64,000 bases of DNA from an uncultured virus (IMG/VR IMGVR_UViG_3300022555_000035). Lineage: Duplodnaviria > Heunggongvirae > Uroviricota > Caudoviricetes. A model generated the notes under the pieces. The model searched no databases. It was not told the origin of the DNA and saw only the letters and a program-made list of their open reading frames with translations. The translations under genes and the position numbers were made by a program. The stretch lies in the IMG/VR virus record IMGVR_UViG_3300022555_000035; one strand, given 5' to 3'. The number at the start of each line of letters is the position of its first letter. Positions within the stretch are counted from its first letter, which is position 1. Positions 1-64,000 of this stretch are shown one piece after another.

Positions 1-1
1 T

Positions 2-85
2 TTTGTAATTGTAGTTGTATCGACGCTGACAGCACTTTTGATGCAAGTTCCCTCAAGTTGGTGGGGGAAGGTGTTTCGCATATGA
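2..85 (+). CDS. C-terminal end of a small membrane protein (possible holin-like), truncated by the window
   Basis: Frame reads FVIVVVSTLTALLMQVPSSWWGKVFRI*; its TGA overlaps the ATG at 82 (ATGA coupling). Confidence 0.5.
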   Translation, partial: FVIVVVSTLTALLMQVPSSWWGKVFRI

Positions 86-1077
86 TTAAATTAAAAGTGT
101 CGAAGCCGCTGATGATTGTTGTCGCAGTAACGATTATTTTAGCCACGGCCTTGTGCCTGACTTCATGGTTCAGAATTCTGGAAATCAAAGAGACTAAAGC
201 ATATCGCCTGCAGCAAATACAAGACACCGAGTGGATGTTTGTTAAAGCCGTGCTGATAGAAAACTATGACAAGGCGAAACTGTCAGCAGAGATTGTCAAA
301 TTGAAAATCCTCAAGGATGTGGAAAAAGAGTACGGAAACAATCTCGCAAAGCTGCAATTCGATTTGGATTATCCGCACAGTTCCGCGATACTGTACCAGA
401 TTATCCATCGAAGCATCGCAAACACGTGGCTAAACAAAGAATCCGACAGCAATGACCCGTTTGTATTTACAACTTTTGGCATTGTTGGGGATTTGTCGCT
501 TGACTGTTCGCCATCTGCTACTGAAGTCACTTTCCGAACATGGGAACAGGAGTACGGGCAGCAGGCTAATCCGGTGCTGGCAAAAGGAGCGGTTTATGCC
601 ATAGTCCACCGGTTGCCGGTGCCAGTGTTCTGGGAGTTTTTGAAATCCGAGAATCCCGATCATCGCATGGTAATTTATATGTCGATAGCAGAAGTCGAGA
701 AAACGTTTCGAATCGAAGGGTTGAACGGGCTGAAAACATACGAGTTCCTGAATTATGCGGTGTTGTTTGACGAGAGAGATTTAGTCGGACGGCAACTGCA
801 CAGCGCACTCGGGCTGAAAAACAACAAAGCGGTACTGGTGTATATCACGCAGGGGTTCAACCTGCTGGACGCACTGGAGAAGAATCATCCCACAGACTTT
901 CTGAACACAAAGATAAGACAAAACGCGGTAATCACGCAGTCAAATGCCGCTGTTCGGCATGAGATGATTACATTAATCGGTCTGCTGATTGTGCTGTTTT
1001 CAGCACTAATCGCATCGCTGATAGCGCAAACGGTGGAGGTCGACACAGGGGAGCGGAGGCGAAAGACTGATGTTTGA
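82..1077 (+). CDS. Two-TM membrane protein with a large extracytoplasmic domain, in the lysis module
   Basis: N-terminal TM (LMIVVAVTIILATALCL), C-terminal TM (MITLIGLLIVLFSALIASLIA); overlaps both neighbours. Confidence 0.6.
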   Translation: MIKLKVSKPLMIVVAVTIILATALCLTSWFRILEIKETKAYRLQQIQDTEWMFVKAVLIENYDKAKLSAEIVKLKILKDVEKEYGNNLAKLQFDLDYPHSSAILYQIIHRSIANTWLNKESDSNDPFVFTTFGIVGDLSLDCSPSATEVTFRTWEQEYGQQANPVLAKGAVYAIVHRLPVPVFWEFLKSENPDHRMVIYMSIAEVEKTFRIEGLNGLKTYEFLNYAVLFDERDLVGRQLHSALGLKNNKAVLVYITQGFNLLDALEKNHPTDFLNTKIRQNAVITQSNAAVRHEMITLIGLLIVLFSALIASLIAQTVEVDTGERRRKTDV

Positions 1078-1342
1078 CAAAATATGCGTTTACATTCAAA
1101 CGCAGCCGGGTTTTTACTTTGCTTTTTTTCTTGTTATTTGGTTGGCTGCTTGGACGGCTAATGGCTTAAAGATGACTAATTTTAATTTAGAACAGCTGAG
1201 AGAGCTATTCATATTCATCATAAGTAAATACACAGTTGATTCAGGCCTTAATTCGCCAGTAGGCAAACCTATAGTAGGAAAGAATGAGGAGGTACCGTGT
1301 AATGAAAGTAGTAACACTGGAAACCATCCGGACGATGGCTGA
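1070..1342 (+). CDS. Putative holin
   Basis: 90 aa, hydrophobic segments, directly upstream of the endolysin. Confidence 0.55.
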   Translation: MFDKICVYIQTQPGFYFAFFLVIWLAAWTANGLKMTNFNLEQLRELFIFIISKYTVDSGLNSPVGKPIVGKNEEVPCNESSNTGNHPDDG

Positions 1343-1829
1343 GGCAGCCCGAGGAGTAGTAGATCGAATCTTCGTACATTGGACAGCTGGGCATTACGGA
1401 CAGTTCTTTGATGACTATCACATTAACATCGACGAAGATGGTTCAGTTCATGTATCCACAAAAGATTTCACTGAACGCAAAGCACATACGTACCATCAAA
1501 ACTCTGGAGCTATTGGTATTGCGCTCCTGTGTGCCTACAAAGCTGATACCAACGATCTTGGACCAGAACCTCCGACAGAAGCACAACTTTCTTCTCTTGC
1601 AGAAGTAATTGCTGCACTATGTGAAGGGTTAGACATTCCCATCGATTACGCACACGTACGTACCCATTGTGAACAAGCAGACGAAGATGATTATGGACCC
1701 GCAACTACTTGTGAGCGCTGGGATCTCTGGAGACTACGCGACGGTGAAGAGAATGGTACTGGCGGAGAGAAGATGAGAAAAATGGCTCAGGAGGCAGCGA
1801 TATGTTTTGCGAACAGTGCGGAAGCGTAA
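1302..1829 (+). CDS. Endolysin, N-acetylmuramoyl-L-alanine amidase (Amidase_2-like)
   Basis: VHWTAG, YHINID.DG, AHT..NSGAIGI, PT.AQ and THC motifs; GAGGAGG RBS before ATG 1302. Confidence 0.85.
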   Translation: MKVVTLETIRTMAEAARGVVDRIFVHWTAGHYGQFFDDYHINIDEDGSVHVSTKDFTERKAHTYHQNSGAIGIALLCAYKADTNDLGPEPPTEAQLSSLAEVIAALCEGLDIPIDYAHVRTHCEQADEDDYGPATTCERWDLWRLRDGEENGTGGEKMRKMAQEAAICFANSAEA

Positions 1830-2008
1830 TGCATGTAGCAAGTACCAGCAGAGGTATCCAAACTTTTGCATGTAAAGCTGGTTGTGACTGTTATACTTTT
1901 ATTTTCACTGACAAAAATTCGCATACACCTAGAAAAGAAGGGGGAACATCAAATTATGCAACCGAAAGTGTCTACGTCTCACAATTTCATCTGCAGCCAC
2001 ACGCGTGA
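1802..2008 (+). CDS. Small Zn-ribbon-like hypothetical protein
   Basis: CxxC...CxxxC pattern; GGAGG upstream. Confidence 0.35.
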   Translation: MFCEQCGSVMHVASTSRGIQTFACKAGCDCYTFIFTDKNSHTPRKEGGTSNYATESVYVSQFHLQPHA

Positions 2009-2366
2009 AGAAATCCTAGCACAAGAAAAAAACATCTTCGATGTAAAACACCTAGGCTTGTGCAAAATGGCGCTGTCGTACAATCCAGACTTTCCGGATA
2101 TGCTTACAGTAGTATCCACTGACCAGCATGGACGGAAACATACGCGCACAGTTCCATACAAAATGCCAGAAGTTGCAGCTCCTGTTATCGCACCAGAAGT
2201 GGATCTTTTTGTAGAGGAGAGTATTCCGGAGTCGGTACCAGAACCTGAACCAGCACCGGAAGAAGAGAGCGTTCCTGAAGAAGTAATACGCGTACCAGTA
2301 AAACTGATTCCACCCGCAGTTGTTACTGCGCAGCAACAGCCTTACAAAAATAAGTTTCGAAAGTAA
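1956..2366 (+). CDS. Hypothetical protein with Pro/Glu-rich linker
   Basis: ORF; AAGGGGG RBS before ATG 1956; PEPEPAPEEE tract. Confidence 0.55.
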   Translation: MQPKVSTSHNFICSHTREEILAQEKNIFDVKHLGLCKMALSYNPDFPDMLTVVSTDQHGRKHTRTVPYKMPEVAAPVIAPEVDLFVEESIPESVPEPEPAPEEESVPEEVIRVPVKLIPPAVVTAQQQPYKNKFRK

Positions 2367-2399
2367 GAACCAGCTACCAATAGGAAAGGAGAGACTATT

Positions 2400-2816
2400 G
2401 TGTATGAAAAGTATATTAAGCCGTACATTATTCCTGTGCTTGTGCTTCTACTTATTGGTGGGTACGCAGGGTATGTGCTCGGCGGCGGAAGATCAAGTAG
2501 TGATGACTCGGGCAGAGTTCAACAAATACAGCGAGACATTGAACAAGTGCGACAGGACATTAGAGATAGTAGGAATGAACTCATCAAAATCCGTCAAGGA
2601 GTTATTGACAGTAGAACAGAGATTGCAGGAGTCCGAACGGAAATTGAAACTATCCGAGGAGAAGTTAGCGCAAGTCGAGAAGAAATTGGAGCAGTACGAG
2701 AACGCACTCAAGGAGACATCCGACTTATTAGCGAAACAAGACAAGACATTAGAGAACGCCAACTTGACCTTGATAGCATACGCAAAAGAAATGAAATCAA
2801 AAGTAGCCAGCCTTAA
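2400..2816 (+). CDS. Inner-membrane spanin-like protein (N-terminal TM plus coiled coil)
   Basis: GTG start; TM IIPVLVLLLIGGYAGYVLG followed by heptad-repeat helix; lysis-module position. Confidence 0.55.
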   Translation: MYEKYIKPYIIPVLVLLLIGGYAGYVLGGGRSSSDDSGRVQQIQRDIEQVRQDIRDSRNELIKIRQGVIDSRTEIAGVRTEIETIRGEVSASREEIGAVRERTQGDIRLISETRQDIRERQLDLDSIRKRNEIKSSQP

Positions 2817-2895
2817 GGCACAAAAAGGCATCTGGCAAGGAGTTACTGCTATAGCCGTAGGAGCTTTAATTTGGCAGGCAAGCAAAGTAAAATAA
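2404..2895 (+). CDS. Second spanin-like protein (signal peptide, coiled coil, hydrophobic C-terminus), overlapping in the +1 frame
   Basis: MKSILSRTLFLCLCFYLLVGTQGMCSA leader, long coiled coil, C-terminal GIWQGVTAIAVGALIW; shares the AGGAGA RBS region. Confidence 0.55.
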   Translation: MKSILSRTLFLCLCFYLLVGTQGMCSAAEDQVVMTRAEFNKYSETLNKCDRTLEIVGMNSSKSVKELLTVEQRLQESERKLKLSEEKLAQVEKKLEQYENALKETSDLLAKQDKTLENANLTLIAYAKEMKSKVASLKAQKGIWQGVTAIAVGALIWQASKVK

Positions 2896-2916
2896 AGAGG
2901 GGACGTATTTATTATA

Positions 2917-3408
2917 ATGACGGGTTATCACTCAGGTACAGGGACAGTTATTTTCTCCACATCGGACACCAGTCAATTCGTAATGATTTCCAACGACGGC
3001 GCCGCTGACATTACAGTTAAAGTTGCAGGTAGTGAAATGGTGGTCAAAGCGGGAGAAGTGCTCAGAGAATTCCCAGGCGATTTTAATGTTGTAGTAGTGG
3101 CCGCTACTGCTACGGCTTGGCGTATTTGGACTTCGGCAGATGCTGACATGAATCATGCCAATCTTGGACTGTTCAAGAACACCGGAGCAAAAGGAGAAAC
3201 AGGAGCCGCAGGTGCTGATGGAGAAAATGGTCTTCCGGGAGCTCCAGGATTACAAGGTGAAGCTGGTGTAATTGCTATTGTAGGCACGCCTGCAACTGGA
3301 GACATCTTGTATTACACCGCATTGGGTGCATGGGCAGTGCTTCCCGTAGGCGATGATGGCGATGTTCTGACACTTGCCTCTGGTGTTCCTGCTTGGGTGG
3401 CACCCTAA
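2917..3408 (+). CDS. Collagen-repeat protein (fibre or decoration-like)
   Basis: Gly-X-Y run GAKGETGAAGADGENGLPGAPGLQGEAG; C-terminal GDILY..GDVLT..GVPAW motif. Confidence 0.6.
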   Translation: MTGYHSGTGTVIFSTSDTSQFVMISNDGAADITVKVAGSEMVVKAGEVLREFPGDFNVVVVAATATAWRIWTSADADMNHANLGLFKNTGAKGETGAAGADGENGLPGAPGLQGEAGVIAIVGTPATGDILYYTALGAWAVLPVGDDGDVLTLASGVPAWVAP

Positions 3409-3417
3409 TAACAAAAT

Positions 3418-3500
3418 AAAAGGCCGCCCACCTTTCTCTCCAGGTGAACGGCCTTTTGTCCTCCGCACCCGTGTTGACTCTCCTCACACGGGTGCTTTTT
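3418..3500. terminator. Two hairpins between convergent operons (intrinsic terminators)
   Basis: AAAAGGCCG..CGGCCTTTT with A/T tracts on both sides, and GCACCCGTG..CACGGGTGC-TTTTT. Confidence 0.75.
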
Positions 3501-3530
3501 ATTGCTGTAATTCCTTAAAGTTTTTCCATT

Positions 3531-5159
3531 TCACTCATTTTCATTTTGCAGGTTTTCAAAGAGAGGAAAATAATCTTTTTTGAATGCTTTCATCATCGGT
3601 AACGCCAATTCAATCATCTGTGGGTGAGGCTTACCAGTCATACCAAGAGCACGCAACCGGAAGAAATGGCGCCATTGCCGAATATTCTGTGTGACAACAA
3701 TTGCTGTTTTGGTACTATTGGGTAATACTGACCGGGCTTCTTGCGGAGAAGCATTTAATGAAATCAGCTTATTATATGCAATTTCAGCGGCCTTCATTGC
3801 TTCGTACCATATTTCCCTACAGGACATAGCAGTTTCTTTCGGAGCTTCGCTTGTAGGACATCTGTACATGAATGAAGAAGGATCCCAAAAACATGGATCG
3901 ATTACTGCAAGGCCGTTACCGCTATAGTTACAGTATCTAGTACTATTGTGTACAATGAAGCCATTAGCGACATAGTTGTGGTAGGGGGCCTCCATTTCGA
4001 TATCATATGTCTCCTCTTTTCCTATATATTCAATACTAGTTATAGTGCTAGGAAAAGCACTTTTTCCAACGTGCCAACCATGATGAAGTCGTCCGTGACA
4101 AGTAATACAAACTTTTACTAAATTATCTACATCATTATTATCCCTATTTTCATCTAAATGATGTACTTCTAATTTATCATCTTCTCCACAAAACTCACAA
4201 CAATTTTCATCTCTCTTATATTCACGATAAACACTTATACCCGTTTTCCAATTACTATTATTTTCTCCTCCTTTATTATTATAGTGATGTGCTCTTAGGG
4301 CTTCCCCTTGAGCAGCAACAGAAGGATGCATGTCTTCAGTAATACCCTTATTCCAAACTTCTCGTCCGTCATTATATTGTTGCTGAATAGTCTCAGACAT
4401 TTTGTCATAAGACTCCTCTGTGTGATTTTTAGTATACTTAGCTTGATCGTAGTCGTTCTTATGCTTCTCAAATATTCTCAATTTCTTCAATTTACGATAA
4501 ATAGTATGACAGGGTACTTTTAATACCTCAGCAATATCTTGTGGTGTGTACGTATCATACATATTTGTTAGCTCTTCATCTGATATCTGTATCAAACAGG
4601 GGCGACCGTTTGTCAATACTATGTCTCCTATTTGTAGATTTTTCAAAGGTATATACTTTATACCAGTAGATAGAAATTTATGTTCCATAGTACACGTTAT
4701 TTCATATCCGGAATCTGTAATAACTTTATATACATCTTGAATTCCTTTACGAAATACTGCAGCTACTCTGTTTAATATCACTTGTCCTTCGTTATTGATA
4801 CTTTTAATACAAGTCATTTGTTGATACTGTTTTGGCTTATTATATAATTCCTGTACCGTTAGATTCTTTTTTATTTTCGTATTACCTACAATACATTCTT
4901 GACTAAACGATGCAATACGATGACGTACCAATTCATGCGATACGCCGCGATCACATATAATTTCCACGGTAATGGCTACGTGCTCCAGCGGCGATAAATG
5001 TCCTATATTGATTTTATTACGGATAAATTCAACATTAGGTACTTCCGCCATTTTACCTTCACTTTTGTAACATTCTCGATATGCAAACTCAATCTTGAGC
5101 AACTCGGGCACGGCCTCCGGAGGATTGATATATCTCCAATATGCGTTTAAAATATGCAT
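3531..5159 (-). CDS. thyX: Flavin-dependent thymidylate synthase ThyX, intein-containing
   Basis: GHLSPLEH, RGVSHELVRHRIASFSQE|STRY, EARSVLP, NIRQWRHFFRLR motifs. Confidence 0.93.
   Translation of the reverse strand: MHILNAYWRYINPPEAVPELLKIEFAYRECYKSEGKMAEVPNVEFIRNKINIGHLSPLEHVAITVEIICDRGVSHELVRHRIASFSQECIVGNTKIKKNLTVQELYNKPKQYQQMTCIKSINNEGQVILNRVAAVFRKGIQDVYKVITDSGYEITCTMEHKFLSTGIKYIPLKNLQIGDIVLTNGRPCLIQISDEELTNMYDTYTPQDIAEVLKVPCHTIYRKLKKLRIFEKHKNDYDQAKYTKNHTEESYDKMSETIQQQYNDGREVWNKGITEDMHPSVAAQGEALRAHHYNNKGGENNSNWKTGISVYREYKRDENCCEFCGEDDKLEVHHLDENRDNNDVDNLVKVCITCHGRLHHGWHVGKSAFPSTITSIEYIGKEETYDIEMEAPYHNYVANGFIVHNSTRYCNYSGNGLAVIDPCFWDPSSFMYRCPTSEAPKETAMSCREIWYEAMKAAEIAYNKLISLNASPQEARSVLPNSTKTAIVVTQNIRQWRHFFRLRALGMTGKPHPQMIELALPMMKAFKKDYFPLFENLQNENE
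3945..4895 (-). mobile_element. Intein (317 aa) with HNH endonuclease in ThyX
   Basis: Starts CIVGNT, block B TMEHKF, ends YVANGFIVHN|S; CEFCG..LEVHHLDENRDNN..NL..C..CH HNH motif. Confidence 0.92.
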
Positions 5160-5463
5160 CGCTCTTTCTACTCCCTTCAAAATTTGATGCTAGTCCACGA
5201 TTAATCCGCCATGTACGAATTGTTCTTTTGGTACATTTTTGTACTATTGCTATCTCCTGATCTGATAACCCATGAGCGTACAAAAACATGCGTTCATCAT
5301 ACTTATCTATTATCCTTTTGTCGTTTGGTGGAAGATCAAGGGTACGTCGCCACGATCTTACGGCTTGCAAACAAATGTAGCACATTTTAGAAATTTCTCT
5401 GTCCGATGCTCCTGACTGATAAAGTGATAATCTTTGTAAATGTTCGTCCGTCCGTGTGGCCAT
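5089..5463 (-). CDS. Protein with two tandem HTH repeats
   Basis: LYQSGASDREIS..VRSWR and LYAHGLSDQEIA..IRTWR. Confidence 0.65.
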   Translation of the reverse strand: MATRTDEHLQRLSLYQSGASDREISKMCYICLQAVRSWRRTLDLPPNDKRIIDKYDERMFLYAHGLSDQEIAIVQKCTKRTIRTWRINRGLASNFEGSRKSDAYFKRILEIYQSSGGRARVAQD

Positions 5464-5464
5464 T

Positions 5465-8400
5465 TCATTCCTTTCCCTCCTTATACTTTTCAAGATTCCC
5501 CCAATTCGTGCCTATTTCAATATCTGCTATAAAGGGCATATCAGTCTTTAGATACTTGCCAGGAAGCGTTTGCATGGTGTGTAATATAGGTGCGACTACC
5601 AGTTTCACATTTTCTTTCGGTAATTCGAAGAGTATTGAGTCGTGTACCAGTATGAGTATCTTCGCGATGTCTCTTATTGAATGGTGTAGTTGTATAGCCG
5701 ATAATAGTGTCAGATCGCTCGCAGTACTTTGGATAGGGAAATTCACTGCCTCATTTTCCGTATTCCATAGGTTTTCCTTTGTAAGGAAGGGGAAACGTCG
5801 TTTTCTCCCGAAAGGCGTTGACTGTGTAATGCCTTGACTCGGAGTACTTCTACTCCACTCGATATATTCTGCTGCTTTTGGGAACCGCTTGTACCAGGCA
5901 GTTTTAAGGGCTCTTGCTTCCGCGACCGGAAACGCATGTTCTTCCGCAATGCTTTCCGGAGTGCGTCCATATGCAATCTGCTCTGTACTCTCCTATTACT
6001 AGAAGTGTCGGACTATGCCTTACAAGAATATTCTTTACGCCATTGCTTATATCTCATTATAAAATCTGCGCGCCAATCAGTAGTAGCTTGTGTACGATTT
6101 CGTGGCTGATCCTGTGGCTGTGCTAGCCACTCATCGTAAAAAGCTAATTCTTTTTGTTTTACTAATACGAACTCACGTATATCTGACATAAAGCGTGCAA
6201 GATACGTACCTGAGATTCTAAAATTATACATTTGTCGGTTGGTACTATCATGCCCAAAAACATTTCCTTCTGGATATTTTTCTAATAATGCATCCATAAG
6301 TTCCGGCTCTGATCCAGATATACCTATTTCACATTTTAGATATCCAGTATCTTTTCTGAGCAAAAACGATATATGTCCCTCACCGTCAAATATACCTGCG
6401 ACATAAGCATTGTGTAACATAATATTTTTGTCCCTCCATTATATATGTTCGTTTGATTTAATTATACTACACTTTGGAAGTTTAGTCAACCCCCCAAAGA
6501 AAATATAATTAGTCGACATTATAATAAGTCTCTACACGCTCTAAAGGCTTTATCCTTTAGACTTTGCGCACGGCGTTGACCTTTCGAAGGCGTTGATCTT
6601 TCGAAGGCTTTCACCGTATTGAGGAGGGTTTTACTTCGGCATTGTTGTTTACCGAAATTAAATGCTTTAGCTCTTACACGTTGATTCTTAGTATAGCCAG
6701 GTCCGTAAAGTTCTAAAGATACTTCATCATGAAGATCCTTACCATCATAATATAGCTTCATCATATCAGGACACTTTGCTAGGACTGCAAGTACTCGCAA
6801 CTCACAGTTATGAACTATTACTCCGTTGGCGCTGAACCTATTATTTGGCTGATCCATTAAGTCATATACTTTTGCCTCTCTTCCTGAAGATACTATCTCT
6901 TTTACTTGATCCCAATGAAATTGTTTGTACCAAGATATATTTTTCTGTAACTCCTCATCTTCATCTAAGCACAAGTCTTGTATCTTATTACGCGTATATG
7001 GCCTTCCATTTAGATGATTTAAAACATATTTGCGATAGTCTATTCTTTTTACGTTGCGTATTAATGCTACAGGTATCGGTAAGTAATTACTTTGATCTCT
7101 TCTTGCTCTTGTATTAACCAGTTGCAATATTTGCTGCTTACGTGATAGCTGAAACCCAATATTCATCTGAAAATTACGTAGGCTAACGGCATCGCAAATA
7201 TGTACTTTATACTGAAGTGCTCCTCCTTCTACATAATTATATCCCGTACGTGTAGTAATTAATGTAGACATGATGCCAAAACGAAGTAATGCTAATTGTA
7301 CATCTCTTGATAATAGCTCAAACCGAGAAGAAAATTCTATGCCGTTAGCATCAATACTAGCATCAGCATCAAATAATCCCGATAAGAAATCAGATAATCC
7401 ATTAGCGGTTATCTTATTAAAAGGTATGCGTAATGATCGCTTATCAAACATACTATGTAACCGCTTTACTAAACCTGCCTGATTAGTAACATTAAGAGTA
7501 TAGCTACCATAATCTCTAGGTATTTCACTTATACCTTGAGCAATTAATAAAGCTATCTGCTCTTCATCTACTGGCAGCTTTTTAGAGAATTGTAATGTTC
7601 CTTTTGAATTATGAAAGCTGCCATCACCTACCCAAAAACCAACTACCCACCAAAAAGGATTAAATACCTCTTCTTCAAAACTTTCTCCTTGTAAAGCTAT
7701 CCAGTCTCCTTGTTGTATCTCAGATAAAGGTTTCCAACCTGTAGAGGTTGCGATTTGATGATCCTTAGTACATTCTACATTGTATCCTCTTTCTGTAGTC
7801 AATATACTAGTAGGACTTTCTCCTTTATAAATAGCTTCAGGATGATCTTGAATACGAAAATCATCAGATACCCAAGTATCTTCAGCTATGCACTGCGAGT
7901 AATCTGCTTGTATAAAGATATTGTTTCCTGTAGGTATAAACGCCGTTTTAATAAGCTTACCACGGGGAATATTTTGTACATTAGGTCCTCGAGAAGCAAG
8001 TCGTCCTGTGGATGTTCCGTGGATTAGAAACGAAGTATGTACCTTCTTATCCACTTCAACTTGCTCTTGTAATCCTTCAATGTATGTTGAAAACAGTTTT
8101 GTAATTTTACGATGTTCTGCTAATCGATTGATAAGCAGATTAGCATTTCCCCGAGCTTCCCACTCAGTAAGTAATTCCGGAGTAGCTTCAATTGCTTTAT
8201 CACTGGGTTTCTTCAAAATCTTAGTAAGCCAATACTCAACAGCATCTGCATCTGTAGTTGTAGAACCTTTGTACTTCGGCATCTTTAGTAGATGATGCAA
8301 TACATAACCGAGCTGTTGCCAAGAACCAGGATTAAACACGGGAGGTGGTTTCTTCGTTCCTACATGTTGCTGATACTTGATAGGATTCCAACCAACCATG

Positions 8401-9674
8401 TCAGCAATACCCAAAAGTGTTTCTTTTACTGTTGCAATATGCTCAGTATACTCTTCGCTAATCTTTGCCATATATTTCATATCAATTGCTGCACCTTCAA
8501 GCTCAAAATCAGCTAAAGCATTAGATGCAGGAATCAAAACTTCAGTATAGGCAAAATGTAGCTGATCCTCTGTTCGTACTTTTTGATCAAATACTTTGAA
8601 TATCCGGAAAACATAATCTACGTCGTGTGCCGTATACTGTAACAACTCGGCACGAGGTGCGGCACTGTAATCTTCAAAGCCGTCAACTAGTTTTTTGAAC
8701 TTTGCCTTATAATTTGGCGCACCTAATATCTGTGCAGATAATAAGTCAAGATCGTGAATCCCTTTACGTTCATCCAGAAGATAGTGAAGTAACATGGTAT
8801 CTTCATCTACTCTGGCATTGATACCGAGATGGCGAAGAAACTTAACGTCGAACTTACCATTATGCCATAACCAGCGAGGGCCTTCCATTTCCCATAGCTG
8901 TTTGAGCAAAGGTATGCACTCTTTATTGTACATAATTTCTTCGTCAAATATCGCGGCATACCCTTCCTTCCAGGCGAATGCAGCTGAAAATGCCCTGTTC
9001 GATATTGGTGAAAATCCCGTTGTCTCCAAGTCACATGATATTATTGGCTGCTTCTTTAAAAACTCGATAAAGTCAGGCAAATGCTTTGGTGACAAGATAT
9101 CATATCGTGTCCTTAGATCAATAGGCTTATCATCATATGTAGGATTATCCAAGAACTTTTTGACTTCTTGCCACTGGTTTACGAAATCAGTAAATATCTT
9201 TGGAGACTTCATTACTGCTGAAGGATGTATTACAGGTATGATTGAACAATTAAACTCAGGAGACCAAAAACGTTTACCTGCGTGTGTATTAAGTGGTTCT
9301 TTTTTACGTAAAATCTGATGTAAAGCAACTTCGCCCATTGGTACAATTAGTATAGGTTTACATAATGTAACTTCGTCTACTAAACGATCTCGACAACAGG
9401 TAAGTTCAGTAGACGTAGTTACTGCAGCAGGATTACGACAAATAGCTGCATAAGTAATATGTACCTTGTCAAACTCAATATGCAGCTGTCCGAGAATGTT
9501 CTTAAGTAATTCTCCTGCCTGTCCTGCGAGAGGCGTTTTGAACATTGTCTCTGTAATAGTAGGAAAATCCCCGACGAGTATGAGCGTAGATTGGTCTGGA
9601 CCACTCGGTACTCCACTGGGCTCTTTCTTCAGAGGACAATGCGAACACTTAGCATTCTCAAACTTATCACTCAT
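5465..9674 (-). CDS. polA: Family A DNA polymerase with N-terminal UDG-like and 3'-5' exonuclease domains; join(6651..9674, 5465..5977)
   Basis: Exo DLETTG/HNGKFD/YTAHD; TGRLAS..PNVQNIP; motif A DYSQ|CELR; motif B RAKAFNFG|IAYG restored by removing the intron; motif C VHDS. Confidence 0.95.
6013..6420 (-). CDS. Single-motif LAGLIDADG homing endonuclease encoded in the intron
   Basis: AYVAGIFDGEGHI motif; own GGAGG RBS and promoter. Confidence 0.88.
   Translation of the reverse strand: MLHNAYVAGIFDGEGHISFLLRKDTGYLKCEIGISGSEPELMDALLEKYPEGNVFGHDSTNRQMYNFRISGTYLARFMSDIREFVLVKQKELAFYDEWLAQPQDQPRNRTQATTDWRADFIMRYKQWRKEYSCKA
6461..6489 (-). promoter_or_regulatory. sigma70/sigmaA-type promoter inside the intron
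   Basis: TTGACT-17 bp-TATAAT upstream of the endonuclease. Confidence 0.75.
6807..7892 (-). mobile_element. Intein (362 aa) with LAGLIDADG endonuclease in polA motif A
   Basis: Starts CIAEDT, TKDHQI block B, VGFWVGDGS and FLSGLFDADAS, ends FSANGVIVHN|C. Confidence 0.93.
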
Positions 9675-10482
9675 AATATTTTGACCACCTTAGCATAGTC
9701 ATTATATTATGTGACGTAAGCATTGGAAACCTATCAATCGTAGTATCAAAGTTAATGACTGCCTCTTTCGGACGTGGCATATAAAGACCTTCAAGACTGT
9801 CGAAAGCCAATCCTAATTGTGCACACGTCCAGGCAATAGAGGTATCACATCCTCGAATCCAACGGAACCTTGAAGCTTCCTGTAACTCGATAGGATTATC
9901 CCATACGCCGAGCATATGCCACTGTATCCACGGATACTTCAGATGGTATTCTTTCTCGACAATCTTATGTAGTACATATGTTCTGCCTACGCCGCTATCT
10001 TCCACAAACATATTTATGTTCTTGGGAATGCCGATAGTAGTAATACAATTATCCATGTGTAATATTTCGTCAAGACAATCAAACCAAGAAGCCATATTGA
10101 TTCCTTGTACTACTGCCATACACCTGAAAGGGAGCTTTGCGTTCCAGGTTTTCTCAAGGTGATTTTCCTTTAGTTCGATGAGAGCCTGTTTGACCAGCTT
10201 AACAGTACTCTCGCCATCCATGAAAGCATCAGGTAATACTATTTCGCTGACGCAGCATATTGCGGCGGCTCTTACCATATCCGCTATCGGCATTGCATGT
10301 CCGAGTTCAATCAAGGAATTATCCAGAATAACAAAATCACCCCGGTCTGAGCGATTACGCATAAACGACGCATAATCAGAATTATCAGGATCCAGTACCA
10401 AATGGGCAAGTGCTAAATGGTAATCAGTCAAAGTGCCATACGCCTGAAGGAAAGCCGTGGGTACGATGTTCGCGAATTTCAT
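9667..10482 (-). CDS. TGT/DpdA-like TIM-barrel protein (candidate deazaguanine transglycosylase)
   Basis: ILDNS..ELG, LPD, MAVVQG, IGIP, HMLG, GCDTS motif order resembles the TGT fold; lies in the que gene operon. Confidence 0.55.
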   Translation of the reverse strand: MKFANIVPTAFLQAYGTLTDYHLALAHLVLDPDNSDYASFMRNRSDRGDFVILDNSLIELGHAMPIADMVRAAAICCVSEIVLPDAFMDGESTVKLVKQALIELKENHLEKTWNAKLPFRCMAVVQGINMASWFDCLDEILHMDNCITTIGIPKNINMFVEDSGVGRTYVLHKIVEKEYHLKYPWIQWHMLGVWDNPIELQEASRFRWIRGCDTSIAWTCAQLGLAFDSLEGLYMPRPKEAVINFDTTIDRFPMLTSHNIMTMLRWSKYYE

Positions 10483-11063
10483 TTCCTATTCTGCCTCCCC
10501 CCGTAATTTTTCACCAGTTGCTGAAACATGAACTTTTCTGTTTCTTCTACCATGGCCGCAGGTGATAGCATTCCTGAATTCAGTTTAAGAATTTCAAAGT
10601 TCGCCGCGAAAGGATCTGATATCCATTTGAGATATCCTGCAACGATAGCTGGCAGATATTCAGGTACGATATAGTCGTCGCCACGTTCTGCATATCTCGC
10701 CGTTAGTACGCTGAGATCGGCATAGCAATAAATATAAGCCGTATTCAATCGCATTAGCTTAATGCCTACGCCGTTGACGTATCGTAAGAAGATATCTTCA
10801 GGAATTGCATATCGATTAGTAGCAGGACCGTAAATCAAATCATCAGGGTAATGGAATCTGTCAAACACTGTGACTAACGGTTTTACATCCATCGCGAGAA
10901 ATTCAGCCACTGTCTTTTCTGCGGCTGAGACGCTTTCTTCTGGCGTTGGATAATGTGAAAATTTCCGATATGTCGGAGTTGTACGTACATCGTTTATGGT
11001 ACAGATGCTTCTGGCAAGGGTAGTTTTACCTGACATGTCAGGACCAATAAAGATAAAAATCAT
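10479..11063 (-). CDS. Nucleoside monophosphate kinase (thymidylate-kinase-like)
   Basis: GPDMSGKTT P-loop, FDRF motif, R...RGD lid. Confidence 0.8.
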   Translation of the reverse strand: MIFIFIGPDMSGKTTLARSICTINDVRTTPTYRKFSHYPTPEESVSAAEKTVAEFLAMDVKPLVTVFDRFHYPDDLIYGPATNRYAIPEDIFLRYVNGVGIKLMRLNTAYIYCYADLSVLTARYAERGDDYIVPEYLPAIVAGYLKWISDPFAANFEILKLNSGMLSPAAMVEETEKFMFQQLVKNYGGRQNRK

Positions 11064-11287
11064 TTAGAAGCCTCCCTTACCCTTATTGCTAATCTTTCTG
11101 TATCAAATGATCGTGGTAAGGTAGTCCAATAACCACGTGAATCCGTCTCTAACTGGTCAACTATGTTTCCTTTGTAAATAATATACTCTATAGAAATAGT
11201 CATATCATTTGCTCGGAGTATGTCATCAATAGCACTAATAGCTTGTTCTACCGGATGTTCATACGTGTATAACTTTCTAGGTATCAT
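11060..11287 (-). CDS. Hypothetical protein
   Basis: ORF overlapping both neighbours by 4 nt. Confidence 0.55.
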   Translation of the reverse strand: MIPRKLYTYEHPVEQAISAIDDILRANDMTISIEYIIYKGNIVDQLETDSRGYWTTLPRSFDTERLAIRVREASK

Positions 11288-11697
11288 TTTACTGCCTCCA
11301 AAGCCTTTTTAGCCGTCCAGCGCTGCCGAAGCTCTTCGTGCTTCTTATGCCAAGCCTCATCAAAGTTCATATCAGTTACATAAATCATCTCTGCCAAATA
11401 AATCATGACGTCAACGAGTTCCTCGTGTAAGTGAGCAATACGTTCTTCCGTAGTTCCGTCACGATAGAGCTTTTTGACTACATTAGCTACTTCACCAACT
11501 TCGCCACAAAGACAGTTCGTCATATACATAAGCCCTACCATACTCTTGTCGGCATGCATATCAAACAGGCAATCATGATCGAGCACATCGGCTACTGCTC
11601 CTCTAATCAGAGAAGCTTTTTCTACCGTCATCCGATGAGCAGTCAGGATAGCTTCTTCCATAGCAAATCTTTCTTCTTTTAGTCCCTCAGTATTCAT
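11284..11697 (-). CDS. MazG-like NTP pyrophosphohydrolase
   Basis: LCGEVGEVANVVKK...EELVDVMIYL motif; GGAGG RBS before ATG 11697. Confidence 0.85.
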   Translation of the reverse strand: MNTEGLKEERFAMEEAILTAHRMTVEKASLIRGAVADVLDHDCLFDMHADKSMVGLMYMTNCLCGEVGEVANVVKKLYRDGTTEERIAHLHEELVDVMIYLAEMIYVTDMNFDEAWHKKHEELRQRWTAKKALEAVK

Positions 11698-12298
11698 GAA
11701 TCGTAACCTCCAATTTTTGTACTCCCCATTTATAAGCCGCACGTTGATTCAGCTGCCCGACAAATAAATCAAGTCTGTTACCCTTAATATCACCTCCTGT
11801 ATCTCTTACTATGACGTTAAGATCTCCTTTTGAATGATGGATAGTAATACGAGTACCGAACCTAAAGATTGAATTATCAGCAGCTACAGACTTAAAGGCA
11901 TCAGAATCTAGGAGTATCCATCCACTCGCCGTACGACAAAAGTTAGGAGAGGACAAGGGCTTTCCGCATTCGTCAGGATGACAAGTATATGCGGATACCA
12001 ACATAGTCCGTCGCTGTTCTCTCCCAGGTGTATGGCGCGAGACTTCTTCTTGATTTCTAATCTGTACCTGTTTTGACGTCGGATCCGAGATGCTTTGGAT
12101 TATTTCCGACTTGACGGATATATTCTTTGGTAACTCTATGGAGTTTATAAGTAAGTGAAAGTGAACTAAGCAATAAATCCACAAGGATATGACGCTTATT
12201 GCTATGCCCATTATGCAGAACAGGCTCACCAGTACGATCCAAACGCACAACGGTGGAACATTCTTCAGGAATTGTAAACGAGGTAAAGACATAGCCAT
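11687..12298 (-). CDS. Membrane-anchored 3D-domain protein (start uncertain)
   Basis: SAYT, TASG, VAAD...FGT, DTGGDIKGNRLDLF motifs; hydrophobic N-terminus. Confidence 0.8.
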   Translation of the reverse strand: MAMSLPRLQFLKNVPPLCVWIVLVSLFCIMGIAISVISLWIYCLVHFHLLINSIELPKNISVKSEIIQSISDPTSKQVQIRNQEEVSRHTPGREQRRTMLVSAYTCHPDECGKPLSSPNFCRTASGWILLDSDAFKSVAADNSIFRFGTRITIHHSKGDLNVIVRDTGGDIKGNRLDLFVGQLNQRAAYKWGVQKLEVTIHEY

Positions 12299-12494
12299 CC
12301 CCCTTAATAGGACGTCCTTTCAATGCGGCGGCGAATGAACGATTATCCCATCCCATTGGAATAGCTTCTTGTGAAATTACCGCATGTAAGTCGTCAAGAT
12401 AAAATCCTCCAACAGCCTTGCAGTTACATAACGTAACTTTCTGTAATTTTAACTTACGTACGTCTCCACAGCATTGACAGTATACAAACTTCAT
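12057..12494 (-). CDS. Cys-rich hypothetical protein
   Basis: CxxCGD...CxC N-terminus; coupled to the upstream ORF. Confidence 0.55.
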   Translation of the reverse strand: MKFVYCQCCGDVRKLKLQKVTLCNCKAVGGFYLDDLHAVISQEAIPMGWDNRSFAAALKGRPIKGDGYVFTSFTIPEECSTVVRLDRTGEPVLHNGHSNKRHILVDLLLSSLSLTYKLHRVTKEYIRQVGNNPKHLGSDVKTGTD

Positions 12495-13018
12495 CGACGA
12501 CTGTCTACCTCCCGCGCTAATAGAGTTAAGTACTCACCCAGTTCAGGACGAGTATTCTCTTTGCTAGATGAGGTTCTTCTGACATGTATTTTCCATCGTT
12601 GAATTAGGCTTTTTTGTACTTTACCAATGTCCGCCAAAGAATAATTACGCAACTCCAAAATACGGTCATCATTGTTAATCATCCACTCTTCCGCATCATT
12701 TCTGCGTTCGTGTTTGCCATAAAGAACACGAGCCTTTATACGGTAATCCTGTATCATCTTAAGCAGCTCCGGAGATTTGTTGGCACTGCTTAGAGAATGT
12801 AATCCCATAGCTGTAGCAGCCATAAGATTGATTACCTTATAAAGAGCTCGCGGACGGTGGTTATGACGTGTTAAGTACATGTCTAAAGAAGTAAGCGATT
12901 TTTGAACGGCTGCTTCATCAGTAAAGTGTAACGATACTCGGAGTAGTTGCCATTCGAATTCGTACAGAGTACGCCTTTTGTCTTCTTCCTTCATGTTACT
13001 CATGCAGTACCTCCTCAA
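12491..13018 (-). CDS. Hypothetical protein
   Basis: ORF behind a promoter; GAGGAGG RBS suggests a start near 13003. Confidence 0.6.
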   Translation of the reverse strand: MRRYCMSNMKEEDKRRTLYEFEWQLLRVSLHFTDEAAVQKSLTSLDMYLTRHNHRPRALYKVINLMAATAMGLHSLSSANKSPELLKMIQDYRIKARVLYGKHERRNDAEEWMINNDDRILELRNYSLADIGKVQKSLIQRWKIHVRRTSSSKENTRPELGEYLTLLAREVDSRR

Positions 13019-13034
13019 AAATCGCTTTTCTTTT

Positions 13035-13063
13035 ATTATATCACAGAATTGTAATTAATTCAA
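13035..13063 (-). promoter_or_regulatory. sigma70/sigmaA-type promoter
   Basis: TTGAAT-17 bp-TATAAT. Confidence 0.6.
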
Positions 13064-13071
13064 GGTACACG

Positions 13072-13641
13072 TTATTTGATTAAACCAAGAAACTCACTTC
13101 TGGCCGAGTTGGCATTATCGAGGAATACGCCTCTCATAGCTGACGTAGTAGTACTGGAACCTGGTTTCTTTATTCCTCGCTGAATCATACAATAATGTTT
13201 AGCATTAATAACTACTGCTACACCCATAGGCTGTAGGTATCGATCAATTGCGTCTGCTATTTGACTAGTCATACGCTCTTGCACTTGTAGCCTCTTGGCA
13301 AAACACTCGACAAGCCTGGCAAACTTACTAATTCCAACCAAAGTACCCTTTGGAATATAGCCGATATGTGCAACACCGTGTACTGGCACCATATGATGTT
13401 CGCACATAGTCGTGAATTCAATATCTTTAACAATGACCATTTCACTATGTGCTTCATCTTTGAATACCTTTGATAAGATTAGTGCCGGATCCATCAAGTA
13501 ACCACCGAAGATTTCATCATACATCTTGGCTACTCGGTGCGGCGTCTCTATAAGGCCTTCACGATTAATATCTTCTTCTATGATAGTATCTAGTAGATCT
13601 GTTACTGCTTTTTTTCTTCGTTCGTATATTACGTCACTCAT
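13072..13641 (-). CDS. folE: GTP cyclohydrolase I
   Basis: ETPHRVAK, CEHH, GISKFAR, RLQVQER, HYCM..RG motifs. Confidence 0.96.
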   Translation of the reverse strand: MSDVIYERRKKAVTDLLDTIIEEDINREGLIETPHRVAKMYDEIFGGYLMDPALILSKVFKDEAHSEMVIVKDIEFTTMCEHHMVPVHGVAHIGYIPKGTLVGISKFARLVECFAKRLQVQERMTSQIADAIDRYLQPMGVAVVINAKHYCMIQRGIKKPGSSTTTSAMRGVFLDNANSARSEFLGLIK

Positions 13642-13867
13642 TAACTTTGCCTCCCTGTAGTACTTTTAATACTTTTTGTATTATTTCACCGTGGATTTCA
13701 ACTTCTTCGAAAGTACTGGCGCGATGATATTGTATTAATGCCAGATATAACCGCTCCAGTATAACGTATCGATCAAAAGAAATACGTTTGGATAATGTAT
13801 AAATGGCCAGCATATAACCACTAGCAAATGCAAGTAAGGTAATAATTCCTGCAGCCCAATATGACAT
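13634..13867 (-). CDS. Small membrane protein
   Basis: N-terminal TM segment; RBS. Confidence 0.5.
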   Translation of the reverse strand: MSYWAAGIITLLAFASGYMLAIYTLSKRISFDRYVILERLYLALIQYHRASTFEEVEIHGEIIQKVLKVLQGGKVNE

Positions 13868-13880
13868 TATCTAACCCCCT

Positions 13881-14069
13881 TTAATTCTTTATCAGTTTTT
13901 CTCTTCCACCAGATAACATTTGTTTACCTCGAAGCTTAGCAAGTTCTTGCATTGCCTTATCACGTTCTTGTTTAGTTACAGCTAACGCTTCGTCAGATAT
14001 ACGTAATTTGGTTCGTAGCTCCTCAATATACGTTTGCTGATCAATTAAGTGCTGTTTTGTACGTATCAT
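13881..14069 (-). CDS. Small coiled-coil protein
   Basis: ORF in operon orientation. Confidence 0.45.
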   Translation of the reverse strand: MIRTKQHLIDQQTYIEELRTKLRISDEALAVTKQERDKAMQELAKLRGKQMLSGGREKLIKN

Positions 14070-14082
14070 ATCCCAATCTATA

Positions 14083-14691
14083 CTATCGTACGCCTAGCAC
14101 TTTATGTAGTTGTACACCCATTCGTAAGTATTCAGGATATTGCATTACTAAACGAATAGCCTTTTCTATAGATTCCTGCTTATGACTTTCGGGTTGTAAC
14201 CAAATACGTCCTTTAGATACTGCTTTCCAAGCGATTACGTTAGGGTTGAAATCTTCTGTTACTACATATTTCAGTTCATGACAATTACAATATACGTCGT
14301 AATTGGGGGCTTTAGGAGAGCACGTAACCCAATCAATTGCCCAATGAGGATCGATCATTCTGGTGCCATTGGTTTCAATTGCTACTTTACGTGCCTCTTT
14401 ACGTCCTATCCACGGCTGTACATGAATGGCACGTATCAACTCTTTCAAGGGATGAATTGTAGGCTCACCTCCAGTAATTATGATCCGAGACGCAGTACTT
14501 TGCAAAACAATTTCTTCAATTGTCATTTGAGTTGCTTGTTCTTCTGTCCATGTCTCTTTTGAATCGCAGAAATCACATGCAAGATTACATCCAGCAAAGC
14601 GAACAAAAGTACTTACTATTCCCATATGACATCCTTCACCCTGGATAGACGTGAAGATTTCATTTACTGGAAACGTTATTACTTCATTCAT
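14083..14691 (-). CDS. queE: 7-carboxy-7-deazaguanine synthase (radical SAM)
   Basis: EIFTSIQGEG, RFAGCNLACDFCDS, ITGGEP, IETNG, SPK, LQP, QLHK. Confidence 0.95.
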   Translation of the reverse strand: MNEVITFPVNEIFTSIQGEGCHMGIVSTFVRFAGCNLACDFCDSKETWTEEQATQMTIEEIVLQSTASRIIITGGEPTIHPLKELIRAIHVQPWIGRKEARKVAIETNGTRMIDPHWAIDWVTCSPKAPNYDVYCNCHELKYVVTEDFNPNVIAWKAVSKGRIWLQPESHKQESIEKAIRLVMQYPEYLRMGVQLHKVLGVR

Positions 14692-15125
14692 AGTACTAAA
14701 TCCTCATCATCCAGTGCTTTCTGATTATTACCTATCTCCGGACAATCACGGCTCCAATCAGCGTGACTATTTGATGTTTCATATAGCCGTACATGATCAA
14801 GAATGCAATTGTACTCGAGGAATACCGGAGTTAGTGTGTTGACAATCCAGAGAACCATATGCTCGGCTGTAGGTTGGCTGAACAAAGGTTCATGATGCTC
14901 GTCGCATGTTTCGTTGAGATTGTAATGATCCAGCCGATCCAGAATAAACTTTTGCACTACGTTCTTGATGTTATGAAAATCGATGATCATTCCGTTGTTG
15001 TTAGGAATACCAGCCAAAGTAACTTCCAACTTGTAAGTATGTCCGTGCATACGAGAACAAGCACCGTTGTAGTTGTTCAACTGATGACAGGCTTCGAATT
15101 CAAACTTTTTTGTTACAGTTAGCAT
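14688..15125 (-). CDS. queD: 6-carboxy-5,6,7,8-tetrahydropterin synthase
   Basis: FEACH, CSRMHGHTY, LDH..LN, PTAE, LYET. Confidence 0.95.
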   Translation of the reverse strand: MLTVTKKFEFEACHQLNNYNGACSRMHGHTYKLEVTLAGIPNNNGMIIDFHNIKNVVQKFILDRLDHYNLNETCDEHHEPLFSQPTAEHMVLWIVNTLTPVFLEYNCILDHVRLYETSNSHADWSRDCPEIGNNQKALDDEDLVL

Positions 15126-15827
15126 TTATAAACACCTCCAATCAATTACTATTGCGTAGTCAATCGGGTCTCGTACTCCAAGTTGCTTAAAAGCAGCAAT
15201 TCTGCTAATGCAGGTAGAACATACTCCACACGCCGGCCTAGCTCCGTTATAGCAGCTATGTGTAAGCTCAAAGGGAGCATACGCTTCGAGTCCTCGGACG
15301 ACAACGTCATATTTGGTATCATTGACCAAAGGTGTGTAAAGTCGCACTTTATGGTATGTTCCGATGTAAATAGCGCATGCCATTGCTCCGATAAATTCTG
15401 CAGAACAGTCCGGGTAACTCCACGAGCGAGCATCTTCACTATGAGCTCCGTAACAAACCGTGTCTGCTCCCTCGACGAGTGCAAGTGCAGTTGCAGCGGA
15501 GAGAAGATTACCGTTCCGAAAGGGTACGTATGTAGGTGATACACCTATACTCTTGGCGAGTTCCTCATAAGTAGTTTCAGGATTCGGGCAATCGGCGTCA
15601 ATCAAAGTCGAGCCTGCGCCTGAGAAGATTGGCGGAAGTTCTTTAATGATGTGCGAAATTCCAAGTTCCTTGGCAATCAGTTTTGCCTGTTCCAGTTCGA
15701 CAAGATGCTTCTGTCCATAACCGAGTGACAAAGCGATGACATTGTCCGCGCCCAGCTGCCTGACCAACATAGCTGCGCACGTAGTTGAATCTAATCCTCC
15801 ACTGAGTAATACTACCGCTTTCTTCAT
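15126..15827 (-). CDS. queC: 7-cyano-7-deazaguanine synthase
   Basis: SGGLDS, YGQKH, TYVPFRN, YPDC, SCY...CG.C..C. Confidence 0.96.
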   Translation of the reverse strand: MKKAVVLLSGGLDSTTCAAMLVRQLGADNVIALSLGYGQKHLVELEQAKLIAKELGISHIIKELPPIFSGAGSTLIDADCPNPETTYEELAKSIGVSPTYVPFRNGNLLSAATALALVEGADTVCYGAHSEDARSWSYPDCSAEFIGAMACAIYIGTYHKVRLYTPLVNDTKYDVVVRGLEAYAPFELTHSCYNGARPACGVCSTCISRIAAFKQLGVRDPIDYAIVIDWRCL

Positions 15828-18670
15828 TTTACCACTTCTCCTCTACTTCTTAATAGTGCTATGAATCCTGGCGATTTTCTATACCCGTACTGCGTACGCT
15901 CTATCATACGCGAACGAGATAATAGATGAATGTGTTCCTTAGCAGTATTCTTTTCAATGGCTAACTGCTCTTCGAGGTCTTGTGTTTTGATGTAACTCTG
16001 TCTCATGAAAATATCGGCTACATCTGGAAAGGACTGACAGAACGTTTTGACGTCTGCAGTGGCTTGCTGCGATGCTTCTTCAGATTCTTTCTCCTGTCTC
16101 GAATACCCTGAATAGTCTAATGACGGCTTAGAATATATCTCTTCAAGATATTGACGTGCAAAATGTACATGATCCTCTTTGACTATTACTTTCTGTCCTG
16201 ATTCATCAGTTGAGTACAATCTTGCAGCGATAGCTACTGCCATACGAGCTAATTTTATTCGCTGGTTAGCCGACTCGACAAGAGGAATTCTTGTGGAATA
16301 CTGCTTACCCATTTGTATTGCGTACTTGAGAATTTCTCCTTCTGCTCCATCATCGAAGATGATATCGCAGGTTTTTCTTGACCAGGCCCATAGTATAAGA
16401 GTTTTACATAAATCGCCGGTGTATGTAAGTGTAGATTTTCTTCTTGTAGTTGAAAGTTGATTAATAAGCTCGGTAGGTATTTCCTCAGACGCACAACTGA
16501 TAGCGAAGTCAAAACGCGCAATGTCTTCTGATTTTCCGATGAGTTCTGATATCGCTTCAGCACCGTAAGAATAAGATCTAAGAGCTCTACCTGCGCGAGG
16601 ATTGGACAGCCAGATAAGTCGAGTTCTAGCGAAGGATTTTTCTGTTTGGATTTTTGTAATCTCTGCAATTCCCGAAGAACGAATACCCGACATCCTCGCG
16701 ATGTCAGCTTCACTAAGTCCTGACGCTTCATCAATTACCACAAGCCTCCTGTCGTTTAGCGGAATTTTGCCCCATGTGATAAACCAGCGACTATGTGTCT
16801 GCTGCATTCCACCAACGAGACCTGCAAAAGAAGTATTCTCTCCGAAGACGAGTTCGCCGAGCCTGTAAAATTGCATCATGCGTTCTGCCGTCTCTGATTT
16901 CCCTGTTCTGGTATCGCCAATGACTAACAGCTCTAGCCATCCCCGATTGATTGTAATATCCTGGAATTTGAAAGATAGGATGGAATGATATACTAGGTCA
17001 ATAGCGGTTAGAAGATCATTACGTCCGTAGATATTTGTTATATTGCTTGAAAACTGATCGTAGATGTCTTCGAATTTTTCTTTTATAGTCTGGCCTTCCA
17101 GAGGCTGAAAGATTTTTAATCCTTCGCGAATATCGTCTGTAATGGTAAACCCTGAAATAGAGTCTTGTTTTGTCAACGCGGAATGTAATAAGAACGTAGT
17201 TTGCTGAACCCATGGATCAGGAGTACTAACGCCTTCTACCAAATAGGTCTGATTACTTTTGATAGTATTATGCTCTCCTGCAAGAAAATAAGCTGTCTGC
17301 AAAGTGTATTGGTCTGTAGTTCTAGATGCCTCATAGCTTATCTCAGGGGCAAGTAATACTTCTTCGACGTTTTGCGGGGTAATTATTTCCTTGGTAGCAT
17401 TGTTACACTTACTTGGAATACCTACCCAGCTCTTTAACCTATCATTTTGTTGTGCTTCAGTACATTCAATTAGGTTCAGTAATGCCGGATGCGGTGGTAA
17501 ATCAAGTATTGTTTCGCCTCCGTTTGAACTTACCGTACATAAAGTACAGCTAGCGTTTTCTGGAGACATATTCTGACAAGTATACTTTAGTTTTCTTGGA
17601 ATCAGATACGGTGATAAATTCTTACCTACTACGAGCACATTCATTTGAATCTTTTGTTTGAGATATTTAGCTAATCTAGCTTCTGTCAACGAAATCTCAA
17701 TAACTTCATCATCGTTTTCTAAATCAGCATTTGGATTAATACTATTGATTTTGTTTGTTTTGCTTGGTACGATATAAGGTCTGGCTTTAACAATTAAGTC
17801 TTTGAAATTCTCTGCGGAGTAACCACCTGTAACGATACAATCTGTGATATCTTTGTCGTTCTTGGTACCTTGTACTGGTAAGTCAACCATGAAAATTGCT
17901 TTCGCAAATGGTTGCAGTTGCTTGGCTACTTCTCCCGCACCATGTCTTCCAGCTGCATCGAGGTCGTAACAAATATAAATTGTTTTGTCTTTAAAAAGAA
18001 TAGACCAATCATGTAACCAAGTACCTGCGCCGCCTGTAGTAGTCATGGCAACTAATCCTATTTGACAGGCTAACATACAATCCCATTCGCCTTCTGTGAG
18101 TACTATTGCATCATGTTTCAGATGCTCGATCGGATATAACCTTGCTTTACCGTAACCAGTTTTGTAATTGATCATCTTGTCTTTGCCTGATGCATGTGGT
18201 TTATATTTTCGTACATTCATACAAAGACCACGAGAATCAAATATCGGAATTGTAAATCGTGACCCATCCCAGCCTATCTGGAATTTTTGTATTGTTTCTA
18301 ACGTGAATCCCCTGTCGTTATAAAGGTACTCGAGAATCATGGGTGAACTGATTAAGTTATGTTGCCACTTTGCAATGACTTCTTTTCCAATAGGAGTAAT
18401 AGCCATCTCACTATTTTTACCTGCAACAATTGCATCGACGGCTTTCTTTGCCTCTTTGTAAGATACTTCATGATGTTTTTGATAGAAACCATAAGCATCG
18501 CCGCCTTCATCACAGGCGCCGAAACATCGCCATAACCCGGTGTTCATATTTATTGACATACTAGGACTTGCATCATCATGAAAAGGACAGTTTACTGATA
18601 GTTCGCCGTTGGTACTTACGTTCTCGACCGATGTAAAATAATTGGCGTAAAATTGTATATAGTTTGACAT
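15824..18670 (-). CDS. Primase-helicase fusion (CHC2 Zn finger, Toprim, MCM-like AAA+)
   Basis: CPFHDD..PS, CFGAC, TEGEWD, YDLD.AG; GDTRTGKS, AGLVGG, VVIDE, ARTR...SNP, RFD. Confidence 0.85.
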   Translation of the reverse strand: MSNYIQFYANYFTSVENVSTNGELSVNCPFHDDASPSMSINMNTGLWRCFGACDEGGDAYGFYQKHHEVSYKEAKKAVDAIVAGKNSEMAITPIGKEVIAKWQHNLISSPMILEYLYNDRGFTLETIQKFQIGWDGSRFTIPIFDSRGLCMNVRKYKPHASGKDKMINYKTGYGKARLYPIEHLKHDAIVLTEGEWDCMLACQIGLVAMTTTGGAGTWLHDWSILFKDKTIYICYDLDAAGRHGAGEVAKQLQPFAKAIFMVDLPVQGTKNDKDITDCIVTGGYSAENFKDLIVKARPYIVPSKTNKINSINPNADLENDDEVIEISLTEARLAKYLKQKIQMNVLVVGKNLSPYLIPRKLKYTCQNMSPENASCTLCTVSSNGGETILDLPPHPALLNLIECTEAQQNDRLKSWVGIPSKCNNATKEIITPQNVEEVLLAPEISYEASRTTDQYTLQTAYFLAGEHNTIKSNQTYLVEGVSTPDPWVQQTTFLLHSALTKQDSISGFTITDDIREGLKIFQPLEGQTIKEKFEDIYDQFSSNITNIYGRNDLLTAIDLVYHSILSFKFQDITINRGWLELLVIGDTRTGKSETAERMMQFYRLGELVFGENTSFAGLVGGMQQTHSRWFITWGKIPLNDRRLVVIDEASGLSEADIARMSGIRSSGIAEITKIQTEKSFARTRLIWLSNPRAGRALRSYSYGAEAISELIGKSEDIARFDFAISCASEEIPTELINQLSTTRRKSTLTYTGDLCKTLILWAWSRKTCDIIFDDGAEGEILKYAIQMGKQYSTRIPLVESANQRIKLARMAVAIAARLYSTDESGQKVIVKEDHVHFARQYLEEIYSKPSLDYSGYSRQEKESEEASQQATADVKTFCQSFPDVADIFMRQSYIKTQDLEEQLAIEKNTAKEHIHLLSRSRMIERTQYGYRKSPGFIALLRSRGEVVK

Positions 18671-18680
18671 TGCATCACCC

Positions 18681-18992
18681 CTAACTAGGGTCTTGTAGCA
18701 TGTTCATCAACGCAACGGCTTCTTTACCCATAAAATATCTGCCTGAACTGAAACACTTGTTACAAGCCCATACGCCGTACTTTTCTTCTTTATTGAGCGG
18801 TTGAATTTGCAAGTCGTCACTTTTACAGATTAAACACGTTTTAGGTGCTCCATAAGGATCTTTCATTCCTAAGAAAAGTCGAAGGGCTTGACGTACAGAA
18901 GTAGCGACTGATTGATTATTTTCGGCAGCGTGCGCTTTTACTTTCTTAAGCAATGCCACTTCAACGGTAAGATTTAGATGCTCCATAGCCAT
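18681..18992 (-). CDS. Ribbon-helix-helix plus Zn-ribbon regulator
   Basis: LNLTVE..LLKKVK.HA....SV...VRQAL; CLIC...CNKC. Confidence 0.6.
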   Translation of the reverse strand: MAMEHLNLTVEVALLKKVKAHAAENNQSVATSVRQALRLFLGMKDPYGAPKTCLICKSDDLQIQPLNKEEKYGVWACNKCFSSGRYFMGKEAVALMNMLQDPS

Positions 18993-19020
18993 CTAGCGTT
19001 CTCCTTTCAAAGCAAAGTAT

Positions 19021-19050
19021 AGTACCCTGAACTTTTACATTCAGGGTACT
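19021..19050. terminator. Hairpin downstream of the SSB gene
   Basis: AGTACCCTGAA..TTCAGGGTACT inverted repeat. Confidence 0.55.
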
Positions 19051-19066
19051 CTACATATCCGATAGA

Positions 19067-19525
19067 CTATTTCAAGAAGGGCAAATCACTCTCGATAAGA
19101 TTTTTGTTTCCCATTGCCTGTGTTGCTGCTCCGAAAGGATCGACAACAGCAGCGCTTGCGAGTACTTTGGTGACTCTTGCCTGTGGCTCACCGTTGTATT
19201 CTTCGTGTGTTACGACGATGGCACACTGTTTGCCGACCAGGTCATCGGGATCGAAGGACAGTTTTCCGTTGGTATCAACTTCCGGCATTACGACTGCGAG
19301 AAGACCTTTGAGCTTGAACAGTGCTTTCGGACTGAAAGAAACGTTGTCGAACACTTGACGGCCAGCGAACGGACCTTCCTGAACTTTGTACGTTATTGCC
19401 AGATACGGAGCCGCTTTGCCTTCTTTGTACTCGACGTTGAAAATCGCGACATCGTACTTACCCTTGGGAATGGCCTCGAAAGAATTAGTTTTTACACCAG
19501 TCATGTCGATAGAGATGTTTGCCAT
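19067..19525 (-). CDS. DUF669-like single-stranded DNA-binding protein
   Basis: FEAIPKGKY, EGPFAGRQVFD, LVGK.C...V.HEEYNG, acidic DLPF tail; follows Sak4. Confidence 0.75.
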   Translation of the reverse strand: MANISIDMTGVKTNSFEAIPKGKYDVAIFNVEYKEGKAAPYLAITYKVQEGPFAGRQVFDNVSFSPKALFKLKGLLAVVMPEVDTNGKLSFDPDDLVGKQCAIVVTHEEYNGEPQARVTKVLASAAVVDPFGAATQAMGNKNLIESDLPFLK

Positions 19526-19552
19526 TGTAATTTTCCCCCTTAAATTTATTTT

Positions 19553-20554
19553 TTATTTTTTGAAAGGCAATGCAGTTGATGTTGCTGCAGCAGAGATAGG
19601 AGCTCCTACGGAAGGTTTGGTTGTTTTCGCGGGCTCCGTCTCAGCCGCATGCGCCGCTTTTGCCGCGTTCGTCTGAGAGAGAAACGCTCGCTTGTCTTCG
19701 ATGAGCTTGATGATCTTTCCGATGGTAGGTTCTTCGATAAAGGATCCCAGCGCCATATAACGCGACTTGGCATTGACTTTTCCTGCAGGCTGTACTTGTA
19801 GGTACCTTTTCTGGACCTTGTTACCATCGACATCAACAGCATCTTTAACATGCATATAGCCGACGATGTCGAGGAACCCGCAAACCTCATCGGATAGTTT
19901 ACCTGGCAATGACGGTTTAATTGTAGTAGATCCATCTTTTTCATCTTTTACCGTCACGTCCAGGCAACAAAATATAGTATGCATTGGAATATCACGGAAA
20001 GCACGAACCAGAAGACGCATTTTCTCAGCATTAATCCCCCACTGCTTAAACTCCGGTTGTTTGTTCTCCGTAGTAAGCTTCGCCGTATTGATGTCGACTC
20101 CGAGAATATCATACATACAATACTTCTGAACTTCTGTCAAAGAGTCGACAACGATTGTACGATACAGTGTAGGTGTTTTGATTCGATCGAAGGCTTCGGC
20201 ATCAGGGATATCATTGACATATGCTTCAAGTCTACGCAGTTTGTCAAAGGTATCCTGATACTCGGGAGTGCCCTTTTTCTGATCTTCCAACAAGTCACGA
20301 AGCCGTGCATGATTCCTCGCGAACTCATACAGGCGAGTGAACTGTGCGAAGGTATTGATTCGGAATACGTCGAGTTCGATATTGAAGTCCCTTACGGACT
20401 TAGTGCCGCCCTCAGCATCTGCATAGAATACGTTTTTGGTCGTATCACACTGTTGAGCTGTCGCAGCAAGGACTGTCTTACCAGTACCGAAGGGACCGTA
20501 AATTAGCATGTTCAACCATTCAGCTTTTGTCGACGGTTTACGATCTTCGATCAT
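19553..20554 (-). CDS. Sak4-like AAA ATPase (ssDNA annealing)
   Basis: LIYGPFGTGKT, DAEGG, VVDSLT, DIVGY motifs. Confidence 0.8.
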   Translation of the reverse strand: MIEDRKPSTKAEWLNMLIYGPFGTGKTVLAATAQQCDTTKNVFYADAEGGTKSVRDFNIELDVFRINTFAQFTRLYEFARNHARLRDLLEDQKKGTPEYQDTFDKLRRLEAYVNDIPDAEAFDRIKTPTLYRTIVVDSLTEVQKYCMYDILGVDINTAKLTTENKQPEFKQWGINAEKMRLLVRAFRDIPMHTIFCCLDVTVKDEKDGSTTIKPSLPGKLSDEVCGFLDIVGYMHVKDAVDVDGNKVQKRYLQVQPAGKVNAKSRYMALGSFIEEPTIGKIIKLIEDKRAFLSQTNAAKAAHAAETEPAKTTKPSVGAPISAAATSTALPFKK

Positions 20555-20613
20555 ATGATAACCTCCTTACTATGTTCCTTAAATATACGTTTCCCCACTT
20601 TATAGCCCTCCTC

Positions 20614-21663
20614 TCATGCGTCATTATCGACGAGAGCGGTTTCTGCTTTGTCTTCGCGTTTCTTGAACATTGAAGACAGCAGATACCCAGGATCGGAACC
20701 GTCTTCCATTGCCATGCACACTGACCTAAAGTCGCAATCCCATGCACAGTCTTTGGTAGGATTCGGGTACAAGACAAGATCTGGTCGACTCATATCTACA
20801 TACTCGTGATAGATACGAAGCCCCTGGTTCTTGATCTCGTACTGGTTACGCCTGACTCTCTCGCGCACGAAGAAAGTGTTACCCTTCTCCTGCAGGTGAT
20901 CTAAGATACCCCGATAGTCATCTATAGGAACCTGTTTATTTAAGGCTGCGTAATGATCGGTCAACGCCTTCAGATACACTTCATACGTTGAATCGATCGA
21001 TTTGTTCTGCGACAGATGTCCGTTCTTGAGAACCTCTGGCTGCCGAGGGACTCGTTTTCGCAGAATATTGTAAATGACTCCTTCCAGTTGAACGCCGTAA
21101 ATTTGCTGCGCTGCCCAAATGTAAGAGCCGACCTGTTCATCGAGAGGCAATTTCGTCGTATCGACAGCTGCTGCCGTCTTATGCTCGAGTAGCCATAAAC
21201 CACCTGTGATATCTTTTACGATGCCGTCGATGCGTCCAACATAGTTCACGCCTGTAGCGTTCCCTTCGGGATCAACAATTGGTACGCAAAACTCGTGCTC
21301 GGTAGCGACTACTTCGTTGAAATACTTGTCATCTTCGATACGACTCCAGATAGCGTAATGCTGCATCATGCCTAAGCCGAGATCAATTGCTTCCTGGATC
21401 ATTCCCATCTGCTCTTCCCACAGACCTACTGTTTCTTGGATACGAGTAACTTCCTCTTTACTCCACTCATTGAAAGCTACCATGGGATGAATACCTTTTT
21501 CATAGTATTCTGATAACGCGAAATGGACACCAGTCCCTAACCACAATTTGTCATTGACTCTGTCGGGTATCAAGTTCTGTCTCATATAGGACCCAAGATT
21601 CCAACGGCGACGGCAGCGCTTAAAGCTAATGCGATCCGAAGTGTGCACATTTTTCATATTCAT
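20614..21663 (-). CDS. PD-(D/E)XK exonuclease (RecB/Cas4-like)
   Basis: CRRRW, GTGVH, GRIDG...EHKT, Q..SY, C.WDC.F..VC. Confidence 0.85.
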   Translation of the reverse strand: MNMKNVHTSDRISFKRCRRRWNLGSYMRQNLIPDRVNDKLWLGTGVHFALSEYYEKGIHPMVAFNEWSKEEVTRIQETVGLWEEQMGMIQEAIDLGLGMMQHYAIWSRIEDDKYFNEVVATEHEFCVPIVDPEGNATGVNYVGRIDGIVKDITGGLWLLEHKTAAAVDTTKLPLDEQVGSYIWAAQQIYGVQLEGVIYNILRKRVPRQPEVLKNGHLSQNKSIDSTYEVYLKALTDHYAALNKQVPIDDYRGILDHLQEKGNTFFVRERVRRNQYEIKNQGLRIYHEYVDMSRPDLVLYPNPTKDCAWDCDFRSVCMAMEDGSDPGYLLSSMFKKREDKAETALVDNDA

Positions 21664-21678
21664 TACTACATACCTCCC

Positions 21679-21753
21679 TTAATTGTTTTTGGGGACAACT
21701 AAAGCAACTACTGTAATATAGTTGCTAATTGCTGTAAGATTACACGATATCAT
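21679..21753 (-). CDS. Possible 24-aa peptide
   Basis: GGAGG RBS; MISCNLTAISNYITVVALVVPKNN*. Confidence 0.3.
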   Translation of the reverse strand: MISCNLTAISNYITVVALVVPKNN

Positions 21754-21983
21754 ATTCTAACCTCCATGGGTTTTAATTTCTTTGTATGGGTGCTCAGCTG
21801 CGTCCAGCGATCCGTCTAGCTCTACTTGGTCGTACGTACTTCGTAAGGTTAGCACCCTTGATGACGGCTGTATCATACACCTGAAACTTATTAGGAACTA
21901 ATAATTTTCCGGAGGTATACGCTACTAGGATCATCCGCCAAATGGCCTCCGGAAAAGCTGAAGATGAAACTGTGTTATATATA

Positions 21984-22012
21984 ATTATACTACAATTTTC
22001 GCGAAAAGTCAA
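21984..22012 (-). promoter_or_regulatory. sigma70/sigmaA-type promoter
   Basis: TTGACT-17 bp-TATAAT. Confidence 0.75.
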
Positions 22013-22015
22013 CTG

Positions 22016-22588
22016 TTATTGTGTATCTTGAGAAACATCCTTGGCAGGGACTGTAAATCCGGGCTGATTCAACTTTGTGCGCGACACGACAAATGCTCCG
22101 ATACCTTGCATCATTACTTTTACTAGGTACTGTCCGAGAATAGCCATTGGTACAAATTGCCAAGGTACGAAACCGGCACCCCAAGGAGATAAACCTATTG
22201 TAACGAAGAGTGCTGAATCAATCAATCCACCTACGACGCCGCTCCACCAGATACGTTCTGCAAATGAAAACTTAGCTTTGAGACGAGTATACATTTCTGT
22301 GTCGCTAGTTTCTGAAGCCGCGAACGCGATGCAGCTGGCGACAGTTATCATGATTGAATCGCCGAGCAGTTTTGAAAAGATAGCTGACAATACCAGCGCC
22401 GCACAAATCACTTTGTATGTGAACACTCTGTCATATTGCAGCTGAACGAAGTCTCGCAACACAAACGTTGCACCGATGAAAAATGATCCCCATGGTATCA
22501 AGAATATCCACAACTTGAAAGGATGGGTCGCCGCCGTGACAACATTAGCAATTACGATTGATACGATGTACAAGAATACCCATTTCAT
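22016..22588 (-). CDS. yhhQ: YhhQ/VUT-family preQ0/preQ1 transporter-like membrane protein
   Basis: Multi-TM; ANV, G..F..RD.VQ, AS..AF..SE..D, R...S..VG..IDS.LF...G motifs; que genes nearby. Confidence 0.75.
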   Translation of the reverse strand: MKWVFLYIVSIVIANVVTAATHPFKLWIFLIPWGSFFIGATFVLRDFVQLQYDRVFTYKVICAALVLSAIFSKLLGDSIMITVASCIAFAASETSDTEMYTRLKAKFSFAERIWWSGVVGGLIDSALFVTIGLSPWGAGFVPWQFVPMAILGQYLVKVMMQGIGAFVVSRTKLNQPGFTVPAKDVSQDTQ

Positions 22589-22615
22589 AAAATTCTCCTA
22601 CCTTTTCATTCTCGC

Positions 22616-22637
22616 TATATATATATATATATATATA
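22616..22637. repeat. (TA)11 microsatellite
   Basis: Pure TA tract just upstream of the yhhQ RBS. Confidence 0.9.
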
Positions 22638-22651
22638 GAACTTGAAAAGTT

Positions 22652-23038
22652 CTACCAGAAACGTCTCTTTCCAATAACGAAGTCTGATTTTTTATGGTCA
22701 GGTCTAGGAATCTTTTCTAGAGCTTCAATTTCTTCGGGTGTAGCTTGTCTTACTTCCACAGGATGTAGCGGAACAAAAGGTTTCATCTTCATCAGAAAAG
22801 GACTATGTCCTGGCGTAGTAAGCTCTGATACGTTTGTTTTTACAGGAGACGTATGTGTTAAACCGTTCTCTTTCATGAAATTAGATAGCCAAGCAGTACT
22901 ACACCCTAGTAAATCTGCAACTACTTTAATCGGTTCGTTGCTGTTAACCGCGAGATGCTGCTGTACTTGTTCTAGCGTCGGCATCTTGCGATTCGATGTT
23001 TTCTTCTTATGTGCTGCCATCAATAGTAACCTCCTCAA
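22652..23038 (-). CDS. HTH-containing hypothetical protein (likely start near 23020)
   Basis: IKVVADLLGCSTAWLSNFM helix-turn-helix. Confidence 0.55.
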   Translation of the reverse strand: MRRLLLMAAHKKKTSNRKMPTLEQVQQHLAVNSNEPIKVVADLLGCSTAWLSNFMKENGLTHTSPVKTNVSELTTPGHSPFLMKMKPFVPLHPVEVRQATPEEIEALEKIPRPDHKKSDFVIGKRRFW

Positions 23039-23112
23039 TTGGTACGAGCGGTAGCCTTTTCTGCTCCCGAATATCTACACTAGTCGACATGATACTTGCA
23101 AACTTATTTGCT

Positions 23113-23307
23113 TTAGCCACCATTTATACTACCTCCTTTATCACGTTCAAGTCTCTCGACACATTGTATTACTATATCAGTGTTACGCGCGGTAGACCGT
23201 AAAGAGCACCTGTGTGAATCTTCATCCCAAATAGCACACTTGTCAGTCACACAAAATTGTGTCCAGGGGTTGGCACATCTGAACGGACAAAGTTTTTTCT
23301 CTTCCAC
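23113..23307 (-). CDS. Small Cys-rich protein
   Basis: CPF...C..DKCAIW...CS. Confidence 0.5.
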   Translation of the reverse strand: MEEKKLCPFRCANPWTQFCVTDKCAIWDEDSHRCSLRSTARNTDIVIQCVERLERDKGGSINGG

Positions 23308-23440
23308 GTTACGATCCCCCTTCTATAATACTTACTTGATTTCTAATACTTCAGGAGACGTATCTTTCTAGATTCATTCCGGAGCTAGGAAGCATAAGCT
23401 TAACGCGATACAAAATAAGATCCATTATTTTTCCCCTAAT

Positions 23441-25105
23441 TCAGCTATCATCCTCCCTAAGTAAAGCTGTCATTACTCGTTCCATTGCCATTGTCTGTGT
23501 AATCATATCATCTTTGGTAGCAATTACTTCATTGATGTATTCTTCGATTGTACCCTTACAAGTTATCGACATTATCAGAGGACTCTTTGTCTGGCCCATA
23601 CGATGTACTCTGTCTTCTGCCTGATGCATCTCTGCCGGCGTCCAAGGCTTGTCGAGAAATAAAACATTATGTGCATATTGTAGATTTAAACCTTCACCAC
23701 CAGTAGAAGTGGTAATCATGAACAAGTTAATGTCCGGATCGTGTTCGAACTGATGCTTGTTTTGCTCGCGTACGCCTGAAGGAGTCTCGCCGGTCGTTAA
23801 AACGTGTTTGATTTTCTTTCGTGTAAGTTCCTCTGATAGTATTTTGAGATAAGATTTGAAGAAGCTAAATACAATAAGCTTTTCTCCAGTCTCTATAAAC
23901 TCATCTATAATATCAAAGAAAGCAGCTGTCTTTGCACTATCAGAGAACCCAGCTCCTACTAAAGACGGAGAACAGCAAATCTGTCGAAGCCTTACCATCA
24001 GTGATACTACGTTAACTGTTACAACACTGTTGCCGTTTTCAAACTCGACCAGCATTTCTTTTTTCAACTGTTTGTACAGTTTCTTTTGTGCCGGTTCTAA
24101 ATCAATTCGAATGTTCTTGTAAATCTTGTCTGGCAGCTCTGGTAGCACATCTTTCTTTTCCCTACGTACCATTATACCAGCTAGGATAAACTGCAGATGA
24201 TCCAGATTCTTGACACCTGTAATCTTAGGTACATTAGCGAATGGATTCTCTTCTAACTGACAAAATCGATCGACGAAAGTCCAATACGAAGAGAACCTAA
24301 GCGGATCAGTCATATGAAGTATTGGAAACAATTCCTGTGGAGCATTCACCATAGGCGTACCAGTCAGAAAAACTGCGCGCTGCGCCTGGGAGACTAACTT
24401 GATAGCACCTCCCGTGCGTTTTGCCCTTTTATTTTTTAGTCTGTGCGCCTCATCAAATACCACAATGTCAAAAGTAATATGCCATAACCCAGGCAAATCA
24501 ACCCGTTTTCCATTCTTCACCTCAGGTGCACGCGCGGATTCATAGTTAGTTATTATAAAACGTTCTGTACCTTGAAGTAGCTTTTCTTTCTGTGCTCGAT
24601 TGCCTTTAACTTGTGTAAATGTTTTTTCTCCTGTAACCCACTTTTCACCCTCGTCTTCCCAGTCCTGCATTTTTGCTTTGCTGCATATGATAAGAACCTT
24701 TGCAGGTTCTAAATCATTAATGTATGCATATGTTTCAACTGTCTTACCAGTACCCATTGCGTTAGCGTTCAATACAATAGGTACAGCTTTCATAAACTCG
24801 ACATCGACTCGTTGGAAAGGACGAAGTCTACTGTCTCCAGGTGCATCGGCCTGTTCTAGAATCTTTACGACGTCTTTGGTAGCTTGTAACTTTTGCTCTA
24901 CCCAGTCTTGAACATCTTGAGCAACGATAGCGCACATTTTTTGTAACCTATACACGTAGATATTGTCGAGAGGTAACGTAAAAGTACGCGGTAATACTGA
25001 AGTAACAGCGCCAGGAAAATTTTGCATTATCTGACTTGAAGGAGCATCTGTAACAACTAGTCTAACAGGTATATCTGCCGCGTTACGTTTAAAGGATACT
25101 TCCAT
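23441..25105 (-). CDS. SNF2-family helicase/ATPase
   Basis: MGTGKT, DEAHRLKN, LTGTP, GGEGLNL, QAEDRVHRMGQ. Confidence 0.93.
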   Translation of the reverse strand: MEVSFKRNAADIPVRLVVTDAPSSQIMQNFPGAVTSVLPRTFTLPLDNIYVYRLQKMCAIVAQDVQDWVEQKLQATKDVVKILEQADAPGDSRLRPFQRVDVEFMKAVPIVLNANAMGTGKTVETYAYINDLEPAKVLIICSKAKMQDWEDEGEKWVTGEKTFTQVKGNRAQKEKLLQGTERFIITNYESARAPEVKNGKRVDLPGLWHITFDIVVFDEAHRLKNKRAKRTGGAIKLVSQAQRAVFLTGTPMVNAPQELFPILHMTDPLRFSSYWTFVDRFCQLEENPFANVPKITGVKNLDHLQFILAGIMVRREKKDVLPELPDKIYKNIRIDLEPAQKKLYKQLKKEMLVEFENGNSVVTVNVVSLMVRLRQICCSPSLVGAGFSDSAKTAAFFDIIDEFIETGEKLIVFSFFKSYLKILSEELTRKKIKHVLTTGETPSGVREQNKHQFEHDPDINLFMITTSTGGEGLNLQYAHNVLFLDKPWTPAEMHQAEDRVHRMGQTKSPLIMSITCKGTIEEYINEVIATKDDMITQTMAMERVMTALLREDDS

Positions 25106-25122
25106 GGAACCCGATCAACTCC

Positions 25123-25548
25123 TTACCCTCCTGGGGCAATCTTATCTTTGCCGAAACGTAGAAAGTACATTCCGTGTCGAATTGCATCCTTAGCATGTTT
25201 TGATGGAGAAGTGATACCGCACGCTTTCAGTCTATCATCAGTAAAGAATACACGCTGTGCAGGTCCTTGACCGATACAGGGTATATCTAACTCCTCTGCG
25301 ATGAATTTAATAACGCCAATTACCTCACACGGTAGAAAAGTGTTCCATGAAAGAGACTGTGCTTTCCAGGCATATAATTGAAAAGTTTCAAAAACAATTA
25401 CGTCAGGCTGAAATTTGTTTATTGTATCTTTGACTCCGTGCCAATCGGGAATTTCACCCGCAGCTATGAGCTTTTGTTCTGTGTTAGTACCTTCAAGAAT
25501 ACACCAGCCAGTACTTTTACCTGGGTCGTAACTTAATACGCGCATCAT
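25123..25548 (-). CDS. RuvC-like Holliday junction resolvase
   Basis: LSYDPGKSTGW, IVFE, HAKDA. Confidence 0.8.
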   Translation of the reverse strand: MMRVLSYDPGKSTGWCILEGTNTEQKLIAAGEIPDWHGVKDTINKFQPDVIVFETFQLYAWKAQSLSWNTFLPCEVIGVIKFIAEELDIPCIGQGPAQRVFFTDDRLKACGITSPSKHAKDAIRHGMYFLRFGKDKIAPGG

Positions 25549-25778
25549 TTGATTTTAGATTCTAGTTCTATTAGTTCTAGCGTTTCGAAGAAGTAGATGA
25601 CATTGTTGTAAAATGTCTGGTAGCCTATGCAGCTATGACGATAGAACAACGGCGTCATTTTAATCATGTTGCCAGTTACATCGCGGAAGTATGGGGTCAA
25701 CATTCTCTCAACCTTAGTATCTGGATACTTTTGTTCGAGATACTGTCTGAGAATATCATGCGCCATTCCTTTGTGCAC
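25545..25778 (-). CDS. Hypothetical protein
   Basis: AAGGAG RBS; coupled to the resolvase gene. Confidence 0.55.
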   Translation of the reverse strand: MHKGMAHDILRQYLEQKYPDTKVERMLTPYFRDVTGNMIKMTPLFYRHSCIGYQTFYNNVIYFFETLELIELESKIK

Positions 25779-25881
25779 TCCTTCTTCTTAATAGATTTGT
25801 ACCCCCAACAACGTCTTTTTGAATTACACGTGCTGGGGGTACATCTTGCTTCCTAAGCGGCCATCGGCTGAACGGGGGCGA

Positions 25882-26340
25882 TTATGCCTCGATGACTTCG
25901 CCTTGAGCTACGGAGAATACTTTTTTCTTGCCGCGTCCAACGGTGGGCAGCGGAGTTCTGGCTGCTTCAGCTTCTGCAAGCAGCTTTGCCAGGAATTCTT
26001 TCTTCGCAGCTTTTTCGGCTTCTTTCTCAGCGATCTTGGCCGCAGCTCTCTCCAACCGGGCCGCCATCTTCTGCTCAAGAGTCAATACACTCGCGGGTTT
26101 CTTTTCGCCTTTATCTTTGGCAACCAGTGTTACGTCAGTCTCGCTATACATGGCACGATGTTTTCCGAACTCCGAGCGGCCCAGGATGGACGCGGAGCGA
26201 TAACCTTCGGCGACGATGTCGGAAACGAGTTCGCCCTTGTATGAGGTCTGTACGCCGTAGTGATACTTTTCGTCGACGATGGTCTGCTTCGCGGTCGTTA
26301 CCAATTCACCAATTTGACGATGATACAGAATAGCTTCCAT
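25882..26340 (-). CDS. Hypothetical protein with Ala/Lys/Glu-rich C-terminus
   Basis: AGGAG RBS before ATG 26340, downstream of a promoter. Confidence 0.65.
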   Translation of the reverse strand: MEAILYHRQIGELVTTAKQTIVDEKYHYGVQTSYKGELVSDIVAEGYRSASILGRSEFGKHRAMYSETDVTLVAKDKGEKKPASVLTLEQKMAARLERAAAKIAEKEAEKAAKKEFLAKLLAEAEAARTPLPTVGRGKKKVFSVAQGEVIEA

Positions 26341-26401
26341 GAATAAGCACTCTCCTCTTTTTTTTTTATTGTGAAATTTTTGAACTCCTGTTCTATCTAT
26401 T

Positions 26402-26430
26402 ATTATATAGCAGTTACTCGAAATAGTCAA
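26402..26430 (-). promoter_or_regulatory. sigma70/sigmaA-type promoter
   Basis: TTGACT-17 bp-TATAAT. Confidence 0.75.
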
Positions 26431-26452
26431 CAAGAAATTTTACTGTCGCTGG

Positions 26453-26947
26453 TTAAGAAAATAACCCATTATCGGCGCGAATTCTTTTCCTCGCAGCTCC
26501 GGCAAACTGGTCCACTCGGTTATTCCAAAAGCTATCCCGATGGCCTTTTATATGCGTCCATATAATTGTAAACCCCCTTCCCTGCAACTCGTTAACCAAT
26601 ACGAATAATTCGGTCCATAAGTCTTTATTTAATACTGGTCCTGCAGATCCTACCCACTCACTAGCAAACCATTTTTTATACCATTTCTGTAAGAAACAGT
26701 TTACTACGTAGGCGCTATCTGTTCGCAGGGTTATGGGCTCTTCTGGTTTCGGTATCAGTATTTTACCGCACATACGTAAGCCTTTGATTACGGCTTCAAG
26801 TTCCATTCGATTGTTAGTAGTTTCTTGGCGTGACTGGTTTTCCTCAGCGATTAAGCATGCTTCGTCTGTTTCGCCGTTAGTGATGCAGAACGCCCAGCCT
26901 CCGAAACCTTTTTTATCACTCGATCCATCCGTCCACAGGTAAACCAT
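26453..26947 (-). CDS. rnhA: Ribonuclease HI
   Basis: TDGS, TTNNRMEL, TDSAYV, NKDLW, HIKGH, N..VD..A. Confidence 0.93.
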   Translation of the reverse strand: MVYLWTDGSSDKKGFGGWAFCITNGETDEACLIAEENQSRQETTNNRMELEAVIKGLRMCGKILIPKPEEPITLRTDSAYVVNCFLQKWYKKWFASEWVGSAGPVLNKDLWTELFVLVNELQGRGFTIIWTHIKGHRDSFWNNRVDQFAGAARKRIRADNGLFS

Positions 26948-27122
26948 CGACGAGCGCCTCCTTTAGGAGCTTCTGTAATTCACGACACTCAGATTCGTGA
27001 AGTACAAACTCTGTGTAATCCCCGTCCCCCAACACGATACAGAAACGCAATCCCATACCATGTGGTTCAGATACTACGTTAGCAAACTTACTCAGGGGAC
27101 CTGCTACGTGCTGCATTGCCAT
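26916..27122 (-). CDS. Hypothetical protein
   Basis: GAGGAGG RBS. Confidence 0.5.
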   Translation of the reverse strand: MAMQHVAGPLSKFANVVSEPHGMGLRFCIVLGDGDYTEFVLHESECRELQKLLKEALVDGLPVDGWIE

Positions 27123-27669
27123 ATTTGATAAATACCTCCTCTTGTTCTAATTGGCTTACTGGCGGTCGTCCTTCCGTATCCCAGTAAAGCATGTATGCGT
27201 CCATAGTATACTGCATTTGCTGTAGGTATATTATCGCCGCTTTGATAGCATTCTCACGTTGATTTACAGGGATTGGATATTTGACTATAGGTAATATTTT
27301 CCAATCAACAAAAGTAAAAAACTCATGTGGATTAGGCGGCATATATGTTGTGTACGGATGTGTCTGCTCCAAGAAAATCTTTTTATTACCCGTAAGTGCA
27401 ATGTCATAAGTTAGCTGAATCCTGGCCTCCGGAGTAATAGTACATAATTCCCAAGCCCACTCACCCTCATATAACACACTACTTTTTTTACCATATTCAT
27501 CAGGCGTTGGAGACGGCCTCTTTAAGAGAAAAGTAGAAAACAGATGAAACTTATCTATAACAGTAGGAGCTTGTATGGTACCATCAGTTAGTCGGGACTG
27601 CCATCGCACGTGCCCTTGGTAGCCAATTTCAAGTAATTTGGCACGTGCGATTACCGGATATGGTCTCAA
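27088..27669 (-). CDS. Hypothetical protein
   Basis: 193-aa ORF in operon. Confidence 0.6.
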   Translation of the reverse strand: MRPYPVIARAKLLEIGYQGHVRWQSRLTDGTIQAPTVIDKFHLFSTFLLKRPSPTPDEYGKKSSVLYEGEWAWELCTITPEARIQLTYDIALTGNKKIFLEQTHPYTTYMPPNPHEFFTFVDWKILPIVKYPIPVNQRENAIKAAIIYLQQMQYTMDAYMLYWDTEGRPPVSQLEQEEVFIKYGNAARSRSPE

Positions 27670-27881
27670 TTTAAGCCCTCCCCCGATACTTCGAATCCCA
27701 TGAAGATACCTGTTGCATATTCTTTCTTGTTCGCGATCATCCAGTCAGCGGTTTCTTGATATCCGAGTGACTCTGACATACGTAGGACTCCTTGGTAGTC
27801 GAACATATTCAGTACGCCTGAATCGCGTACTACCATGATACCTTCCAGTATCTCCTTAGTTATTTTTATCGTTGTACTCAT
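27666..27881 (-). CDS. DUF5049-like protein
   Basis: I..VRDSG..NMFD...V......G..E...W...NKKEY...I..G. Confidence 0.65.
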   Translation of the reverse strand: MSTTIKITKEILEGIMVVRDSGVLNMFDYQGVLRMSESLGYQETADWMIANKKEYATGIFMGFEVSGEGLN

Positions 27882-28233
27882 GCATTCTCCTTTCAAACTG
27901 CCGAAGATTTAAATTTGGCTTCTTAGCAGTTTTTTGTACTTTTTGTGCCTGCTGTATTATATTGGCGAGTTTGTCTAATACTTTATCGCGAAGCGGTGCG
28001 ATTAAATCGCACAAAGTACTCATTTCAATTTCTGGTAGAAAAGGTTTTATCATCATCGACAAGTGAATGTTAAGACAATATGCTGCGTATTGCATACCTC
28101 CTTGCAAGTACGAAAGCATTTGTTCCTCCTTCGTATCACAGATAAGAAAGATACCATCGGCGATTTCGAACTCCTGGATGTCACCATTGTGTGATATCAG
28201 GATAATCTTTTTGATTGCTATTGAATCTTCCAA
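27856..28233 (-). CDS. Hypothetical protein
   Basis: ORF in operon. Confidence 0.5.
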   Translation of the reverse strand: MEDSIAIKKIILISHNGDIQEFEIADGIFLICDTKEEQMLSYLQGGMQYAAYCLNIHLSMMIKPFLPEIEMSTLCDLIAPLRDKVLDKLANIIQQAQKVQKTAKKPNLNLRQFERRMHEYNDKNN

Positions 28234-28264
28234 TTTCTCGGAATCAAGTTCTATAAATCATCCA

Positions 28265-28651
28265 TTAGCTGTACACCACCTCTTTAAAGATTGCTAACTG
28301 CAGTACCACGTCAGCGTCGTTTGCGTCGTAATTACCTTCGACAATATTACGAAACACTTGCGGATACAGCAGGCTGCACAGCTCCAACGCTTTCTTAAGT
28401 ACTGCCAGATCGAAATCTTTTCGAAGTGTCGGACAGTTCTCGGTAGTCCTAGGCATGTTCGCATCGTACTCTGGATTGTCTACTGTGAAGATTACATCGT
28501 AACCCCGAACAACTGCTATTGCTACTTGCTGCCCTTTTGCATCATATTCGAGACACCACGACGCCGTCATATCGTTGCATTCGACCATTGTAGTTATCAG
28601 ATCATCAATCATTTCATCTGTGAATTCATGTGTTATGGTTACTTTAAACAC
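28265..28651 (-). CDS. Hypothetical phage protein
   Basis: DANDADVVLQLAIF.EVVY C-terminal motif. Confidence 0.6.
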   Translation of the reverse strand: MFKVTITHEFTDEMIDDLITTMVECNDMTASWCLEYDAKGQQVAIAVVRGYDVIFTVDNPEYDANMPRTTENCPTLRKDFDLAVLKKALELCSLLYPQVFRNIVEGNYDANDADVVLQLAIFKEVVYS

Positions 28652-29853
28652 CGCTTAACCCCCTTCAACACTGTTTCTTTGATGCCGCGGAATTCTTTGT
28701 GTGCTTTGACATTGCCTGTGATTATCAATTCCTCGCCTTCTTCAACGAAGAAACTTGATCCTGCTGATTGGAACCAGCTGATTCTGTCGCCATCTTTGGA
28801 AACGAACTTGTGTAACATTGTTATACCGAAAGCATCACTCTCCAAAGCCTGTTTCGTATGTAGTTTTACCTGAATTGTAACTTTCTTACCTAATTCCCCA
28901 AGCCACTTACTTTCGACTGCCTGCTTCTGATTCCGTAGTTCATTTTGCCGAACAATGTTCCAGACTACATAAGGAATCACAGCGAGCCCAGTCAATTTCA
29001 GTGGTACGAGATTATTAGCATACATGTTATCGAGGTTGTACCACATTGTGTCATCGCCGAAGTAATGTTTCTCATTGTCCGGCAATACTTCTTTTCCGAA
29101 CCATGCGAGAATTTTGTCGGCCGCCAGTTCTTCCTCAGGCGTAGGCGGCGGTTCTTGGTCTTTACGATATCCACCCCGTACCGCTCCCATATCCGTATAG
29201 AAGTTATGCAACGCAGCTGTAATGGTTGCTTCGAGTGAATCGTCCTCATAAGCTTTCTTTTTACTGACAAAACCATGTCGCTGTGCCTGTGAGTAGACGT
29301 AGACGAAGATTTTGTCCCACGGTAGATACCGCGATACTGATTGTCCCCGATGCTCATCTTCGGCAAAGATATCAGCCATCTCGTACATTTCCTGAATCTC
29401 GAGAATCCATTCTGCTTGTTGTAGCCAAGACGATGCATCGACTCCCAAGAAGTCTGTGATGCAGTTGCGCCCGACCTGTAGATGCTTGTTGTTATCTTTG
29501 TTCATTACTATGAAGACCTCATTACGTCTTCGATTGGTACAGCAGTGGTCACACATCATATCGCGATCTTGAAACCAAGTTAGTACTGCTTCTCCTGGTA
29601 CCGTACGAATGTACGTGTCTTCCTTAATCATTTCCTTGACTGCTATAAGTACGTACGGTCCAGCAACTGGCGACTTACCGACTAAGTCAACTTCATATCG
29701 CATCGAAACTGTTCCATCTTTTAATGTCACCGTATTCGTACTCAGTATCTGTAACGTTAATCCGTGCACTTTCATTTTCGCTGCTCTCTTGGCAATTCGA
29801 TCTGTCTTCTCACGAAGATACTCAAGACCAAATTCCGAAACTACATGACTCAC
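28639..29853 (-). CDS. Phage protein with Zn-binding motif and C-terminal OB-fold-like region
   Basis: CDHC.TNRRR...QVGRNC..DFLG; C-terminal G.VKAH.EFRG.KET. Confidence 0.65.
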   Translation of the reverse strand: MSHVVSEFGLEYLREKTDRIAKRAAKMKVHGLTLQILSTNTVTLKDGTVSMRYEVDLVGKSPVAGPYVLIAVKEMIKEDTYIRTVPGEAVLTWFQDRDMMCDHCCTNRRRNEVFIVMNKDNNKHLQVGRNCITDFLGVDASSWLQQAEWILEIQEMYEMADIFAEDEHRGQSVSRYLPWDKIFVYVYSQAQRHGFVSKKKAYEDDSLEATITAALHNFYTDMGAVRGGYRKDQEPPPTPEEELAADKILAWFGKEVLPDNEKHYFGDDTMWYNLDNMYANNLVPLKLTGLAVIPYVVWNIVRQNELRNQKQAVESKWLGELGKKVTIQVKLHTKQALESDAFGITMLHKFVSKDGDRISWFQSAGSSFFVEEGEELIITGNVKAHKEFRGIKETVLKGVKRCLK

Positions 29854-30327
29854 TTCGTGATCCTCTCCTTTTGCTCTTTTTTCACCTGTGGCAATGGTAT
29901 CGGAAACGCCGTGTTCATCAAACGTTGTTCCTCTTGTGAAATATTTGTTTTGGACTTCAGCGCACCACCTGCATTAGACTTGATTGCAAAGAAATCGGTT
30001 GCATTAACTTCCTCTTCCTCTTCGGAGACGACGGAGATATTGTATGTTTCAGGATCAAGTACTTTGACAAGTTCTGTTCGAATAAGCATATCCGCATTGT
30101 CATCAGGCGACCAAGTGTACTGAAACCGTTCAACTTTTTCACCAGAATCGCCACCTGATACGTCGTAGTAGTACCTGCGTTCAAGTGTAAGCACCACCGA
30201 ATCGCCTTCTACCGAATCGAACTGTCGCAGCAACGGCGTCATCAATCGAGATAACACCCAAATGAGTCTGTCGCGAATCGGCTTGCGGTTGATCTTTGGC
30301 TTGCCGTTATGCCCACGATTCATTCCA
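29850..30327 (-). CDS. Hypothetical protein
   Basis: GGAGG RBS; start approximate. Confidence 0.55.
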
Positions 30328-30483
30328 TTACCTCCAATTTGTTTATTGTAATGGTGGCTTCCAAAATGGATCCCGGCAACTTGTCTCGTATGTCGGTACA
30401 AATTTTCTGCAGTCCTTTGGCCATTGCTTCAGCGTGTTGCTCATCAGCACACTTCAGGTACACGGTTACTTCGTACAAAGTTT

Positions 30484-30774
30484 TCATATATTCACTACGA
30501 CTTCCTCAGGCAGTACCCACTTCGCACCGATTACGCCGGCGTAGTACTCTCTGATATCCATGTTCGTGAATTCGATACCTTGAGGAACTTTGTGCACTAT
30601 GTGTACAAAACCGGAAGACGACGGCTTATGTGGCGGAGTACCATCGACCAAGAGGACTTCATCGCCGTCGAATGTTTTGTATTTTCTGCCGCTCAACATT
30701 GGTTCATACGTTTTTGCCTCCACTAATACCATGTCACAATTATACAACTTTGCAAACTTACGCACGGAATACAC
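30484..30774 (-). CDS. Hypothetical protein
   Basis: ORF behind a promoter. Confidence 0.55.
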   Translation of the reverse strand: MYSVRKFAKLYNCDMVLVEAKTYEPMLSGRKYKTFDGDEVLLVDGTPPHKPSSSGFVHIVHKVPQGIEFTNMDIREYYAGVIGAKWVLPEEVVVNI

Positions 30775-30806
30775 CTCGCTTTTTTTTGATAGAGGCTCTC
30801 GCTATA

Positions 30807-30836
30807 ATTATATCATAGTAACGAGAGCCTTTTCAA
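30807..30836 (-). promoter_or_regulatory. sigma70/sigmaA-type promoter
   Basis: TTGAAA-18 bp-TATAAT. Confidence 0.55.
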
Positions 30837-30844
30837 GGACCAAT

Positions 30845-31225
30845 TTAAAATTCTAAGGAAACAAACATATATGTCAGGGGATCAAACTCAAAGAAAAGAT
30901 ACTGATGTCCAGTGTGGGGGTCATTGATTCTCTCTGCTATCAGTTCGATAAAGTCCTCCACCTTTAACTTGGCACAAGTCGTGCATGCGTCTGGACGACA
31001 ACTCATGGGTGCATAACATTCTGATGTTGCTTCACTCATCCATTGCAAGATACTTAAGCCGTACCAATGATCTTGATATTCACCACCACCAGCACGAAAA
31101 GTATTACCTACGAACAAGTCGCGTTTAATAGCGTCCCTGATAGTATCGGTGTCATCATACAAGTACAGTGTACCGTAAGAAGACACTCCACTTTCATCGA
31201 TGTGCATCTCGAATATATTCCTCAT
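30845..31225 (-). CDS. Hypothetical protein
   Basis: ORF with 4-nt overlap to upstream ORF. Confidence 0.5.
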   Translation of the reverse strand: MRNIFEMHIDESGVSSYGTLYLYDDTDTIRDAIKRDLFVGNTFRAGGGEYQDHWYGLSILQWMSEATSECYAPMSCRPDACTTCAKLKVEDFIELIAERINDPHTGHQYLFFEFDPLTYMFVSLEF

Positions 31226-31437
31226 GATGTCTGGTCATTGACGTGCGTAATGAACAGGTTTGCTCCTGTCTGCGACCAGGCGCGGCACTCCGTATCGTCC
31301 GAATACCACAAGTTATTTTCGGTTACTACTTTCTTGAAATATTTCTTCGCCTCCGTCCGCGTCTCGAAGAGCCATACATTCTCCATGTCCTGCCCTATCA
31401 GAACTACCGCAAATCTGGCTACTTTTATCTCCACCAC
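31222..31437 (-). CDS. Hypothetical protein
   Basis: AAGGGGG RBS. Confidence 0.5.
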   Translation of the reverse strand: MVEIKVARFAVVLIGQDMENVWLFETRTEAKKYFKKVVTENNLWYSDDTECRAWSQTGANLFITHVNDQTS

Positions 31438-31612
31438 ATGTCCCCCCTTCTTCTACCCCTAACTCCGTATGTACTGCTCTTTCTTTACAGGTGCAGCACC
31501 ATGTAGTTTTTTGATGTCCTTTTGGACGTTTGTACCTCCTCAAGATTGGCTGCTCAGTGCCGCAAGTATTGCACCGAACTGTCGATAAAAATAATTGCGT
31601 CACGCGAATCAT
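31313..31612 (-). CDS. Zn-ribbon protein with ribosomal L33-like pattern
   Basis: RCNTCG...RR.KRPKGH.K..WCCTCKERAVHTE; AAGGAG RBS. Confidence 0.45.
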   Translation of the reverse strand: MIRVTQLFLSTVRCNTCGTEQPILRRYKRPKGHQKTTWCCTCKERAVHTELGVEEGGTCGGDKSSQICGSSDRAGHGECMALRDADGGEEIFQESSNRK

Positions 31613-31773
31613 TCTCCTTCTGCTACAAAGTATCCGTTGAATGTGTGACATCGCGGACACTCTAGTGGTTCCACGTCCGGTACATCATGCGCTACCGCCA
31701 CCCATGTTTTGTTACAGTAGGTGCAACGCACGTGGCCCACTAGATATCCGCTACTACTAGGTTTGTTGCTCAT
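31609..31773 (-). CDS. Small Zn-finger protein
   Basis: CTYC..TWVAV.....LECPRC. Confidence 0.5.
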   Translation of the reverse strand: MSNKPSSSGYLVGHVRCTYCNKTWVAVAHDVPDVEPLECPRCHTFNGYFVAEGE

Positions 31774-31993
31774 CGGGAAATGCCTCGGCCATGAGTGCAC
31801 GATAACTATTCAGGAACTTACGGGCCAAACGGCCGCGATCGCCTGGAACCGAGATCATGGTCGAGCCATCGTGATTTTTCTCTTGTCCGTACCACTCAAG
31901 TGCCGCACACAATGCCGCATTGGCTTCCATTGATTTCTTCAAGTGCAAATCGTCCTCTATTGGATTGTTAGCACCACAGCTAGTACACTTCAT
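31757..31993 (-). CDS. Hypothetical protein
   Basis: GGAGG RBS before MKCTSCG. Confidence 0.5.
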   Translation of the reverse strand: MKCTSCGANNPIEDDLHLKKSMEANAALCAALEWYGQEKNHDGSTMISVPGDRGRLARKFLNSYRALMAEAFPDEQQT

Positions 31994-31997
31994 ACTG

Positions 31998-32222
31998 TTA
32001 CCTCCAAATCTTTTGTACCTGATGTTTGAAAACTGTTGCCTTAGCGTACCACTTGTGAGGAGCCGGATAATGCGGCCCCTCCAAGTACACATCGGTAGGC
32101 ACTGACGGATCTGGTGTCTCGCCGATTCCTGGCTGGAAGATAGTAACTACGTCGCCGCGTTTAACTGCTTCCTTCAATTCTTTTGCAGATTTAAAATTCG
32201 GCCATATGTATATGACAATCAC
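31998..32222 (-). CDS. Hypothetical phage protein
   Basis: NFKSAKELKEAV..G...EGPHYP.PHKWYA. Confidence 0.6.
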   Translation of the reverse strand: MIVIYIWPNFKSAKELKEAVKRGDVVTIFQPGIGETPDPSVPTDVYLEGPHYPAPHKWYAKATVFKHQVQKIWR

Positions 32223-32317
32223 CCTCTTCCTTTGTTACTACTTGTTTAGTTACAGGGTGTATTAAAATTCTACCTGTGGTAGGATTTACGTAGGGACCAT
32301 AGGATTCTCGGTACATA

Positions 32318-32789
32318 CTATTCTACCAGATCCTGTTTCAATTCATCTACCATAGTCTTGACGATGTCTTTTTCAACATCGTGAAGATCAACCATGTCGG
32401 AGACACGCTTGGCGATGCGATCAACCATGCTCTGAGTATCGAGGCCATCACGGACACAATTGATAACGGCGTCTTCTGCCTCGTCGCCGAACCAACCACT
32501 TTCAGAAAGCTGTTCGCATACCTTGTCGGTGATGTCATCTTCGCTGAAATCGTGTGTGATATAATGGTCGGCTACGGCATCAGCTATATTATCCAACGAT
32601 AGTCGTGCCATTGCCTTGTACGAAATTTTTTCGGCTACGTCAGAGCGTATGACCGGATCTCGGAAGTCTCGCATAACATCCTCCACCAGGAGATCAGTCA
32701 TTTCTTTGACCAGTAAGTCCTTGACCTGCTCTAGTACTTCTGTTTTAACATTGGCTACTAGTTTGTCAATCAAACGGTTACTTGCCATG
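32318..32789 (-). CDS. Acidic helical-repeat hypothetical protein
   Basis: GAGGAGG RBS before MASNRL. Confidence 0.65.
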
Positions 32790-32807
32790 ATTATTACCTC
32801 CTCTTTT

Positions 32808-33017
32808 TTAGTCGACGAACGATTTGTGACATACCCGGCATCTGCTGGGATCGAACCAGGTGTACTCGGTATATGTAGTATCACAACTGAAGCATTTTTG
32901 TTGTTTAGACAGAATCGGCCTTTTGAAGCCACATGCATCACACTCAAAGTGCTTTTCTGAGTAGTTGTATTTGGTATTTTCGTATCCGCATTTGACACAC
33001 TTAAAGCCTCCCACCAT
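32808..33017 (-). CDS. Small multi-CxxC Zn-finger protein
   Basis: Four CxxC pairs. Confidence 0.55.
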   Translation of the reverse strand: MVGGFKCVKCGYENTKYNYSEKHFECDACGFKRPILSKQQKCFSCDTTYTEYTWFDPSRCRVCHKSFVD

Positions 33018-33293
33018 GCTCCCTCCTTACATATGCTTCGTTCAGCATAATCAGTTCCTCAAGTGCTGCAACTTCCGAGATGTAATGTTCACGCTATTGC
33101 ACGGGCTTTCGGATTGCTGCAATCTCGCTGTCAGTGTTGTTGATGATCTTTTGCCAGTTGTCATAGATCCACGCAGTGTTGATGGCATTGACGAGGATGA
33201 TTTTTGGTCCAGCCCAAGGTACTGATCGAGATACGTAAGCCACTCGGTAAGTCGTGAGTTCAACGCTGCTTCCGTCTTTTCCTTCGTTTGACT

Positions 33294-34532
33294 TCATTTT
33301 GTCTCCTTCCAGACGTATGACATCATCAGGATTACCCACAGCTCTGTCAACTGCGCGCCTTCCATGTTACCTTCATCGGCACAGCGAACGTAGAACTCCC
33401 AAATGACCTGATTCGGCTCTTTAGTTGGTTGTACGGGTGGCAGCTCTTTGACTGCTTTGATGAAGTCGCGGCTCGACTCGATCAGAAACTGGTGGGATTC
33501 GTAAACAACTATCGGCTTAACATAACTGGGACCACCTCGCGTTTTCAGAATGGTTTCCATTTCCTTTTGTGTACTGACCGGATAAGCCAACGGACCGTAT
33601 CTGTCTTTCAGGTCCTCATATGCTTTGTCGGCCACAAGCTTGAACTTGTCATTGGTGTATCCGCCGTAGGTTCTGATATACCGGACATCGTCAGCATTTT
33701 GCATCACCATATCGATAATCCGGTCGTCTCCAGTTGCACGCCACATTTCGGACGTCTTCCATTGAAGTTCGAACGACTGGATCATTCTGCGATCCCGGTC
33801 AAGTTCGATGTACTCCGGTTTGAAGTTGTAACCGTAATGCAGCTTTTCATCTGTGGAGATGTACAGGCCTGCTACGAACACTCTGCCCCTGTATTGCGGC
33901 TGAAGAAGAATTTGTCCTATCGCCGTAGTTAGCACGTCGTCGCCCTCAATTTGTTGCACTTGCTGTACTTGCAGATTCAGATTGGATTCATAAATATCTT
34001 GCTGTTCATCTTCTGTGAGGGGATAAATCTGGTACACGAGATTGTTGTCCGGAACACTCTGCCAGAAGAACTTGTCCTCAACTTCGATTTGCAACGTCTT
34101 CGCCCCGTTGAACTTCTTGGAGTTCTTCAGCGCCGCCGTCCAGACTTCACGTGCACCATAGTTGAATATCTTGATCTTCTTCCCGAGACGTGTAAGTACG
34201 AGTAACGCGAGCTTGTAGCCTTCGCCGAACTTGCCAATCGCACGTTTATCGTCGCTCTTAGTGGTTTCACCGAGAAGCAACGAATTTACATCTAGGATAG
34301 ACTCTTTGTTTCCTATTGAGAGCGTTCTGTATTTATTCGGGTTATGTGAATCTACCGCGAAATTGAAGAACATTTTGTTCGGGGACTCTTTTTCCACATC
34401 ATCGTACCAGTCCTTCGGAGGACGTGCCATATTCTCTTGGTCGATCGCATTCTGGAAGATCTCACGAATGGCCTCTACCAAGCCCCAGCTGGATACGTAG
34501 TTCTCCGATAGGCTTAACTCATAACGTCTCAT
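33294..34532 (-). CDS. GHKL (HATPase-like) ATP-binding protein
   Basis: EAIREIFQNAID, LG.TTK, IGKFGEGYKLA motifs. Confidence 0.8.
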   Translation of the reverse strand: MRRYELSLSENYVSSWGLVEAIREIFQNAIDQENMARPPKDWYDDVEKESPNKMFFNFAVDSHNPNKYRTLSIGNKESILDVNSLLLGETTKSDDKRAIGKFGEGYKLALLVLTRLGKKIKIFNYGAREVWTAALKNSKKFNGAKTLQIEVEDKFFWQSVPDNNLVYQIYPLTEDEQQDIYESNLNLQVQQVQQIEGDDVLTTAIGQILLQPQYRGRVFVAGLYISTDEKLHYGYNFKPEYIELDRDRRMIQSFELQWKTSEMWRATGDDRIIDMVMQNADDVRYIRTYGGYTNDKFKLVADKAYEDLKDRYGPLAYPVSTQKEMETILKTRGGPSYVKPIVVYESHQFLIESSRDFIKAVKELPPVQPTKEPNQVIWEFYVRCADEGNMEGAQLTELWVILMMSYVWKETK

Positions 34533-34618
34533 CGATCTTGCCTCCTGTTTTTTTTCTTGGTCGCCGGAAACAAATCACCTCCTCCCGTGCCAGGTTACAG
34601 TTTTAAGGCTTTTCTTTT

Positions 34619-34681
34619 ATTATAGTCTAGTTTCGAGAGACTTCTCACTAAGAATTTTTAGACGGCGTAAGCTTCGGTCGC
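34619..34681 (-). promoter_or_regulatory. Promoter with -10 TATAAT and upstream GCCGTCTAAAAATTC box (copy 1)
   Basis: 15-bp box 27 bp upstream of TATAAT; identical arrangement at 39624-39690. Confidence 0.6.
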
Positions 34682-34719
34682 TTATCAGGGATAAGGACGC
34701 GGACTCTTCTTCACCAGCA

Positions 34720-35031
34720 TTATACTGTCCTCTCAATCTTCAAGAGCTTACAGATCGGGATGGTTACCTGCCCACTTTGACGATAGGTCACAGGTTCGGA
34801 TACAATGCGTGCATTGATGAGTACTTGTAGCATCCCCATATTCTCGGAGTAATCTTTGATCGCCACGTAATCGCGCGGAATCCCTTCCAGGTGAACGGTC
34901 GCCGTTGCCACTGGGCAGCCATCCTCAGCGTCATGCAGCTGGATGCGAATACCGCCGCTGCAATATTTTTCGTACTCTACATTACACGTTGACCCTGCAA
35001 AGAAAACCGTTTGCCGTTCGTCATTAAACAT
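34720..35031 (-). CDS. DUF4313-like protein
   Basis: Y..G.I.IQL.D..DG.P.ATATV.L...IKDYSEN.GML..L. Confidence 0.65.
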   Translation of the reverse strand: MFNDERQTVFFAGSTCNVEYEKYCSGGIRIQLHDAEDGCPVATATVHLEGIPRDYVAIKDYSENMGMLQVLINARIVSEPVTYRQSGQVTIPICKLLKIERTV

Positions 35032-35078
35032 CTGTTTTCCTCCTCATTATGTCATCTATACCGCAAGGACCCATTCAC

Positions 35079-35942
35079 TCATTCGTCTTCCTCCCCTTCC
35101 TCGTATTCAAGTTGCTTCTCGACAAGTTCAAGTGCTGTTGGTTCAGGATCGTCTTCGCGGTCATTGGTGGCTGTGATTCTCTGATACGGATAATTTCGTA
35201 GAACTTCTTCGAGCTTGTCGGCGAGCTCTCGATCATCCAGCTGAAGGGGAAGAATCTTGAGGCTTTCAATGGCATATTCGATAACTCGGCGCGGGTGATC
35301 GAGGATGATCTTTTGCTTCCGAATAGCAGCTTTAAGAGCCTCCGGCAAAAACGGGTACTCATATTTCGTATTGAGATTATCAAGCGCTCCGTCGCCGTGT
35401 ACCGTTGAAACATTGACAAGTACTGCATCCCCCTTCCTAATTTGCGCCACTGTAGCCAGCCCCGGAACCCTCTGGTATGTCAGGAGTTGTCCTTTTCGAT
35501 TGGCACGAAGACCGGGACCGGAACTACCGTCCGTTGAATTTGCGCCATGCGCCTGAGGCCGAATGATAGATTTCGTAACTGAGCCATCAGCGTTAGTTGT
35601 CGTGACTTCCAAAAGCGGAGCAGGCGGCGAATGTGTTCCGCACTTCCGAGGCGTTTGGGTAGCGATGTAATCGTTGTACCAGGCTAAGGCCATTTGTTCA
35701 TCCACCATCGGCCGCTCTTTCGTCTTCAGTGGCTTGGCTCCAGTGGCAGGGTTGGGTTTGGCTGTTTTGTCTTTGCTCTGCAACGTCTGAACAACCTGCT
35801 GACTCGGCATCCCTTGCTTCAAAAGAGCATACGCAAACTGTGGCGGCTTATCAGGAAAGTACTTGGCCACGAATGCAGTCGGAGTAATCAGCATCTTTGG
35901 GGTCTTTGGTGTCGTTGGCGCGGTTGATGAGACTGGACTCAT
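35079..35942 (-). CDS. Protein with N-terminal Xis/AlpA-like HTH
   Basis: TPTAFVAKY..KPPQFAYALLKQG...PMVD...ALAWY, similar to 39030, 39967 and 42385 ORFs. Confidence 0.6.
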   Translation of the reverse strand: MSPVSSTAPTTPKTPKMLITPTAFVAKYFPDKPPQFAYALLKQGMPSQQVVQTLQSKDKTAKPNPATGAKPLKTKERPMVDEQMALAWYNDYIATQTPRKCGTHSPPAPLLEVTTTNADGSVTKSIIRPQAHGANSTDGSSGPGLRANRKGQLLTYQRVPGLATVAQIRKGDAVLVNVSTVHGDGALDNLNTKYEYPFLPEALKAAIRKQKIILDHPRRVIEYAIESLKILPLQLDDRELADKLEEVLRNYPYQRITATNDREDDPEPTALELVEKQLEYEEGEEDE

Positions 35943-35948
35943 CAGTTA

Positions 35949-36508
35949 TCACTCCTTTACAGATACAGATGGTGATGGTACAACTTGGCCACGTCCACGT
36001 GTTCCAGCTTTCATCTTAAGGTAATCGAACAAAGCGGAATCTTTGGAGGTTTCTGTTTCCTGGAGAATGTACTCGACATCGACGACGCCGACATCCATAC
36101 GGTTCAGGAGGTTGTAATGCTCAGAGGTTGGGACCTGTTGTTTTTGGTCTATTAACAACTCACGGAACACTATTGGATTCATAATCCAACGGCATGCCAC
36201 TGGGACAGTACTGCTGTTTTCATTTTCGACGACTTCATGAATATGTGTCGAACGATAGGTCCTGACGACGTTGCCGTGCTTGTCGCTACCATCGAGAATG
36301 GTAACAAAGATGGCTTTGTCTTCGTAGCCGGCACGCTTCAGCAGGTATGCTTCTTGCGTTCCCAGTTCTTCGGCTTCGCCTCCGGCGTTAGTGTGGGTTT
36401 CCAACTCAATTGCGGACTTATGTAATTTTACTTTGGTTCTCACCTGGGTTGCAATACATGGAATCAGCGTGCCACGATCCCGGATCTCAAGTACTAGTGT
36501 GTTCAGCA
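35949..36508 (-). CDS. Hypothetical phage protein
   Basis: GGAGG RBS before MLNTLVLEIRDRGTLIP. Confidence 0.6.
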
Positions 36509-37530
36509 TTTTTGTTTGTCCCTCCTTTTTTTCTTCCAAGCTTTTTACCTCTTGTTCGATAACTCGTGTGTTCTGCAAAGTATGCGTTTCTTCGTACATT
36601 AATCTTTTTGATCAGTTCATCCTGCTCGGCTGGTGTCAACGCGTCAAGTTCTTCAGGTGTGGGCATGTCGTAGTCTTTGTCATCTAGAATTGTACTTGCT
36701 CGTTTGTTGGGTTTTGTGTCTTGGTTTGCTTGCTGGATTTCATCGAAGGCAGAGGATAATCTAAGTCTAAGCCTGTTTGCAGCACCTCCGGCATCGTTAT
36801 CCATTTGCAGACACTTCTCGGAACAAAAGAGAGTACCCATAGTCATTTTACTCTGGTATGTGAAGTTACGGGTATCAATTTCTCCTCGTGTCTCTCGAAG
36901 ATCGATTCCACGTTCTGCTGACCTACGATATATATCCTGCAGTTCGCGGATTCGCCTGTTCACGTTGTTCTGAGCGTTTACTCTTTTCACTTCGTTATGA
37001 CCGCGTAGATAGAAGATACGTGACAATCCTCCGTTACAATGAGGATTCTGGCATATATGCTCAGGATCAAAGGCTTCCTTTTTCTGGAGGTATTGGGTGT
37101 TATGTGTGCGTCCAGGGCCAACACTGCTGTCCATTCTACTCAATACCTGTGCGGCAAGCTCTTCTGCCGCCAGTTGCTGTTCTGACTCTAAGGAACCAGG
37201 TTCTGGAAAGATTAGCTTCGGCAGGGATTGATTATCCTCGTCCGTAGCAAGTCTAGCGCACGCGACGGAACAAAACTTTAATCCCTTCAGATAAATTGGT
37301 ATCGCAGGATGTCCTTGAAGCTCCATGTGTACTTCTGTACGATAATAATTTCCCATGGATGCATCGCCTTCGAACGTTTTATCATGCTGTTGCCGTTTAG
37401 TAATCCTGTTTTGTTCACTTCGATGCTGTGGAAAGTAAATACTGGATACCTGGAAGTGGTTACTACATTTTTCTCGGCAGCATTGATAGATATACATCGG
37501 TGGACCGCCTGACAATTGTTTGCGTTGCAT
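36487..37530 (-). CDS. Cys-rich protein with FCS..C Zn-binding motifs
   Basis: KFCSVAC, CQNPHC, LFCSEKC; AAGGAG RBS and promoter upstream. Confidence 0.65.
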   Translation of the reverse strand: MQRKQLSGGPPMYIYQCCREKCSNHFQVSSIYFPQHRSEQNRITKRQQHDKTFEGDASMGNYYRTEVHMELQGHPAIPIYLKGLKFCSVACARLATDEDNQSLPKLIFPEPGSLESEQQLAAEELAAQVLSRMDSSVGPGRTHNTQYLQKKEAFDPEHICQNPHCNGGLSRIFYLRGHNEVKRVNAQNNVNRRIRELQDIYRRSAERGIDLRETRGEIDTRNFTYQSKMTMGTLFCSEKCLQMDNDAGGAANRLRLRLSSAFDEIQQANQDTKPNKRASTILDDKDYDMPTPEELDALTPAEQDELIKKINVRRNAYFAEHTSYRTRGKKLGRKKGGTNKNAEHTST

Positions 37531-37581
37531 AATTCCTGCTTCTCCTTTCGTAAAAAAAAGTGTGGTTGCTTTTTTAATTCA

Positions 37582-37610
37582 ATTATACATGATTTTAAAG
37601 GAATATGCAA
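37582..37610 (-). promoter_or_regulatory. sigma70/sigmaA-type promoter
   Basis: TTGCAT-17 bp-TATAAT. Confidence 0.6.
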
Positions 37611-38058
37611 ATAAAATAATGATTCATGGAATCATATATTTACCAGCAGATATAGTCGAAATCAGAACAGGAAAAATTTTTCAGAAATAAATACCCCATT
37701 TCATAGAGAGGGAATAATAATAATATGTAATGTACTATTTATTTACTATATATATAGTATTTTTCTGCTATAGACTAGGATGGTTAGTTATAATAATTAT
37801 ACTACAGGTGAGAGGGTAATGTCAATAACAAATATTTTATCTGATCGGGAAGCTGGAATATTTGGTTAACTTTTCTGAGTCACTGCTGATGAGTCATTCT
37901 GACTGAATCATTGAATCACGTCCGTGTTAATTCCCCCTAGTTCAGGAGGTTTTACTTACATATACATTAACGTGTATATGAATTCAATGATTCAAGCCAG
38001 TTGACCCACTCTGCGTGAATCAGAGTTTAGGTGGTGGGTGAGTGGGTGTATGCGTCGT
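37611..38058. other. AT-rich non-coding region with TGA(A/G)TCA-like repeats (candidate replication origin)
   Basis: No ORF of 60 aa or more; AT-rich core 37710-37800; clustered TGAGTCA/TGAATCA/TGATTCA. Confidence 0.35.
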
Positions 38059-38529
38059 TTATTCGTAATCGGAGTGGATGATCAGCAGTCCGATTTCAGT
38101 TGTGGCAACTAGTTGCTTCTTCCGGAGGTCTTCCTTGGTGAATCGGCGTTCTGATTGATTGGTAATTTTGTTGTAGGTGTATAGGAGCTGTGTCGGGATG
38201 ACGTAGAAATTTAATTGGTCATGGCCTTCACTCCTAGGTAGTACCGGACGTGTGGATTCCACTTTGATGAGTAGTTCTAGATCTTTCTCTTCGGAGGTGT
38301 CGATGGGGATGAATTGCAGACCGAGAACCGGACAAGTTGTGTTGAACGTTTCGGTGAGTTCGGTGAGTTCGGTGATGTTGTCGTCTCCAGGTGTACGCCG
38401 AGTCCGAGTGTATTCGGAATGCCGGCCAACTAGTACGGACTTGTAGTACTGGGAGTCGCAGCTGAAATACCAGCCACCATGAGCACTGGTGTGCTTACCG
38501 GGATGCTCTTCGTATTCGTTAGCCATCAC
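38059..38529 (-). CDS. Hypothetical protein
   Basis: ORF coupled to the PC4-like gene. Confidence 0.55.
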   Translation of the reverse strand: MMANEYEEHPGKHTSAHGGWYFSCDSQYYKSVLVGRHSEYTRTRRTPGDDNITELTELTETFNTTCPVLGLQFIPIDTSEEKDLELLIKVESTRPVLPRSEGHDQLNFYVIPTQLLYTYNKITNQSERRFTKEDLRKKQLVATTEIGLLIIHSDYE

Positions 38530-38807
38530 GCTTCCTCTTTTGTCGTCAGTTCTGCCCAGGTATCTTCCAGAGCGGACATCAAGTCCGTGATGATTGCCAC
38601 GTCGTCAAGGGCAACCGCCATCCCGTGCCTGCCCGGAGCGTAGATGTGGTCATGAGTTTTGATTTTGTACCATTCGCGGATGGATAAATATTGACGCCGG
38701 TTTTTTGTACAGATGCTGAAACGGATAAGGTTGTTCTCTCCTGCTTGAACTTCTTTGATAAGCCATTCTTTGTCCCAGTATGTAGATTTTATTTCGGTTT
38801 TTGCCAC
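38526..38807 (-). CDS. PC4/YdbC-family ssDNA-binding protein
   Basis: IRFSI......YLSIREWY........PGRHG pattern. Confidence 0.7.
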   Translation of the reverse strand: MAKTEIKSTYWDKEWLIKEVQAGENNLIRFSICTKNRRQYLSIREWYKIKTHDHIYAPGRHGMAVALDDVAIITDLMSALEDTWAELTTKEEA

Positions 38808-38942
38808 GACGATTCCTCCTTCAATTTTATGAATATGGGAAAGTTTAAATTCAGGTGTAGAAACGCTGCTCGCGGAAACTACGGCGTTTTGAACGGAAAA
38901 ACCGGCTTTTACACACTATCTGTCCAGGACAAGAAAAGGTTC

Positions 38943-39018
38943 CTAAACCGGGTTAGAAACGCGTTTTCGGCAAAATTATTAGACTGGCCGTATAATCAGC
39001 GTTTCTAAACCGGTTTAG
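38943..39018. repeat. 20-bp inverted repeat (1 mismatch) with palindromic arms
   Basis: CTAAACCGGGTTAGAAACGC / GCGTTTCTAAACCGGTTTAG. Confidence 0.8.
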
Positions 39019-39029
39019 TGATAGCTAGC

Positions 39030-39542
39030 CTACGCGGAAACTGCGGAATTCGCAAGTTTGATCGCCTCGGCCAAGCCTTTGAATTTCTTGTCTCCACTGG
39101 CCTCGAGCCGAGCCGCCATCATAGACATGATAGCATCCATATCGATTACCGGAGCCTGCTGAATGATTGTAACCGGGCCGTTCTTCGATCCTTTAGGCGC
39201 AGCCGCAGCCGCAGTAAATGTACGGAAGCTTCCGCGGTTGTCGTACCAGATGAAAAAGCTTTCGTACAGCAATTCCCGCAGCGTGCCGTCGCCCTTCGGC
39301 CAGAGCTTGATGTGTTCGGCGGGAACCTTGTTGTTCCGGAGCAAGTAGTAAATGTACTGCGGCTCTTTGCCCATCCGTTTGGCTGCTTGGATCGGCGTGC
39401 AGAATGCCATCTCCGGAACGACTACCGGCTGGCTGGCTTCAGGCGCATCGGCCGATTGGTCCTGCAGGTCGGCAGACTCGTCCCGCAGCATGGCCTCTTG
39501 TTCCGTCGTGATGATTCCGGTTGTGTTGTTCAGTTCCATGAT
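39030..39542 (-). CDS. Xis/AlpA-like HTH protein
   Basis: TPIQAAKRMGKEPQYIYYLLRNNKVP; C-terminal EASGDKKFKGLA motif shared with paralogues. Confidence 0.65.
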   Translation of the reverse strand: MMELNNTTGIITTEQEAMLRDESADLQDQSADAPEASQPVVVPEMAFCTPIQAAKRMGKEPQYIYYLLRNNKVPAEHIKLWPKGDGTLRELLYESFFIWYDNRGSFRTFTAAAAAPKGSKNGPVTIIQQAPVIDMDAIMSMMAARLEASGDKKFKGLAEAIKLANSAVSA

Positions 39543-39623
39543 GATACCACCTTCCGCCGGGATTGCCGGCATTTAAGTACGACTGCTCTTGACTCTCGTT
39601 AACTTGCATTCGTCTTATGTCTA

Positions 39624-39690
39624 ATTATAACATAGTATCTCGAGACAAATCTCTGTGAATTTTTAGACGGCTTGCCTAGCTTGCGGTCGC
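39624..39690 (-). promoter_or_regulatory. Promoter with -10 TATAAT and upstream GCCGTCTAAAAATTC box (copy 2)
   Basis: Same 15-bp box, same 27-bp spacing and GCGACCG upstream as copy 1. Confidence 0.6.
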
Positions 39691-39898
39691 GGAGCCGGAA
39701 TAGCCAGGGAGAAGGAATTTCAGTCTGTAAGGCACATTCGTCCGGAATAGTCGGCATAGTGAACCGGCGTACTGGTCCTCCGGCCGGTGTAAGTTGCTCC
39801 CCGGACGTTTATTTCGCACTGAAGTTCCGATTTTTAGGCAGATGGGGGGCCCGGGGGAGATAAGTCCTCCCTACTACTCTACCTTATTCTGTTCTAGG

Positions 39899-39951
39899 AG
39901 AGCTGTTAGACTAGCTCTCTATGAAGCGTACTAACCGAAGCTAGTACGCTT
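39899..39951. terminator. Two tandem hairpins downstream of the cassette array
   Basis: AGAGCT..AGCTCT and AAGCGTACTA..TAGTACGCTT. Confidence 0.45.
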
Positions 39952-39966
39952 GAAGAGAGTTAGGCT

Positions 39967-40299
39967 TTATTTACTGGTGTTCTTTTTAGTGATGAAGTTC
40001 TTGATCTGCGTAGCAAGACCTTTGTGCATCTTATCACCAGCTTCCAGGTCGCGAATCAAAGCATCCGCAGTGTAGATCAAGCCGGCAGCCGCTTTGTTGA
40101 TGCGGAGTTCTTCCTTGGCTTTGAACCAGGACAACGCGGGCTCGGTATCGATCATAGGCTGAAGACCAGAACCGTTAGCTTTCATGACATGAGAGACATA
40201 CTCCTTAGGAAAGGAACCATTTTCGAGCATAGGATAGATCTGTTGAGGGTACTTACCTACGAGACGAGCGAACTGGATTACCGTAGATAGGTTCGACAT
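39967..40299 (-). CDS. Xis/AlpA-like HTH protein
   Basis: VIQFARLVGKYPQQIYPMLENGSFP..PMID...ALSWF; LEAGDKMHKGLA. Confidence 0.65.
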   Translation of the reverse strand: MSNLSTVIQFARLVGKYPQQIYPMLENGSFPKEYVSHVMKANGSGLQPMIDTEPALSWFKAKEELRINKAAAGLIYTADALIRDLEAGDKMHKGLATQIKNFITKKNTSK

Positions 40300-40356
40300 A
40301 ATGCACCTCCGAAATAGCAGCCTCTCACCTGCTTATGTCCTCGCTGTTATGGAATA

Positions 40357-40692
40357 CTATTTGCCTACGCGATTGATCAAACGATGAAAGCCCATCCGAC
40401 GATAAGCCTTATCGCATTCCATGTACGTGTAGCCGACGCCTTGGAACTTGACAACAACAACATCCATCAGCTCGTCGCTGTCATAGGTTTCGAAGATCGC
40501 ATCCATGGCAGCCTTCAGGACATAGGTATCCTTCTGAAGTTTCGACCATTTGCCGTCGTAACGGGAATAGTACGCGCGATCGAATTCCTTCTTGTTGATG
40601 CCCTGGAAAACGATCTCCATGTCGTCGAAGTCGCTCGCTCCGTCGAGAACTGCGTTCAACGCGGCCAGGATAATTTTCTGTGTCTTAAACAT
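40357..40692 (-). CDS. Hypothetical early protein
   Basis: Flanked by repeat elements; GGAGGTG RBS. Confidence 0.65.
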   Translation of the reverse strand: MFKTQKIILAALNAVLDGASDFDDMEIVFQGINKKEFDRAYYSRYDGKWSKLQKDTYVLKAAMDAIFETYDSDELMDVVVVKFQGVGYTYMECDKAYRRMGFHRLINRVGK

Positions 40693-40756
40693 AGAACACC
40701 TCCGATATGAGAGCCTCTCACCCCTCTATGTCCTCGCTGTAATGGAATACTACTAT

Positions 40757-41221
40757 TTACTTAGGAAAGTAATCCCAGCACAACTTGGCAGCCACCTCCT
40801 CTAATTCTTTCATCTTTCTGGCACGCTCCTGGATATCGCGGTCATCGGTCGGAACGATTTTAGGCTCTTTCCCAGGACACAGCTCGAGAATGTAGAACTG
40901 GTCTACACGCCCTTCCCAGTACATCTTTTTGACTCTACCACAGTACACGCTGGAGTTCTGTGTCTTTCCTTCGCAAAGACCGGTCCAACCGGCTTTGCAG
41001 ATCAAAGAGACTTTGTAACGGTATGACTCCTTGCCATCATCACTGGTATACCGGATTAGAGAATCTGTTAGCTCGATATAGGCATGACGACGCATTATGC
41101 CTTCTGCATCAGGAAGAGACACCCAATTCTTCCAACCATCATTCTGGATGCCTTTCTTTTGAGTCTTGACGGGTACACTGAGACCTGTGCCAGAATTGAA
41201 TTGATTGATCTTTTTCTCCAT
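40757..41221 (-). CDS. Hypothetical early protein
   Basis: Flanked by repeat elements; AAGGAGG RBS. Confidence 0.65.
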   Translation of the reverse strand: MEKKINQFNSGTGLSVPVKTQKKGIQNDGWKNWVSLPDAEGIMRRHAYIELTDSLIRYTSDDGKESYRYKVSLICKAGWTGLCEGKTQNSSVYCGRVKKMYWEGRVDQFYILELCPGKEPKIVPTDDRDIQERARKMKELEEVAAKLCWDYFPK

Positions 41222-41321
41222 GGTGAAATAATACCTCCTTAAGGTATGTTTGTAAGCCTCTCACCTTACGAGTCCTCACTGTATGACCCGAAAATACGCG
41301 ATAAAGAACTACCAGAAGCGA

Positions 41322-41801
41322 TTAATCATTGAGATATACAGCGTTTAAAGCGCTATATGCGCGTCTTACATCCTCCACTGTATTTTTGTTGTAATGATTC
41401 GCGATCGCGTCGTCGGACATGCCTTCCGACCTTTCAAGAAGAGCTTCCAGAGCACCAAGCGCGACAACCAAATCATCCATAGCGATCATCATCTGTATCT
41501 CTCTAGGAGCTTTTCCGCAGAACATTTTGTACAGTTCGCGAGTTCTGAAACTGATATAGATACTGGTACAGCGCTTCCAGGATTCTGGAAACTGCTCTAC
41601 GAGTATTCTCATGTTAGTCACCAGGTTCTGTGGATACACGTAGAAACGGTTGCGCAACGGATTACACCACATAACCACATAGCCATCCTTGTCGATACTA
41701 TCGATATAGAACGTATGATTCTCGAGGTTGACGCCAGTGCAGATAGCGACGCCTTCAGTAGACCAGGACAGGATAGCTTTGTTGATGTTGTTGTTAGACA
41801 T
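41322..41801 (-). CDS. Hypothetical early protein
   Basis: Flanked by repeat elements. Confidence 0.65.
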   Translation of the reverse strand: MSNNNINKAILSWSTEGVAICTGVNLENHTFYIDSIDKDGYVVMWCNPLRNRFYVYPQNLVTNMRILVEQFPESWKRCTSIYISFRTRELYKMFCGKAPREIQMMIAMDDLVVALGALEALLERSEGMSDDAIANHYNKNTVEDVRRAYSALNAVYLND

Positions 41802-41863
41802 GAATAAACACCCCTAATTTTTACACGGCCTCTCACCCGTTGAGTCCTCTCTGTTATGGAATA

Positions 41864-42310
41864 CTATTGATGCTTACGGCAATTCGGATTTTTATTAACA
41901 TATTGCTTACAGCCGTAGCAATCAGCACAATCGGAGCAGGTGTCGCATGCGCAGCTGTGGCAAGGGTTCGCCGGATACAGTCTGCCGCACATCTTGTTGA
42001 TGATCAGCAAACCAGAGGCGAAATTGGCTTTGATGTCATCGGGCTGGTCGTGAGAATCAGCGATAACATCAGCATAGTCATTGTTTACGAGATCGAGACA
42101 ATGTCCCAGCTGCAACTGGAGCGCTTTGTTCGACTGGTGATACTGCTGGACGTCGTAGAGTACGGAGCTGATGGTCTCGAACATCATCCAGCAACCTTCG
42201 CCGTCTTGGTGTTCGGCTTCAGCGATGTACTCTTCGCCAAGGATAGGGAACGCGATGCGGATGGACTCTTTGCATTCGTTGATCCAGGATTTGTTCGTGA
42301 AATTAATCAT
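41864..42310 (-). CDS. Hypothetical early protein with Cys-rich C-terminus
   Basis: CHSCACDTCSDCADCYGC; GAGGTG RBS. Confidence 0.65.
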   Translation of the reverse strand: MINFTNKSWINECKESIRIAFPILGEEYIAEAEHQDGEGCWMMFETISSVLYDVQQYHQSNKALQLQLGHCLDLVNNDYADVIADSHDQPDDIKANFASGLLIINKMCGRLYPANPCHSCACDTCSDCADCYGCKQYVNKNPNCRKHQ

Positions 42311-42384
42311 GGTGACACCTCTACTATTTTTGCAGCCTCTCACCTGCGTAGTCTTCTCTGTAATGACCTAGATCGCGAGGGATG

Positions 42385-42789
42385 TTACTTCGTCTCAGTG
42401 GCAGGCGCGTTTTTGGCGGTCCAGTACTTGCGAAGAGCTTTGCCCAATTTCTTGTCGTCCGCTTCGACCATCGCTATGAACGCTTCTGCAATCATCGCAG
42501 GATTAGCTTCGACTCTCTGAACGGCCTTCTTGTCTTTGACCTGTTCACGAGCGGCAAAGAACGCTTTGGCTTCGGTGACTTTGATGTACTGCTGCTCTTC
42601 GCCGTTCTTGTCACGGCGAATGACGATGAGCTCCTTGGGAACGGAACCGTTCTTGACCATGGAGTACATGTGAGGACCTTGGATCCCTAACACCTTGGTA
42701 CCGAAGTGGTAAATAGACATTTCATCGTAGCTCTTCACCATTCCATGCTCTGTCACCGTCCGCAGATAGCCTTCATAGTCTTTTAACAT
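42385..42789 (-). CDS. Xis/AlpA-like HTH protein
   Basis: SIYHFGTKVLGIQGPHMYSMVKNGSVPKE; VEADDKKLGKAL; AGGAGG RBS. Confidence 0.6.
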   Translation of the reverse strand: MLKDYEGYLRTVTEHGMVKSYDEMSIYHFGTKVLGIQGPHMYSMVKNGSVPKELIVIRRDKNGEEQQYIKVTEAKAFFAAREQVKDKKAVQRVEANPAMIAEAFIAMVEADDKKLGKALRKYWTAKNAPATETK

Positions 42790-42907
42790 GTTGACTCCTC
42801 CTACTATTTGATTTTTACTAACGTAGTCTTTCCATCCTTGTCGGTTACTTTGACGTAGCCCTGAGTGCCTCTCACCACTCTAGTCCTCGCTGTTCGGGAA
42901 CTGTGGG

Positions 42908-43321
42908 TTAGACTAGTCGACAATCCACCTCCAAGCCATCTTCGTCCAACGCGTACCAGGTTACGTATTCACCCATCTCGGGATAGATGAGCGGGAGAAG
43001 TTCATTGACGATCGCTATTGCTTTAGCCTGAGTATCAACTTCCCACTGTACGTCTTTGATTCCAGTACCAGGAGAAAATCCTCCAGACACTTCGAATTCG
43101 TGATACTTTTTGGTATACTGATAGTACAACTCATCGCTATGAGTACCGAAATCCACTCCGTAGTTGATGATCTGAGACTTGATGTCGAAATCTTCGACGC
43201 AGATGTTGATGCGGTCCAGAGCACCCAGTACAAGAGCTTCAAGCTCTCCTTTGGTAATCCTGATGTTGTTGACATTGAAACTGATCGAGAAATTGTTGAC
43301 TTCTGTTACTTTCTTGGACAT
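42908..43321 (-). CDS. Hypothetical acidic early protein
   Basis: Flanked by repeat elements. Confidence 0.65.
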   Translation of the reverse strand: MSKKVTEVNNFSISFNVNNIRITKGELEALVLGALDRINICVEDFDIKSQIINYGVDFGTHSDELYYQYTKKYHEFEVSGGFSPGTGIKDVQWEVDTQAKAIAIVNELLPLIYPEMGEYVTWYALDEDGLEVDCRLV

Positions 43322-43437
43322 ACTACACCTCTACTATTTTTGCAGCCTCTCACCTGCGTAGTCTTCGCTGTAATGGCCATTGACCGGATAGATTAGATAG
43401 CAGCTACCATATCACCCTCCTTTCTGATAGGCTCGAC

Positions 43438-43466
43438 AAAAGGGACTAATTTCTTAGTCCCCTTTA
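43438..43466. terminator. Hairpin, probable terminator
   Basis: AAAGGGACTAA..TTAGTCCCCTTT. Confidence 0.6.
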
Positions 43467-43472
43467 GCTTGC

Positions 43473-43685
43473 CTACCGATGGGTGTTGTAGCGTACGTCT
43501 TCTACGCAGCTCAGGAGGAAGTCGTCCATGATGTCGGAGTAATTTCTCATCCAATAATCCTGATTGGCAGGATTATTGTTGGTCTGAGTACGAATCAGCG
43601 CTTTGATGATGTTACGACGACGATTTACGGGGAGTTGATTAGCTATGGCTCCGAGTTCGCGAATGATTGTTTCTACGGTTGACAT
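43473..43685 (-). CDS. Small hypothetical early protein
   Basis: GAGGTG RBS after repeat element. Confidence 0.6.
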   Translation of the reverse strand: MSTVETIIRELGAIANQLPVNRRRNIIKALIRTQTNNNPANQDYWMRNYSDIMDDFLLSCVEDVRYNTHR

Positions 43686-43745
43686 GTATAACACCTCAGA
43701 TAATTAAGGGCCTCTCACCCCTTGAGTCCTCACTGTTACGAACTA

Positions 43746-43955
43746 CTACCCGAGGAACTTGTTGGCAGCTTGCAGAACGAGCGGAGACATTTCGTTGGAA
43801 TGATAACGGACCCAGTAACGGACATTGTTGACATTACCGTTGGCAAAGGAGATCATGAGGTTGGAAAGGATACGAACGATACGCTCTTCGGCGAGACCAT
43901 TAGACTGCAGGTCACGAGCAACGATACTGAAATTACGGATGTCTTGAAACAACAT
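43746..43955 (-). CDS. Small hypothetical early protein
   Basis: GAGGTG RBS after repeat element. Confidence 0.6.
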   Translation of the reverse strand: MLFQDIRNFSIVARDLQSNGLAEERIVRILSNLMISFANGNVNNVRYWVRYHSNEMSPLVLQAANKFLG

Positions 43956-44049
43956 TATGAACACCTCGATTATTTTGAGGCCTCTCACCCTCATAGTCCT
44001 CACTGTTACGAACTACTATTCGTCTAAAGCGGCTCGCGAACGTTTATTT

Positions 44050-44333
44050 GCAGTTTAATGTCTTGCTTAGGACAAGGCACATGTTTCTTCGGTAACATGT
44101 GCTATCGCTACGATTGCGATCGGCTATACTTCGGAGATCCACCGAAGTGCCTCCTCGCGATCAGCAGCTCCACATTCGATGGCCGCATCGATAGCCATCT
44201 CAGTGTCCCTCTTTTCGAGGTCGTCTGTGGAGCCATAATTATACTCCATCAGATCTCGGATCATTTTGGAATAACCCATGATGTCACCTCCTTTTTTATC
44301 GGATTGACAGTTTAACGTCTTGTCTAGGACAAG
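44050..44333 (-). repeat. Two copies of a ~27-nt pseudoknot-like element (44050-44076, 44306-44333)
   Basis: CTTGTCCTAAGCAAGACATTAAACTGC and CTTGTCCTAGACAAGACGTTAAACTGTC. Confidence 0.7.
44124..44279 (-). CDS. 51-aa acidic protein (below ORF-track cutoff)
   Basis: AAGGAGGTG RBS; MGYSKMIRDLMEYNYG... Confidence 0.6.
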   Translation of the reverse strand: MGYSKMIRDLMEYNYGSTDDLEKRDTEMAIDAAIECGAADREEALRWISEV

Positions 44334-44342
44334 TAGTACAAA

Positions 44343-44471
44343 TCATACAAAGTTGATGCTTCCGAGAAGACAGACAACCAGAGCAATGATCGCCACGATG
44401 ATCTGCTCAACCCACCACTTGAAAGAGAACTGATACGCCGAGTTGGCTTTGACCTTTGACATTGTAGTCAT
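44343..44471 (-). CDS. 42-aa membrane peptide
   Basis: AAGGAGGTG RBS; C-terminal TM IIVAIIALVVCLLG. Confidence 0.55.
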   Translation of the reverse strand: MTTMSKVKANSAYQFSFKWWVEQIIVAIIALVVCLLGSINFV

Positions 44472-44612
44472 ATTATTTCACCTCCTTTTTCGCTTGGATA
44501 TGCTCTTCTGCTGGTTTTGATCCGTTCCTCATAACCATAATTTGTCTTTCCATAGTATCCCCTCCTATTATTCTGATAACTTGTTTATTATTATTCATAA
44601 CAATCACTCCTC

Positions 44613-45083
44613 TTATTTACGAACCGTATACATACGTAGATGTATGTTTTCTCGAACAGCATAGGAAGCATACGTATATTTAACTTTACCATTATATGTT
44701 GTAGCGAATTTTCTCGCATCGATTTCAATTTCTTGATTCCAATAACTATTAGCTTCCATATCTTCAAGCATGAAAGCCATACCAATATTTTCATATTGCC
44801 ATATATGCCAAAACTCATGTCGGATAGTTTCAAGTACTTCTTCGGTAGGACGTAATGCTCCTATTTTAACGATACCCGTTTGCATACTAAACGAACCAGT
44901 AGGAGGAGCTTCCAAATCTTCAAAGTAATCGAAGTCTGTTATTCCTATATACTCCATCACATCAAAGCGATAGAGATCTGCGTCGATATTATGTTCTTCA
45001 CAAAGAGCTCTGAAATACTTAGTATACTCTTCGCGGAGATGTTCCATAACAGTGGCAGATACTATGTTAGTCAACATAATCAT
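44613..45083 (-). CDS. HEXXH metallopeptidase-like protein
   Basis: IRHEFWHIWQY...Y....EIDARKFA. Confidence 0.7.
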   Translation of the reverse strand: MIMLTNIVSATVMEHLREEYTKYFRALCEEHNIDADLYRFDVMEYIGITDFDYFEDLEAPPTGSFSMQTGIVKIGALRPTEEVLETIRHEFWHIWQYENIGMAFMLEDMEANSYWNQEIEIDARKFATTYNGKVKYTYASYAVRENIHLRMYTVRK

Positions 45084-45252
45084 CAGCTCCTTTATTGTAT
45101 CCTATTTATCTTCATTATCCATATCTTCTAATAGCTTAGCTATTTCGAATTTTAATATGAACAAATCGATTGCGAGACTATCATAGTCTCTCTTGTCTTG
45201 TTGAAGTTCTTTTTCTAAATCGATCATGTTGTTCATCTCCTTCATCATTATC

Positions 45253-45648
45253 TTATTTAGCAAAATCATAATAATTTTCATGTACTATGAAGCTTTCGAT
45301 ATTATAATATTCAGCACCATAAGCTACATAATCATAATAATCATTACTAGCAACTACAACAATTTTATCTTCTTTAGTAATGTTATTTTTATTTAACAAT
45401 TCTTTAATAACTAAATTACCCCATATTAATTTATCATTATGATTTAATGAACCTAAATATAAATCATAATTATTCATTACAAATTCTAATTCAATTAAAC
45501 CAAATTTACCCGATATAACATATACTTTATCACATGTTTCAATTAATTTATTTACATTATTTTGAAAGAATGGACTAGAATAAAGTTCTGCAGCTGAATG
45601 AGCACCACTTAATTTTTCTTTTGAACAAGAAAGCAAACCAATAATCAT
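45253..45648 (-). CDS. DUF6884-like protein (very AT-rich gene)
   Basis: LSCSKEK...A.ELY.SPFF...ISGKFGLI.......YD..L pattern. Confidence 0.6.
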   Translation of the reverse strand: MIIGLLSCSKEKLSGAHSAAELYSSPFFQNNVNKLIETCDKVYVISGKFGLIELEFVMNNYDLYLGSLNHNDKLIWGNLVIKELLNKNNITKEDKIVVVASNDYYDYVAYGAEYYNIESFIVHENYYDFAK

Positions 45649-45749
45649 AATAACACTTCCTTACTAAAATTTAATAATTAAATTATTATTATTTACTATA
45701 TCCGGGTGGATATAATAATAATTTAATTACTATATATGGCGCGCACAGG

Positions 45750-45832
45750 ACAAACAAAATTTACAAAAAGAGCTCGCTATACAAACAAAATTTACAAAAA
45801 GAGCTCGCTATACAAACAAAAATTACAAAAAA
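45750..45832 (+). repeat. 31-bp tandem direct repeat (2 full copies plus 1 partial) upstream of the terminase genes
   Basis: ACAAACAAAATTTACAAAAAGAGCTCGCTAT at 45750 and 45781. Confidence 0.85.
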
Positions 45833-45912
45833 GTCAACACCTGTCCCCTCATCCCCTTTTAGCAAACACCCCCGGGGGCCCTGAATTGGTCACCCCCCTG
45901 ACCCAAAAAAAG

Positions 45913-45942
45913 TTGACACCCCTGCAAGATGTGTAGTATAAT
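45913..45942 (+). promoter_or_regulatory. Promoter of the packaging/structural operon
   Basis: TTGACA-18 bp-TATAAT, followed by AAGGAGG. Confidence 0.75.
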
Positions 45943-45967
45943 TAATACAATAAAGGAGGCGATTGAG

Positions 45968-46921
<954 letters not shown>

Positions 46922-47078
46922 CCTAAACCAGTTCATCCCAGCTGCATGGCCCTTGCTGGAGCCAAATAATCCATTTCTTCCAAACTGGCACATTGACTGT
47001 ATGTCAGAGTATCTCACGGCAGTTTCTCAGGGCGAAATCCGTCGTCTCATAATCAACATTCCGCCGAGGTACATGAAG

Positions 47079-47549
47079 CCTGTTTCTGTAGACTCCCACA
47101 TTCTTCTACAGTCAGGGGAACGAAAACGTCTAGGGGATATTCAGGTTGGAGACATGGTTATCACTCATACAGGGCGTGCACAAAGAGTCAGCGCTGTCCA
47201 TGGGCAGGGCCTTCTTCAATGCTTGGAAATTAGTTCTGCCGGCCGTTCTGCCGGCCGTTCTGCCGGCCGTTCTGCCGGCCGTAAAGTAATTACTGCTCCT
47301 GATCATCCGTTCTTAACTCCTCGTGGCTGGATCCAGGCACAGCACCTCACACTAAAAGATAAACTATTCCAAACAAAAGACGAGAACGAACACCAATCTC
47401 CTCCAGGCGCAGGCGCAGGCGCAGGCGTACGGCATTTTTTACTCACGGGTATACAAAATATTACCCCCTCTAAAGACATGCACGAATGTCGTTGTCTTAC
47501 TGTAGAGAATGACCATAGTTTTACTGCTAACGACTTAGTAGTAAAAAAC
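47079..47549 (+). mobile_element. Mini-intein (157 aa), Pro-initiated, class-3-like
   Basis: PVSVDSHILLQSG..LGDIQVGDMV, TAPDHPFLT..GW, CRCLTVE.DHSF.ANDLVVKN|S; no endonuclease. Confidence 0.85.
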
Positions 47550-49041
47550 AGTCTTAGTGTGAGTGTAATGTGGCCCGTCTGGACGTGGATTACAAATCCA
47601 CATCTCAGATGGCTTTTTGCATCCTATTCATCGGGTCTGAGCACAAAGCACTCCATTGACCGGAGACAGATAATTCAGCACCCTTGGTATAAAAGTCAAT
47701 GGGGTCATGTGTATCAATTGGCAGGAGACCAGAATATTAAAACGGAATACATGAACACTGCGCGGGGACACATGTTGGCGACATCCGTAGGAGGTACTGC
47801 CACTGGTAAGGGTGGCGATGTCATTGTAGTCGACGATCCACATAACCCTATGCAAGCGGAATCCACAGCCCTTAGAGAAGCAGCCGTTGAATTCTTTGAC
47901 AGAACGTTGACAACTCGACTGGACAATAAGAAGACTGGTGCCATCGTCGTTGTTATGCAACGGCTGCATGAGATGGACCTGACCGGCCACCTGTTGAAGC
48001 AAAACAATACTCTTCGCCCACCCCCACTGTACGAGAACATCGATGATTACGGTAACTTTATTGATCCGGCTGATTGGGAATCCTTACGAGATGAGCACAC
48101 AGCTGAACAAGAGGCAAACCCGTTAACAGAATTAGAAAAACAGTTACTCCAGCCTGTCCCAGGTGAACGGCCGACTTCGGAGCAACTAGCCAAAGAAGAA
48201 GCTCGCCTGGAAACTAACATCAAAGACAATCAGGGGCAAATTTGGACGCACCTTTGTCTCCCAGTTACCGCTAGGAAAGAAACACAGGTTCACTTTCCGG
48301 TTAGTAATACTTACTATCTGAGAAAGGAGGGCTCTTTGTTATGGCCGACTCGAGAAAACCGAAGCGACCTCCAAAACGTTAAGACGGCCCTCGGTACTTA
48401 TGGCTATTCTGGACAATATGAACAAGATCCTGCACCTGAAGGAGGAGGAATCCTTCAAACAGCCTGGTGGAGATACTATGCTATTATGCCATCAGTTAAA
48501 GATATAGACCAAGGCGTAATCTCTATCGACTGTGCCTTTAAAGACTTGGCCGATAGCGATTACGCCTGTTTACAGGCATGGTGGAAGATAAAAGCCAATA
48601 GATACCTCATAGACCAAATTAGAGGCAAATGGTCGTTTCCGACGCTTTTAGCTAACGTACGTGCATTTATCCGTAAACATGACGAGTGCAAAGCAAGACT
48701 TATTGAAGATAAAGCAAATGGCAGCGCAGTAATTCAAACCATACGAGATGAAGTTACTGGGATCATTCCAGTAGACCCAAGAGGTGGCAAAATCGCGAGA
48801 GCTCACGCCGTCTCTCCTCAGGTGGAGGCAGGAAATTTTCTGTTACCTGACCCACGCTTACAGCCATGGGTATCAGATTTCATTCTAGAATGTTCTAGAT
48901 TCCCCAAAGCCCAAAACGATGACCAGGTGGATTGCTTTACTCAAGCAGCAACATATATGGAAATCAAACAATTCAGTACCTGGATGGCGAAGATTAATTG
49001 GCTGTAGGTACCGTCCATAATTACAAAGGAGGTTATTTAAG

Positions 49042-50595
49042 ATGGCGCAGGAAAGAATTACAGTTGAGAACAGTACGCTGTTGAAAGATTCCTATGAAGG
49101 AACTGGTGGTTTTCAAGACGGCTCGTACCTAGCACAGCATAAGCGAGAATACATTACCAATTATCAGGTAAGACAAAGTCTTTGTTATTTTCTTAACTAC
49201 ATGCAACCGATTGTCAATTCCCACGTGAATCCGCTTTTCAGAACGTCACCTACCAGAAACTGGGCAGGTAAAGCTGCAGGTACTAGTGATGGTATTACTG
49301 CTACTACTCAGATGACTACTACTAATGCAAGTGGTGCCCCTTCTGGAGGAGCGGGAGCAGGAAGCAGTGCTTACTGGGATGCTTTTGTCAATGACGTTGA
49401 TATGCATGGTACAAACTTGACATCCTTTATGAAAAGGGTAGCACAAGCGGCAAAGTTGTATGGTGTCTGCTTTATTGTCTGTGATAATGTACCAGAACAG
49501 CCGGCTACACAAGCTCTTGCGCTTGCTACAAGATCATTCCCATATGCATATATAATTGAGAAGCCAAGAATTACTTCGAGTTCGGTTGACCGTGCTGGTC
49601 GCTTGGTGAGTATTACTTACTCCGAAAACTTCAACCCAATTGTTGTAAGTTCCAAGCCGGGAGATCAGCAGTATCGCACATGGAATACAGCTGACACATT
49701 CTTGAGCGATAAAGACGGCAACGAATTAGTAGGTCAAAGCAATAAAGTGACGCACGGACTCGGTCTCCTTCCAGTGGTACCGCTGTATGCGCGGTTGCCC
49801 GTACCTGGAAATGTGCTCCCGGAGAGCGAATTCCTCTCGATTGCACGTACAAATCTTCGACTTTTCAACCTTTGTTCAGAGTTGGATGAGCTTTTGAGAG
49901 GTCAAGCCTTCTCGATCCTGTGTTATCCTGGCAAAGATGCGTCATCCTTGACACTCGGACCCAATAATGCCCTCGGATTTGACGGAGTAGAGAGTAGATT
50001 CGCGCCATCATTTATCGCTCCAGCTGCAGCGCCCGCTGACTGGCTCCTAAAACTCATTGATAAACTCGTTACCGAGATGTACCGTATGGCCCTTTTGAGC
50101 CATGCCACTGACGGAGCACAGGCGGAACAACGAACTGGTGCGTCTAAAGCTTGGGATTTTGAGAGTACGAATCAAGTACTCGCAGATTTTGCTTCAAATT
50201 GTCAGTTAACGGAATTTAATTTGGCCAGAGTGTTTCAAGGATGGACAAAACAAGACCTGCAGTTCTCTTGTACGTACTCAAATGACTTCTCTGTCGAAGA
50301 CATTACGAGTGAACTGACTCAGTTACAGACAGCTAAAGGTATTGTGCCATTTGGACTGGCTGCTATCGCTATTATGAAGAAGGCAGTAACCAAGATCCTG
50401 CACGATGTCGATCCTGTTGCCTTGACTGCAATATTAGCGGACTTGGACGCCAACGGGCAGACATATCTTAGTGAGGATACAAAGACAAAAGATACGTCTA
50501 CAGCTGCAACTTCTTCATCTTCTACGGTATCCGGGACAAATACTTCAACTAATAACTCACCGGGGAGTGACATAAGTACTACATCTGTAGTATAA
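49042..50595 (+). CDS. Portal protein
   Basis: Position after TerL, 517 aa, HGLGLLPVV motif. Confidence 0.8.
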   Translation: MAQERITVENSTLLKDSYEGTGGFQDGSYLAQHKREYITNYQVRQSLCYFLNYMQPIVNSHVNPLFRTSPTRNWAGKAAGTSDGITATTQMTTTNASGAPSGGAGAGSSAYWDAFVNDVDMHGTNLTSFMKRVAQAAKLYGVCFIVCDNVPEQPATQALALATRSFPYAYIIEKPRITSSSVDRAGRLVSITYSENFNPIVVSSKPGDQQYRTWNTADTFLSDKDGNELVGQSNKVTHGLGLLPVVPLYARLPVPGNVLPESEFLSIARTNLRLFNLCSELDELLRGQAFSILCYPGKDASSLTLGPNNALGFDGVESRFAPSFIAPAAAPADWLLKLIDKLVTEMYRMALLSHATDGAQAEQRTGASKAWDFESTNQVLADFASNCQLTEFNLARVFQGWTKQDLQFSCTYSNDFSVEDITSELTQLQTAKGIVPFGLAAIAIMKKAVTKILHDVDPVALTAILADLDANGQTYLSEDTKTKDTSTAATSSSSTVSGTNTSTNNSPGSDISTTSVV

Positions 50596-50630
50596 TAAAA
50601 TTAGAAGTAACCCTAGGAGGTATTTTATTC

Positions 50631-51440
50631 GTGGCAAAATCAATAAGTGACGCCCTTGCCGCCCTCGAAGGGCTTGAAGGTGGAGAAGAACTCGTACAGG
50701 CTGTGCAAGCTGAACTTTCCAAGAAGAATAACGAGGCAAAAAATCTTCGGGATCGTTCGAAGGGTGCAGAAACCAAGCAAGCTGAAACCCTAGCCAAACT
50801 ACAAAAAGTCGCAACGTCCCTAGGTATCGACCTTGAAGCAGAAGACTTTGACGGTGTCCTTGAAGGACAAAAGAAAGTTGTTGAGGATCTGAAAAAAGAG
50901 CTTATAGTTGCGAAGACTCAAGGCGACCAATCGAAACAAGAAGAGATTCGCAAAGCTCTTACCGAAGCTCAGGAAGCCAAGGATCAGACCGCTAAGCTTC
51001 AAAAAGAACTCGACAAACGGGCAAAAGAAGTAGCAGACGTCACAGGGAAATATACTACAGAGAAGGATAAGAGGATTGCCATCCTGAAGACACAGGGACT
51101 TACACAAGCCCTTGCAGAGGCAAAAGCCGTAAAACCGTCAGTAATTTCCAAGATGCTGCTGCCGAACGTTAAAGTCGACGAAACTTCTGATGAACTTCTG
51201 TTTGTTGACGAAAAGGGAGCCGAAGTGTCACTTTCAGAAGGAGTCAAAGCTTTCCTAGGAGCGAATCCGGAATTTGTAGTGAATGTACAGAATCCTGGCG
51301 CAGGCACTCCTCCGGGAACTGGAGCAGCTGGAGCTGCTGCGGCCCCGATAAAAGTATCTCGAGCTCAGATGTCGGATGTATCTTTTTACCGGACACATCA
51401 GAAAGATTTCCTCAGTGGAAAAATGGTATGTGAAGAATAA
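50631..51440 (+). CDS. Capsid scaffolding protein
   Basis: Coiled coil, NPGAG near C-terminus, upstream of capsid gene. Confidence 0.75.
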   Translation: MAKSISDALAALEGLEGGEELVQAVQAELSKKNNEAKNLRDRSKGAETKQAETLAKLQKVATSLGIDLEAEDFDGVLEGQKKVVEDLKKELIVAKTQGDQSKQEEIRKALTEAQEAKDQTAKLQKELDKRAKEVADVTGKYTTEKDKRIAILKTQGLTQALAEAKAVKPSVISKMLLPNVKVDETSDELLFVDEKGAEVSLSEGVKAFLGANPEFVVNVQNPGAGTPPGTGAAGAAAAPIKVSRAQMSDVSFYRTHQKDFLSGKMVCEE

Positions 51441-51459
51441 CAATAGGGAGGTCAAATAA

Positions 51460-52584
51460 ATGGCTGGCAACATTCTTAATTTTTATGATCCATTGTTTTA
51501 TGCGCAGGAAGCTCTGATCGTCCTGGAAAAGGAACTCGGATTTGCCTCGCGTATTCACCGTGGATACAGCCCTACACCGCAACAGAAAGGTTCTACGATT
51601 AATATCAGCAAGCCCGGCACTTTCACAGCGAAAGATGCCCCTGGTTCTGATGCTCAGGCCGTAGAAGCTGGCGGAACCACGATCGTCCTCGATACGTGGA
51701 AAGAAGTCAAATTCAAACTGACCGACATGGAACTGACGTTCACCAAAGAAAAGATCGTCTCCGATCACATTCGCCCGGCTGCTTATGCGTTGGCTGACTC
51801 GATTGACCAGCGTTGCGCGGCTATGTACAAAGATATTTACAACTACACCGGTGCGGTCAATGAGCTGCCGACGGCGATCACGGACATGACCAAAGTCCGC
51901 CGGATGTTCCAAGATCAATTGATTCCCGATGACGGACAGCGTCACTGGGCCATCAATAGTGCTACAGAAGAAGGCTTGCTTGCCCTCGCGATCTTCAACC
52001 AAAACGCTGGTGTACCGAGTGCAGCAGCTGAGGCTTTCCTGAAGGGTTCGCTGGGTAGCAAATTCAGTTACGAAATCTTCGCAACCCAAAATGCGCCTTC
52101 GCAGACCAATGGTACGGCTACTGCGGCTAATGCTTCGGGAACTGCCGGTGCATCTACCGTCACGCTCGCTTCTGGCTCTGGCGCGACTCATACTTTCAAA
52201 CAAGGTACGATTTTCACGATCGCTGGAGATTCTCAAAAGTATGTTGTTACCGAAAACCTCGCATTGGTATCTTCGGCCGGCGTATTGAAAATCTCTCCGA
52301 AACTGGCCGTCACTTGTTCGTCTGCTGCGATTACGCTCCTCGCCGCACATTCTGTCAACTTGGGCTTCCACCGGAACGCCTTCGCATTGGCTATGGCTCC
52401 TCTGTCCGAGCTGGGTAACAGCCTCGGTGTCCGCATGAACACATTGAGCTTCAATGACTTGTCGCTTCGTTCCAAAGTTTGGTACGATGCGGATTCCAGT
52501 GAACTGCGTGTGTCGCTGGATTGTTTGTACGGCGTTAAGACGCTCGATCCTCAACTCGCATTCCGTTACATTGCCACTCCTTAA
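51460..52584 (+). CDS. Major capsid protein (P22 coat-like)
   Basis: KGSTINI.KP, IRPA..ALA..ID, N.GFHRNAFALA, DCLYGVK.L. Confidence 0.85.
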   Translation: MAGNILNFYDPLFYAQEALIVLEKELGFASRIHRGYSPTPQQKGSTINISKPGTFTAKDAPGSDAQAVEAGGTTIVLDTWKEVKFKLTDMELTFTKEKIVSDHIRPAAYALADSIDQRCAAMYKDIYNYTGAVNELPTAITDMTKVRRMFQDQLIPDDGQRHWAINSATEEGLLALAIFNQNAGVPSAAAEAFLKGSLGSKFSYEIFATQNAPSQTNGTATAANASGTAGASTVTLASGSGATHTFKQGTIFTIAGDSQKYVVTENLALVSSAGVLKISPKLAVTCSSAAITLLAAHSVNLGFHRNAFALAMAPLSELGNSLGVRMNTLSFNDLSLRSKVWYDADSSELRVSLDCLYGVKTLDPQLAFRYIATP

Positions 52585-52600
52585 GTAAGGGTGTACGGCG

Positions 52601-53008
52601 ATGATCGAGTTTCAACAATACCTTGAGCAGGAATTGCGGGAAGTAGTACGAGAAGTACCGTTAGATTTTATCGAACAAGCTACTCGTACACTCGATGGAT
52701 TTTTTACACAGTTTGCTTCTGCAGAGCATAGTAGGGTAGCAATGCAGGCATTCGAGTACTCAATGGGGGCTCAATTGGAAATCGATTTAGGCGTACCGTT
52801 ATCGTTTCTGCTCACAGGTACTGGTGAACATGGTCCTGATGCTTCTGGATTTATTGTGGAGTCACCTACAAATAACATCCTGTCTTGGGAAGATAACGGA
52901 GTAAGGCGTTTTGCATCTCGCGTATACAACCCGGGACAAGAAGCCCAGTTTTCCGAACAGGATATGGTCGATGCAATTACGGATGCTTATGTTAGTGAGG
53001 AGGATTAA
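52601..53008 (+). CDS. Neck/tail completion protein (putative)
   Basis: FLLTGTGEHGP...L.W......FA..V.NPG; position. Confidence 0.55.
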   Translation: MIEFQQYLEQELREVVREVPLDFIEQATRTLDGFFTQFASAEHSRVAMQAFEYSMGAQLEIDLGVPLSFLLTGTGEHGPDASGFIVESPTNNILSWEDNGVRRFASRVYNPGQEAQFSEQDMVDAITDAYVSEED

Positions 53009-53013
53009 TTTCA

Positions 53014-53397
53014 ATGGCAACTACTGTATACATTTCCGAAGATGATGTAGAAGATGAAGTCCTAAAGGATACGATGCTTATGGCAGATTATGTATTTGCA
53101 TCTACTGAGTTGGAAACGCTCGTCATCAACAGATTTGCGCTTACTGTAGACGTTATTGCAACTCCCCTCCATCTGACAGTGAAAGAGTTCGTGCTTGCAG
53201 TGGCCTACGCTCGACGGTCAGAGCTCAATATCGGAATGGGCAATCGATTAATGGATGGAATAGATGTGTATGCTTACAAGCATAAGATGTATTCTAAGAA
53301 AGTCATTGAACTTGCAGATCGAATTACTCCTTCAATGATAACGGGCGACAGTACCTCCGGTAAATGGTCTCCATCGATCGATTTGTTTAGGAGTTAA
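53014..53397 (+). CDS. Head-tail adaptor (putative)
   Basis: Size and position. Confidence 0.5.
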   Translation: MATTVYISEDDVEDEVLKDTMLMADYVFASTELETLVINRFALTVDVIATPLHLTVKEFVLAVAYARRSELNIGMGNRLMDGIDVYAYKHKMYSKKVIELADRITPSMITGDSTSGKWSPSIDLFRS

Positions 53398-53401
53398 GGA
53401 T

Positions 53402-53812
53402 ATGTGGTTAGTGCTTTTGAAAGACCTGAAAAACTATATAGCAGACCAAGACTCTACGTTGTATTGCTCTATTGGTGCTACAGGTAAAAAGCCTAATACA
53501 TTTCCCGCGATGTACTTTATCAGAGGAAAAGAAACCAATGTAGATTTTCACCAGAACCGCAAAGGCACTTGTGTCATCATTGTGGAAATTTGGGAAAAAG
53601 CTACGGAAACTAATCCTCAGGAAGCTTACGAGAAGCTGGCAGTGATTGAAGAAAAATTCTGTGATTACTTGGATGCGTGGTCAAAGTTAACGGTCGCAAG
53701 AACAGGAGTAGCTGCAGTCATATCGATAAGCTCTTTTCGCGGCGATGGAGAAGCCAATCGACCCTTATGCGCAAGTCAGGCGTTTATTCTTGTAGAATGG
53801 CGTCGTTCCTAA
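53402..53812 (+). CDS. Tail terminator (putative)
   Basis: Size and position before the tail tube gene. Confidence 0.5.
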   Translation: MWLVLLKDLKNYIADQDSTLYCSIGATGKKPNTFPAMYFIRGKETNVDFHQNRKGTCVIIVEIWEKATETNPQEAYEKLAVIEEKFCDYLDAWSKLTVARTGVAAVISISSFRGDGEANRPLCASQAFILVEWRRS

Positions 53813-53837
53813 TAAATTTGAAAGGTAGGTACACAAA

Positions 53838-54620
53838 ATGGCTATTGCAACCACTGCAACCCCGTCAGCTGAGAATCTTATGCTTGGTGCCGGCGTAGTC
53901 TACTTTGATCGCAAAGATGCCTCCGGCAATAAAACAGGTGAGCGTCATCTCGGTAACTGTACGGACTTCACGGTCAACACGACCATCGAGAAAGTCGAGA
54001 AATTCTCCTCAATGCAATCCGCGAAGCGCTTGTACAAATCCACCATCAAAACCATTAAAGCGACCGGCAAAATTACGCTTGATGAATATGATGTCGAAAA
54101 CCTGTCCCTCGCACTGCTCGGCGAAACCGGCGTAATCACCCAAGCTAGCGCCACTGTTACTGCCGAAACTTTTACCGCCCACCTCGGCCGTTGGACCAAA
54201 TTGGCAAATCGTAATATTGCTTCGAGCGGCATTGTTGTCAAAGATGCTGCAGACGTCACTGTTCCGGCCAGCAATTACGAAGTGGATCTCGTCACCGGCC
54301 GTATCAAGATTATCTCTACCAATACCGCTTCTATTGTTGAAGGCGAAGCTTGCAAAATTGCATACACTTCCGCTGCTGAAACGTACCCGAAGATTGTCGG
54401 CGCAGCCACTGGTAAAATCGAAGGCCTGGTTCGCTTCATCGGCGATCCGACCTCCGGTCCGAAATACGAACTGGAAGCCTGGAATTGTTCCGTTCAGCCG
54501 GAAGCTGAAATCGGCCTGATCTCCGACGACTTCAAAAACTTCGTTCTGGATCTCGAAATCCAGGACGACTCCATTGCCCATCCCGATGATCCTATGTACC
54601 GCCTGATCAAACTTACCTAA
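53838..54620 (+). CDS. Major tail tube protein
   Basis: LGAGVVYF, RHLGNC..F, G..RFIGDP..GP motifs. Confidence 0.8.
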   Translation: MAIATTATPSAENLMLGAGVVYFDRKDASGNKTGERHLGNCTDFTVNTTIEKVEKFSSMQSAKRLYKSTIKTIKATGKITLDEYDVENLSLALLGETGVITQASATVTAETFTAHLGRWTKLANRNIASSGIVVKDAADVTVPASNYEVDLVTGRIKIISTNTASIVEGEACKIAYTSAAETYPKIVGAATGKIEGLVRFIGDPTSGPKYELEAWNCSVQPEAEIGLISDDFKNFVLDLEIQDDSIAHPDDPMYRLIKLT

Positions 54621-54664
54621 GAAGTAAAACACTTACCGGGCGAAATAGTAGGAGGTTTAAGCAG

Positions 54665-55477
54665 ATGGCAGCTGTTCCAAGTGCCGATAATCTACTTTTA
54701 GGTGCAGGAGAAGTCTACTATGCAATGTATGATAACTTAGGCGTCGAAGGTACGACTCGGCATTTGGGACACTGCTCTGCTTTTTCTTTGCAAGTCGAAG
54801 TAATAAGTAAAGAGATTCCCTATATTCGTACAGCAATTACTGATTTACCAAGATACAAAATAGTTGGTTTCAAAGTAAAAGGCTCTGTAACGATGGATGA
54901 TATGTCTGCTGTTAACTTAGCAGGCTTTTTGGCTGGTGGAGTAGATTCGTCACATGTACAAGCAGCGTCTACAAATTCTGTTACTCTTCCTTACACAGTA
55001 GTTAAAGGTACATGGATTGGTCTTTATGATACAAATGACATCATGATAAGGCATAGAGTATTTGGCACGCGTTTAATAGATGTGTATGCAGGAGCTACTC
55101 ATTACGTCGCAGGGAGGGATTACGTATATCATGCTCGTGCAGGCTTCTTATACATTCCGACAACATCAACCATGGTGGCAAATACTAGTTTGTATATCTC
55201 TTATGATATACCCGCAGCCGTTATCAATCAAATATCAATAGCTTCTAGTGATCCTAACCCAGGAAGACTTACTTTTATTGGAGACCCTACAACTGGTCCT
55301 GCATATATGGTAACTGTTAAATCAACATTAAATACCTCAACTGGTCCTGTAAGCTTTATCGGAGAGGATTTTGCTTCAGTATCAATTGAGTTTGAAGCTC
55401 TGGACCATTCTGGTAAGATGCTAGATGGTACTACAGGATTTTGGGACATAGTAGAATTACCTCCCGCGCTGGTCTAA
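54665..55477 (+). CDS. Second tail tube-like paralogue
   Basis: PSADNLLLGAGEVYY..RHLGHC..F; GRLTFIGDPTTGP, collinear with 53838-54620. Confidence 0.75.
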   Translation: MAAVPSADNLLLGAGEVYYAMYDNLGVEGTTRHLGHCSAFSLQVEVISKEIPYIRTAITDLPRYKIVGFKVKGSVTMDDMSAVNLAGFLAGGVDSSHVQAASTNSVTLPYTVVKGTWIGLYDTNDIMIRHRVFGTRLIDVYAGATHYVAGRDYVYHARAGFLYIPTTSTMVANTSLYISYDIPAAVINQISIASSDPNPGRLTFIGDPTTGPAYMVTVKSTLNTSTGPVSFIGEDFASVSIEFEALDHSGKMLDGTTGFWDIVELPPALV

Positions 55478-55523
55478 TTGCTTCCAGGTGAACGCGCGTT
55501 TTCAGGAGAGAGGAGAGTGCAAC

Positions 55524-55988
55524 ATGTTCGAAACTGGCGATTTACAAGTTCTATTTCCGAACAGAGAAATCACCCTTAACGGTGAAACAATTGAAATCAA
55601 ACCCTTTCCATTCGGTAAGATTCCAAAAGTAATTAAACAAGCAAGTCACCTCATACAAATAGTAATGTCACTTCCAGAAGGTCTTATCACCGAAGAGGGC
55701 GACATTAACCTAGAAGATCCTGCGACTGCTATTGTACTCGCCTCAATGATGGAACACGGCGGCGGCGTTATTTTTGAAATACTAGCCATTGCTGCCAATA
55801 AACCGTTAGTTTGGGTTGAAGAGTTACAGCCGGACGAAGGAATTTTACTTTTAGTAAAGGTATGGGAAATAAATAAAGATTTTTTTACGAAGCGGCTGGG
55901 CCCAATGCTCCAGCAGTTAAAGCTACCCAAAGGCTTAAAACAGCAGCTTCAGATCCCTTTAGGTGGGGAGCCGTTATCCACAAACTAA
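55524..55988 (+). CDS. Tail assembly chaperone (G-like)
   Basis: Between tail tube and tape measure genes; EINKDFF motif. Confidence 0.75.
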   Translation: MFETGDLQVLFPNREITLNGETIEIKPFPFGKIPKVIKQASHLIQIVMSLPEGLITEEGDINLEDPATAIVLASMMEHGGGVIFEILAIAANKPLVWVEELQPDEGILLLVKVWEINKDFFTKRLGPMLQQLKLPKGLKQQLQIPLGGEPLSTN

Positions 55989-56188
55989 TAGCATCCGGGC
56001 ATAGCTGGTCTGATATCATCAATGTTTATACTTTAGCACAAATTAAGCTATTTTATAAAGAAGCAAAGATAGCAGACCAGATAAAAGGTGCCGATGTGAT
56101 AGAACAAACTTTCATAGGAGCACAAGGTAGTCATGACGGAGTAATTAAGCTAACTGACGCAATGAGGAATACGCGTGCGGAGGTGTAA
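55880..56188 (+). CDS. -1 frameshift extension of the chaperone (GT-like)
   Basis: T-TTT-TTT at 55880-55886; -1 frame open to TAA 56186-56188 (…WGAVIHKLIASGHSWSDIINVYTLAQIKLFY…). Confidence 0.75.
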   Translation, partial: FFYEAAGPNAPAVKATQRLKTAASDPFRWGAVIHKLIASGHSWSDIINVYTLAQIKLFYKEAKIADQIKGADVIEQTFIGAQGSHDGVIKLTDAMRNTRAEV

Positions 56189-56248
56189 CAACCCTATTTT
56201 TATAGTTTGATAGGGTTGTTTTCTATATAGTTTAGGGGGTATTTCAAA

Positions 56249-59200
56249 ATGGCGAAAAAGGGCGACAAGGAAATAAAAGTAGTACTAAATGCGGATCTAA
56301 ACATTAAAAAAGTATTAGCCGCGTTACCTGCATTATCAAAAGCAGTAGAGTCATCTACTAGCGGACTATCTGCAGAGTTGATTAAAGCTCTTAATGAAGG
56401 TTTAGGAGTTATTGAGCAGCATAGTGCATCGATATTAAAAAAGTTTCGGGATGACAAACAAGTAGGTAAAGCTTCTGCGATTAAAGCAGCTTTACCAGAT
56501 TTTAAAAACCCGGCCGACTTCCTGTTGAATTTGAAAGATATGGAGCCTGCAATTGCGCAGTTGAAGAAACTGCTCTCTGATGCTGCCTATACAGATATTA
56601 CACCTGCTGTACTTAACTCGGCAAAGCAAGTAGCTAGTTCTAAAAAGAAAATAAATGACGCTGCTAATAAAGAAGAAGTAAAAGCAACTAAAGCAAAAGT
56701 AGACGAGCAGTTAGCGGCAATTAAAGCGGCGGCAGCTGAGGCAGTAGCTAATGCGCCTACGTTAAAAGTTACTCTCGAAATAGAAGCAATTAAAGCTAAA
56801 ATGGATGAAGCTGCTATTGCTCGGGATCCGAAAGCGTATGAAGCACTACGTAAAACATATGAGCAAAAGAAATTACAAGAGTCACAAGAAATTGCGAAAG
56901 CTACCAAAGTAGAGTCAGATAGACTACTTGATATAGAGAAGAAAGCTGCTGTTGAGCGGCAACGTGTATTAGATAATATTAATCTCGAACAGCGATTAGC
57001 AGCGCAGCGTCGGCGTAAAAAGCAAGAAGACGATGATAAAGAAGCTGCTAGATTGGCTTTATTTAAACCCGGAGAGCGTTTAGATGAAGCTTTTGGCATG
57101 ACTGTTACCCCTCCTTCTACATTGCGTAGAAAAGAGCTTATAGGAAGAGTGTTTACACCCGAAGAAAAAGAAGAGCTTCGTAAGGACGCTGAAGAACGCC
57201 GTAAGGCAATGACAGAGCAACAGAAGATAGATGATGCTCAAGCAGCAAAAGATTTTGCAGAAGAGCAAGCATTACTTGAAAAACGCGAGACGCTTCGAAT
57301 TAACGCCGCTTTGCGTAGATATAGCAGGACTAAAACAAACCAACGCATTATGCGAGATACAGCACGTAAAAGTACTATTGCTGATGTATATCCTATAGAA
57401 GAACTTCCTACATGGGATCCTGAACAGCCAGCAACTAAGCCCATGGGAGCTACCGATAACTATATAGCACATCAACAAAAATATGCAATTACTACTGCTC
57501 AATCGGAAGCAGCTACTTTAAGACTGGTTACTGCTTTGGAAGAGCTAAAAGCCGCACAACAAGGAGTATATTCTCTCGATACCGAAACAAATAAGAAAAA
57601 GTACCTCTATGATGATCCTGGCGTAGCTCCTAAAGTTGCAAGCGACGCGTGGATGACACGTTCTATTCAAACGGCAGCACCTGGCGTAGAAGGTACGATG
57701 ACTGATATACTTCACATGACTGACAGAGGTAAGCTGTCGCAGAAAATGGCTACACAGTTACCTATGCTCCAGAAACTTTTGAATGATCCGAACTTACTAC
57801 TTGTCGGTAATAATATTGCCTATGACGTATACCAGATGATACAAAACGGTTTCCAAGTTCAGAATAAGCCGTTGAATTTGAATACTTTTAGTAATATTAT
57901 ACGAAGCGAAGCTACAGCAAAGCCGCTAGATTTGCAACAACTAGCAGAAAGGTATGCCGCTGATGAGTATAAAAAAGGAGGCGCAAAAGCAGTTGTTAAA
58001 GACTCGGGAGTATCACAGACTACTAATAAAGGACAGAAGTTCTTAAAGCCTACAACTATTGACTATGGTAACTGGGATGCTGAAGCTGCAGTAAGTATTT
58101 ATGCTGGTATGATGAAAGAGCTCAGAGCTGAGCTTACTACTAAATATAAAAATGCGGGTGTAAATCCTGCAGACGTAGATAAAGTAGTTGACCAGGTAGT
58201 TAAGCAGTTAGTCGACCTAGGCGTACGGATGTCTCAAACACTAGTAACCAACTTCTATAAAGAGTCTAGTAAAATAGGCGGAGCCAATCAAGCAGATCCA
58301 CGAATAAAAGAAAAAATAACTCGTCCCGCAATGATGTCTTTCGTAAATGCTCCTATACTTGCTGAGCAGATAAAAAATAATGCTTTACCTGATGCTGCAC
58401 TTGCAGCACTAACGGCACAACAACGAATTGCAGCTGCAAGAGATTTACCAGCACAGGCAATTAAACTTGCTGGTGGTGTAATTGGTACTGATAGTGGTTT
58501 AAGCCCCGCTAATCTTATTAAACAATTAGAAAATCAGATAAACATATATATGCAGGCTCAGAAGGAAGGCAGGCAAGGAAATGTTACGCCTACCTTTTTA
58601 GAGTCTTTTAAACATATACAGGCACAATTTTCTCCTGGTTCTTTGGTAGGACAGATTGACAGGAGTTCTGCCGATCCTAAGAAAATTATTAAGCAATTTC
58701 AATCATTGAAATTATCAGCGTCTATGGTGCCTAATGAGATGAAGCTTTTTGAGCCTACGGTAGAAAAGATCTCAGATAAAGCTAATGCGATACTGAAAGT
58801 AATTGATGAATTAAAATCCATCAGTGTATATATGAATGCCGAAAAGAGTACGGCTTCTAGAAAAGGAGCGGCTTCTGAGTATTTACAATTCACCAATCGT
58901 TTGGAAAATATGAAATCTACTGCTATGCTGATCAATAAGCTGAACACACAGTTCAGAGAAATGTTACTGAGCGGTGCCGATTACGATAGTGCAGCTGTAC
59001 AAGATGTACTGGCACAAATAAAGAAACAGACAATACCGTTTGATAAGCAAATTGCAGAAGCTGCATCGATCACAGTACCAAAAACTAAAAACTTCCCATC
59101 GCTGCAACAGCCTTATGACAATATTATAGATAGAATGTTTGACATGATTCGCGATGCGCGTAGTATCAATGACGTAAGCTTATCTACTCCTAAAGGATGG

Positions 59201-62200
59201 ACCGGTACACGTGCTGCATTACCTGCAGAAACATATGCTTTAAAAGATATCAAAGCATTAGCTGCACAAGTTAAAGGATCTGCTGCTCTTACTGAAAGCG
59301 GTGTAGCTACAGGAGCAGTTTCTGCGGACATGCTATCTAGTCTGCAAAAATCTATACTAGCAGACAATGCTAATATGATTATTTCTCAACTTGGTAAGCA
59401 AACACTGGACTTCAAGAAAATGGTTACTAAATTAGGTAAGATGGAGACCAATATTTCTCCCGCAGCACAGCAGAATCTGATTGCTTCTATGGCAACAGTA
59501 CAGCAAGCTGCTAAATATCAACAACGTATGGAAAAATATTTGGGCGGCCCTGTAGCGCAAGCAAATCCGGCAATTACTGATGATGTCAGAAGTAAAATGG
59601 AAACACGTGCCGCTACGATGATGCATCTGGCGTTCCGTCAGTTCCAGGATACGTTAACTACTGCATTATCTGGAGCAATGAAAACACCCTTCGCGGTAGA
59701 CGCACGTAAGCTACTGGATAATATGCCTTTAGTCAACGCAGGATTCCAACGTGAAAAAGGCGACATGGAACAATTCCAATCTAAACTGTACGCCAATGCG
59801 GTATATTCATTATTGGGTAGAAAAGAACGTACTACTCATCGAGTAGAAGACAGTGATATATTTCAGCAAGCTAGTCAGTTTACTATTGAAGCAAACAATA
59901 TGCAAGAACGTCTTTATGCAAAAGATGATATAGGTCAACGTGTTGCATTTGAAGACCAGCGAACTACTGCCACTTTCTATAAGAATGACAAAGCAACCAT
60001 AGGCGCTAAAGTAACTGAATTGGAAGCAATGGTACGAGATATCACTGCTAGCTTAGACGAATTAAAGGCTAAAGCAGTAGAATATGCTACTCCTCCTCCT
60101 GATTCAGAAGCTGCTTGGAATCCTAAAATAGTTGAAGCTAATAAAGCTGCTATTGGTAGAACTCAGGATTTATTGGCAGATGCTAAGGCCGAGGTAATGC
60201 AGGTTAAAACATTACTTGACCATCGTGTAGTAATGGATTCTCAACTACTAGCATTTAAGGAACTGGATGAGACAGGGCGTACAGGTATTATAAACCCTGC
60301 AGCTATGGAAAATGCAGTGCGTAATGAGAAATCTATACGTGATGCTATAGTAAGATTGACTAGTCAAATAAAGATTGCTCAAGAAGGTCTGAAAAGTGGC
60401 GTAAAGTATGCTATTAAAAAAGGTGTACCTGCCGATAGTGCAATTTTAGCCGACTATCAAGCAAAGGGTATAAGTACTCTTGATTCGGCTAATGAGCGAT
60501 TAAGTCTACTACATAAACAATACATAGAAGTATTGTCAGCTAAACAGGAAGCAACAGATGCCATACTCGGCGCTACACCTGAAGGCAAAGAGAAGATAGC
60601 CGTACGTGACCTGAAAGCTAAAAAAGAGCAAATTCTTCGCCAGACCCGAAAGGCGTCTCCAGGCGAACGGGCCGAATTGACTGCACAATTAGATAGCATC
60701 GATAAAGAGTTATCACAGTATGTTGATTCCATTGATGTACGGTTAGCTAGTATTAAAGAGTTGTTAAAGATACATCGTGCAATAGCTACTGGTACAGATG
60801 CTGATAAAGTATATGAAAAGTCTTTAATAGACACCAGGGAAGAACTGAAGCGTACACGTCGCGGAGCCCCTCCAGGCGGAGGCGCCTCTGATAGAGAAAA
60901 ACAAAGAGTTACTTTACAAGATATAGAAGCTGCTAAATTAGCTTATACTGCTGATTATACTCGTGCTGTTACTACTGGTGGTACTGCAGGAGAATTGCAG
61001 AGTATTGAAAAGGCTATATCTGATTTAGAATTAGCTAGAGTATTAGAAATCAAAAAATATACTGCACAACAAATGGAAGATCCAGGACTGATGCAGGCTC
61101 TTCAACGAGAAGCGAATGCTACAGCGATGGCAATGATTAAGAAATCAATGAATAATGCTCTAGCGTCTGCTCCTACAGCAAGTGTAGAATCTGTACGCTT
61201 AAATATGGAGCTTACAGCTCTTAATAAACGTACCAAAATGCCGTTAACAACTGAGCAATATCGTTCGGCGGAAAAGAAAGGGCTTGAACAAGAACGCCTA
61301 GGACTGTTACAAGATCTTGGTAAAGCTCCTGTAGATTCTGCTGAGTATAATAAGCTGGTCAAAGCTCTTAATACACTCGACACCGTTTTTGAAACAATGT
61401 TTGGTCTCTATAATAAGCGTATATCTACTGCACGTGCTTTAATAACAAATTTAGTTGCTAAAGGTGATATGGAGTCTCCTGCATATGCAGCAGCTATAAA
61501 ACAGTTAGAAGAGGCAAAGAAACAAGCATTTTATGGTAAAGGAAATGCTCCCGGAACCTATCAAGCAAAAGCAGCACAGGAAGATAAAATAGCAAGTTCT
61601 GTCGGATTAGTCAATGCACGTTTAATGCAGTACGTAAACATGGCTGCTACTTCTGATCCTAGCACTGCAGATAATAAACGTAGTTTACAAGATATTGAAG
61701 CAGGATTAAGTCATGCTATCTTTGATAAACTGAAACTCATAAGCAAGACACCTATGACACAGCGTGATACTGCGTGGGAAAGAAGTTTATGGATAGAAGC
61801 GGACGCTCAAGCGTATATGATGATAAAAAATACGCTGGAGAAAAAGCTCAGTAGCGTATATGCAGGAGAAAAACCTGAACAAACTAATAATATTCAAATA
61901 GCTTACGAAGCTTTAAGGTTACGTAAACCTGCACCTCTTGGTTCTGGTAGGCCATTAGATGCAAAGATAAACGATTTACAGAAGCAATCTCAGGCAGAAA
62001 TTACCAAGATAATGGGAGAATATTCTGCTGGACAGTTTACAGAGATGTATACTGCTATTAAGAATGCTCTTGCAAATCCACAGTCTGCTTTAGGTAGTCT
62101 ACAGGCACAGATAAATCAGGCAATGGGAATAAAAAATACCGCTGCAAATTCTCAGAAAATGATGATGGCTGGTCCTATACAGGCAATGAAAATGTCTGCT

Positions 62201-64000
62201 ACTACTGGGTTAAAAGATATCATGGACCAGGTAATGACTACTACTCCTAAAGGATCTGCTGGGTATCCTGCACTAATGCGACAAGCAGAAGCCTATAGAG
62301 ATACACTAACTAAAATTGCTAATATTAATAAAGAAGTATTCGGCGAGCATGCCACTGGTGCACAGGAGAAGACAAGAGGATTCTTCAGTTCTATGATTCG
62401 TGCAGCTACTGCTTTAGGAGCTGCTTGGTATATGATTAGTCGTATACAAGTAGCATTCCAAAGTCTTGTAATGCCGGGATTGACATATGCAAGATTAATT
62501 GAGACTACTAATGTAGGATTTGCTGCCATACTGATGTCAATGACTAAGTTGAATGGTCAGTCACTTACATGGGTTCAATCAATGAATATGGCCGCTGATT
62601 TATCTAAAGAAGTGACAGATAATGCTCTTCGTTTTGGACTAGATGCAATTGAACTACAAAAGCTCATTCAAGGTGTCGTAGGTGCAGGTCTCGGTTCTAA
62701 TATGTCACTCGAACAAATTATCAGATTATCTACAGTTGCAGCCTCTGCTATTAAGCAAATTGGATTACCTGATACACAGTTCATTCAAGAAGTTCGAGAT
62801 ATGATGCAGGGCGGTATTCAGATACAGAGTTCCGTTCTTGCTACGCAGTTAGGTTTGACTGACGCGATTGTCAATCAGGCCCGTGCATCTGGAACGGTAT
62901 TTGAAATGCTTATGGAACGGATGTCTGGTTTCGCTGCTGGACAATCTGCCGTATTTGATACTCTTGACGGAAAAGTAAACATGACTGTTGACGCTTTCAA
63001 ACGCCTTTCAGCTGAAGGCGTGGCTCCGTTGATTAATACGGCAAAGCCTGTGCTCGATTTCCTCTTGAAAGAAATGATTACAAACTTTGACGCTTTCAGA
63101 AAAGGTGCTTCTCCTGAATTCAATACTACTTTTATAACAAAAATGCAAGAGGCAATACGTACTTTTATAAAAGTATGTAGAGATGCTATTAATGTACTTG
63201 AAGTTCTATACAATGCTTTTAAAATAGTAAGTAAAGTATCAGATTGGTTACCTGGTTCTGGTACTTCTCAATTAGCAGCAGTACTTATTTACTGGTTCGG
63301 TATTAGGAAAATAATGGTAGCTCTTCCTGCAGCAGGTAAAGCAATTGTAGCAATGTATCAAGAAATTAAAGCGGCTGCATACGCTGCATCAATTGCACAA
63401 ACACTTGCTGGAGGAACTGCAACTACAGGTACTACTGCTGTTGCCGGTGCTGCTGTTGCCGGTGCTGCTTCTAGAGTAATATTAGGCTCCGCAGGCCAGG
63501 TAATAAGTACTGTAGCACCTGCAGCTGCCGCTGGTACTGGTATAGCAGGAGCACGTGCTCTTGTAGCCGGCGGAGGATTAGGTGCGGGCATATTAGCTGC
63601 TTTTGGCGGCGCTGCTGGTATTGCTAGTGTTGCTCTTCCAATAATATTAGCAGTAATTGCTACAGGCGCGATTGCATATTATTTAAGTAAGAGCGGTTAT
63701 GGTAGTGCTTTACCTACAGAAAAAGCTCCTTCTATAGCAAACTTTACTGCAATGCGTAAAAAGTATGATAGCCCTCTCGAAGGTGAAGATGCTGGAGAGA
63801 TTGGTAGTCTCTACGAAACCTATCAACGAGAGATAGTTCTTATTGATGACAAGCGTAAAGAACTGTTAGAGACGTTCCGCGTAGGTAATATTGATAAAGA
63901 AAAGCTCACCACCGAACTTACCGCCCTATATGAAAAAGAAGTTGCAATGGATATCGAGCGACAAAAAGTTGTTAAAGAGGCTCTCGAGAAGCAATTACTA
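56249..64000 (+). CDS. Very large tape measure protein (>2,580 aa, truncated by the window) with an embedded exonuclease domain
   Basis: ATG 56249 after AGGGGG; the same frame is open wherever read and at the window end; Ala-rich helical sequence; TMP-like core at ~62350-63100; TM-rich Gly/Ala region ~63250-63690. Confidence 0.85.
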   Translation, partial: MAKKGDKEIKVVLNADLNIKKVLAALPALSKAVESSTSGLSAELIKALNEGLGVIEQHSASILKKFRDDKQVGKASAIKAALPDFKNPADFLLNLKDMEPAIAQLKKLLSDAAYTDITPAVLNSAKQVASSKKKINDAANKEEVKATKAKVDEQLAAIKAAAAEAVANAPTLKVTLEIEAIKAKMDEAAIARDPKAYEALRKTYEQKKLQESQEIAKATKVESDRLLDIEKKAAVERQRVLDNINLEQRLAAQRRRKKQEDDDKEAARLALFKPGERLDEAFGMTVTPPSTLRRKELIGRVFTPEEKEELRKDAEERRKAMTEQQKIDDAQAAKDFAEEQALLEKRETLRINAALRRYSRTKTNQRIMRDTARKSTIADVYPIEELPTWDPEQPATKPMGATDNYIAHQQKYAITTAQSEAATLRLVTALEELKAAQQGVYSLDTETNKKKYLYDDPGVAPKVASDAWMTRSIQTAAPGVEGTMTDILHMTDRGKLSQKMATQLPMLQKLLNDPNLLLVGNNIAYDVYQMIQNGFQVQNKPLNLNTFSNIIRSEATAKPLDLQQLAERYAADEYKKGGAKAVVKDSGVSQTTNKGQKFLKPTTIDYGNWDAEAAVSIYAGMMKELRAELTTKYKNAGVNPADVDKVVDQVVKQLVDLGVRMSQTLVTNFYKESSKIGGANQADPRIKEKITRPAMMSFVNAPILAEQIKNNALPDAALAALTAQQRIAAARDLPAQAIKLAGGVIGTDSGLSPANLIKQLENQINIYMQAQKEGRQGNVTPTFLESFKHIQAQFSPGSLVGQIDRSSADPKKIIKQFQSLKLSASMVPNEMKLFEPTVEKISDKANAILKVIDELKSISVYMNAEKSTASRKGAASEYLQFTNRLENMKSTAMLINKLNTQFREMLLSGADYDSAAVQDVLAQIKKQTIPFDKQIAEAASITVPKTKNFPSLQQPYDNIIDRMFDMIRDARSINDVSLSTPKGWTGTRAALPAETYALKDIKALAAQVKGSAALTESGVATGAVSADMLSSLQKSILADNANMIISQLGKQTLDFKKMVTKLGKMETNISPAAQQNLIASMATVQQAAKYQQRMEKYLGGPVAQANPAITDDVRSKMETRAATMMHLAFRQFQDTLTTALSGAMKTPFAVDARKLLDNMPLVNAGFQREKGDMEQFQSKLYANAVYSLLGRKERTTHRVEDSDIFQQASQFTIEANNMQERLYAKDDIGQRVAFEDQRTTATFYKNDKATIGAKVTELEAMVRDITASLDELKAKAVEYATPPPDSEAAWNPKIVEANKAAIGRTQDLLADAKAEVMQVKTLLDHRVVMDSQLLAFKELDETGRTGIINPAAMENAVRNEKSIRDAIVRLTSQIKIAQEGLKSGVKYAIKKGVPADSAILADYQAKGISTLDSANERLSLLHKQYIEVLSAKQEATDAILGATPEGKEKIAVRDLKAKKEQILRQTRKASPGERAELTAQLDSIDKELSQYVDSIDVRLASIKELLKIHRAIATGTDADKVYEKSLIDTREELKRTRRGAPPGGGASDREKQRVTLQDIEAAKLAYTADYTRAVTTGGTAGELQSIEKAISDLELARVLEIKKYTAQQMEDPGLMQALQREANATAMAMIKKSMNNALASAPTASVESVRLNMELTALNKRTKMPLTTEQYRSAEKKGLEQERLGLLQDLGKAPVDSAEYNKLVKALNTLDTVFETMFGLYNKRISTARALITNLVAKGDMESPAYAAAIKQLEEAKKQAFYGKGNAPGTYQAKAAQEDKIASSVGLVNARLMQYVNMAATSDPSTADNKRSLQDIEAGLSHAIFDKLKLISKTPMTQRDTAWERSLWIEADAQAYMMIKNTLEKKLSSVYAGEKPEQTNNIQIAYEALRLRKPAPLGSGRPLDAKINDLQKQSQAEITKIMGEYSAGQFTEMYTAIKNALANPQSALGSLQAQINQAMGIKNTAANSQKMMMAGPIQAMKMSATTGLKDIMDQVMTTTPKGSAGYPALMRQAEAYRDTLTKIANINKEVFGEHATGAQEKTRGFFSSMIRAATALGAAWYMISRIQVAFQSLVMPGLTYARLIETTNVGFAAILMSMTKLNGQSLTWVQSMNMAADLSKEVTDNALRFGLDAIELQKLIQGVVGAGLGSNMSLEQIIRLSTVAASAIKQIGLPDTQFIQEVRDMMQGGIQIQSSVLATQLGLTDAIVNQARASGTVFEMLMERMSGFAAGQSAVFDTLDGKVNMTVDAFKRLSAEGVAPLINTAKPVLDFLLKEMITNFDAFRKGASPEFNTTFITKMQEAIRTFIKVCRDAINVLEVLYNAFKIVSKVSDWLPGSGTSQLAAVLIYWFGIRKIMVALPAAGKAIVAMYQEIKAAAYAASIAQTLAGGTATTGTTAVAGAAVAGAASRVILGSAGQVISTVAPAAAAGTGIAGARALVAGGGLGAGILAAFGGAAGIASVALPIILAVIATGAIAYYLSKSGYGSALPTEKAPSIANFTAMRKKYDSPLEGEDAGEIGSLYETYQREIVLIDDKRKELLETFRVGNIDKEKLTTELTALYEKEVAMDIERQKVVKEALEKQLL

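Follow-up and report, generated by a model that had tools for sequence, protein, structure and literature searches.

A box-and-hairpin element before small genes of an uncultured lake phage and in mobile elements of two phyla

Nine copies of an element about 45 nucleotides long, each a linear box followed by a hairpin, are located on the minus strand of the window, the 64-kb stretch of phage DNA analyzed here. The element has a covarying fold, invariant letters, a regular position before genes, and a link to rearrangement breakpoints. It is not peculiar to this lake phage and forms a wide family in mobile elements of two phyla. The reading tentatively preferred from sequence comparison is that it could be a portable expression module that works at the RNA level and affects the downstream cistron via translation, mRNA stability, or both.

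Results

Copies of the element in the window

The copies are found at 40308-44012 and are composed of the box ACAGNGA(G/A)GAC, 2-3 nucleotides, a stem of 4-5 base pairs, and the loop GTGAGAGG. A pattern search of the window for ACAGNGARGAC-N2-5-N4-GTGAGAGG gives nine matches (40321..44006), on the minus strand only. The full box-hairpin pattern has no match in 100 shuffled sequences. A covariance model built from 41 instances identifies exactly nine sites in the window, at 41.9-50.4 bits, and the next-best site in the 64 kb scores only 6.3 bits. The nine-copy element of the initial annotation is confirmed by pattern search, shuffles, and covariance model alike. The copies, with covariance-model scores, are:

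c1: 43968..44012, minus strand, box ACAGTGAGGAC, stem TGAGG/CCTCA, loop GTGAGAGG, 50.3 bits
c2: 43698..43742, minus strand, stem AAGGG/CCCTT, 50.3 bits
c3: 43333..43377, minus strand, GAAGAC in the box, stem GCAG/CTGC, 46.8 bits
c4: 42855..42899, minus strand, stem GAGTG/CACTC, 41.9 bits
c5: 42323..42367, minus strand, GAAGAC in the box, stem GCAG/CTGC, 45.3 bits
c6: 41816..41860, minus strand, stem ACGG/CCGT, 50.4 bits
c7: 41244..41288, minus strand, stem GTAAG/CTTAC, 47.7 bits
c8: 40701..40746, minus strand, stem GAGGG/CTCTC with a single G.U pair, 50.0 bits
c9: 40308..40353, minus strand, stem AGCAG/CTGCT, 50.0 bits

Every consecutive gap in the array carries a copy (9/9), one per gene. The near-identity of c3 and c5, remarked on from the outset, extends over about 50 nucleotides with one mismatch, and the genes downstream of the two are unrelated (blastp E 0.7). 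Several copies had been described as starting at the upstream stop codon; this is the case for c2, c6, and c9, where the TAG opens an extended consensus, TAGTA(G)T..ATAACAG. The loop GTGAGAGG by itself occurs 10 times in the window against 1.33 expected. The tenth occurrence, at 37808 on the plus strand, is inside the spacer of a sigma-70-like promoter. Further features of the array are:

39967..43955, minus strand: nine small genes, one per copy (69, 70, 137, 134, 148, 159, 154, 111, and 110 aa)
43440..43470, minus strand: terminator-like hairpin between the c2 gene and c3 (13 bp, then UUUUGU; -25 kcal/mol, z -5.5)
43393..43410, minus strand: 5-codon mini-ORF MVAAI with a strong Shine-Dalgarno sequence (SD), between the terminator and c3, read from sequence
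42818-42835, minus strand: 5-codon mini-ORF MERLR, between c4 and the start of its gene

The nine genes have no Pfam or PHROG match. The genes of c4 and c9 are paralogs of each other and also of a motif-less gene at 39030-39572. The element was said to lack sigma-70 hexamers, and the minus strand of 40300-44020 indeed has no site of at least 10/12. One 9/12 sigma-70-like match, at chance level, overlaps the 3' arm of c7 and the SD region.

Stem and loop

The stems differ between copies yet pair, as initially listed. In the five-pair helix of the window, 93.3% of 45 cells are paired, against 60.3% when shuffled and 27-42% with the partner slid, and both sides have changed in four of the five pairs. 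A set of 41 mixed instances is 91% paired with a covariation score of 0.759 (0.152 in shuffles). The 111 distinct metagenome instances are 95.7% paired and score 0.629, against 0.168 when shuffled and at most 0.13 in the slid controls. Covariation of the stem, which the initial annotation had put forward as the check on the fold, is strong in all three sets.

The hairpin is 16-24 nucleotides long, and its conserved letters sit in the loop. Box and helix are 0-5 nucleotides apart, the stem has 4-8 base pairs, and in the Paenibacillus copies the loop is as far as 10-11 nucleotides from GAC. This geometry is flexible, in contrast to that of a two-box double-stranded site. The loop of stem-bearing copies is GAGA except for GAAA (three instances, plus one with a 3-bp stem) and GCGA (two instances), while the non-GNRA variants GACA, GATA, and GGCA all occur without a stem. 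Because true copies vary only from GAGA to GAAA or GCGA, the loop can be read as a GNRA tetraloop on a platform of U.G and G.G. The loop-closing G-C is replaced by C-G in one instance. The loop, in a predicted GNRA-type fold, would carry the identity of the element, and the stem covaries freely.

Wobble cells on the sense strand are G.U rather than A.C by 13:3 in the metagenome set. Among 75 distinct stems there are 16 G.U and 7 A.C cells, a difference that is not significant (p=0.09). The G.U pair of c8, previously offered as evidence for an RNA-level element, is present, and with this asymmetry it is poor evidence for that claim.

Position relative to genes and terminators

The element is always oriented with the downstream ORF ahead of it. 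The hairpin is nearly always followed by an A-rich linker, an SD, and a start codon. A is the first base 3' of the stem in 66/85 cases, the SD begins 4-9 nucleotides from the hairpin end in 109/152, and the start codon is 20-29 nucleotides from the loop-closing C in 89/122. In the window, where a ribosome binding site and start codon had been noted behind most copies, the last distance is 20-34 nucleotides in eight of nine; the exception is c4 (copy at 42893), at 77 nucleotides. An upstream stop codon is 0-19 nucleotides away, or within the box, in 46/93 cases. The close SD spacing may merely result from compact genomes, the upstream stop being equally near.

Strong intrinsic terminators are present 5-35 nucleotides 5' of the element in at least four lineages: the Chloroflexota island class, the Paenibacillus ICE-like island, Clostridiales locus L134, and Mesobacillus locus L151. 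In the Paenibacillus island the order is HTH gene, terminator, element, 84-aa gene, and ArdA.

Distribution of the family

Pattern and covariance-model searches, a check suggested in the initial annotation, extend the element well beyond the single phage: the unique instances number 226, and 75 of their stems are distinct. The instances are interrelated, and these and the other family counts are not phylogenetically independent. Copies are found in viral contigs that are unrelated, in metagenomes, and in islands of prophage or ICE type in Chloroflexota and Bacillota. Multiple copies are present in 19/100 metagenome loci, with 2-3 each at 230-1100 nucleotides apart. In small temperate phages the element is placed before the first gene of a block only. 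Five host genomes were examined and contain 1-2 copies apiece, and host genes in these five are without the element.

The element was not recognized initially as a named family, and this stands against Rfam 15. The whole 64-kb window has no match at the gathering score. At E<=10, 40000-44400 has four weak matches, none overlapping a copy, and at E<=1 no match overlaps the element in 10 related loci. A blastp comparison of 19 carrier genomes revealed no candidate partner protein common to all.

Gene rearrangement at the element

The initial annotation proposed that the copies serve in shuffling genes as cassettes. Swaps, insertions, and presence/absence of copies were found along with an approximately 2-fold breakpoint enrichment, all in relatives of other carriers; the relatives found for this phage are near-identical only. 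Between an 18.5-kb phage (G002) and relatives, two genes are in swapped order with breakpoints at element copies (L166). Two genes are inserted directly behind copies. At locus L340, homologous 67/68-aa genes differ by the precise presence or absence of one copy in front of them. Internal blastn ends fall within 30 nucleotides of the element in 14.4% of 3072 cases against 3.1% under uniform placement, and an element has on average 0.88 unique breakpoints, compared with 0.42 for an SD-led gene start that lacks the motif; both figures are inflated because alignments run on through a conserved element as far as its edge and the instances are related.

It is very improbable that recombination or gene capture is the primary role and any expression effect secondary. 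The site would then be either hairpin DNA for a structure-specific recombinase, as in integron attC, or a homology patch, as in PeSLs. The rearrangements above favor such a role, as do the stretch shared by c3 and c5 next to unrelated genes and, in small phages, a tyrosine recombinase gene that follows the element at a distance of 1-3 genes (a tyrosine recombinase is present in 11/19 carrier genomes). However, a search of the 64-kb window gave no recombinase, and the 19 carrier genomes have none in common. Copies other than c3 and c5 have too little contiguous identity for homologous exchange, and recombination requires neither the strict orientation nor the SD spacing. The integron attC site has R''/L''...L'/R' boxes at the base of an imperfect hairpin of 57-141 nucleotides and is used by an integron integrase. 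On reading of the sequence, the element has no attC-like R'/R'' boxes, and its hairpin is far shorter with the conserved letters in the loop.

Discussion

Proposed mode of action

As an expression module, the element would be a portable, cis-acting RNA of about 45 nucleotides that is specific to mobile elements. It is predicted to fold in the mRNA into a purine-rich box, ACAGNGA(G/A)GAC, that stays single-stranded; 2-3 nucleotides further on, a helix of 4-8 base pairs, free in sequence and topped by G.G, U.G, and a GNRA tetraloop; and an A-rich tail of 4-9 nucleotides leading into the SD. The target would be the cistron, or the translationally coupled block, immediately behind it. A putative partner, either a small fast-evolving mobile-element protein or a conserved host machine, may bind the invariant box and loop on the upstream (standby) side of the ribosome. 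This binding would set translation of the downstream gene; combined with the strong SD and the hairpin at the 5' end, it would also set the lifetime of that segment of mRNA. Action as RNA, action after transcription, and the existence of a binding partner are suggested by these features. Because the module is self-contained, it would mark where genes are inserted, swapped, and lost. Counting against this reading are the G.U asymmetry, the lack of a common partner among the 19 genomes, and the first-gene-only placement in small temperate phages, which fits a unit-head signal equally well.

A more specific proposal, which is rather improbable, is that the module requires no protein of its own, with the invariant box and GNRA platform docking straight on a host machine that is universally conserved, either the 30S subunit or RNA polymerase, and is also a preferred point of gene insertion. 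Docking on a host machine would explain the same letters across two phyla, the lack of a common partner gene, and the absence from host genes.

Alternative explanations

The element may instead be a processive antitermination signal in the nascent RNA, which is doubtful. In a nut-like variant, the linear box and GNRA-type hairpin would be bound by host Nus factors and a small protein rich in arginine; in a put-like variant, the element would act on RNA polymerase without a phage protein. Lambda-type nut is composed of boxA, a spacer, and the boxB hairpin with a GNRA-like pentaloop. The likeness drawn to it in the initial annotation holds for the layout, in which a box is followed by a short spacer and a hairpin with a GNRA-type loop; as in lambda, identity is in the loop and not the stem, and the sites are in early operons of mobile elements. 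In the window, c1 and c2 stand before the terminator-like hairpin at 43440-43470. The 18.5-kb phage G002 has three copies before a strong terminator (10935-10910), followed by the integrase and late genes, and another carrier (G021) has a single copy about 850 nucleotides behind divergent sigma-70-like promoters and after one small ORF, which resembles nutR behind cro. The lack of a common protein partner and of use by host genes would fit a put-like RNA on the conserved RNA polymerase. Against this, lambda needs only one or two sites per operon, promoter-proximal and ahead of terminators, whereas the window has nine sites in 3.7 kb, one per gene, which is superfluous for processive modification, and in at least four lineages the strong terminator is upstream of the element rather than downstream. 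The box does not appear to resemble the boxA consensus, the tetraloop would be on a U.G/G.G platform, and the element adjoins the SD. No N-type antiterminator was identified: blastp shows no protein family common to the 19 genomes, and Pfam gives none of this type in the window, but N-type proteins are too small and too variable in sequence to be caught reliably in this way.

Upstream terminators also bear on a promoter at the DNA level, used by a non-canonical transcription factor or polymerase, a reading that the initial annotation set aside and that is unlikely. The box would be an upstream element and the loop a downstream element, with transcription starting at the conserved A that follows the hairpin (66/85), and the stem would be an attenuator of upstream transcripts, as in T4-type PeSLs, or be read single-stranded, as in N4. 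An RNA element directly behind a terminator needs read-through, so a promoter is the simpler account of such sites and this explanation stays alive; in the four lineages, the 5-35 nucleotides leave no space for another promoter. The minus strand of the 3.7-kb array is without a sigma-70-like promoter, while perfect 12/12 sites are present elsewhere in this phage. One copy per gene is also the pattern of T7-type promoters, TTGACAG can be read in some copies, and a stem-loop inside a promoter has a precedent in the PeSLs (PMC2839356). However, the box-loop distance varies by about 5 nucleotides, a double-stranded site needs neither the covariation nor the restriction of loop variation to GNRA, and the loop, when aligned by reading of the sequence, misfits a -10 hexamer, with either A at -11 or T at -7 missing. 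A -10-like hexamer is also absent from GC-rich copies. Neither a polymerase nor a sigma factor was detected in the small 17-20 kb carriers or the ICE-like island, and host genes do not use the element. At L169 and L151 a sigma-70-like promoter is upstream of the terminator, which makes read-through transcripts possible.

Comparison with known systems

In phage Mu, a hairpin just upstream of the SD of mom mRNA is bound by the small zinc-binding protein Com, which sets translation. The element likewise has its hairpin just 5' of the SD, and binding there is putative; the Mu hairpin, however, occurs once and serves one gene. In six small phages, genes upstream of the element encode a family of small proteins rich in Cys and Arg; no such protein was found in the window. 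In phage T7, RNase III processing sites are located at early gene boundaries. The element would similarly be a structured RNA, one per gene boundary, in a polycistronic early operon, whereas RNase III needs a double helix of about 20 bp and the stem here has 4-8 bp, with both loop and box specific in sequence.

In T4-type phages, the cassettes known as PeSLs include a promoter of sigma-70 type and a stem-loop that is a terminator (PMC2839356). Both PeSLs and the element are composite intergenic modules placed, in arrays of small ORFan genes, between the stop codon of one gene and the SD of the next, and both have a stem-loop that marks gene insertion, loss, and exchange, the junctions here being seen in relatives of other carriers. 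The element differs from the PeSLs in lacking sigma-70 hexamers, in its invariant loop, and in a 4-8 bp hairpin followed by an A-rich rather than U-rich stretch.

The SAS of Cluster K phages is a 13-bp consensus at the position of the ribosome binding site, present in 11-19 copies per genome, in one orientation, just before the starts of some non-structural genes of various families, and its proposed role involves translation initiation (PMC3203893). The associated ESAS is composed of 17-bp inverted repeats conserved in sequence; departures in the repeats do not support RNA pairing, so its authors favor a DNA-binding protein (PMC3203893). The element is also a short conserved one-orientation signal just upstream of start codons before different gene families. 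In contrast to SAS and ESAS, it has a different sequence, free and covarying arms, a fixed loop, and carriers that are unrelated elements of two phyla.

Significance

The element would be a new and sharply defined RNA family, with about 19 invariant letters around a freely covarying helix. If docking on a host machine is true, it would be a bacterial counterpart of viral IRES or HK022 put RNA, and captured genes inserted behind it would be expressed at once, giving an integron-like platform without an integron. Beside the T4-type PeSLs, it would be a second independent case in which an expression signal is the seam of phage gene exchange. Its length of about 45 nucleotides suits reporter, pull-down, and structure work in Bacillus. 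In Chloroflexota and Bacillota, where gene control is almost unknown, the element would mark the first-expressed genes of many uncultured phages and integrative elements, and it could serve as a sequence tag for early, host-takeover, and anti-defence genes; ArdA is behind the element in one carrier.

Copies of the Element in the Window

The composite signal is present in nine intergenic gaps on the minus strand, from 44012 to 40308. The pattern ACAGNGARGAC-N2-5-N4-GTGAGAGG has nine matches in the window, all on the minus strand, and none in 100 dinucleotide-preserving shuffles of the window. This confirms the nine coding-strand copies reported in the initial annotation. The 8-mer loop by itself occurs 10 times, against 1.33 expected. 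The tenth loop copy is on the opposite strand at 37808, inside the spacer of a perfect sigma-70-type promoter. An anti-loop RNA was rejected as a candidate; the sole minus-strand CCTCTCAC sits within the promoter spacer.

The stems of the window copies are identical to those listed in the initial annotation, and the claim that they differ between copies yet still pair holds. With a five-pair helix, 93.3% of 45 cells are paired, compared with 60.3% in column shuffles and 27–42% when the 3’ partner is slid. Both sides have changed in four of the five helix pairs. Folded one sequence at a time, the nine copies gain no stability over shuffles (z −1.5 to +0.2).

A small gene follows every copy. Its start codon is 20–34 nucleotides past the loop-closing C in eight copies and 77 nucleotides past it in the ninth. 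The nine proteins have no match in Pfam or PHROG, and two of them are paralogs, together with the product of one motif-less gene farther down. Copies c3 (43333–43377) and c5 (42323–42367) are near-identical, and a comparison of the proteins behind them agrees with the earlier statement that they flank unrelated genes.

The window belongs to a tailed phage. From 45929 onward its plus strand carries the genes for terminase, portal, capsid, and tail, and its minus strand carries those for replication. Nine runs contain the region 40000–44400; all are DNA and come from freshwater and lake studies.

Additional Features of the Phage

Other features of the window.
13075–13641, minus strand, GTP cyclohydrolase I (gene match)
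14086–14691, minus strand, radical-SAM QueE-like protein (gene match)
14691–15125, minus strand, PTPS/QueD (gene match)
15129–15827, minus strand, QueC (gene match)
37825–37796, minus strand, perfect 12/12 sigma-70-type promoter (TTGACA-18-TATAAT) in a 530-nucleotide AT-rich gap before a 347-aa gene
45913–45942, plus strand, perfect 12/12 sigma-70-type promoter (TTGACA-18-TATAAT) at the head of the packaging/structural operon
44616–45083, DUF3920-like protein (weak match), within the AT-rich block
45256–45648, DUF6884 protein, within the AT-rich block

The first four genes are adjacent (13075–15827, minus strand) and make up a preQ0-type pathway, so the phage DNA may carry a 7-deazaguanine base. 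An intein with an HNH endonuclease domain interrupts a ThyX-type thymidylate synthase (3534–5180, minus strand). Behind the tail genes, an open frame (56249–64000, plus strand) extends for at least 2583 aa and past the window end. It matches one PHROG of unassigned function, has a weak 3’-5’ exonuclease Pfam match at residues 493–625, and has no sequence match in PDB.

Upstream of the array is a second repeat, a small hairpin CTTGTC...GACAAG followed by (G/A)TTAAACTG, at 44333–44308 and 44077–44051 on the minus strand. The AT-rich block, 44400–45650, has a GC content of 0.35 compared with 0.47 in the array and may differ from the array in origin. At approximately 45750–45840 (minus strand), just upstream of the first minus-strand gene, a T-rich unit of some 31 nucleotides is repeated in tandem about 2.5 times. 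This repeat occupies the divergent region between both gene blocks.

Structure of the Element

Two parts of the element are invariant, the box with the sequence ACAG-N-GA(G/A)GAC and the loop region G-GUGAGAGG-C. Box and loop are separated by a spacer of 0–5 nucleotides (usually 2) and the 5’ arm of the helix, which is 4–8 base pairs long (usually 6). When two loop positions were relaxed, the only variants recovered with a stem were GAAA (three stem-bearing copies and one with a 3-bp stem) and GCGA (two copies). Non-GNRA variants were stemless and were counted as chance matches. Because the stem-bearing variants stay GAAA or GCGA, the tip is probably a GNRA tetraloop that sits on a closing U.G, with a G.G pair stacked beneath. 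With the four flanking loop positions freed, the matches listed included one true variant, a G to A change at the first position. The closing G-C pair is flipped to C-G once.

The helix is followed directly by an A in 66 of 85 cases, and then by an A-rich tail; the Shine-Dalgarno (SD) window starts 4–9 nucleotides past the helix in 109 of 152. Distinct stems contain 16 G.U and 7 A.C wobble pairs, a sense-strand bias that is not significant (p = 0.09). The flanks add no further helix. Pairing is no better than in shuffles, either between the upstream and downstream flanks (p = 0.19) or between the box and downstream sequence (p = 0.69).

Distribution and Relation to Known Families

The element is real and widespread. 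A covariance model built from 41 instances finds exactly nine copies in the window, with the next site at 6.3 bits, and matches all 29 of 29 carrier records. An IMG/VR scan with the partial box and loop gave 66 loci in two classes. Those with ACAG ahead have stems of 4–8 bp with an SD sequence and start codon behind, and those without it have chance pairs only (1–2). A prokaryote scan using one genome per species yielded 57 loci, most of them in Chloroflexota MAGs (Anaerolineales, Dehalococcoidia, Chloroflexia, and Herpetosiphon) and about a dozen in Bacillota. The Bacillota carriers include isolates of Paenibacillus, Tepidibacillus, Mesobacillus, and Cytobacillus; Mesobacillus thioparans CIP109765T, Paenibacillus ferrarius CY1, Paenibacillus residui, and Tepidibacillus infernus are candidate culturable hosts of the element. 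Five host genomes have the element only once or twice apiece. The metagenome scan yielded at least 125 loci and at least 135 unique instances. All scans together hold at least 226 unique instances and at least 75 distinct 5-bp stems.

Among the matches listed, 111 distinct metagenome sequences have a helix that is 95.7% paired, with five of six pairs changed on both sides and a covariation score of 0.629 compared with 0.168 shuffled and at most 0.13 slid; their alignment was fitted to the model, which somewhat favors structure.

Rfam 15 has no match to the element at gathering score or at permissive E-values, in keeping with the initial annotation, which could not place it in a named family. 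Against GenBank phages, blastn found no match with the array and chance matches only with a 38-nucleotide copy. The published literature, as far as searchable, has no description of the motif. It is absent from the six searchable supplements of PMC10690425, a set of 10,006 viral structured-RNA candidates; it may stand, unnamed, in files 1, 2, and 4, which lay outside the search.

The element resembles the Cluster K SAS/ESAS in position, copy number, and unassigned function; unlike it, those repeats are conserved in sequence and do not covary, according to PMC3203893. Like the T4-type PeSLs, it is a stop-codon-to-SD module that marks exchange points in ORFan arrays, but it is missing the sigma-70 promoter and terminator attributed to PeSLs in PMC2839356.

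Genomic Context of Carriers

Multi-copy loci besides the window were 19 of 100 metagenome loci among the matches listed, with two or three copies 230–1100 nucleotides apart, and every copy in them precedes a small ORF. Small temperate Chloroflexota phages of 17–20 kb have one to three copies. Here the element is in the early-lytic operon, heading the recombination-gene block a few hundred bases past the divergent promoter region. G002, an 18.5-kb phage with three copies, has a strong terminator after the element-headed block. The lytic operon of the 17–20 kb phages contains a tyrosine recombinase gene, which follows the element at a distance of one to three genes and has the same orientation.

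Features of carrier loci outside the window.
L106, 9258–10427, minus strand, tyrosine recombinase gene
L107, 2424–3632, tyrosine recombinase gene
L108, 5491–6891, tyrosine recombinase gene
L169, 2501–5027, and about 25 similar loci from the prokaryote scan, Chloroflexota island class

An island class present in many Chloroflexota MAGs has the order terminator-like hairpin, 8–10 nucleotides, element, second conserved hairpin, 76-aa gene, primase, and clamp-like gene. The second hairpin has a conserved C.A mismatch, and the primase is of the CHC2/Toprim type. The 76-aa protein is highly conserved and has no Pfam match. L169 has a sigma-70 consensus promoter some 450 nucleotides upstream. The Paenibacillus island L145 (1948–4892) contains an HTH_3 gene, a terminator, the element, an 84-aa gene, the ArdA antirestriction protein, two small ORFs, and RadC, and has the look of an integrative conjugative element's leading or early region.

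Genes downstream of the element are diverse and include an Erf-type annealing protein, a PHROG 'exonuclease' family, anti-repressors, a PAPS-reductase-like protein, and many ORFans. The commonest is an uncharacterized family of about 100–140 aa, at 47 loci among the matches listed.

Gene Exchange at the Element

Three relatives were compared with G002 as the reference. L166 has the same two genes in reverse order, and the homology blocks break at element copies. L340 has two extra genes, one inserted immediately after copy 1 and the other immediately after copy 3. It also has a homologous 67/68-aa gene precisely without the element, with homology on both sides. Of 3072 internal blastn ends across 120 loci, 14.4% fall no more than 30 nucleotides from an element, compared with 3.1% for uniform placement, and unique breakpoints number 0.88 per element compared with 0.42 per motif-less SD-led gene start, an estimate inflated because the element itself is conserved and the sequences are related. 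A search for relatives of the window phage by the 347-aa neighbor gene returned only a near-identical contig. The cassette shuffling proposed in the initial annotation finds partial support in swaps, insertions, and presence or absence among the relatives of other carriers; the only relatives found for the window phage are near-identical.

Candidate Identities and Partners

Pairing with rRNA was rejected, as one 16S (Tepidibacillus) and one 23S (Mesobacillus) contain no complement of the box or loop. The sarcin-ricin loop and the element have GAGAGGAC in common, which we take to be coincidence. A likeness to the PyrR binding loop, with GAGAGGC in common, was rejected for want of an Rfam match at the array. 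Resemblances to CsrA sites, to sigma-H, ECF, and sigma-54 promoters, and to the preQ1-I aptamer, k-turns, CRISPR-repeat mimics, and REP/RAYT elements were considered and set aside.

No partner protein common to all carriers emerged from blastp clustering of 19 carrier genomes or from clustering of 1468 ORFs neighboring the element. The carrier L106 (13662–14033, minus strand) encodes a small protein that combines a Cys cluster (LCG...CP..C.RVCHCP.G) with an arginine-rich helix, and homologs of it occur in genomes G009, G012, G014, G020, and G022. In six small phages the gene for this protein lies 200–900 nucleotides ahead of the element. The family has no Pfam match, and its HMM matches just its own six members. 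This protein is a possible RNA-binding partner of the element.

Function of the Element

Covariation, flexible spacing, and loop variation restricted to GNRA point to a single strand that folds, the simplest candidate being mRNA. That each gene has its own copy speaks for action on individual downstream units and not on the operon as a whole. The element keeps one orientation and a short A-rich link to the SD sequence, which puts it where upstream operators and enhancers of translation act.

A nut- or put-like antiterminator would suit the small temperate phages and the layout of the element, which is like that of lambda nut, as the initial annotation had noted. Nine consecutive copies do not fit, copy number and position both differ from lambda nut, and no N-like protein was found by searches that may miss such short, divergent proteins. 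We regard antitermination as unlikely. The element could itself be a promoter of an unusual kind, which would explain more simply the strong terminators directly upstream of it in some lineages. Those lineages are the main weakness of reading the element as an RNA module; even so, a promoter seems improbable to us. A primary role in recombination fits the breakpoints; orientation and spacing do not fit it, the carriers have no recombinase in common, and it is very doubtful. The remaining probability belongs to some explanation outside these readings and the RNA module.

Our preferred, though tentative, reading is of a portable RNA module whose box and loop would serve as the binding site for a small mobile-element protein or for a conserved host machine. 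The bound module would set translation of the downstream cistron or coupled block, and mRNA stability would follow.

Follow-up and report, generated by a model that had tools for sequence, protein, structure and literature searches.

A predicted DEDDy exonuclease-like domain embedded in a giant, probable tape measure protein from an uncultured siphovirus

We found that a giant open reading frame of an uncultured siphovirus, in all likelihood the gene for its tail tape measure protein, encodes in its N-terminal part a predicted 3'-5' exonuclease domain of the DEDDy type. The DNA studied is the IMG/VR record IMGVR_UViG_3300022555_000035, of which we analysed the whole stretch of 64,000 nucleotides (the window). 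Our best overall explanation, to which we assign a probability of roughly 60%, is a tape measure protein with a DEDDy exonuclease domain that would work at the site of DNA entry. The original prediction of such a domain embedded in the tape measure is supported by a match to the Pfam family PF01612, by the fold match, and by the position, the synteny and the C-terminal homology of the giant protein.

The giant open reading frame and its neighbourhood

The starting point was an unlisted open reading frame from position 56249. Indeed, the frame that begins with the ATG at 56249 on the plus strand comprises 2,583 stop-free codons and is open through the end of the window, and in a public copy of the phage the same frame continues to a full protein of 3,606 aa. 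No in-frame stop was found between the exonuclease-like region and the tape-measure core. The giant protein recurs unchanged on 15 contigs drawn from three sources. Its protein cluster has four members, among them two fragments and a second full-length copy, which departs from the first at 2 of 3,606 residues. The occurrence on 15 contigs and the second copy count against the giant reading frame being an artefact. The features of this region are:

53838-54620 and 54665-55477, plus strand: two tandem major tail protein genes (phrog_807, E 8e-48 and 1e-26)
55488..55988, plus strand: tail assembly chaperone (phrog_1442, E 2e-26; Pfam DUF6631)
55877..56188, plus strand: -1 frame overlapping the end of the chaperone (stop-to-stop, 103 aa)
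56249..64000, plus strand: putative gene of the giant tape measure protein (2,583 codons inside the window; full length 3,606 aa)
62384..63529, plus strand: conserved tape-measure core, aa 2046-2427 (phrog_30973, E 1.6e-19; common to other giant proteins)
63578..63688, plus strand: hydrophobic Gly/Ala-rich segment, aa 2444-2480 (Kyte-Doolittle hydropathy)

The genes upstream are ordered TerS, TerL, portal, major head protein, the two major tail proteins and the tail assembly chaperone, followed by the giant reading frame. Downstream of it we find two phrog_2913 genes, a tail assembly protein (phrog_778), a minor tail protein, a tail protein (phrog_4271) and fibres, and the distal tail genes on this 3' side are GTA-like. 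A run of seven T at 55880-55886 could be a slippery site, and the -1 frame at 55877..56188 may be a G/GT-type extension of the chaperone made by a putative frameshift. The giant reading frame is thus placed between the chaperone with its putative extension and the distal tail and hub genes, which is the position of a tape measure. The gene order matches the surroundings of the annotated tape measures of Dinoroseobacter phage R5C (vB_DshS-R5C gp063, 1,018 aa) and Pseudanabaena phage Pan1 (gp32, 876 aa), which share the neighbourhood with its GTA-like distal tail genes and whose major head proteins are 37-38% identical to the one found here. The source phage is best explained as an uncultured siphovirus that is distant kin of Nanhaivirus, to which these two phages belong.

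Additionally, the R5C tape measure aligns with the C-terminal 137 aa of the giant protein at 40% identity (E 2e-20), and the NCBIfam profile RcGTA_tape gives a weak match on aa 3565-3605 (27 bits, below its cut-off of 220). The core is matched solely by phrog_30973, a family of unknown function, and there the giant proteins P0004 and P0005 align with 28-32% identity. All detected homology to other tape measures is confined to aa 1987-2332 and 3468-3604. The segment at aa 2444-2480 is the sole run in the protein whose 19-residue windows have a mean Kyte-Doolittle value above 1.7. The Pfam families of tape-measure cores (PhageMin_Tail, TMP_3, Tape_meas_lam_C and others) gave no match at E<=0.01, neither with the whole protein nor with 18 overlapping pieces of it, whereas the R5C and Pan1 tape measures carry PhageMin_Tail or TMP_3 plus Tape_meas_lam_C. 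The latter two proteins are also 3.5-4 times shorter and are without PF01612 at E<=0.1, and the difference is best explained by about 2,000 additional residues ahead of the conserved core of the giant protein. From position, synteny and C-terminal homology together we assign the giant reading frame with high confidence to the tail tape measure protein.

Beyond the window, a Peptidase M15-like motif was noticed by eye at aa ~2843-2915 of the giant protein. The region has no Pfam match and no PDB match, and in the ESM Atlas it reaches Peptidase_M15_3 clusters at just 0.82-0.83, which we take as a lead only.

Sequence and predicted structure of the exonuclease-like domain

The domain and its motifs are located as follows:

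57506..58198, plus strand: DEDDy 3'-5' exonuclease-like domain, aa ~420-650 (Pfam PF01612, DNA_pol_A_exo1; ESM Atlas; AF2 model)
57572..57589, plus strand: Exo I motif SLDTET, aa 442-447 (D444, E446; D444 codon at 57578)
57596..57721, plus strand: stretch that is specific to the lineage and modelled with low confidence, located after Exo I and before Exo II, aa 450-491 (pLDDT <50; alignment gap columns)
57809..57826, plus strand: Exo II motif NNIAYD, aa 521-526 (N521, Y525, D526; D526 in an invariant column)
58061..58078, plus strand: Exo III motif DYGNWD, aa 605-610 (Y606, D610; D610 invariant, Y606 at least 90% conserved)

The Pfam profile PF01612, which belongs to the RNase H-like clan and has a curated cut-off of 23.6 bits, matches a 300-aa piece with 26.4 bits (E 7.2e-6 against the whole Pfam library), another excised piece with 25.7 bits and the six-frame translation with 25.6 bits. 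On the whole protein (2,583 or 3,606 aa) the score is 21.2-21.7 bits and hence below the cut-off. PF01612 is the sole Pfam family above cut-off among the 18 overlapping pieces of the giant protein. Exo I lies outside the match, which spans positions 56-172 of the 173 in the profile. The sequence signal for the domain is a modest one.

The motif strings that had been quoted for Exo I, Exo II, LDLQQL and Exo III are all present in the translation, and the Asp codon of the Exo I DxE, which the original prediction had put at 57578, is that of D444 in SLDTET at exactly this position. LDLQQL (aa 560-565) is situated between Exo II and Exo III, and NNIAYD aligns with the NGKFD motif of phage PolA exonucleases. 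The domain shares with the DEDDy exonucleases (Klenow/PolA, RNase D, WRN, Nibbler) the motifs DxE, NxxYD and YxxxD in the same order and, as had been proposed, with similar spacing: 82 residues separate D444 from D526 and 84 separate D526 from D610, compared with 69 and 77 in Klenow. In a MAFFT alignment of the domain with 59 bona fide exonuclease domains, D444, E446, D526 and D610 form the four invariant columns, with none other, and Y606 occupies a position with at least 90% conservation across the 60 sequences. All five residues of the expected catalytic set are hence found in the catalytic columns. A second MAFFT alignment with 8 exonuclease domains (9 sequences) gave the same catalytic register, while the identity of the domain to any aligned exonuclease is 10-22%. 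These residues are best explained as a predicted two-metal site (D444, E446, D526, D610) that is intact together with Y606 as the putative general base.

With a signal of this size we had to consider that the resemblance is due to chance, and that this part of the protein is a helical, charged tape-measure extension without a DnaQ-like fold. The profile-profile comparison would fit such a reading: the hhalign score of 23.8 is equalled by 1 of 100 shuffles, and the alignment, which covers Exo II-III alone, has a probability of 4-7% (E 0.005-0.01). When the whole protein is shuffled, a loose three-motif pattern turns up in 51 of 5,000 cases. The PHROGs search for the domain gave no match at E up to 1, phmmer against the PDB gave no significant match (Klenow at E 1.2), the NCBIfam profile on the domain reaches just 12.6 bits, protein databases held no match either, and the fold predicted from the single sequence is uninformative (AF2, pLDDT 41.8, unusable). 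Against chance speaks, beside the Pfam E value versus the whole library and the 5 of 5 catalytic residues in register, a home-made HMM of 101 exonuclease domains, which scores 16.2 bits on the piece; none of 2,000 shuffles reaches this score, the best having 6.6 bits. A strict motif pattern, picked after the sequence was seen, occurs in 0 of 5,000 whole-protein shuffles. Moreover, the alignment-free language-model features of the ESM Atlas place the domain in the same family: of the 30 clusters closest to it, 26 are assigned to PF01612, the top score is 0.95 with 182 of 256 features in common, and the clusters are mostly viral exonucleases of 200-222 aa. We consider chance resemblance very improbable.

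The predicted structure points in the same direction. An AF2 model calculated with an exonuclease alignment has a pLDDT of 70.4 and a pTM of 0.70 and displays the order of strands and helices of the exonuclease fold, with residues 36-45 and 53-77 of the model at pLDDT <50; because the alignment consisted of exonucleases, the fold match is partly built in. Structural comparison with VIA aligned 188 residues with Klenow (Z 15.2, rmsd 4.1) and gave Z values of 14.9 for Nibbler, 14.9 for WRN and 13.3 for RNase D, so that the predicted fold agrees with those of the DEDDy exonucleases at Z 13-15. Out of 48,161 PDB representatives, the top 30 consist entirely of DEDD nucleases and polymerase exonuclease domains, and Foldseek on PDB and BFVD returned the same families. 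The fold check that had been suggested thus leads to DEDD families, with the reservation on the model alignment. Taken together, the modelling makes it very probable that aa ~420-650 adopt a genuine DEDDy fold (DnaQ-like, RNase H-fold).

A DnaQ-like fold may of course be present without a working nuclease, as a nucleic-acid-binding or structural module that would hold the leading DNA end or add bulk, comparable to the inactive exonuclease-like domains found in certain polymerases and RNA-binding proteins. Further VIA neighbours with similar Z values are M. smegmatis Pol1 (13.9), Pol theta (13.8), Egalitarian (13.6) and Exd1 (12.2), whose exonuclease-like domains we take to be non-catalytic. 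Actinobacterial PolA exonuclease-like regions score 26-34 Pfam bits, similar to our domain. In addition, the domain differs from the DEDDy exonucleases by the 42 residues of low model confidence (aa 450-491) that follow Exo I and precede Exo II, a stretch which lies in the domain core at the expected place of strands 2-3, and no homologues display conservation. Degenerate exonuclease-like members usually lack some of the catalytic residues, whereas here the four acidic residues and the Tyr are all kept in the correct alignment columns. We therefore regard a non-working fold as unlikely, and a catalytically active domain, as judged from the motifs, as probable.

Divergence of the domain and precedents for its location

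The domain has no detectable relatives: phmmer over 1.84 billion representatives gave 0 matches, word-index searches, with a coverage of up to 5.8 billion clusters, returned in one case the giant protein itself alone and in another 0 of 1,136 candidates at E<=10, and tblastn and megablast against 50,697 phage records gave no match to the domain at 1e-3. The sole matches come from the phage itself, namely its protein cluster and two loci in IMG/VR that are 100% identical. With the threshold relaxed to E<=10, fifteen Streptomyces phage records aligned with 20-28% of the piece (E >=0.08); the alignments fall in Holliday-junction-resolvase genes and were taken as chance. The six other tape measures scanned (P0004-P0007, R5C and Pan1, related or distantly related) are all without the domain.

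Three possible origins were rejected. The first is the exonuclease of the phage's own polymerase, which is encoded at:

6519..9674, minus strand: DNA polymerase I of the phage (UDG, 3'-5' exonuclease and polymerase, with an intein; Pfam)

Its exonuclease part gave a best BLASTP E of 1.6 with the domain, and a PolA-exonuclease subfamily HMM gave 1.7 bits on the piece. A recent foreign insertion does not fit the GC content, which equals that of the remainder of the gene, and the separate 'DNA transfer protein' of the relatives, had it moved into the extension, has no similarity to the giant protein or the window. The domain is a very divergent sequence orphan with an apparently complete catalytic set, and as such it is an example of how far domains of this kind diverge while keeping that set in full.

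The location of the domain is unusual as well. Where the known DEDDy exonucleases are parts of polymerases or stand-alone enzymes, the present domain resides within a tape measure of 3,606 aa, at aa 420-650 and N-terminal to the conserved core (aa 1987-2427). Among the papers that full-text literature searches listed, we found none that reports a tape measure with an exonuclease inside. Embedded enzymatic modules for entry, as predicted here, are familiar from muralytic tape measures such as pb2 of T5 and the Rpf-motif tape measures of mycobacteriophages. Those modules cleave peptidoglycan, whereas our domain comes from a family of nucleic-acid exonucleases. The closest published precedent is, by analogy, the RNA polymerase fused to the tape measure of Thermus phage P23-45: in the 5,002-aa tape measure gp96, the N-terminal part is a virion RNA polymerase, which is present on the full-size chain in virions and has been proposed to work at the entry pore while the DNA is translocated (PMC10770324). 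In both cases a nucleic-acid enzyme, here a predicted one, belongs to the same chain as a giant tape measure and occupies its N-terminal extension. The likeness is one of architecture, as the P23-45 enzyme is a two-barrel RNA polymerase and the present domain is exonuclease-like; the gp96 paper makes no mention of nucleases, with 0 occurrences (PMC10770324). Moreover, activity and packaging were demonstrated experimentally for gp96, while the present case is known from sequence and model.

An active exonuclease would not have to be virion cargo. The N-terminal ~2,000 aa could be proteolysed off or made as a separate product that works inside the cell late in infection, in replication, recombination or host DNA breakdown, with the C-terminal part serving as the ruler. 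The confinement of the tape-measure homology to the core and the C-terminus is in line with this, as are the tape measures of the close relatives, for which 876-1,018 aa suffice. Proteolytic processing of the tape measure, as it occurs in lambda and T5, also lends weight to such a division. Globular domains inside a tail tube pose a steric problem in general: a folded domain of 25 kDa, in several copies, fits poorly into a tail-tube lumen of ~4 nm, and the domain may therefore be unfolded, located elsewhere or cleaved off. The single frame without an internal stop speaks for one chain, and for intracellular tasks the phage already encodes a proofreading PolA and an RNase H. The P23-45 enzyme is retained on the full-size virion protein (PMC10770324). 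On balance we judge a domain that acts apart from the virion to be distinctly unlikely.

A possible role at DNA entry

We thus come back to a tape measure whose exonuclease domain would work at DNA entry. In other siphoviruses, structural work has the tape measure's N-terminal part facing the head and the leading DNA end. By analogy, the domain would enter the tail during assembly together with the rest of the tape measure, with its N-terminal location facing the head and the leading DNA end, and would exit the tail together with the tape measure upon infection. At the entry pore or just inside of it, the domain would then act as a metal-dependent exonuclease on 3' ends. Candidate substrates are nucleic acids of the host or of competitors, short oligonucleotides, and the 3' end of the incoming genome. 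With an apparently complete active site inside its tape measure, the phage may carry a ready-made nuclease to the place of DNA entry into the cell. That the domain is indeed carried in the virion and delivered is, by analogy, a proposal to which we give slightly less than even odds. For lambda, a recent preprint describes that the tape measure, during injection, becomes labelled from the side of the cytoplasm and that it is the target of a membrane-bound defence nuclease (bioRxiv 10.1101/2025.11.03.685801).

One may speculate further about counter-defence or takeover. Here, an active exonuclease at the cytoplasmic mouth of the pore would, in the first seconds, trim 3' ends of host or rival DNA or RNA, or destroy short oligonucleotides used for defence signalling or priming. 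The phage's own DNA might be spared by shielding through the tape measure or by a 7-deazaguanine modification, which is suggested because the window encodes FolE, QueD, QueE and QueC. We hold this more specific reading to be improbable.

Of all phage proteins, tape measures pass the envelope first, just before the DNA. To our knowledge, the enzymatic cargoes described for them comprise cell-wall hydrolases and, from 2024 on, a single RNA polymerase. A cargo with exonuclease activity, if true, would mean that some phages place a nucleic-acid-degrading activity at the entry pore, which is the site where membrane-bound defence nucleases attack the incoming DNA (bioRxiv 10.1101/2025.11.03.685801). 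It would also raise a testable question about the fate of DNA ends, host nucleic acids and defence oligonucleotides in the first seconds of an infection.

A probable giant tape measure in a tail module

The plus-strand frame that opens at ATG 56249 runs for 2,583 codons to the window end without a stop, and in the public virus record a single frame spans the whole gene. Because the identical 3,606-aa protein is recorded on 15 contigs from three sources (longest contig 85,674 bases), the whole gene is present in the public record, and a second full-length copy differs at only 2 of 3,606 residues, the giant ORF is no assembly accident. The original prediction, a DEDDy 3'-5' exonuclease domain embedded in a tape measure protein, would have been undone by an in-frame stop between the domain and the tape-measure core; there is none, the whole gene being one frame. 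The sequence strings that it quoted were all recovered at their positions upon translation.

Upstream of the giant ORF come, in order, the small terminase, the intein-bearing large terminase, the portal and a major head protein of P22 type. Three small genes separate this head protein from a pair of paralogous major tail proteins (phrog_807), and the tail assembly chaperone (phrog_1442) stands last. Across the chaperone end a frame in the -1 register stays open for 103 codons. At its start, seven consecutive T (55880-55886) match the G/GT layout; a frameshift may occur here. Downstream, the public virus record shows a pair of phrog_2913 genes, then genes for a tail assembly protein, a minor tail protein and a tail protein of 777 aa, and finally fibres. 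By major head protein the closest cultured phages are Dinoroseobacter phages vB_DshS-R5C and R26L and Pseudanabaena phage Pan1 (37–38% identity), with SSP002-like Vibrio phages next. In R5C and Pan1 the annotated tape measures, of only 1,018 and 876 aa, are flanked by genes in the same order.

Over its final 137 aa the giant protein shares 40% identity with the R5C tape-measure end (E 2e-20), and this stretch also weakly matches the RcGTA tape-measure model. Residues 1987-2332 align with two other giant proteins (2,193 and 2,024 aa); the region matches phrog_30973, and after it comes the sole strongly hydrophobic segment (aa 2444-2480). What counts against this identity is that no Pfam tape-measure family was detected in the whole protein or in 18 overlapping pieces, whereas the R5C and Pan1 tape measures do carry such families. 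We are nonetheless confident that the giant protein is a tape measure; it has an N-terminal extension of ~2,000 aa that is absent from its relatives' tape measures.

Tandem paralogues occur twice in this region: the two major tail proteins (53838-55477, +) and, directly 3' of the tape measure, the two GTA-like phrog_2913 genes (204 and 561 aa, +). Immediately ahead of the 10.8-kb tape-measure gene, in the gap that follows the -1 frame of the chaperone, we read by eye what looks like a terminator-like hairpin: the inverted repeat AACCCTAT ... ATAGGGTT with a T run behind it (56189-56225). In R5C and Pan1 a 'DNA transfer protein' of ~545 aa is encoded between the head and neck genes; we found no such gene at the corresponding place here (52584-52601), nor any sequence like it in the whole window. 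Past the window end, aa ~2843-2915 of the tape measure show an H-x6-D-like motif and a second His-containing motif, recalling zinc D,D-peptidases (Peptidase_M15/hedgehog type). This stretch gave no Pfam or PDB sequence match, and the ESM Atlas leads to Peptidase_M15_3 clusters at just 0.82–0.83.

A probable exonuclease-type domain

The following strings of the giant protein lie within the domain at aa ~420-650.

Sequence strings of the domain
aa 442-447, +, Exo I, SLDTET (D444, E446; Asp444 codon at 57578, as predicted)
aa 521-526, +, Exo II, NNIAYD (D526)
aa 560-565, +, LDLQQL
aa 605-610, +, Exo III, DYGNWD (Y606, D610)

Among 18 overlapping 350-aa pieces of the giant protein, Pfam family PF01612 (DNA_pol_A_exo1) was the sole family above its own cut-off. 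Three differently cut pieces scored 26.4, 25.7 and 25.6 bits (cut-off 23.6), the whole protein 21.2–21.7 bits and thus below it, and the match spans Exo II and Exo III only. We assembled 101 reference domains: the phage's own PolA, 72 of 80 viral PolA loci (the phage's own copy and seven duplicate rows dropped) and 28 of 30 RNase D-type loci (two from genomes flagged unpublished dropped). The PF01612 tally, 54 of 81 genomes, includes three flagged unpublished, on which no sequence or other claim rests. An HMM of all 101 domains matched the tape-measure piece from Exo I to Exo III with 16.2 bits, while none of 2,000 shuffled sequences exceeded 6.6 bits. With hhalign the match was weak (score 22.9–23.8, E 0.005–0.01, probability 4–7%), and 1 of 100 shuffles attained the same score.

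The piece was aligned with MAFFT to 8 exonuclease domains and to 59 (26 RNase D-type, 32 viral, the phage's own PolA). In both alignments D444, E446, D526 and D610 occupy the only four invariant columns, and the Y606 column is at least 90% conserved. The predicted set of four acidic residues plus Tyr is indeed in register. By the testable marks of membership the domain falls within the PF01612/DEDDy family, though only just within reach of detection; its activity is predicted from sequence.

The alignment-free ESM Atlas returned PF01612 in 26 of the 30 nearest clusters, mostly viral stand-alone exonucleases of 200–222 aa, the top one scoring 0.95 with 182 of 256 features in common. AlphaFold was unusable from the single sequence (pLDDT 41.8); with a 60-sequence alignment it gave pLDDT 70.4 and pTM 0.70, the expected strand and helix order and a low-confidence gap at aa 450-491. 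Against 48,161 PDB representatives, the best 30 rows were all DEDD domains, with Z values of 15.2 for Klenow (rmsd 4.1, 188 aligned), 14.9 for Nibbler and WRN, 14.2 for apicoplast Pol and 13.3 for RNase D. Foldseek, proposed earlier as a check, found the same families in PDB (best E 1.6e-3, Klenow) and BFVD. Because the model's alignment consisted of exonucleases, the fold match is supporting and not independent evidence. A chance resemblance, with which the hhalign scores would sit well and the invariant columns and the HMM shuffle control badly, we consider improbable. All evidence taken together, a true DEDDy fold seems to us very probable (about 0.85).

Origin of the domain and other phage genes

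Sequence and subfamily-HMM comparison rejected the proofreading domain of the phage's PolA as its source, and GC does not differ between the domain and the rest of the gene. No sequence relatives were detected in any of the nucleotide and protein databases searched; weak tblastn matches are apparently chance. PF01612 was absent from all six other tape measures scanned, namely four distant giant homologues (E up to 0.01) and those of R5C and Pan1 (E up to 0.1).

Elsewhere, the phage encodes a four-gene 7-deazaguanine (preQ0) cluster (13072-15827, -) and inteins in three essential genes.

preQ0 cluster, inteins and fusion proteins
13072-13641, -, GTP cyclohydrolase I (FolE)
14083-14691, -, radical-SAM QueE-like gene
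14688-15125, -, QueD/PTPS
15126-15827, -, QueC
46857-49007, +, large terminase, intein splicing domain (25 bits, below cut-off)
6519-9674, -, DNA polymerase I, intein with LAGLIDADG domain; uracil-DNA glycosylase-family domain fused N-terminal to 3'-5' exonuclease and polymerase domains
3531-5180, -, ThyX, intein with HNH
15824-18670, -, 948-aa fusion of DnaG-type zinc finger, Toprim primase and MCM-type P-loop helicase domain

Further genes within 26453-26947 (-), 11284-12298 (-) and 1284-1829 (+) are annotated as RNase H (83 bits), a MazG-like pyrophosphohydrolase (23 bits), a 3D-domain protein and an Amidase_2 endolysin candidate. Encoding FolE, QueD, QueE and QueC, the cluster suggests that the phage DNA guanines are modified, and the DNA may therefore carry 7-deazaguanine. 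No DpdA-type transglycosylase was identified among the ORFs scanned.

A possible role at the entry site

Tape measures exit the tail at infection and aid DNA passage across the envelope. Here a complete DEDDy catalytic set shares one chain with the tape measure and lies ahead of its conserved core. A fold kept for binding or structure, without catalysis, would have to coexist with this complete set, and we give it a minor though real chance. An active exonuclease that is removed by cleavage or never packaged seems somewhat less likely still. The tape-measure-fused enzyme of Thermus phage P23-45 is in virions on the full-size protein, proposed to act at the pore (PMC10770324). The lambda tape measure, according to a second study, is accessible from the cytoplasm during injection, where a membrane-bound defence nuclease acts (bioRxiv 10.1101/2025.11.03.685801).

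We favour an exonuclease domain that would travel in the virion, leave it with the tape measure and, where the DNA enters, act on 3' ends by two-metal catalysis. Candidate substrates are nucleic acids of the host or of rivals, short oligonucleotides or a 3' end of the incoming genome; one may speculate that 7-deazaguanine in the phage DNA could let such an exonuclease tell self from non-self. Among the matches listed by full-text literature searches, no paper describes an exonuclease within a tape measure. The architecture parallels that of P23-45 gp96, a tape measure fused to an RNA polymerase, with a different enzyme. The giant protein would be an enzyme-bearing tape measure, a kind that is already known.
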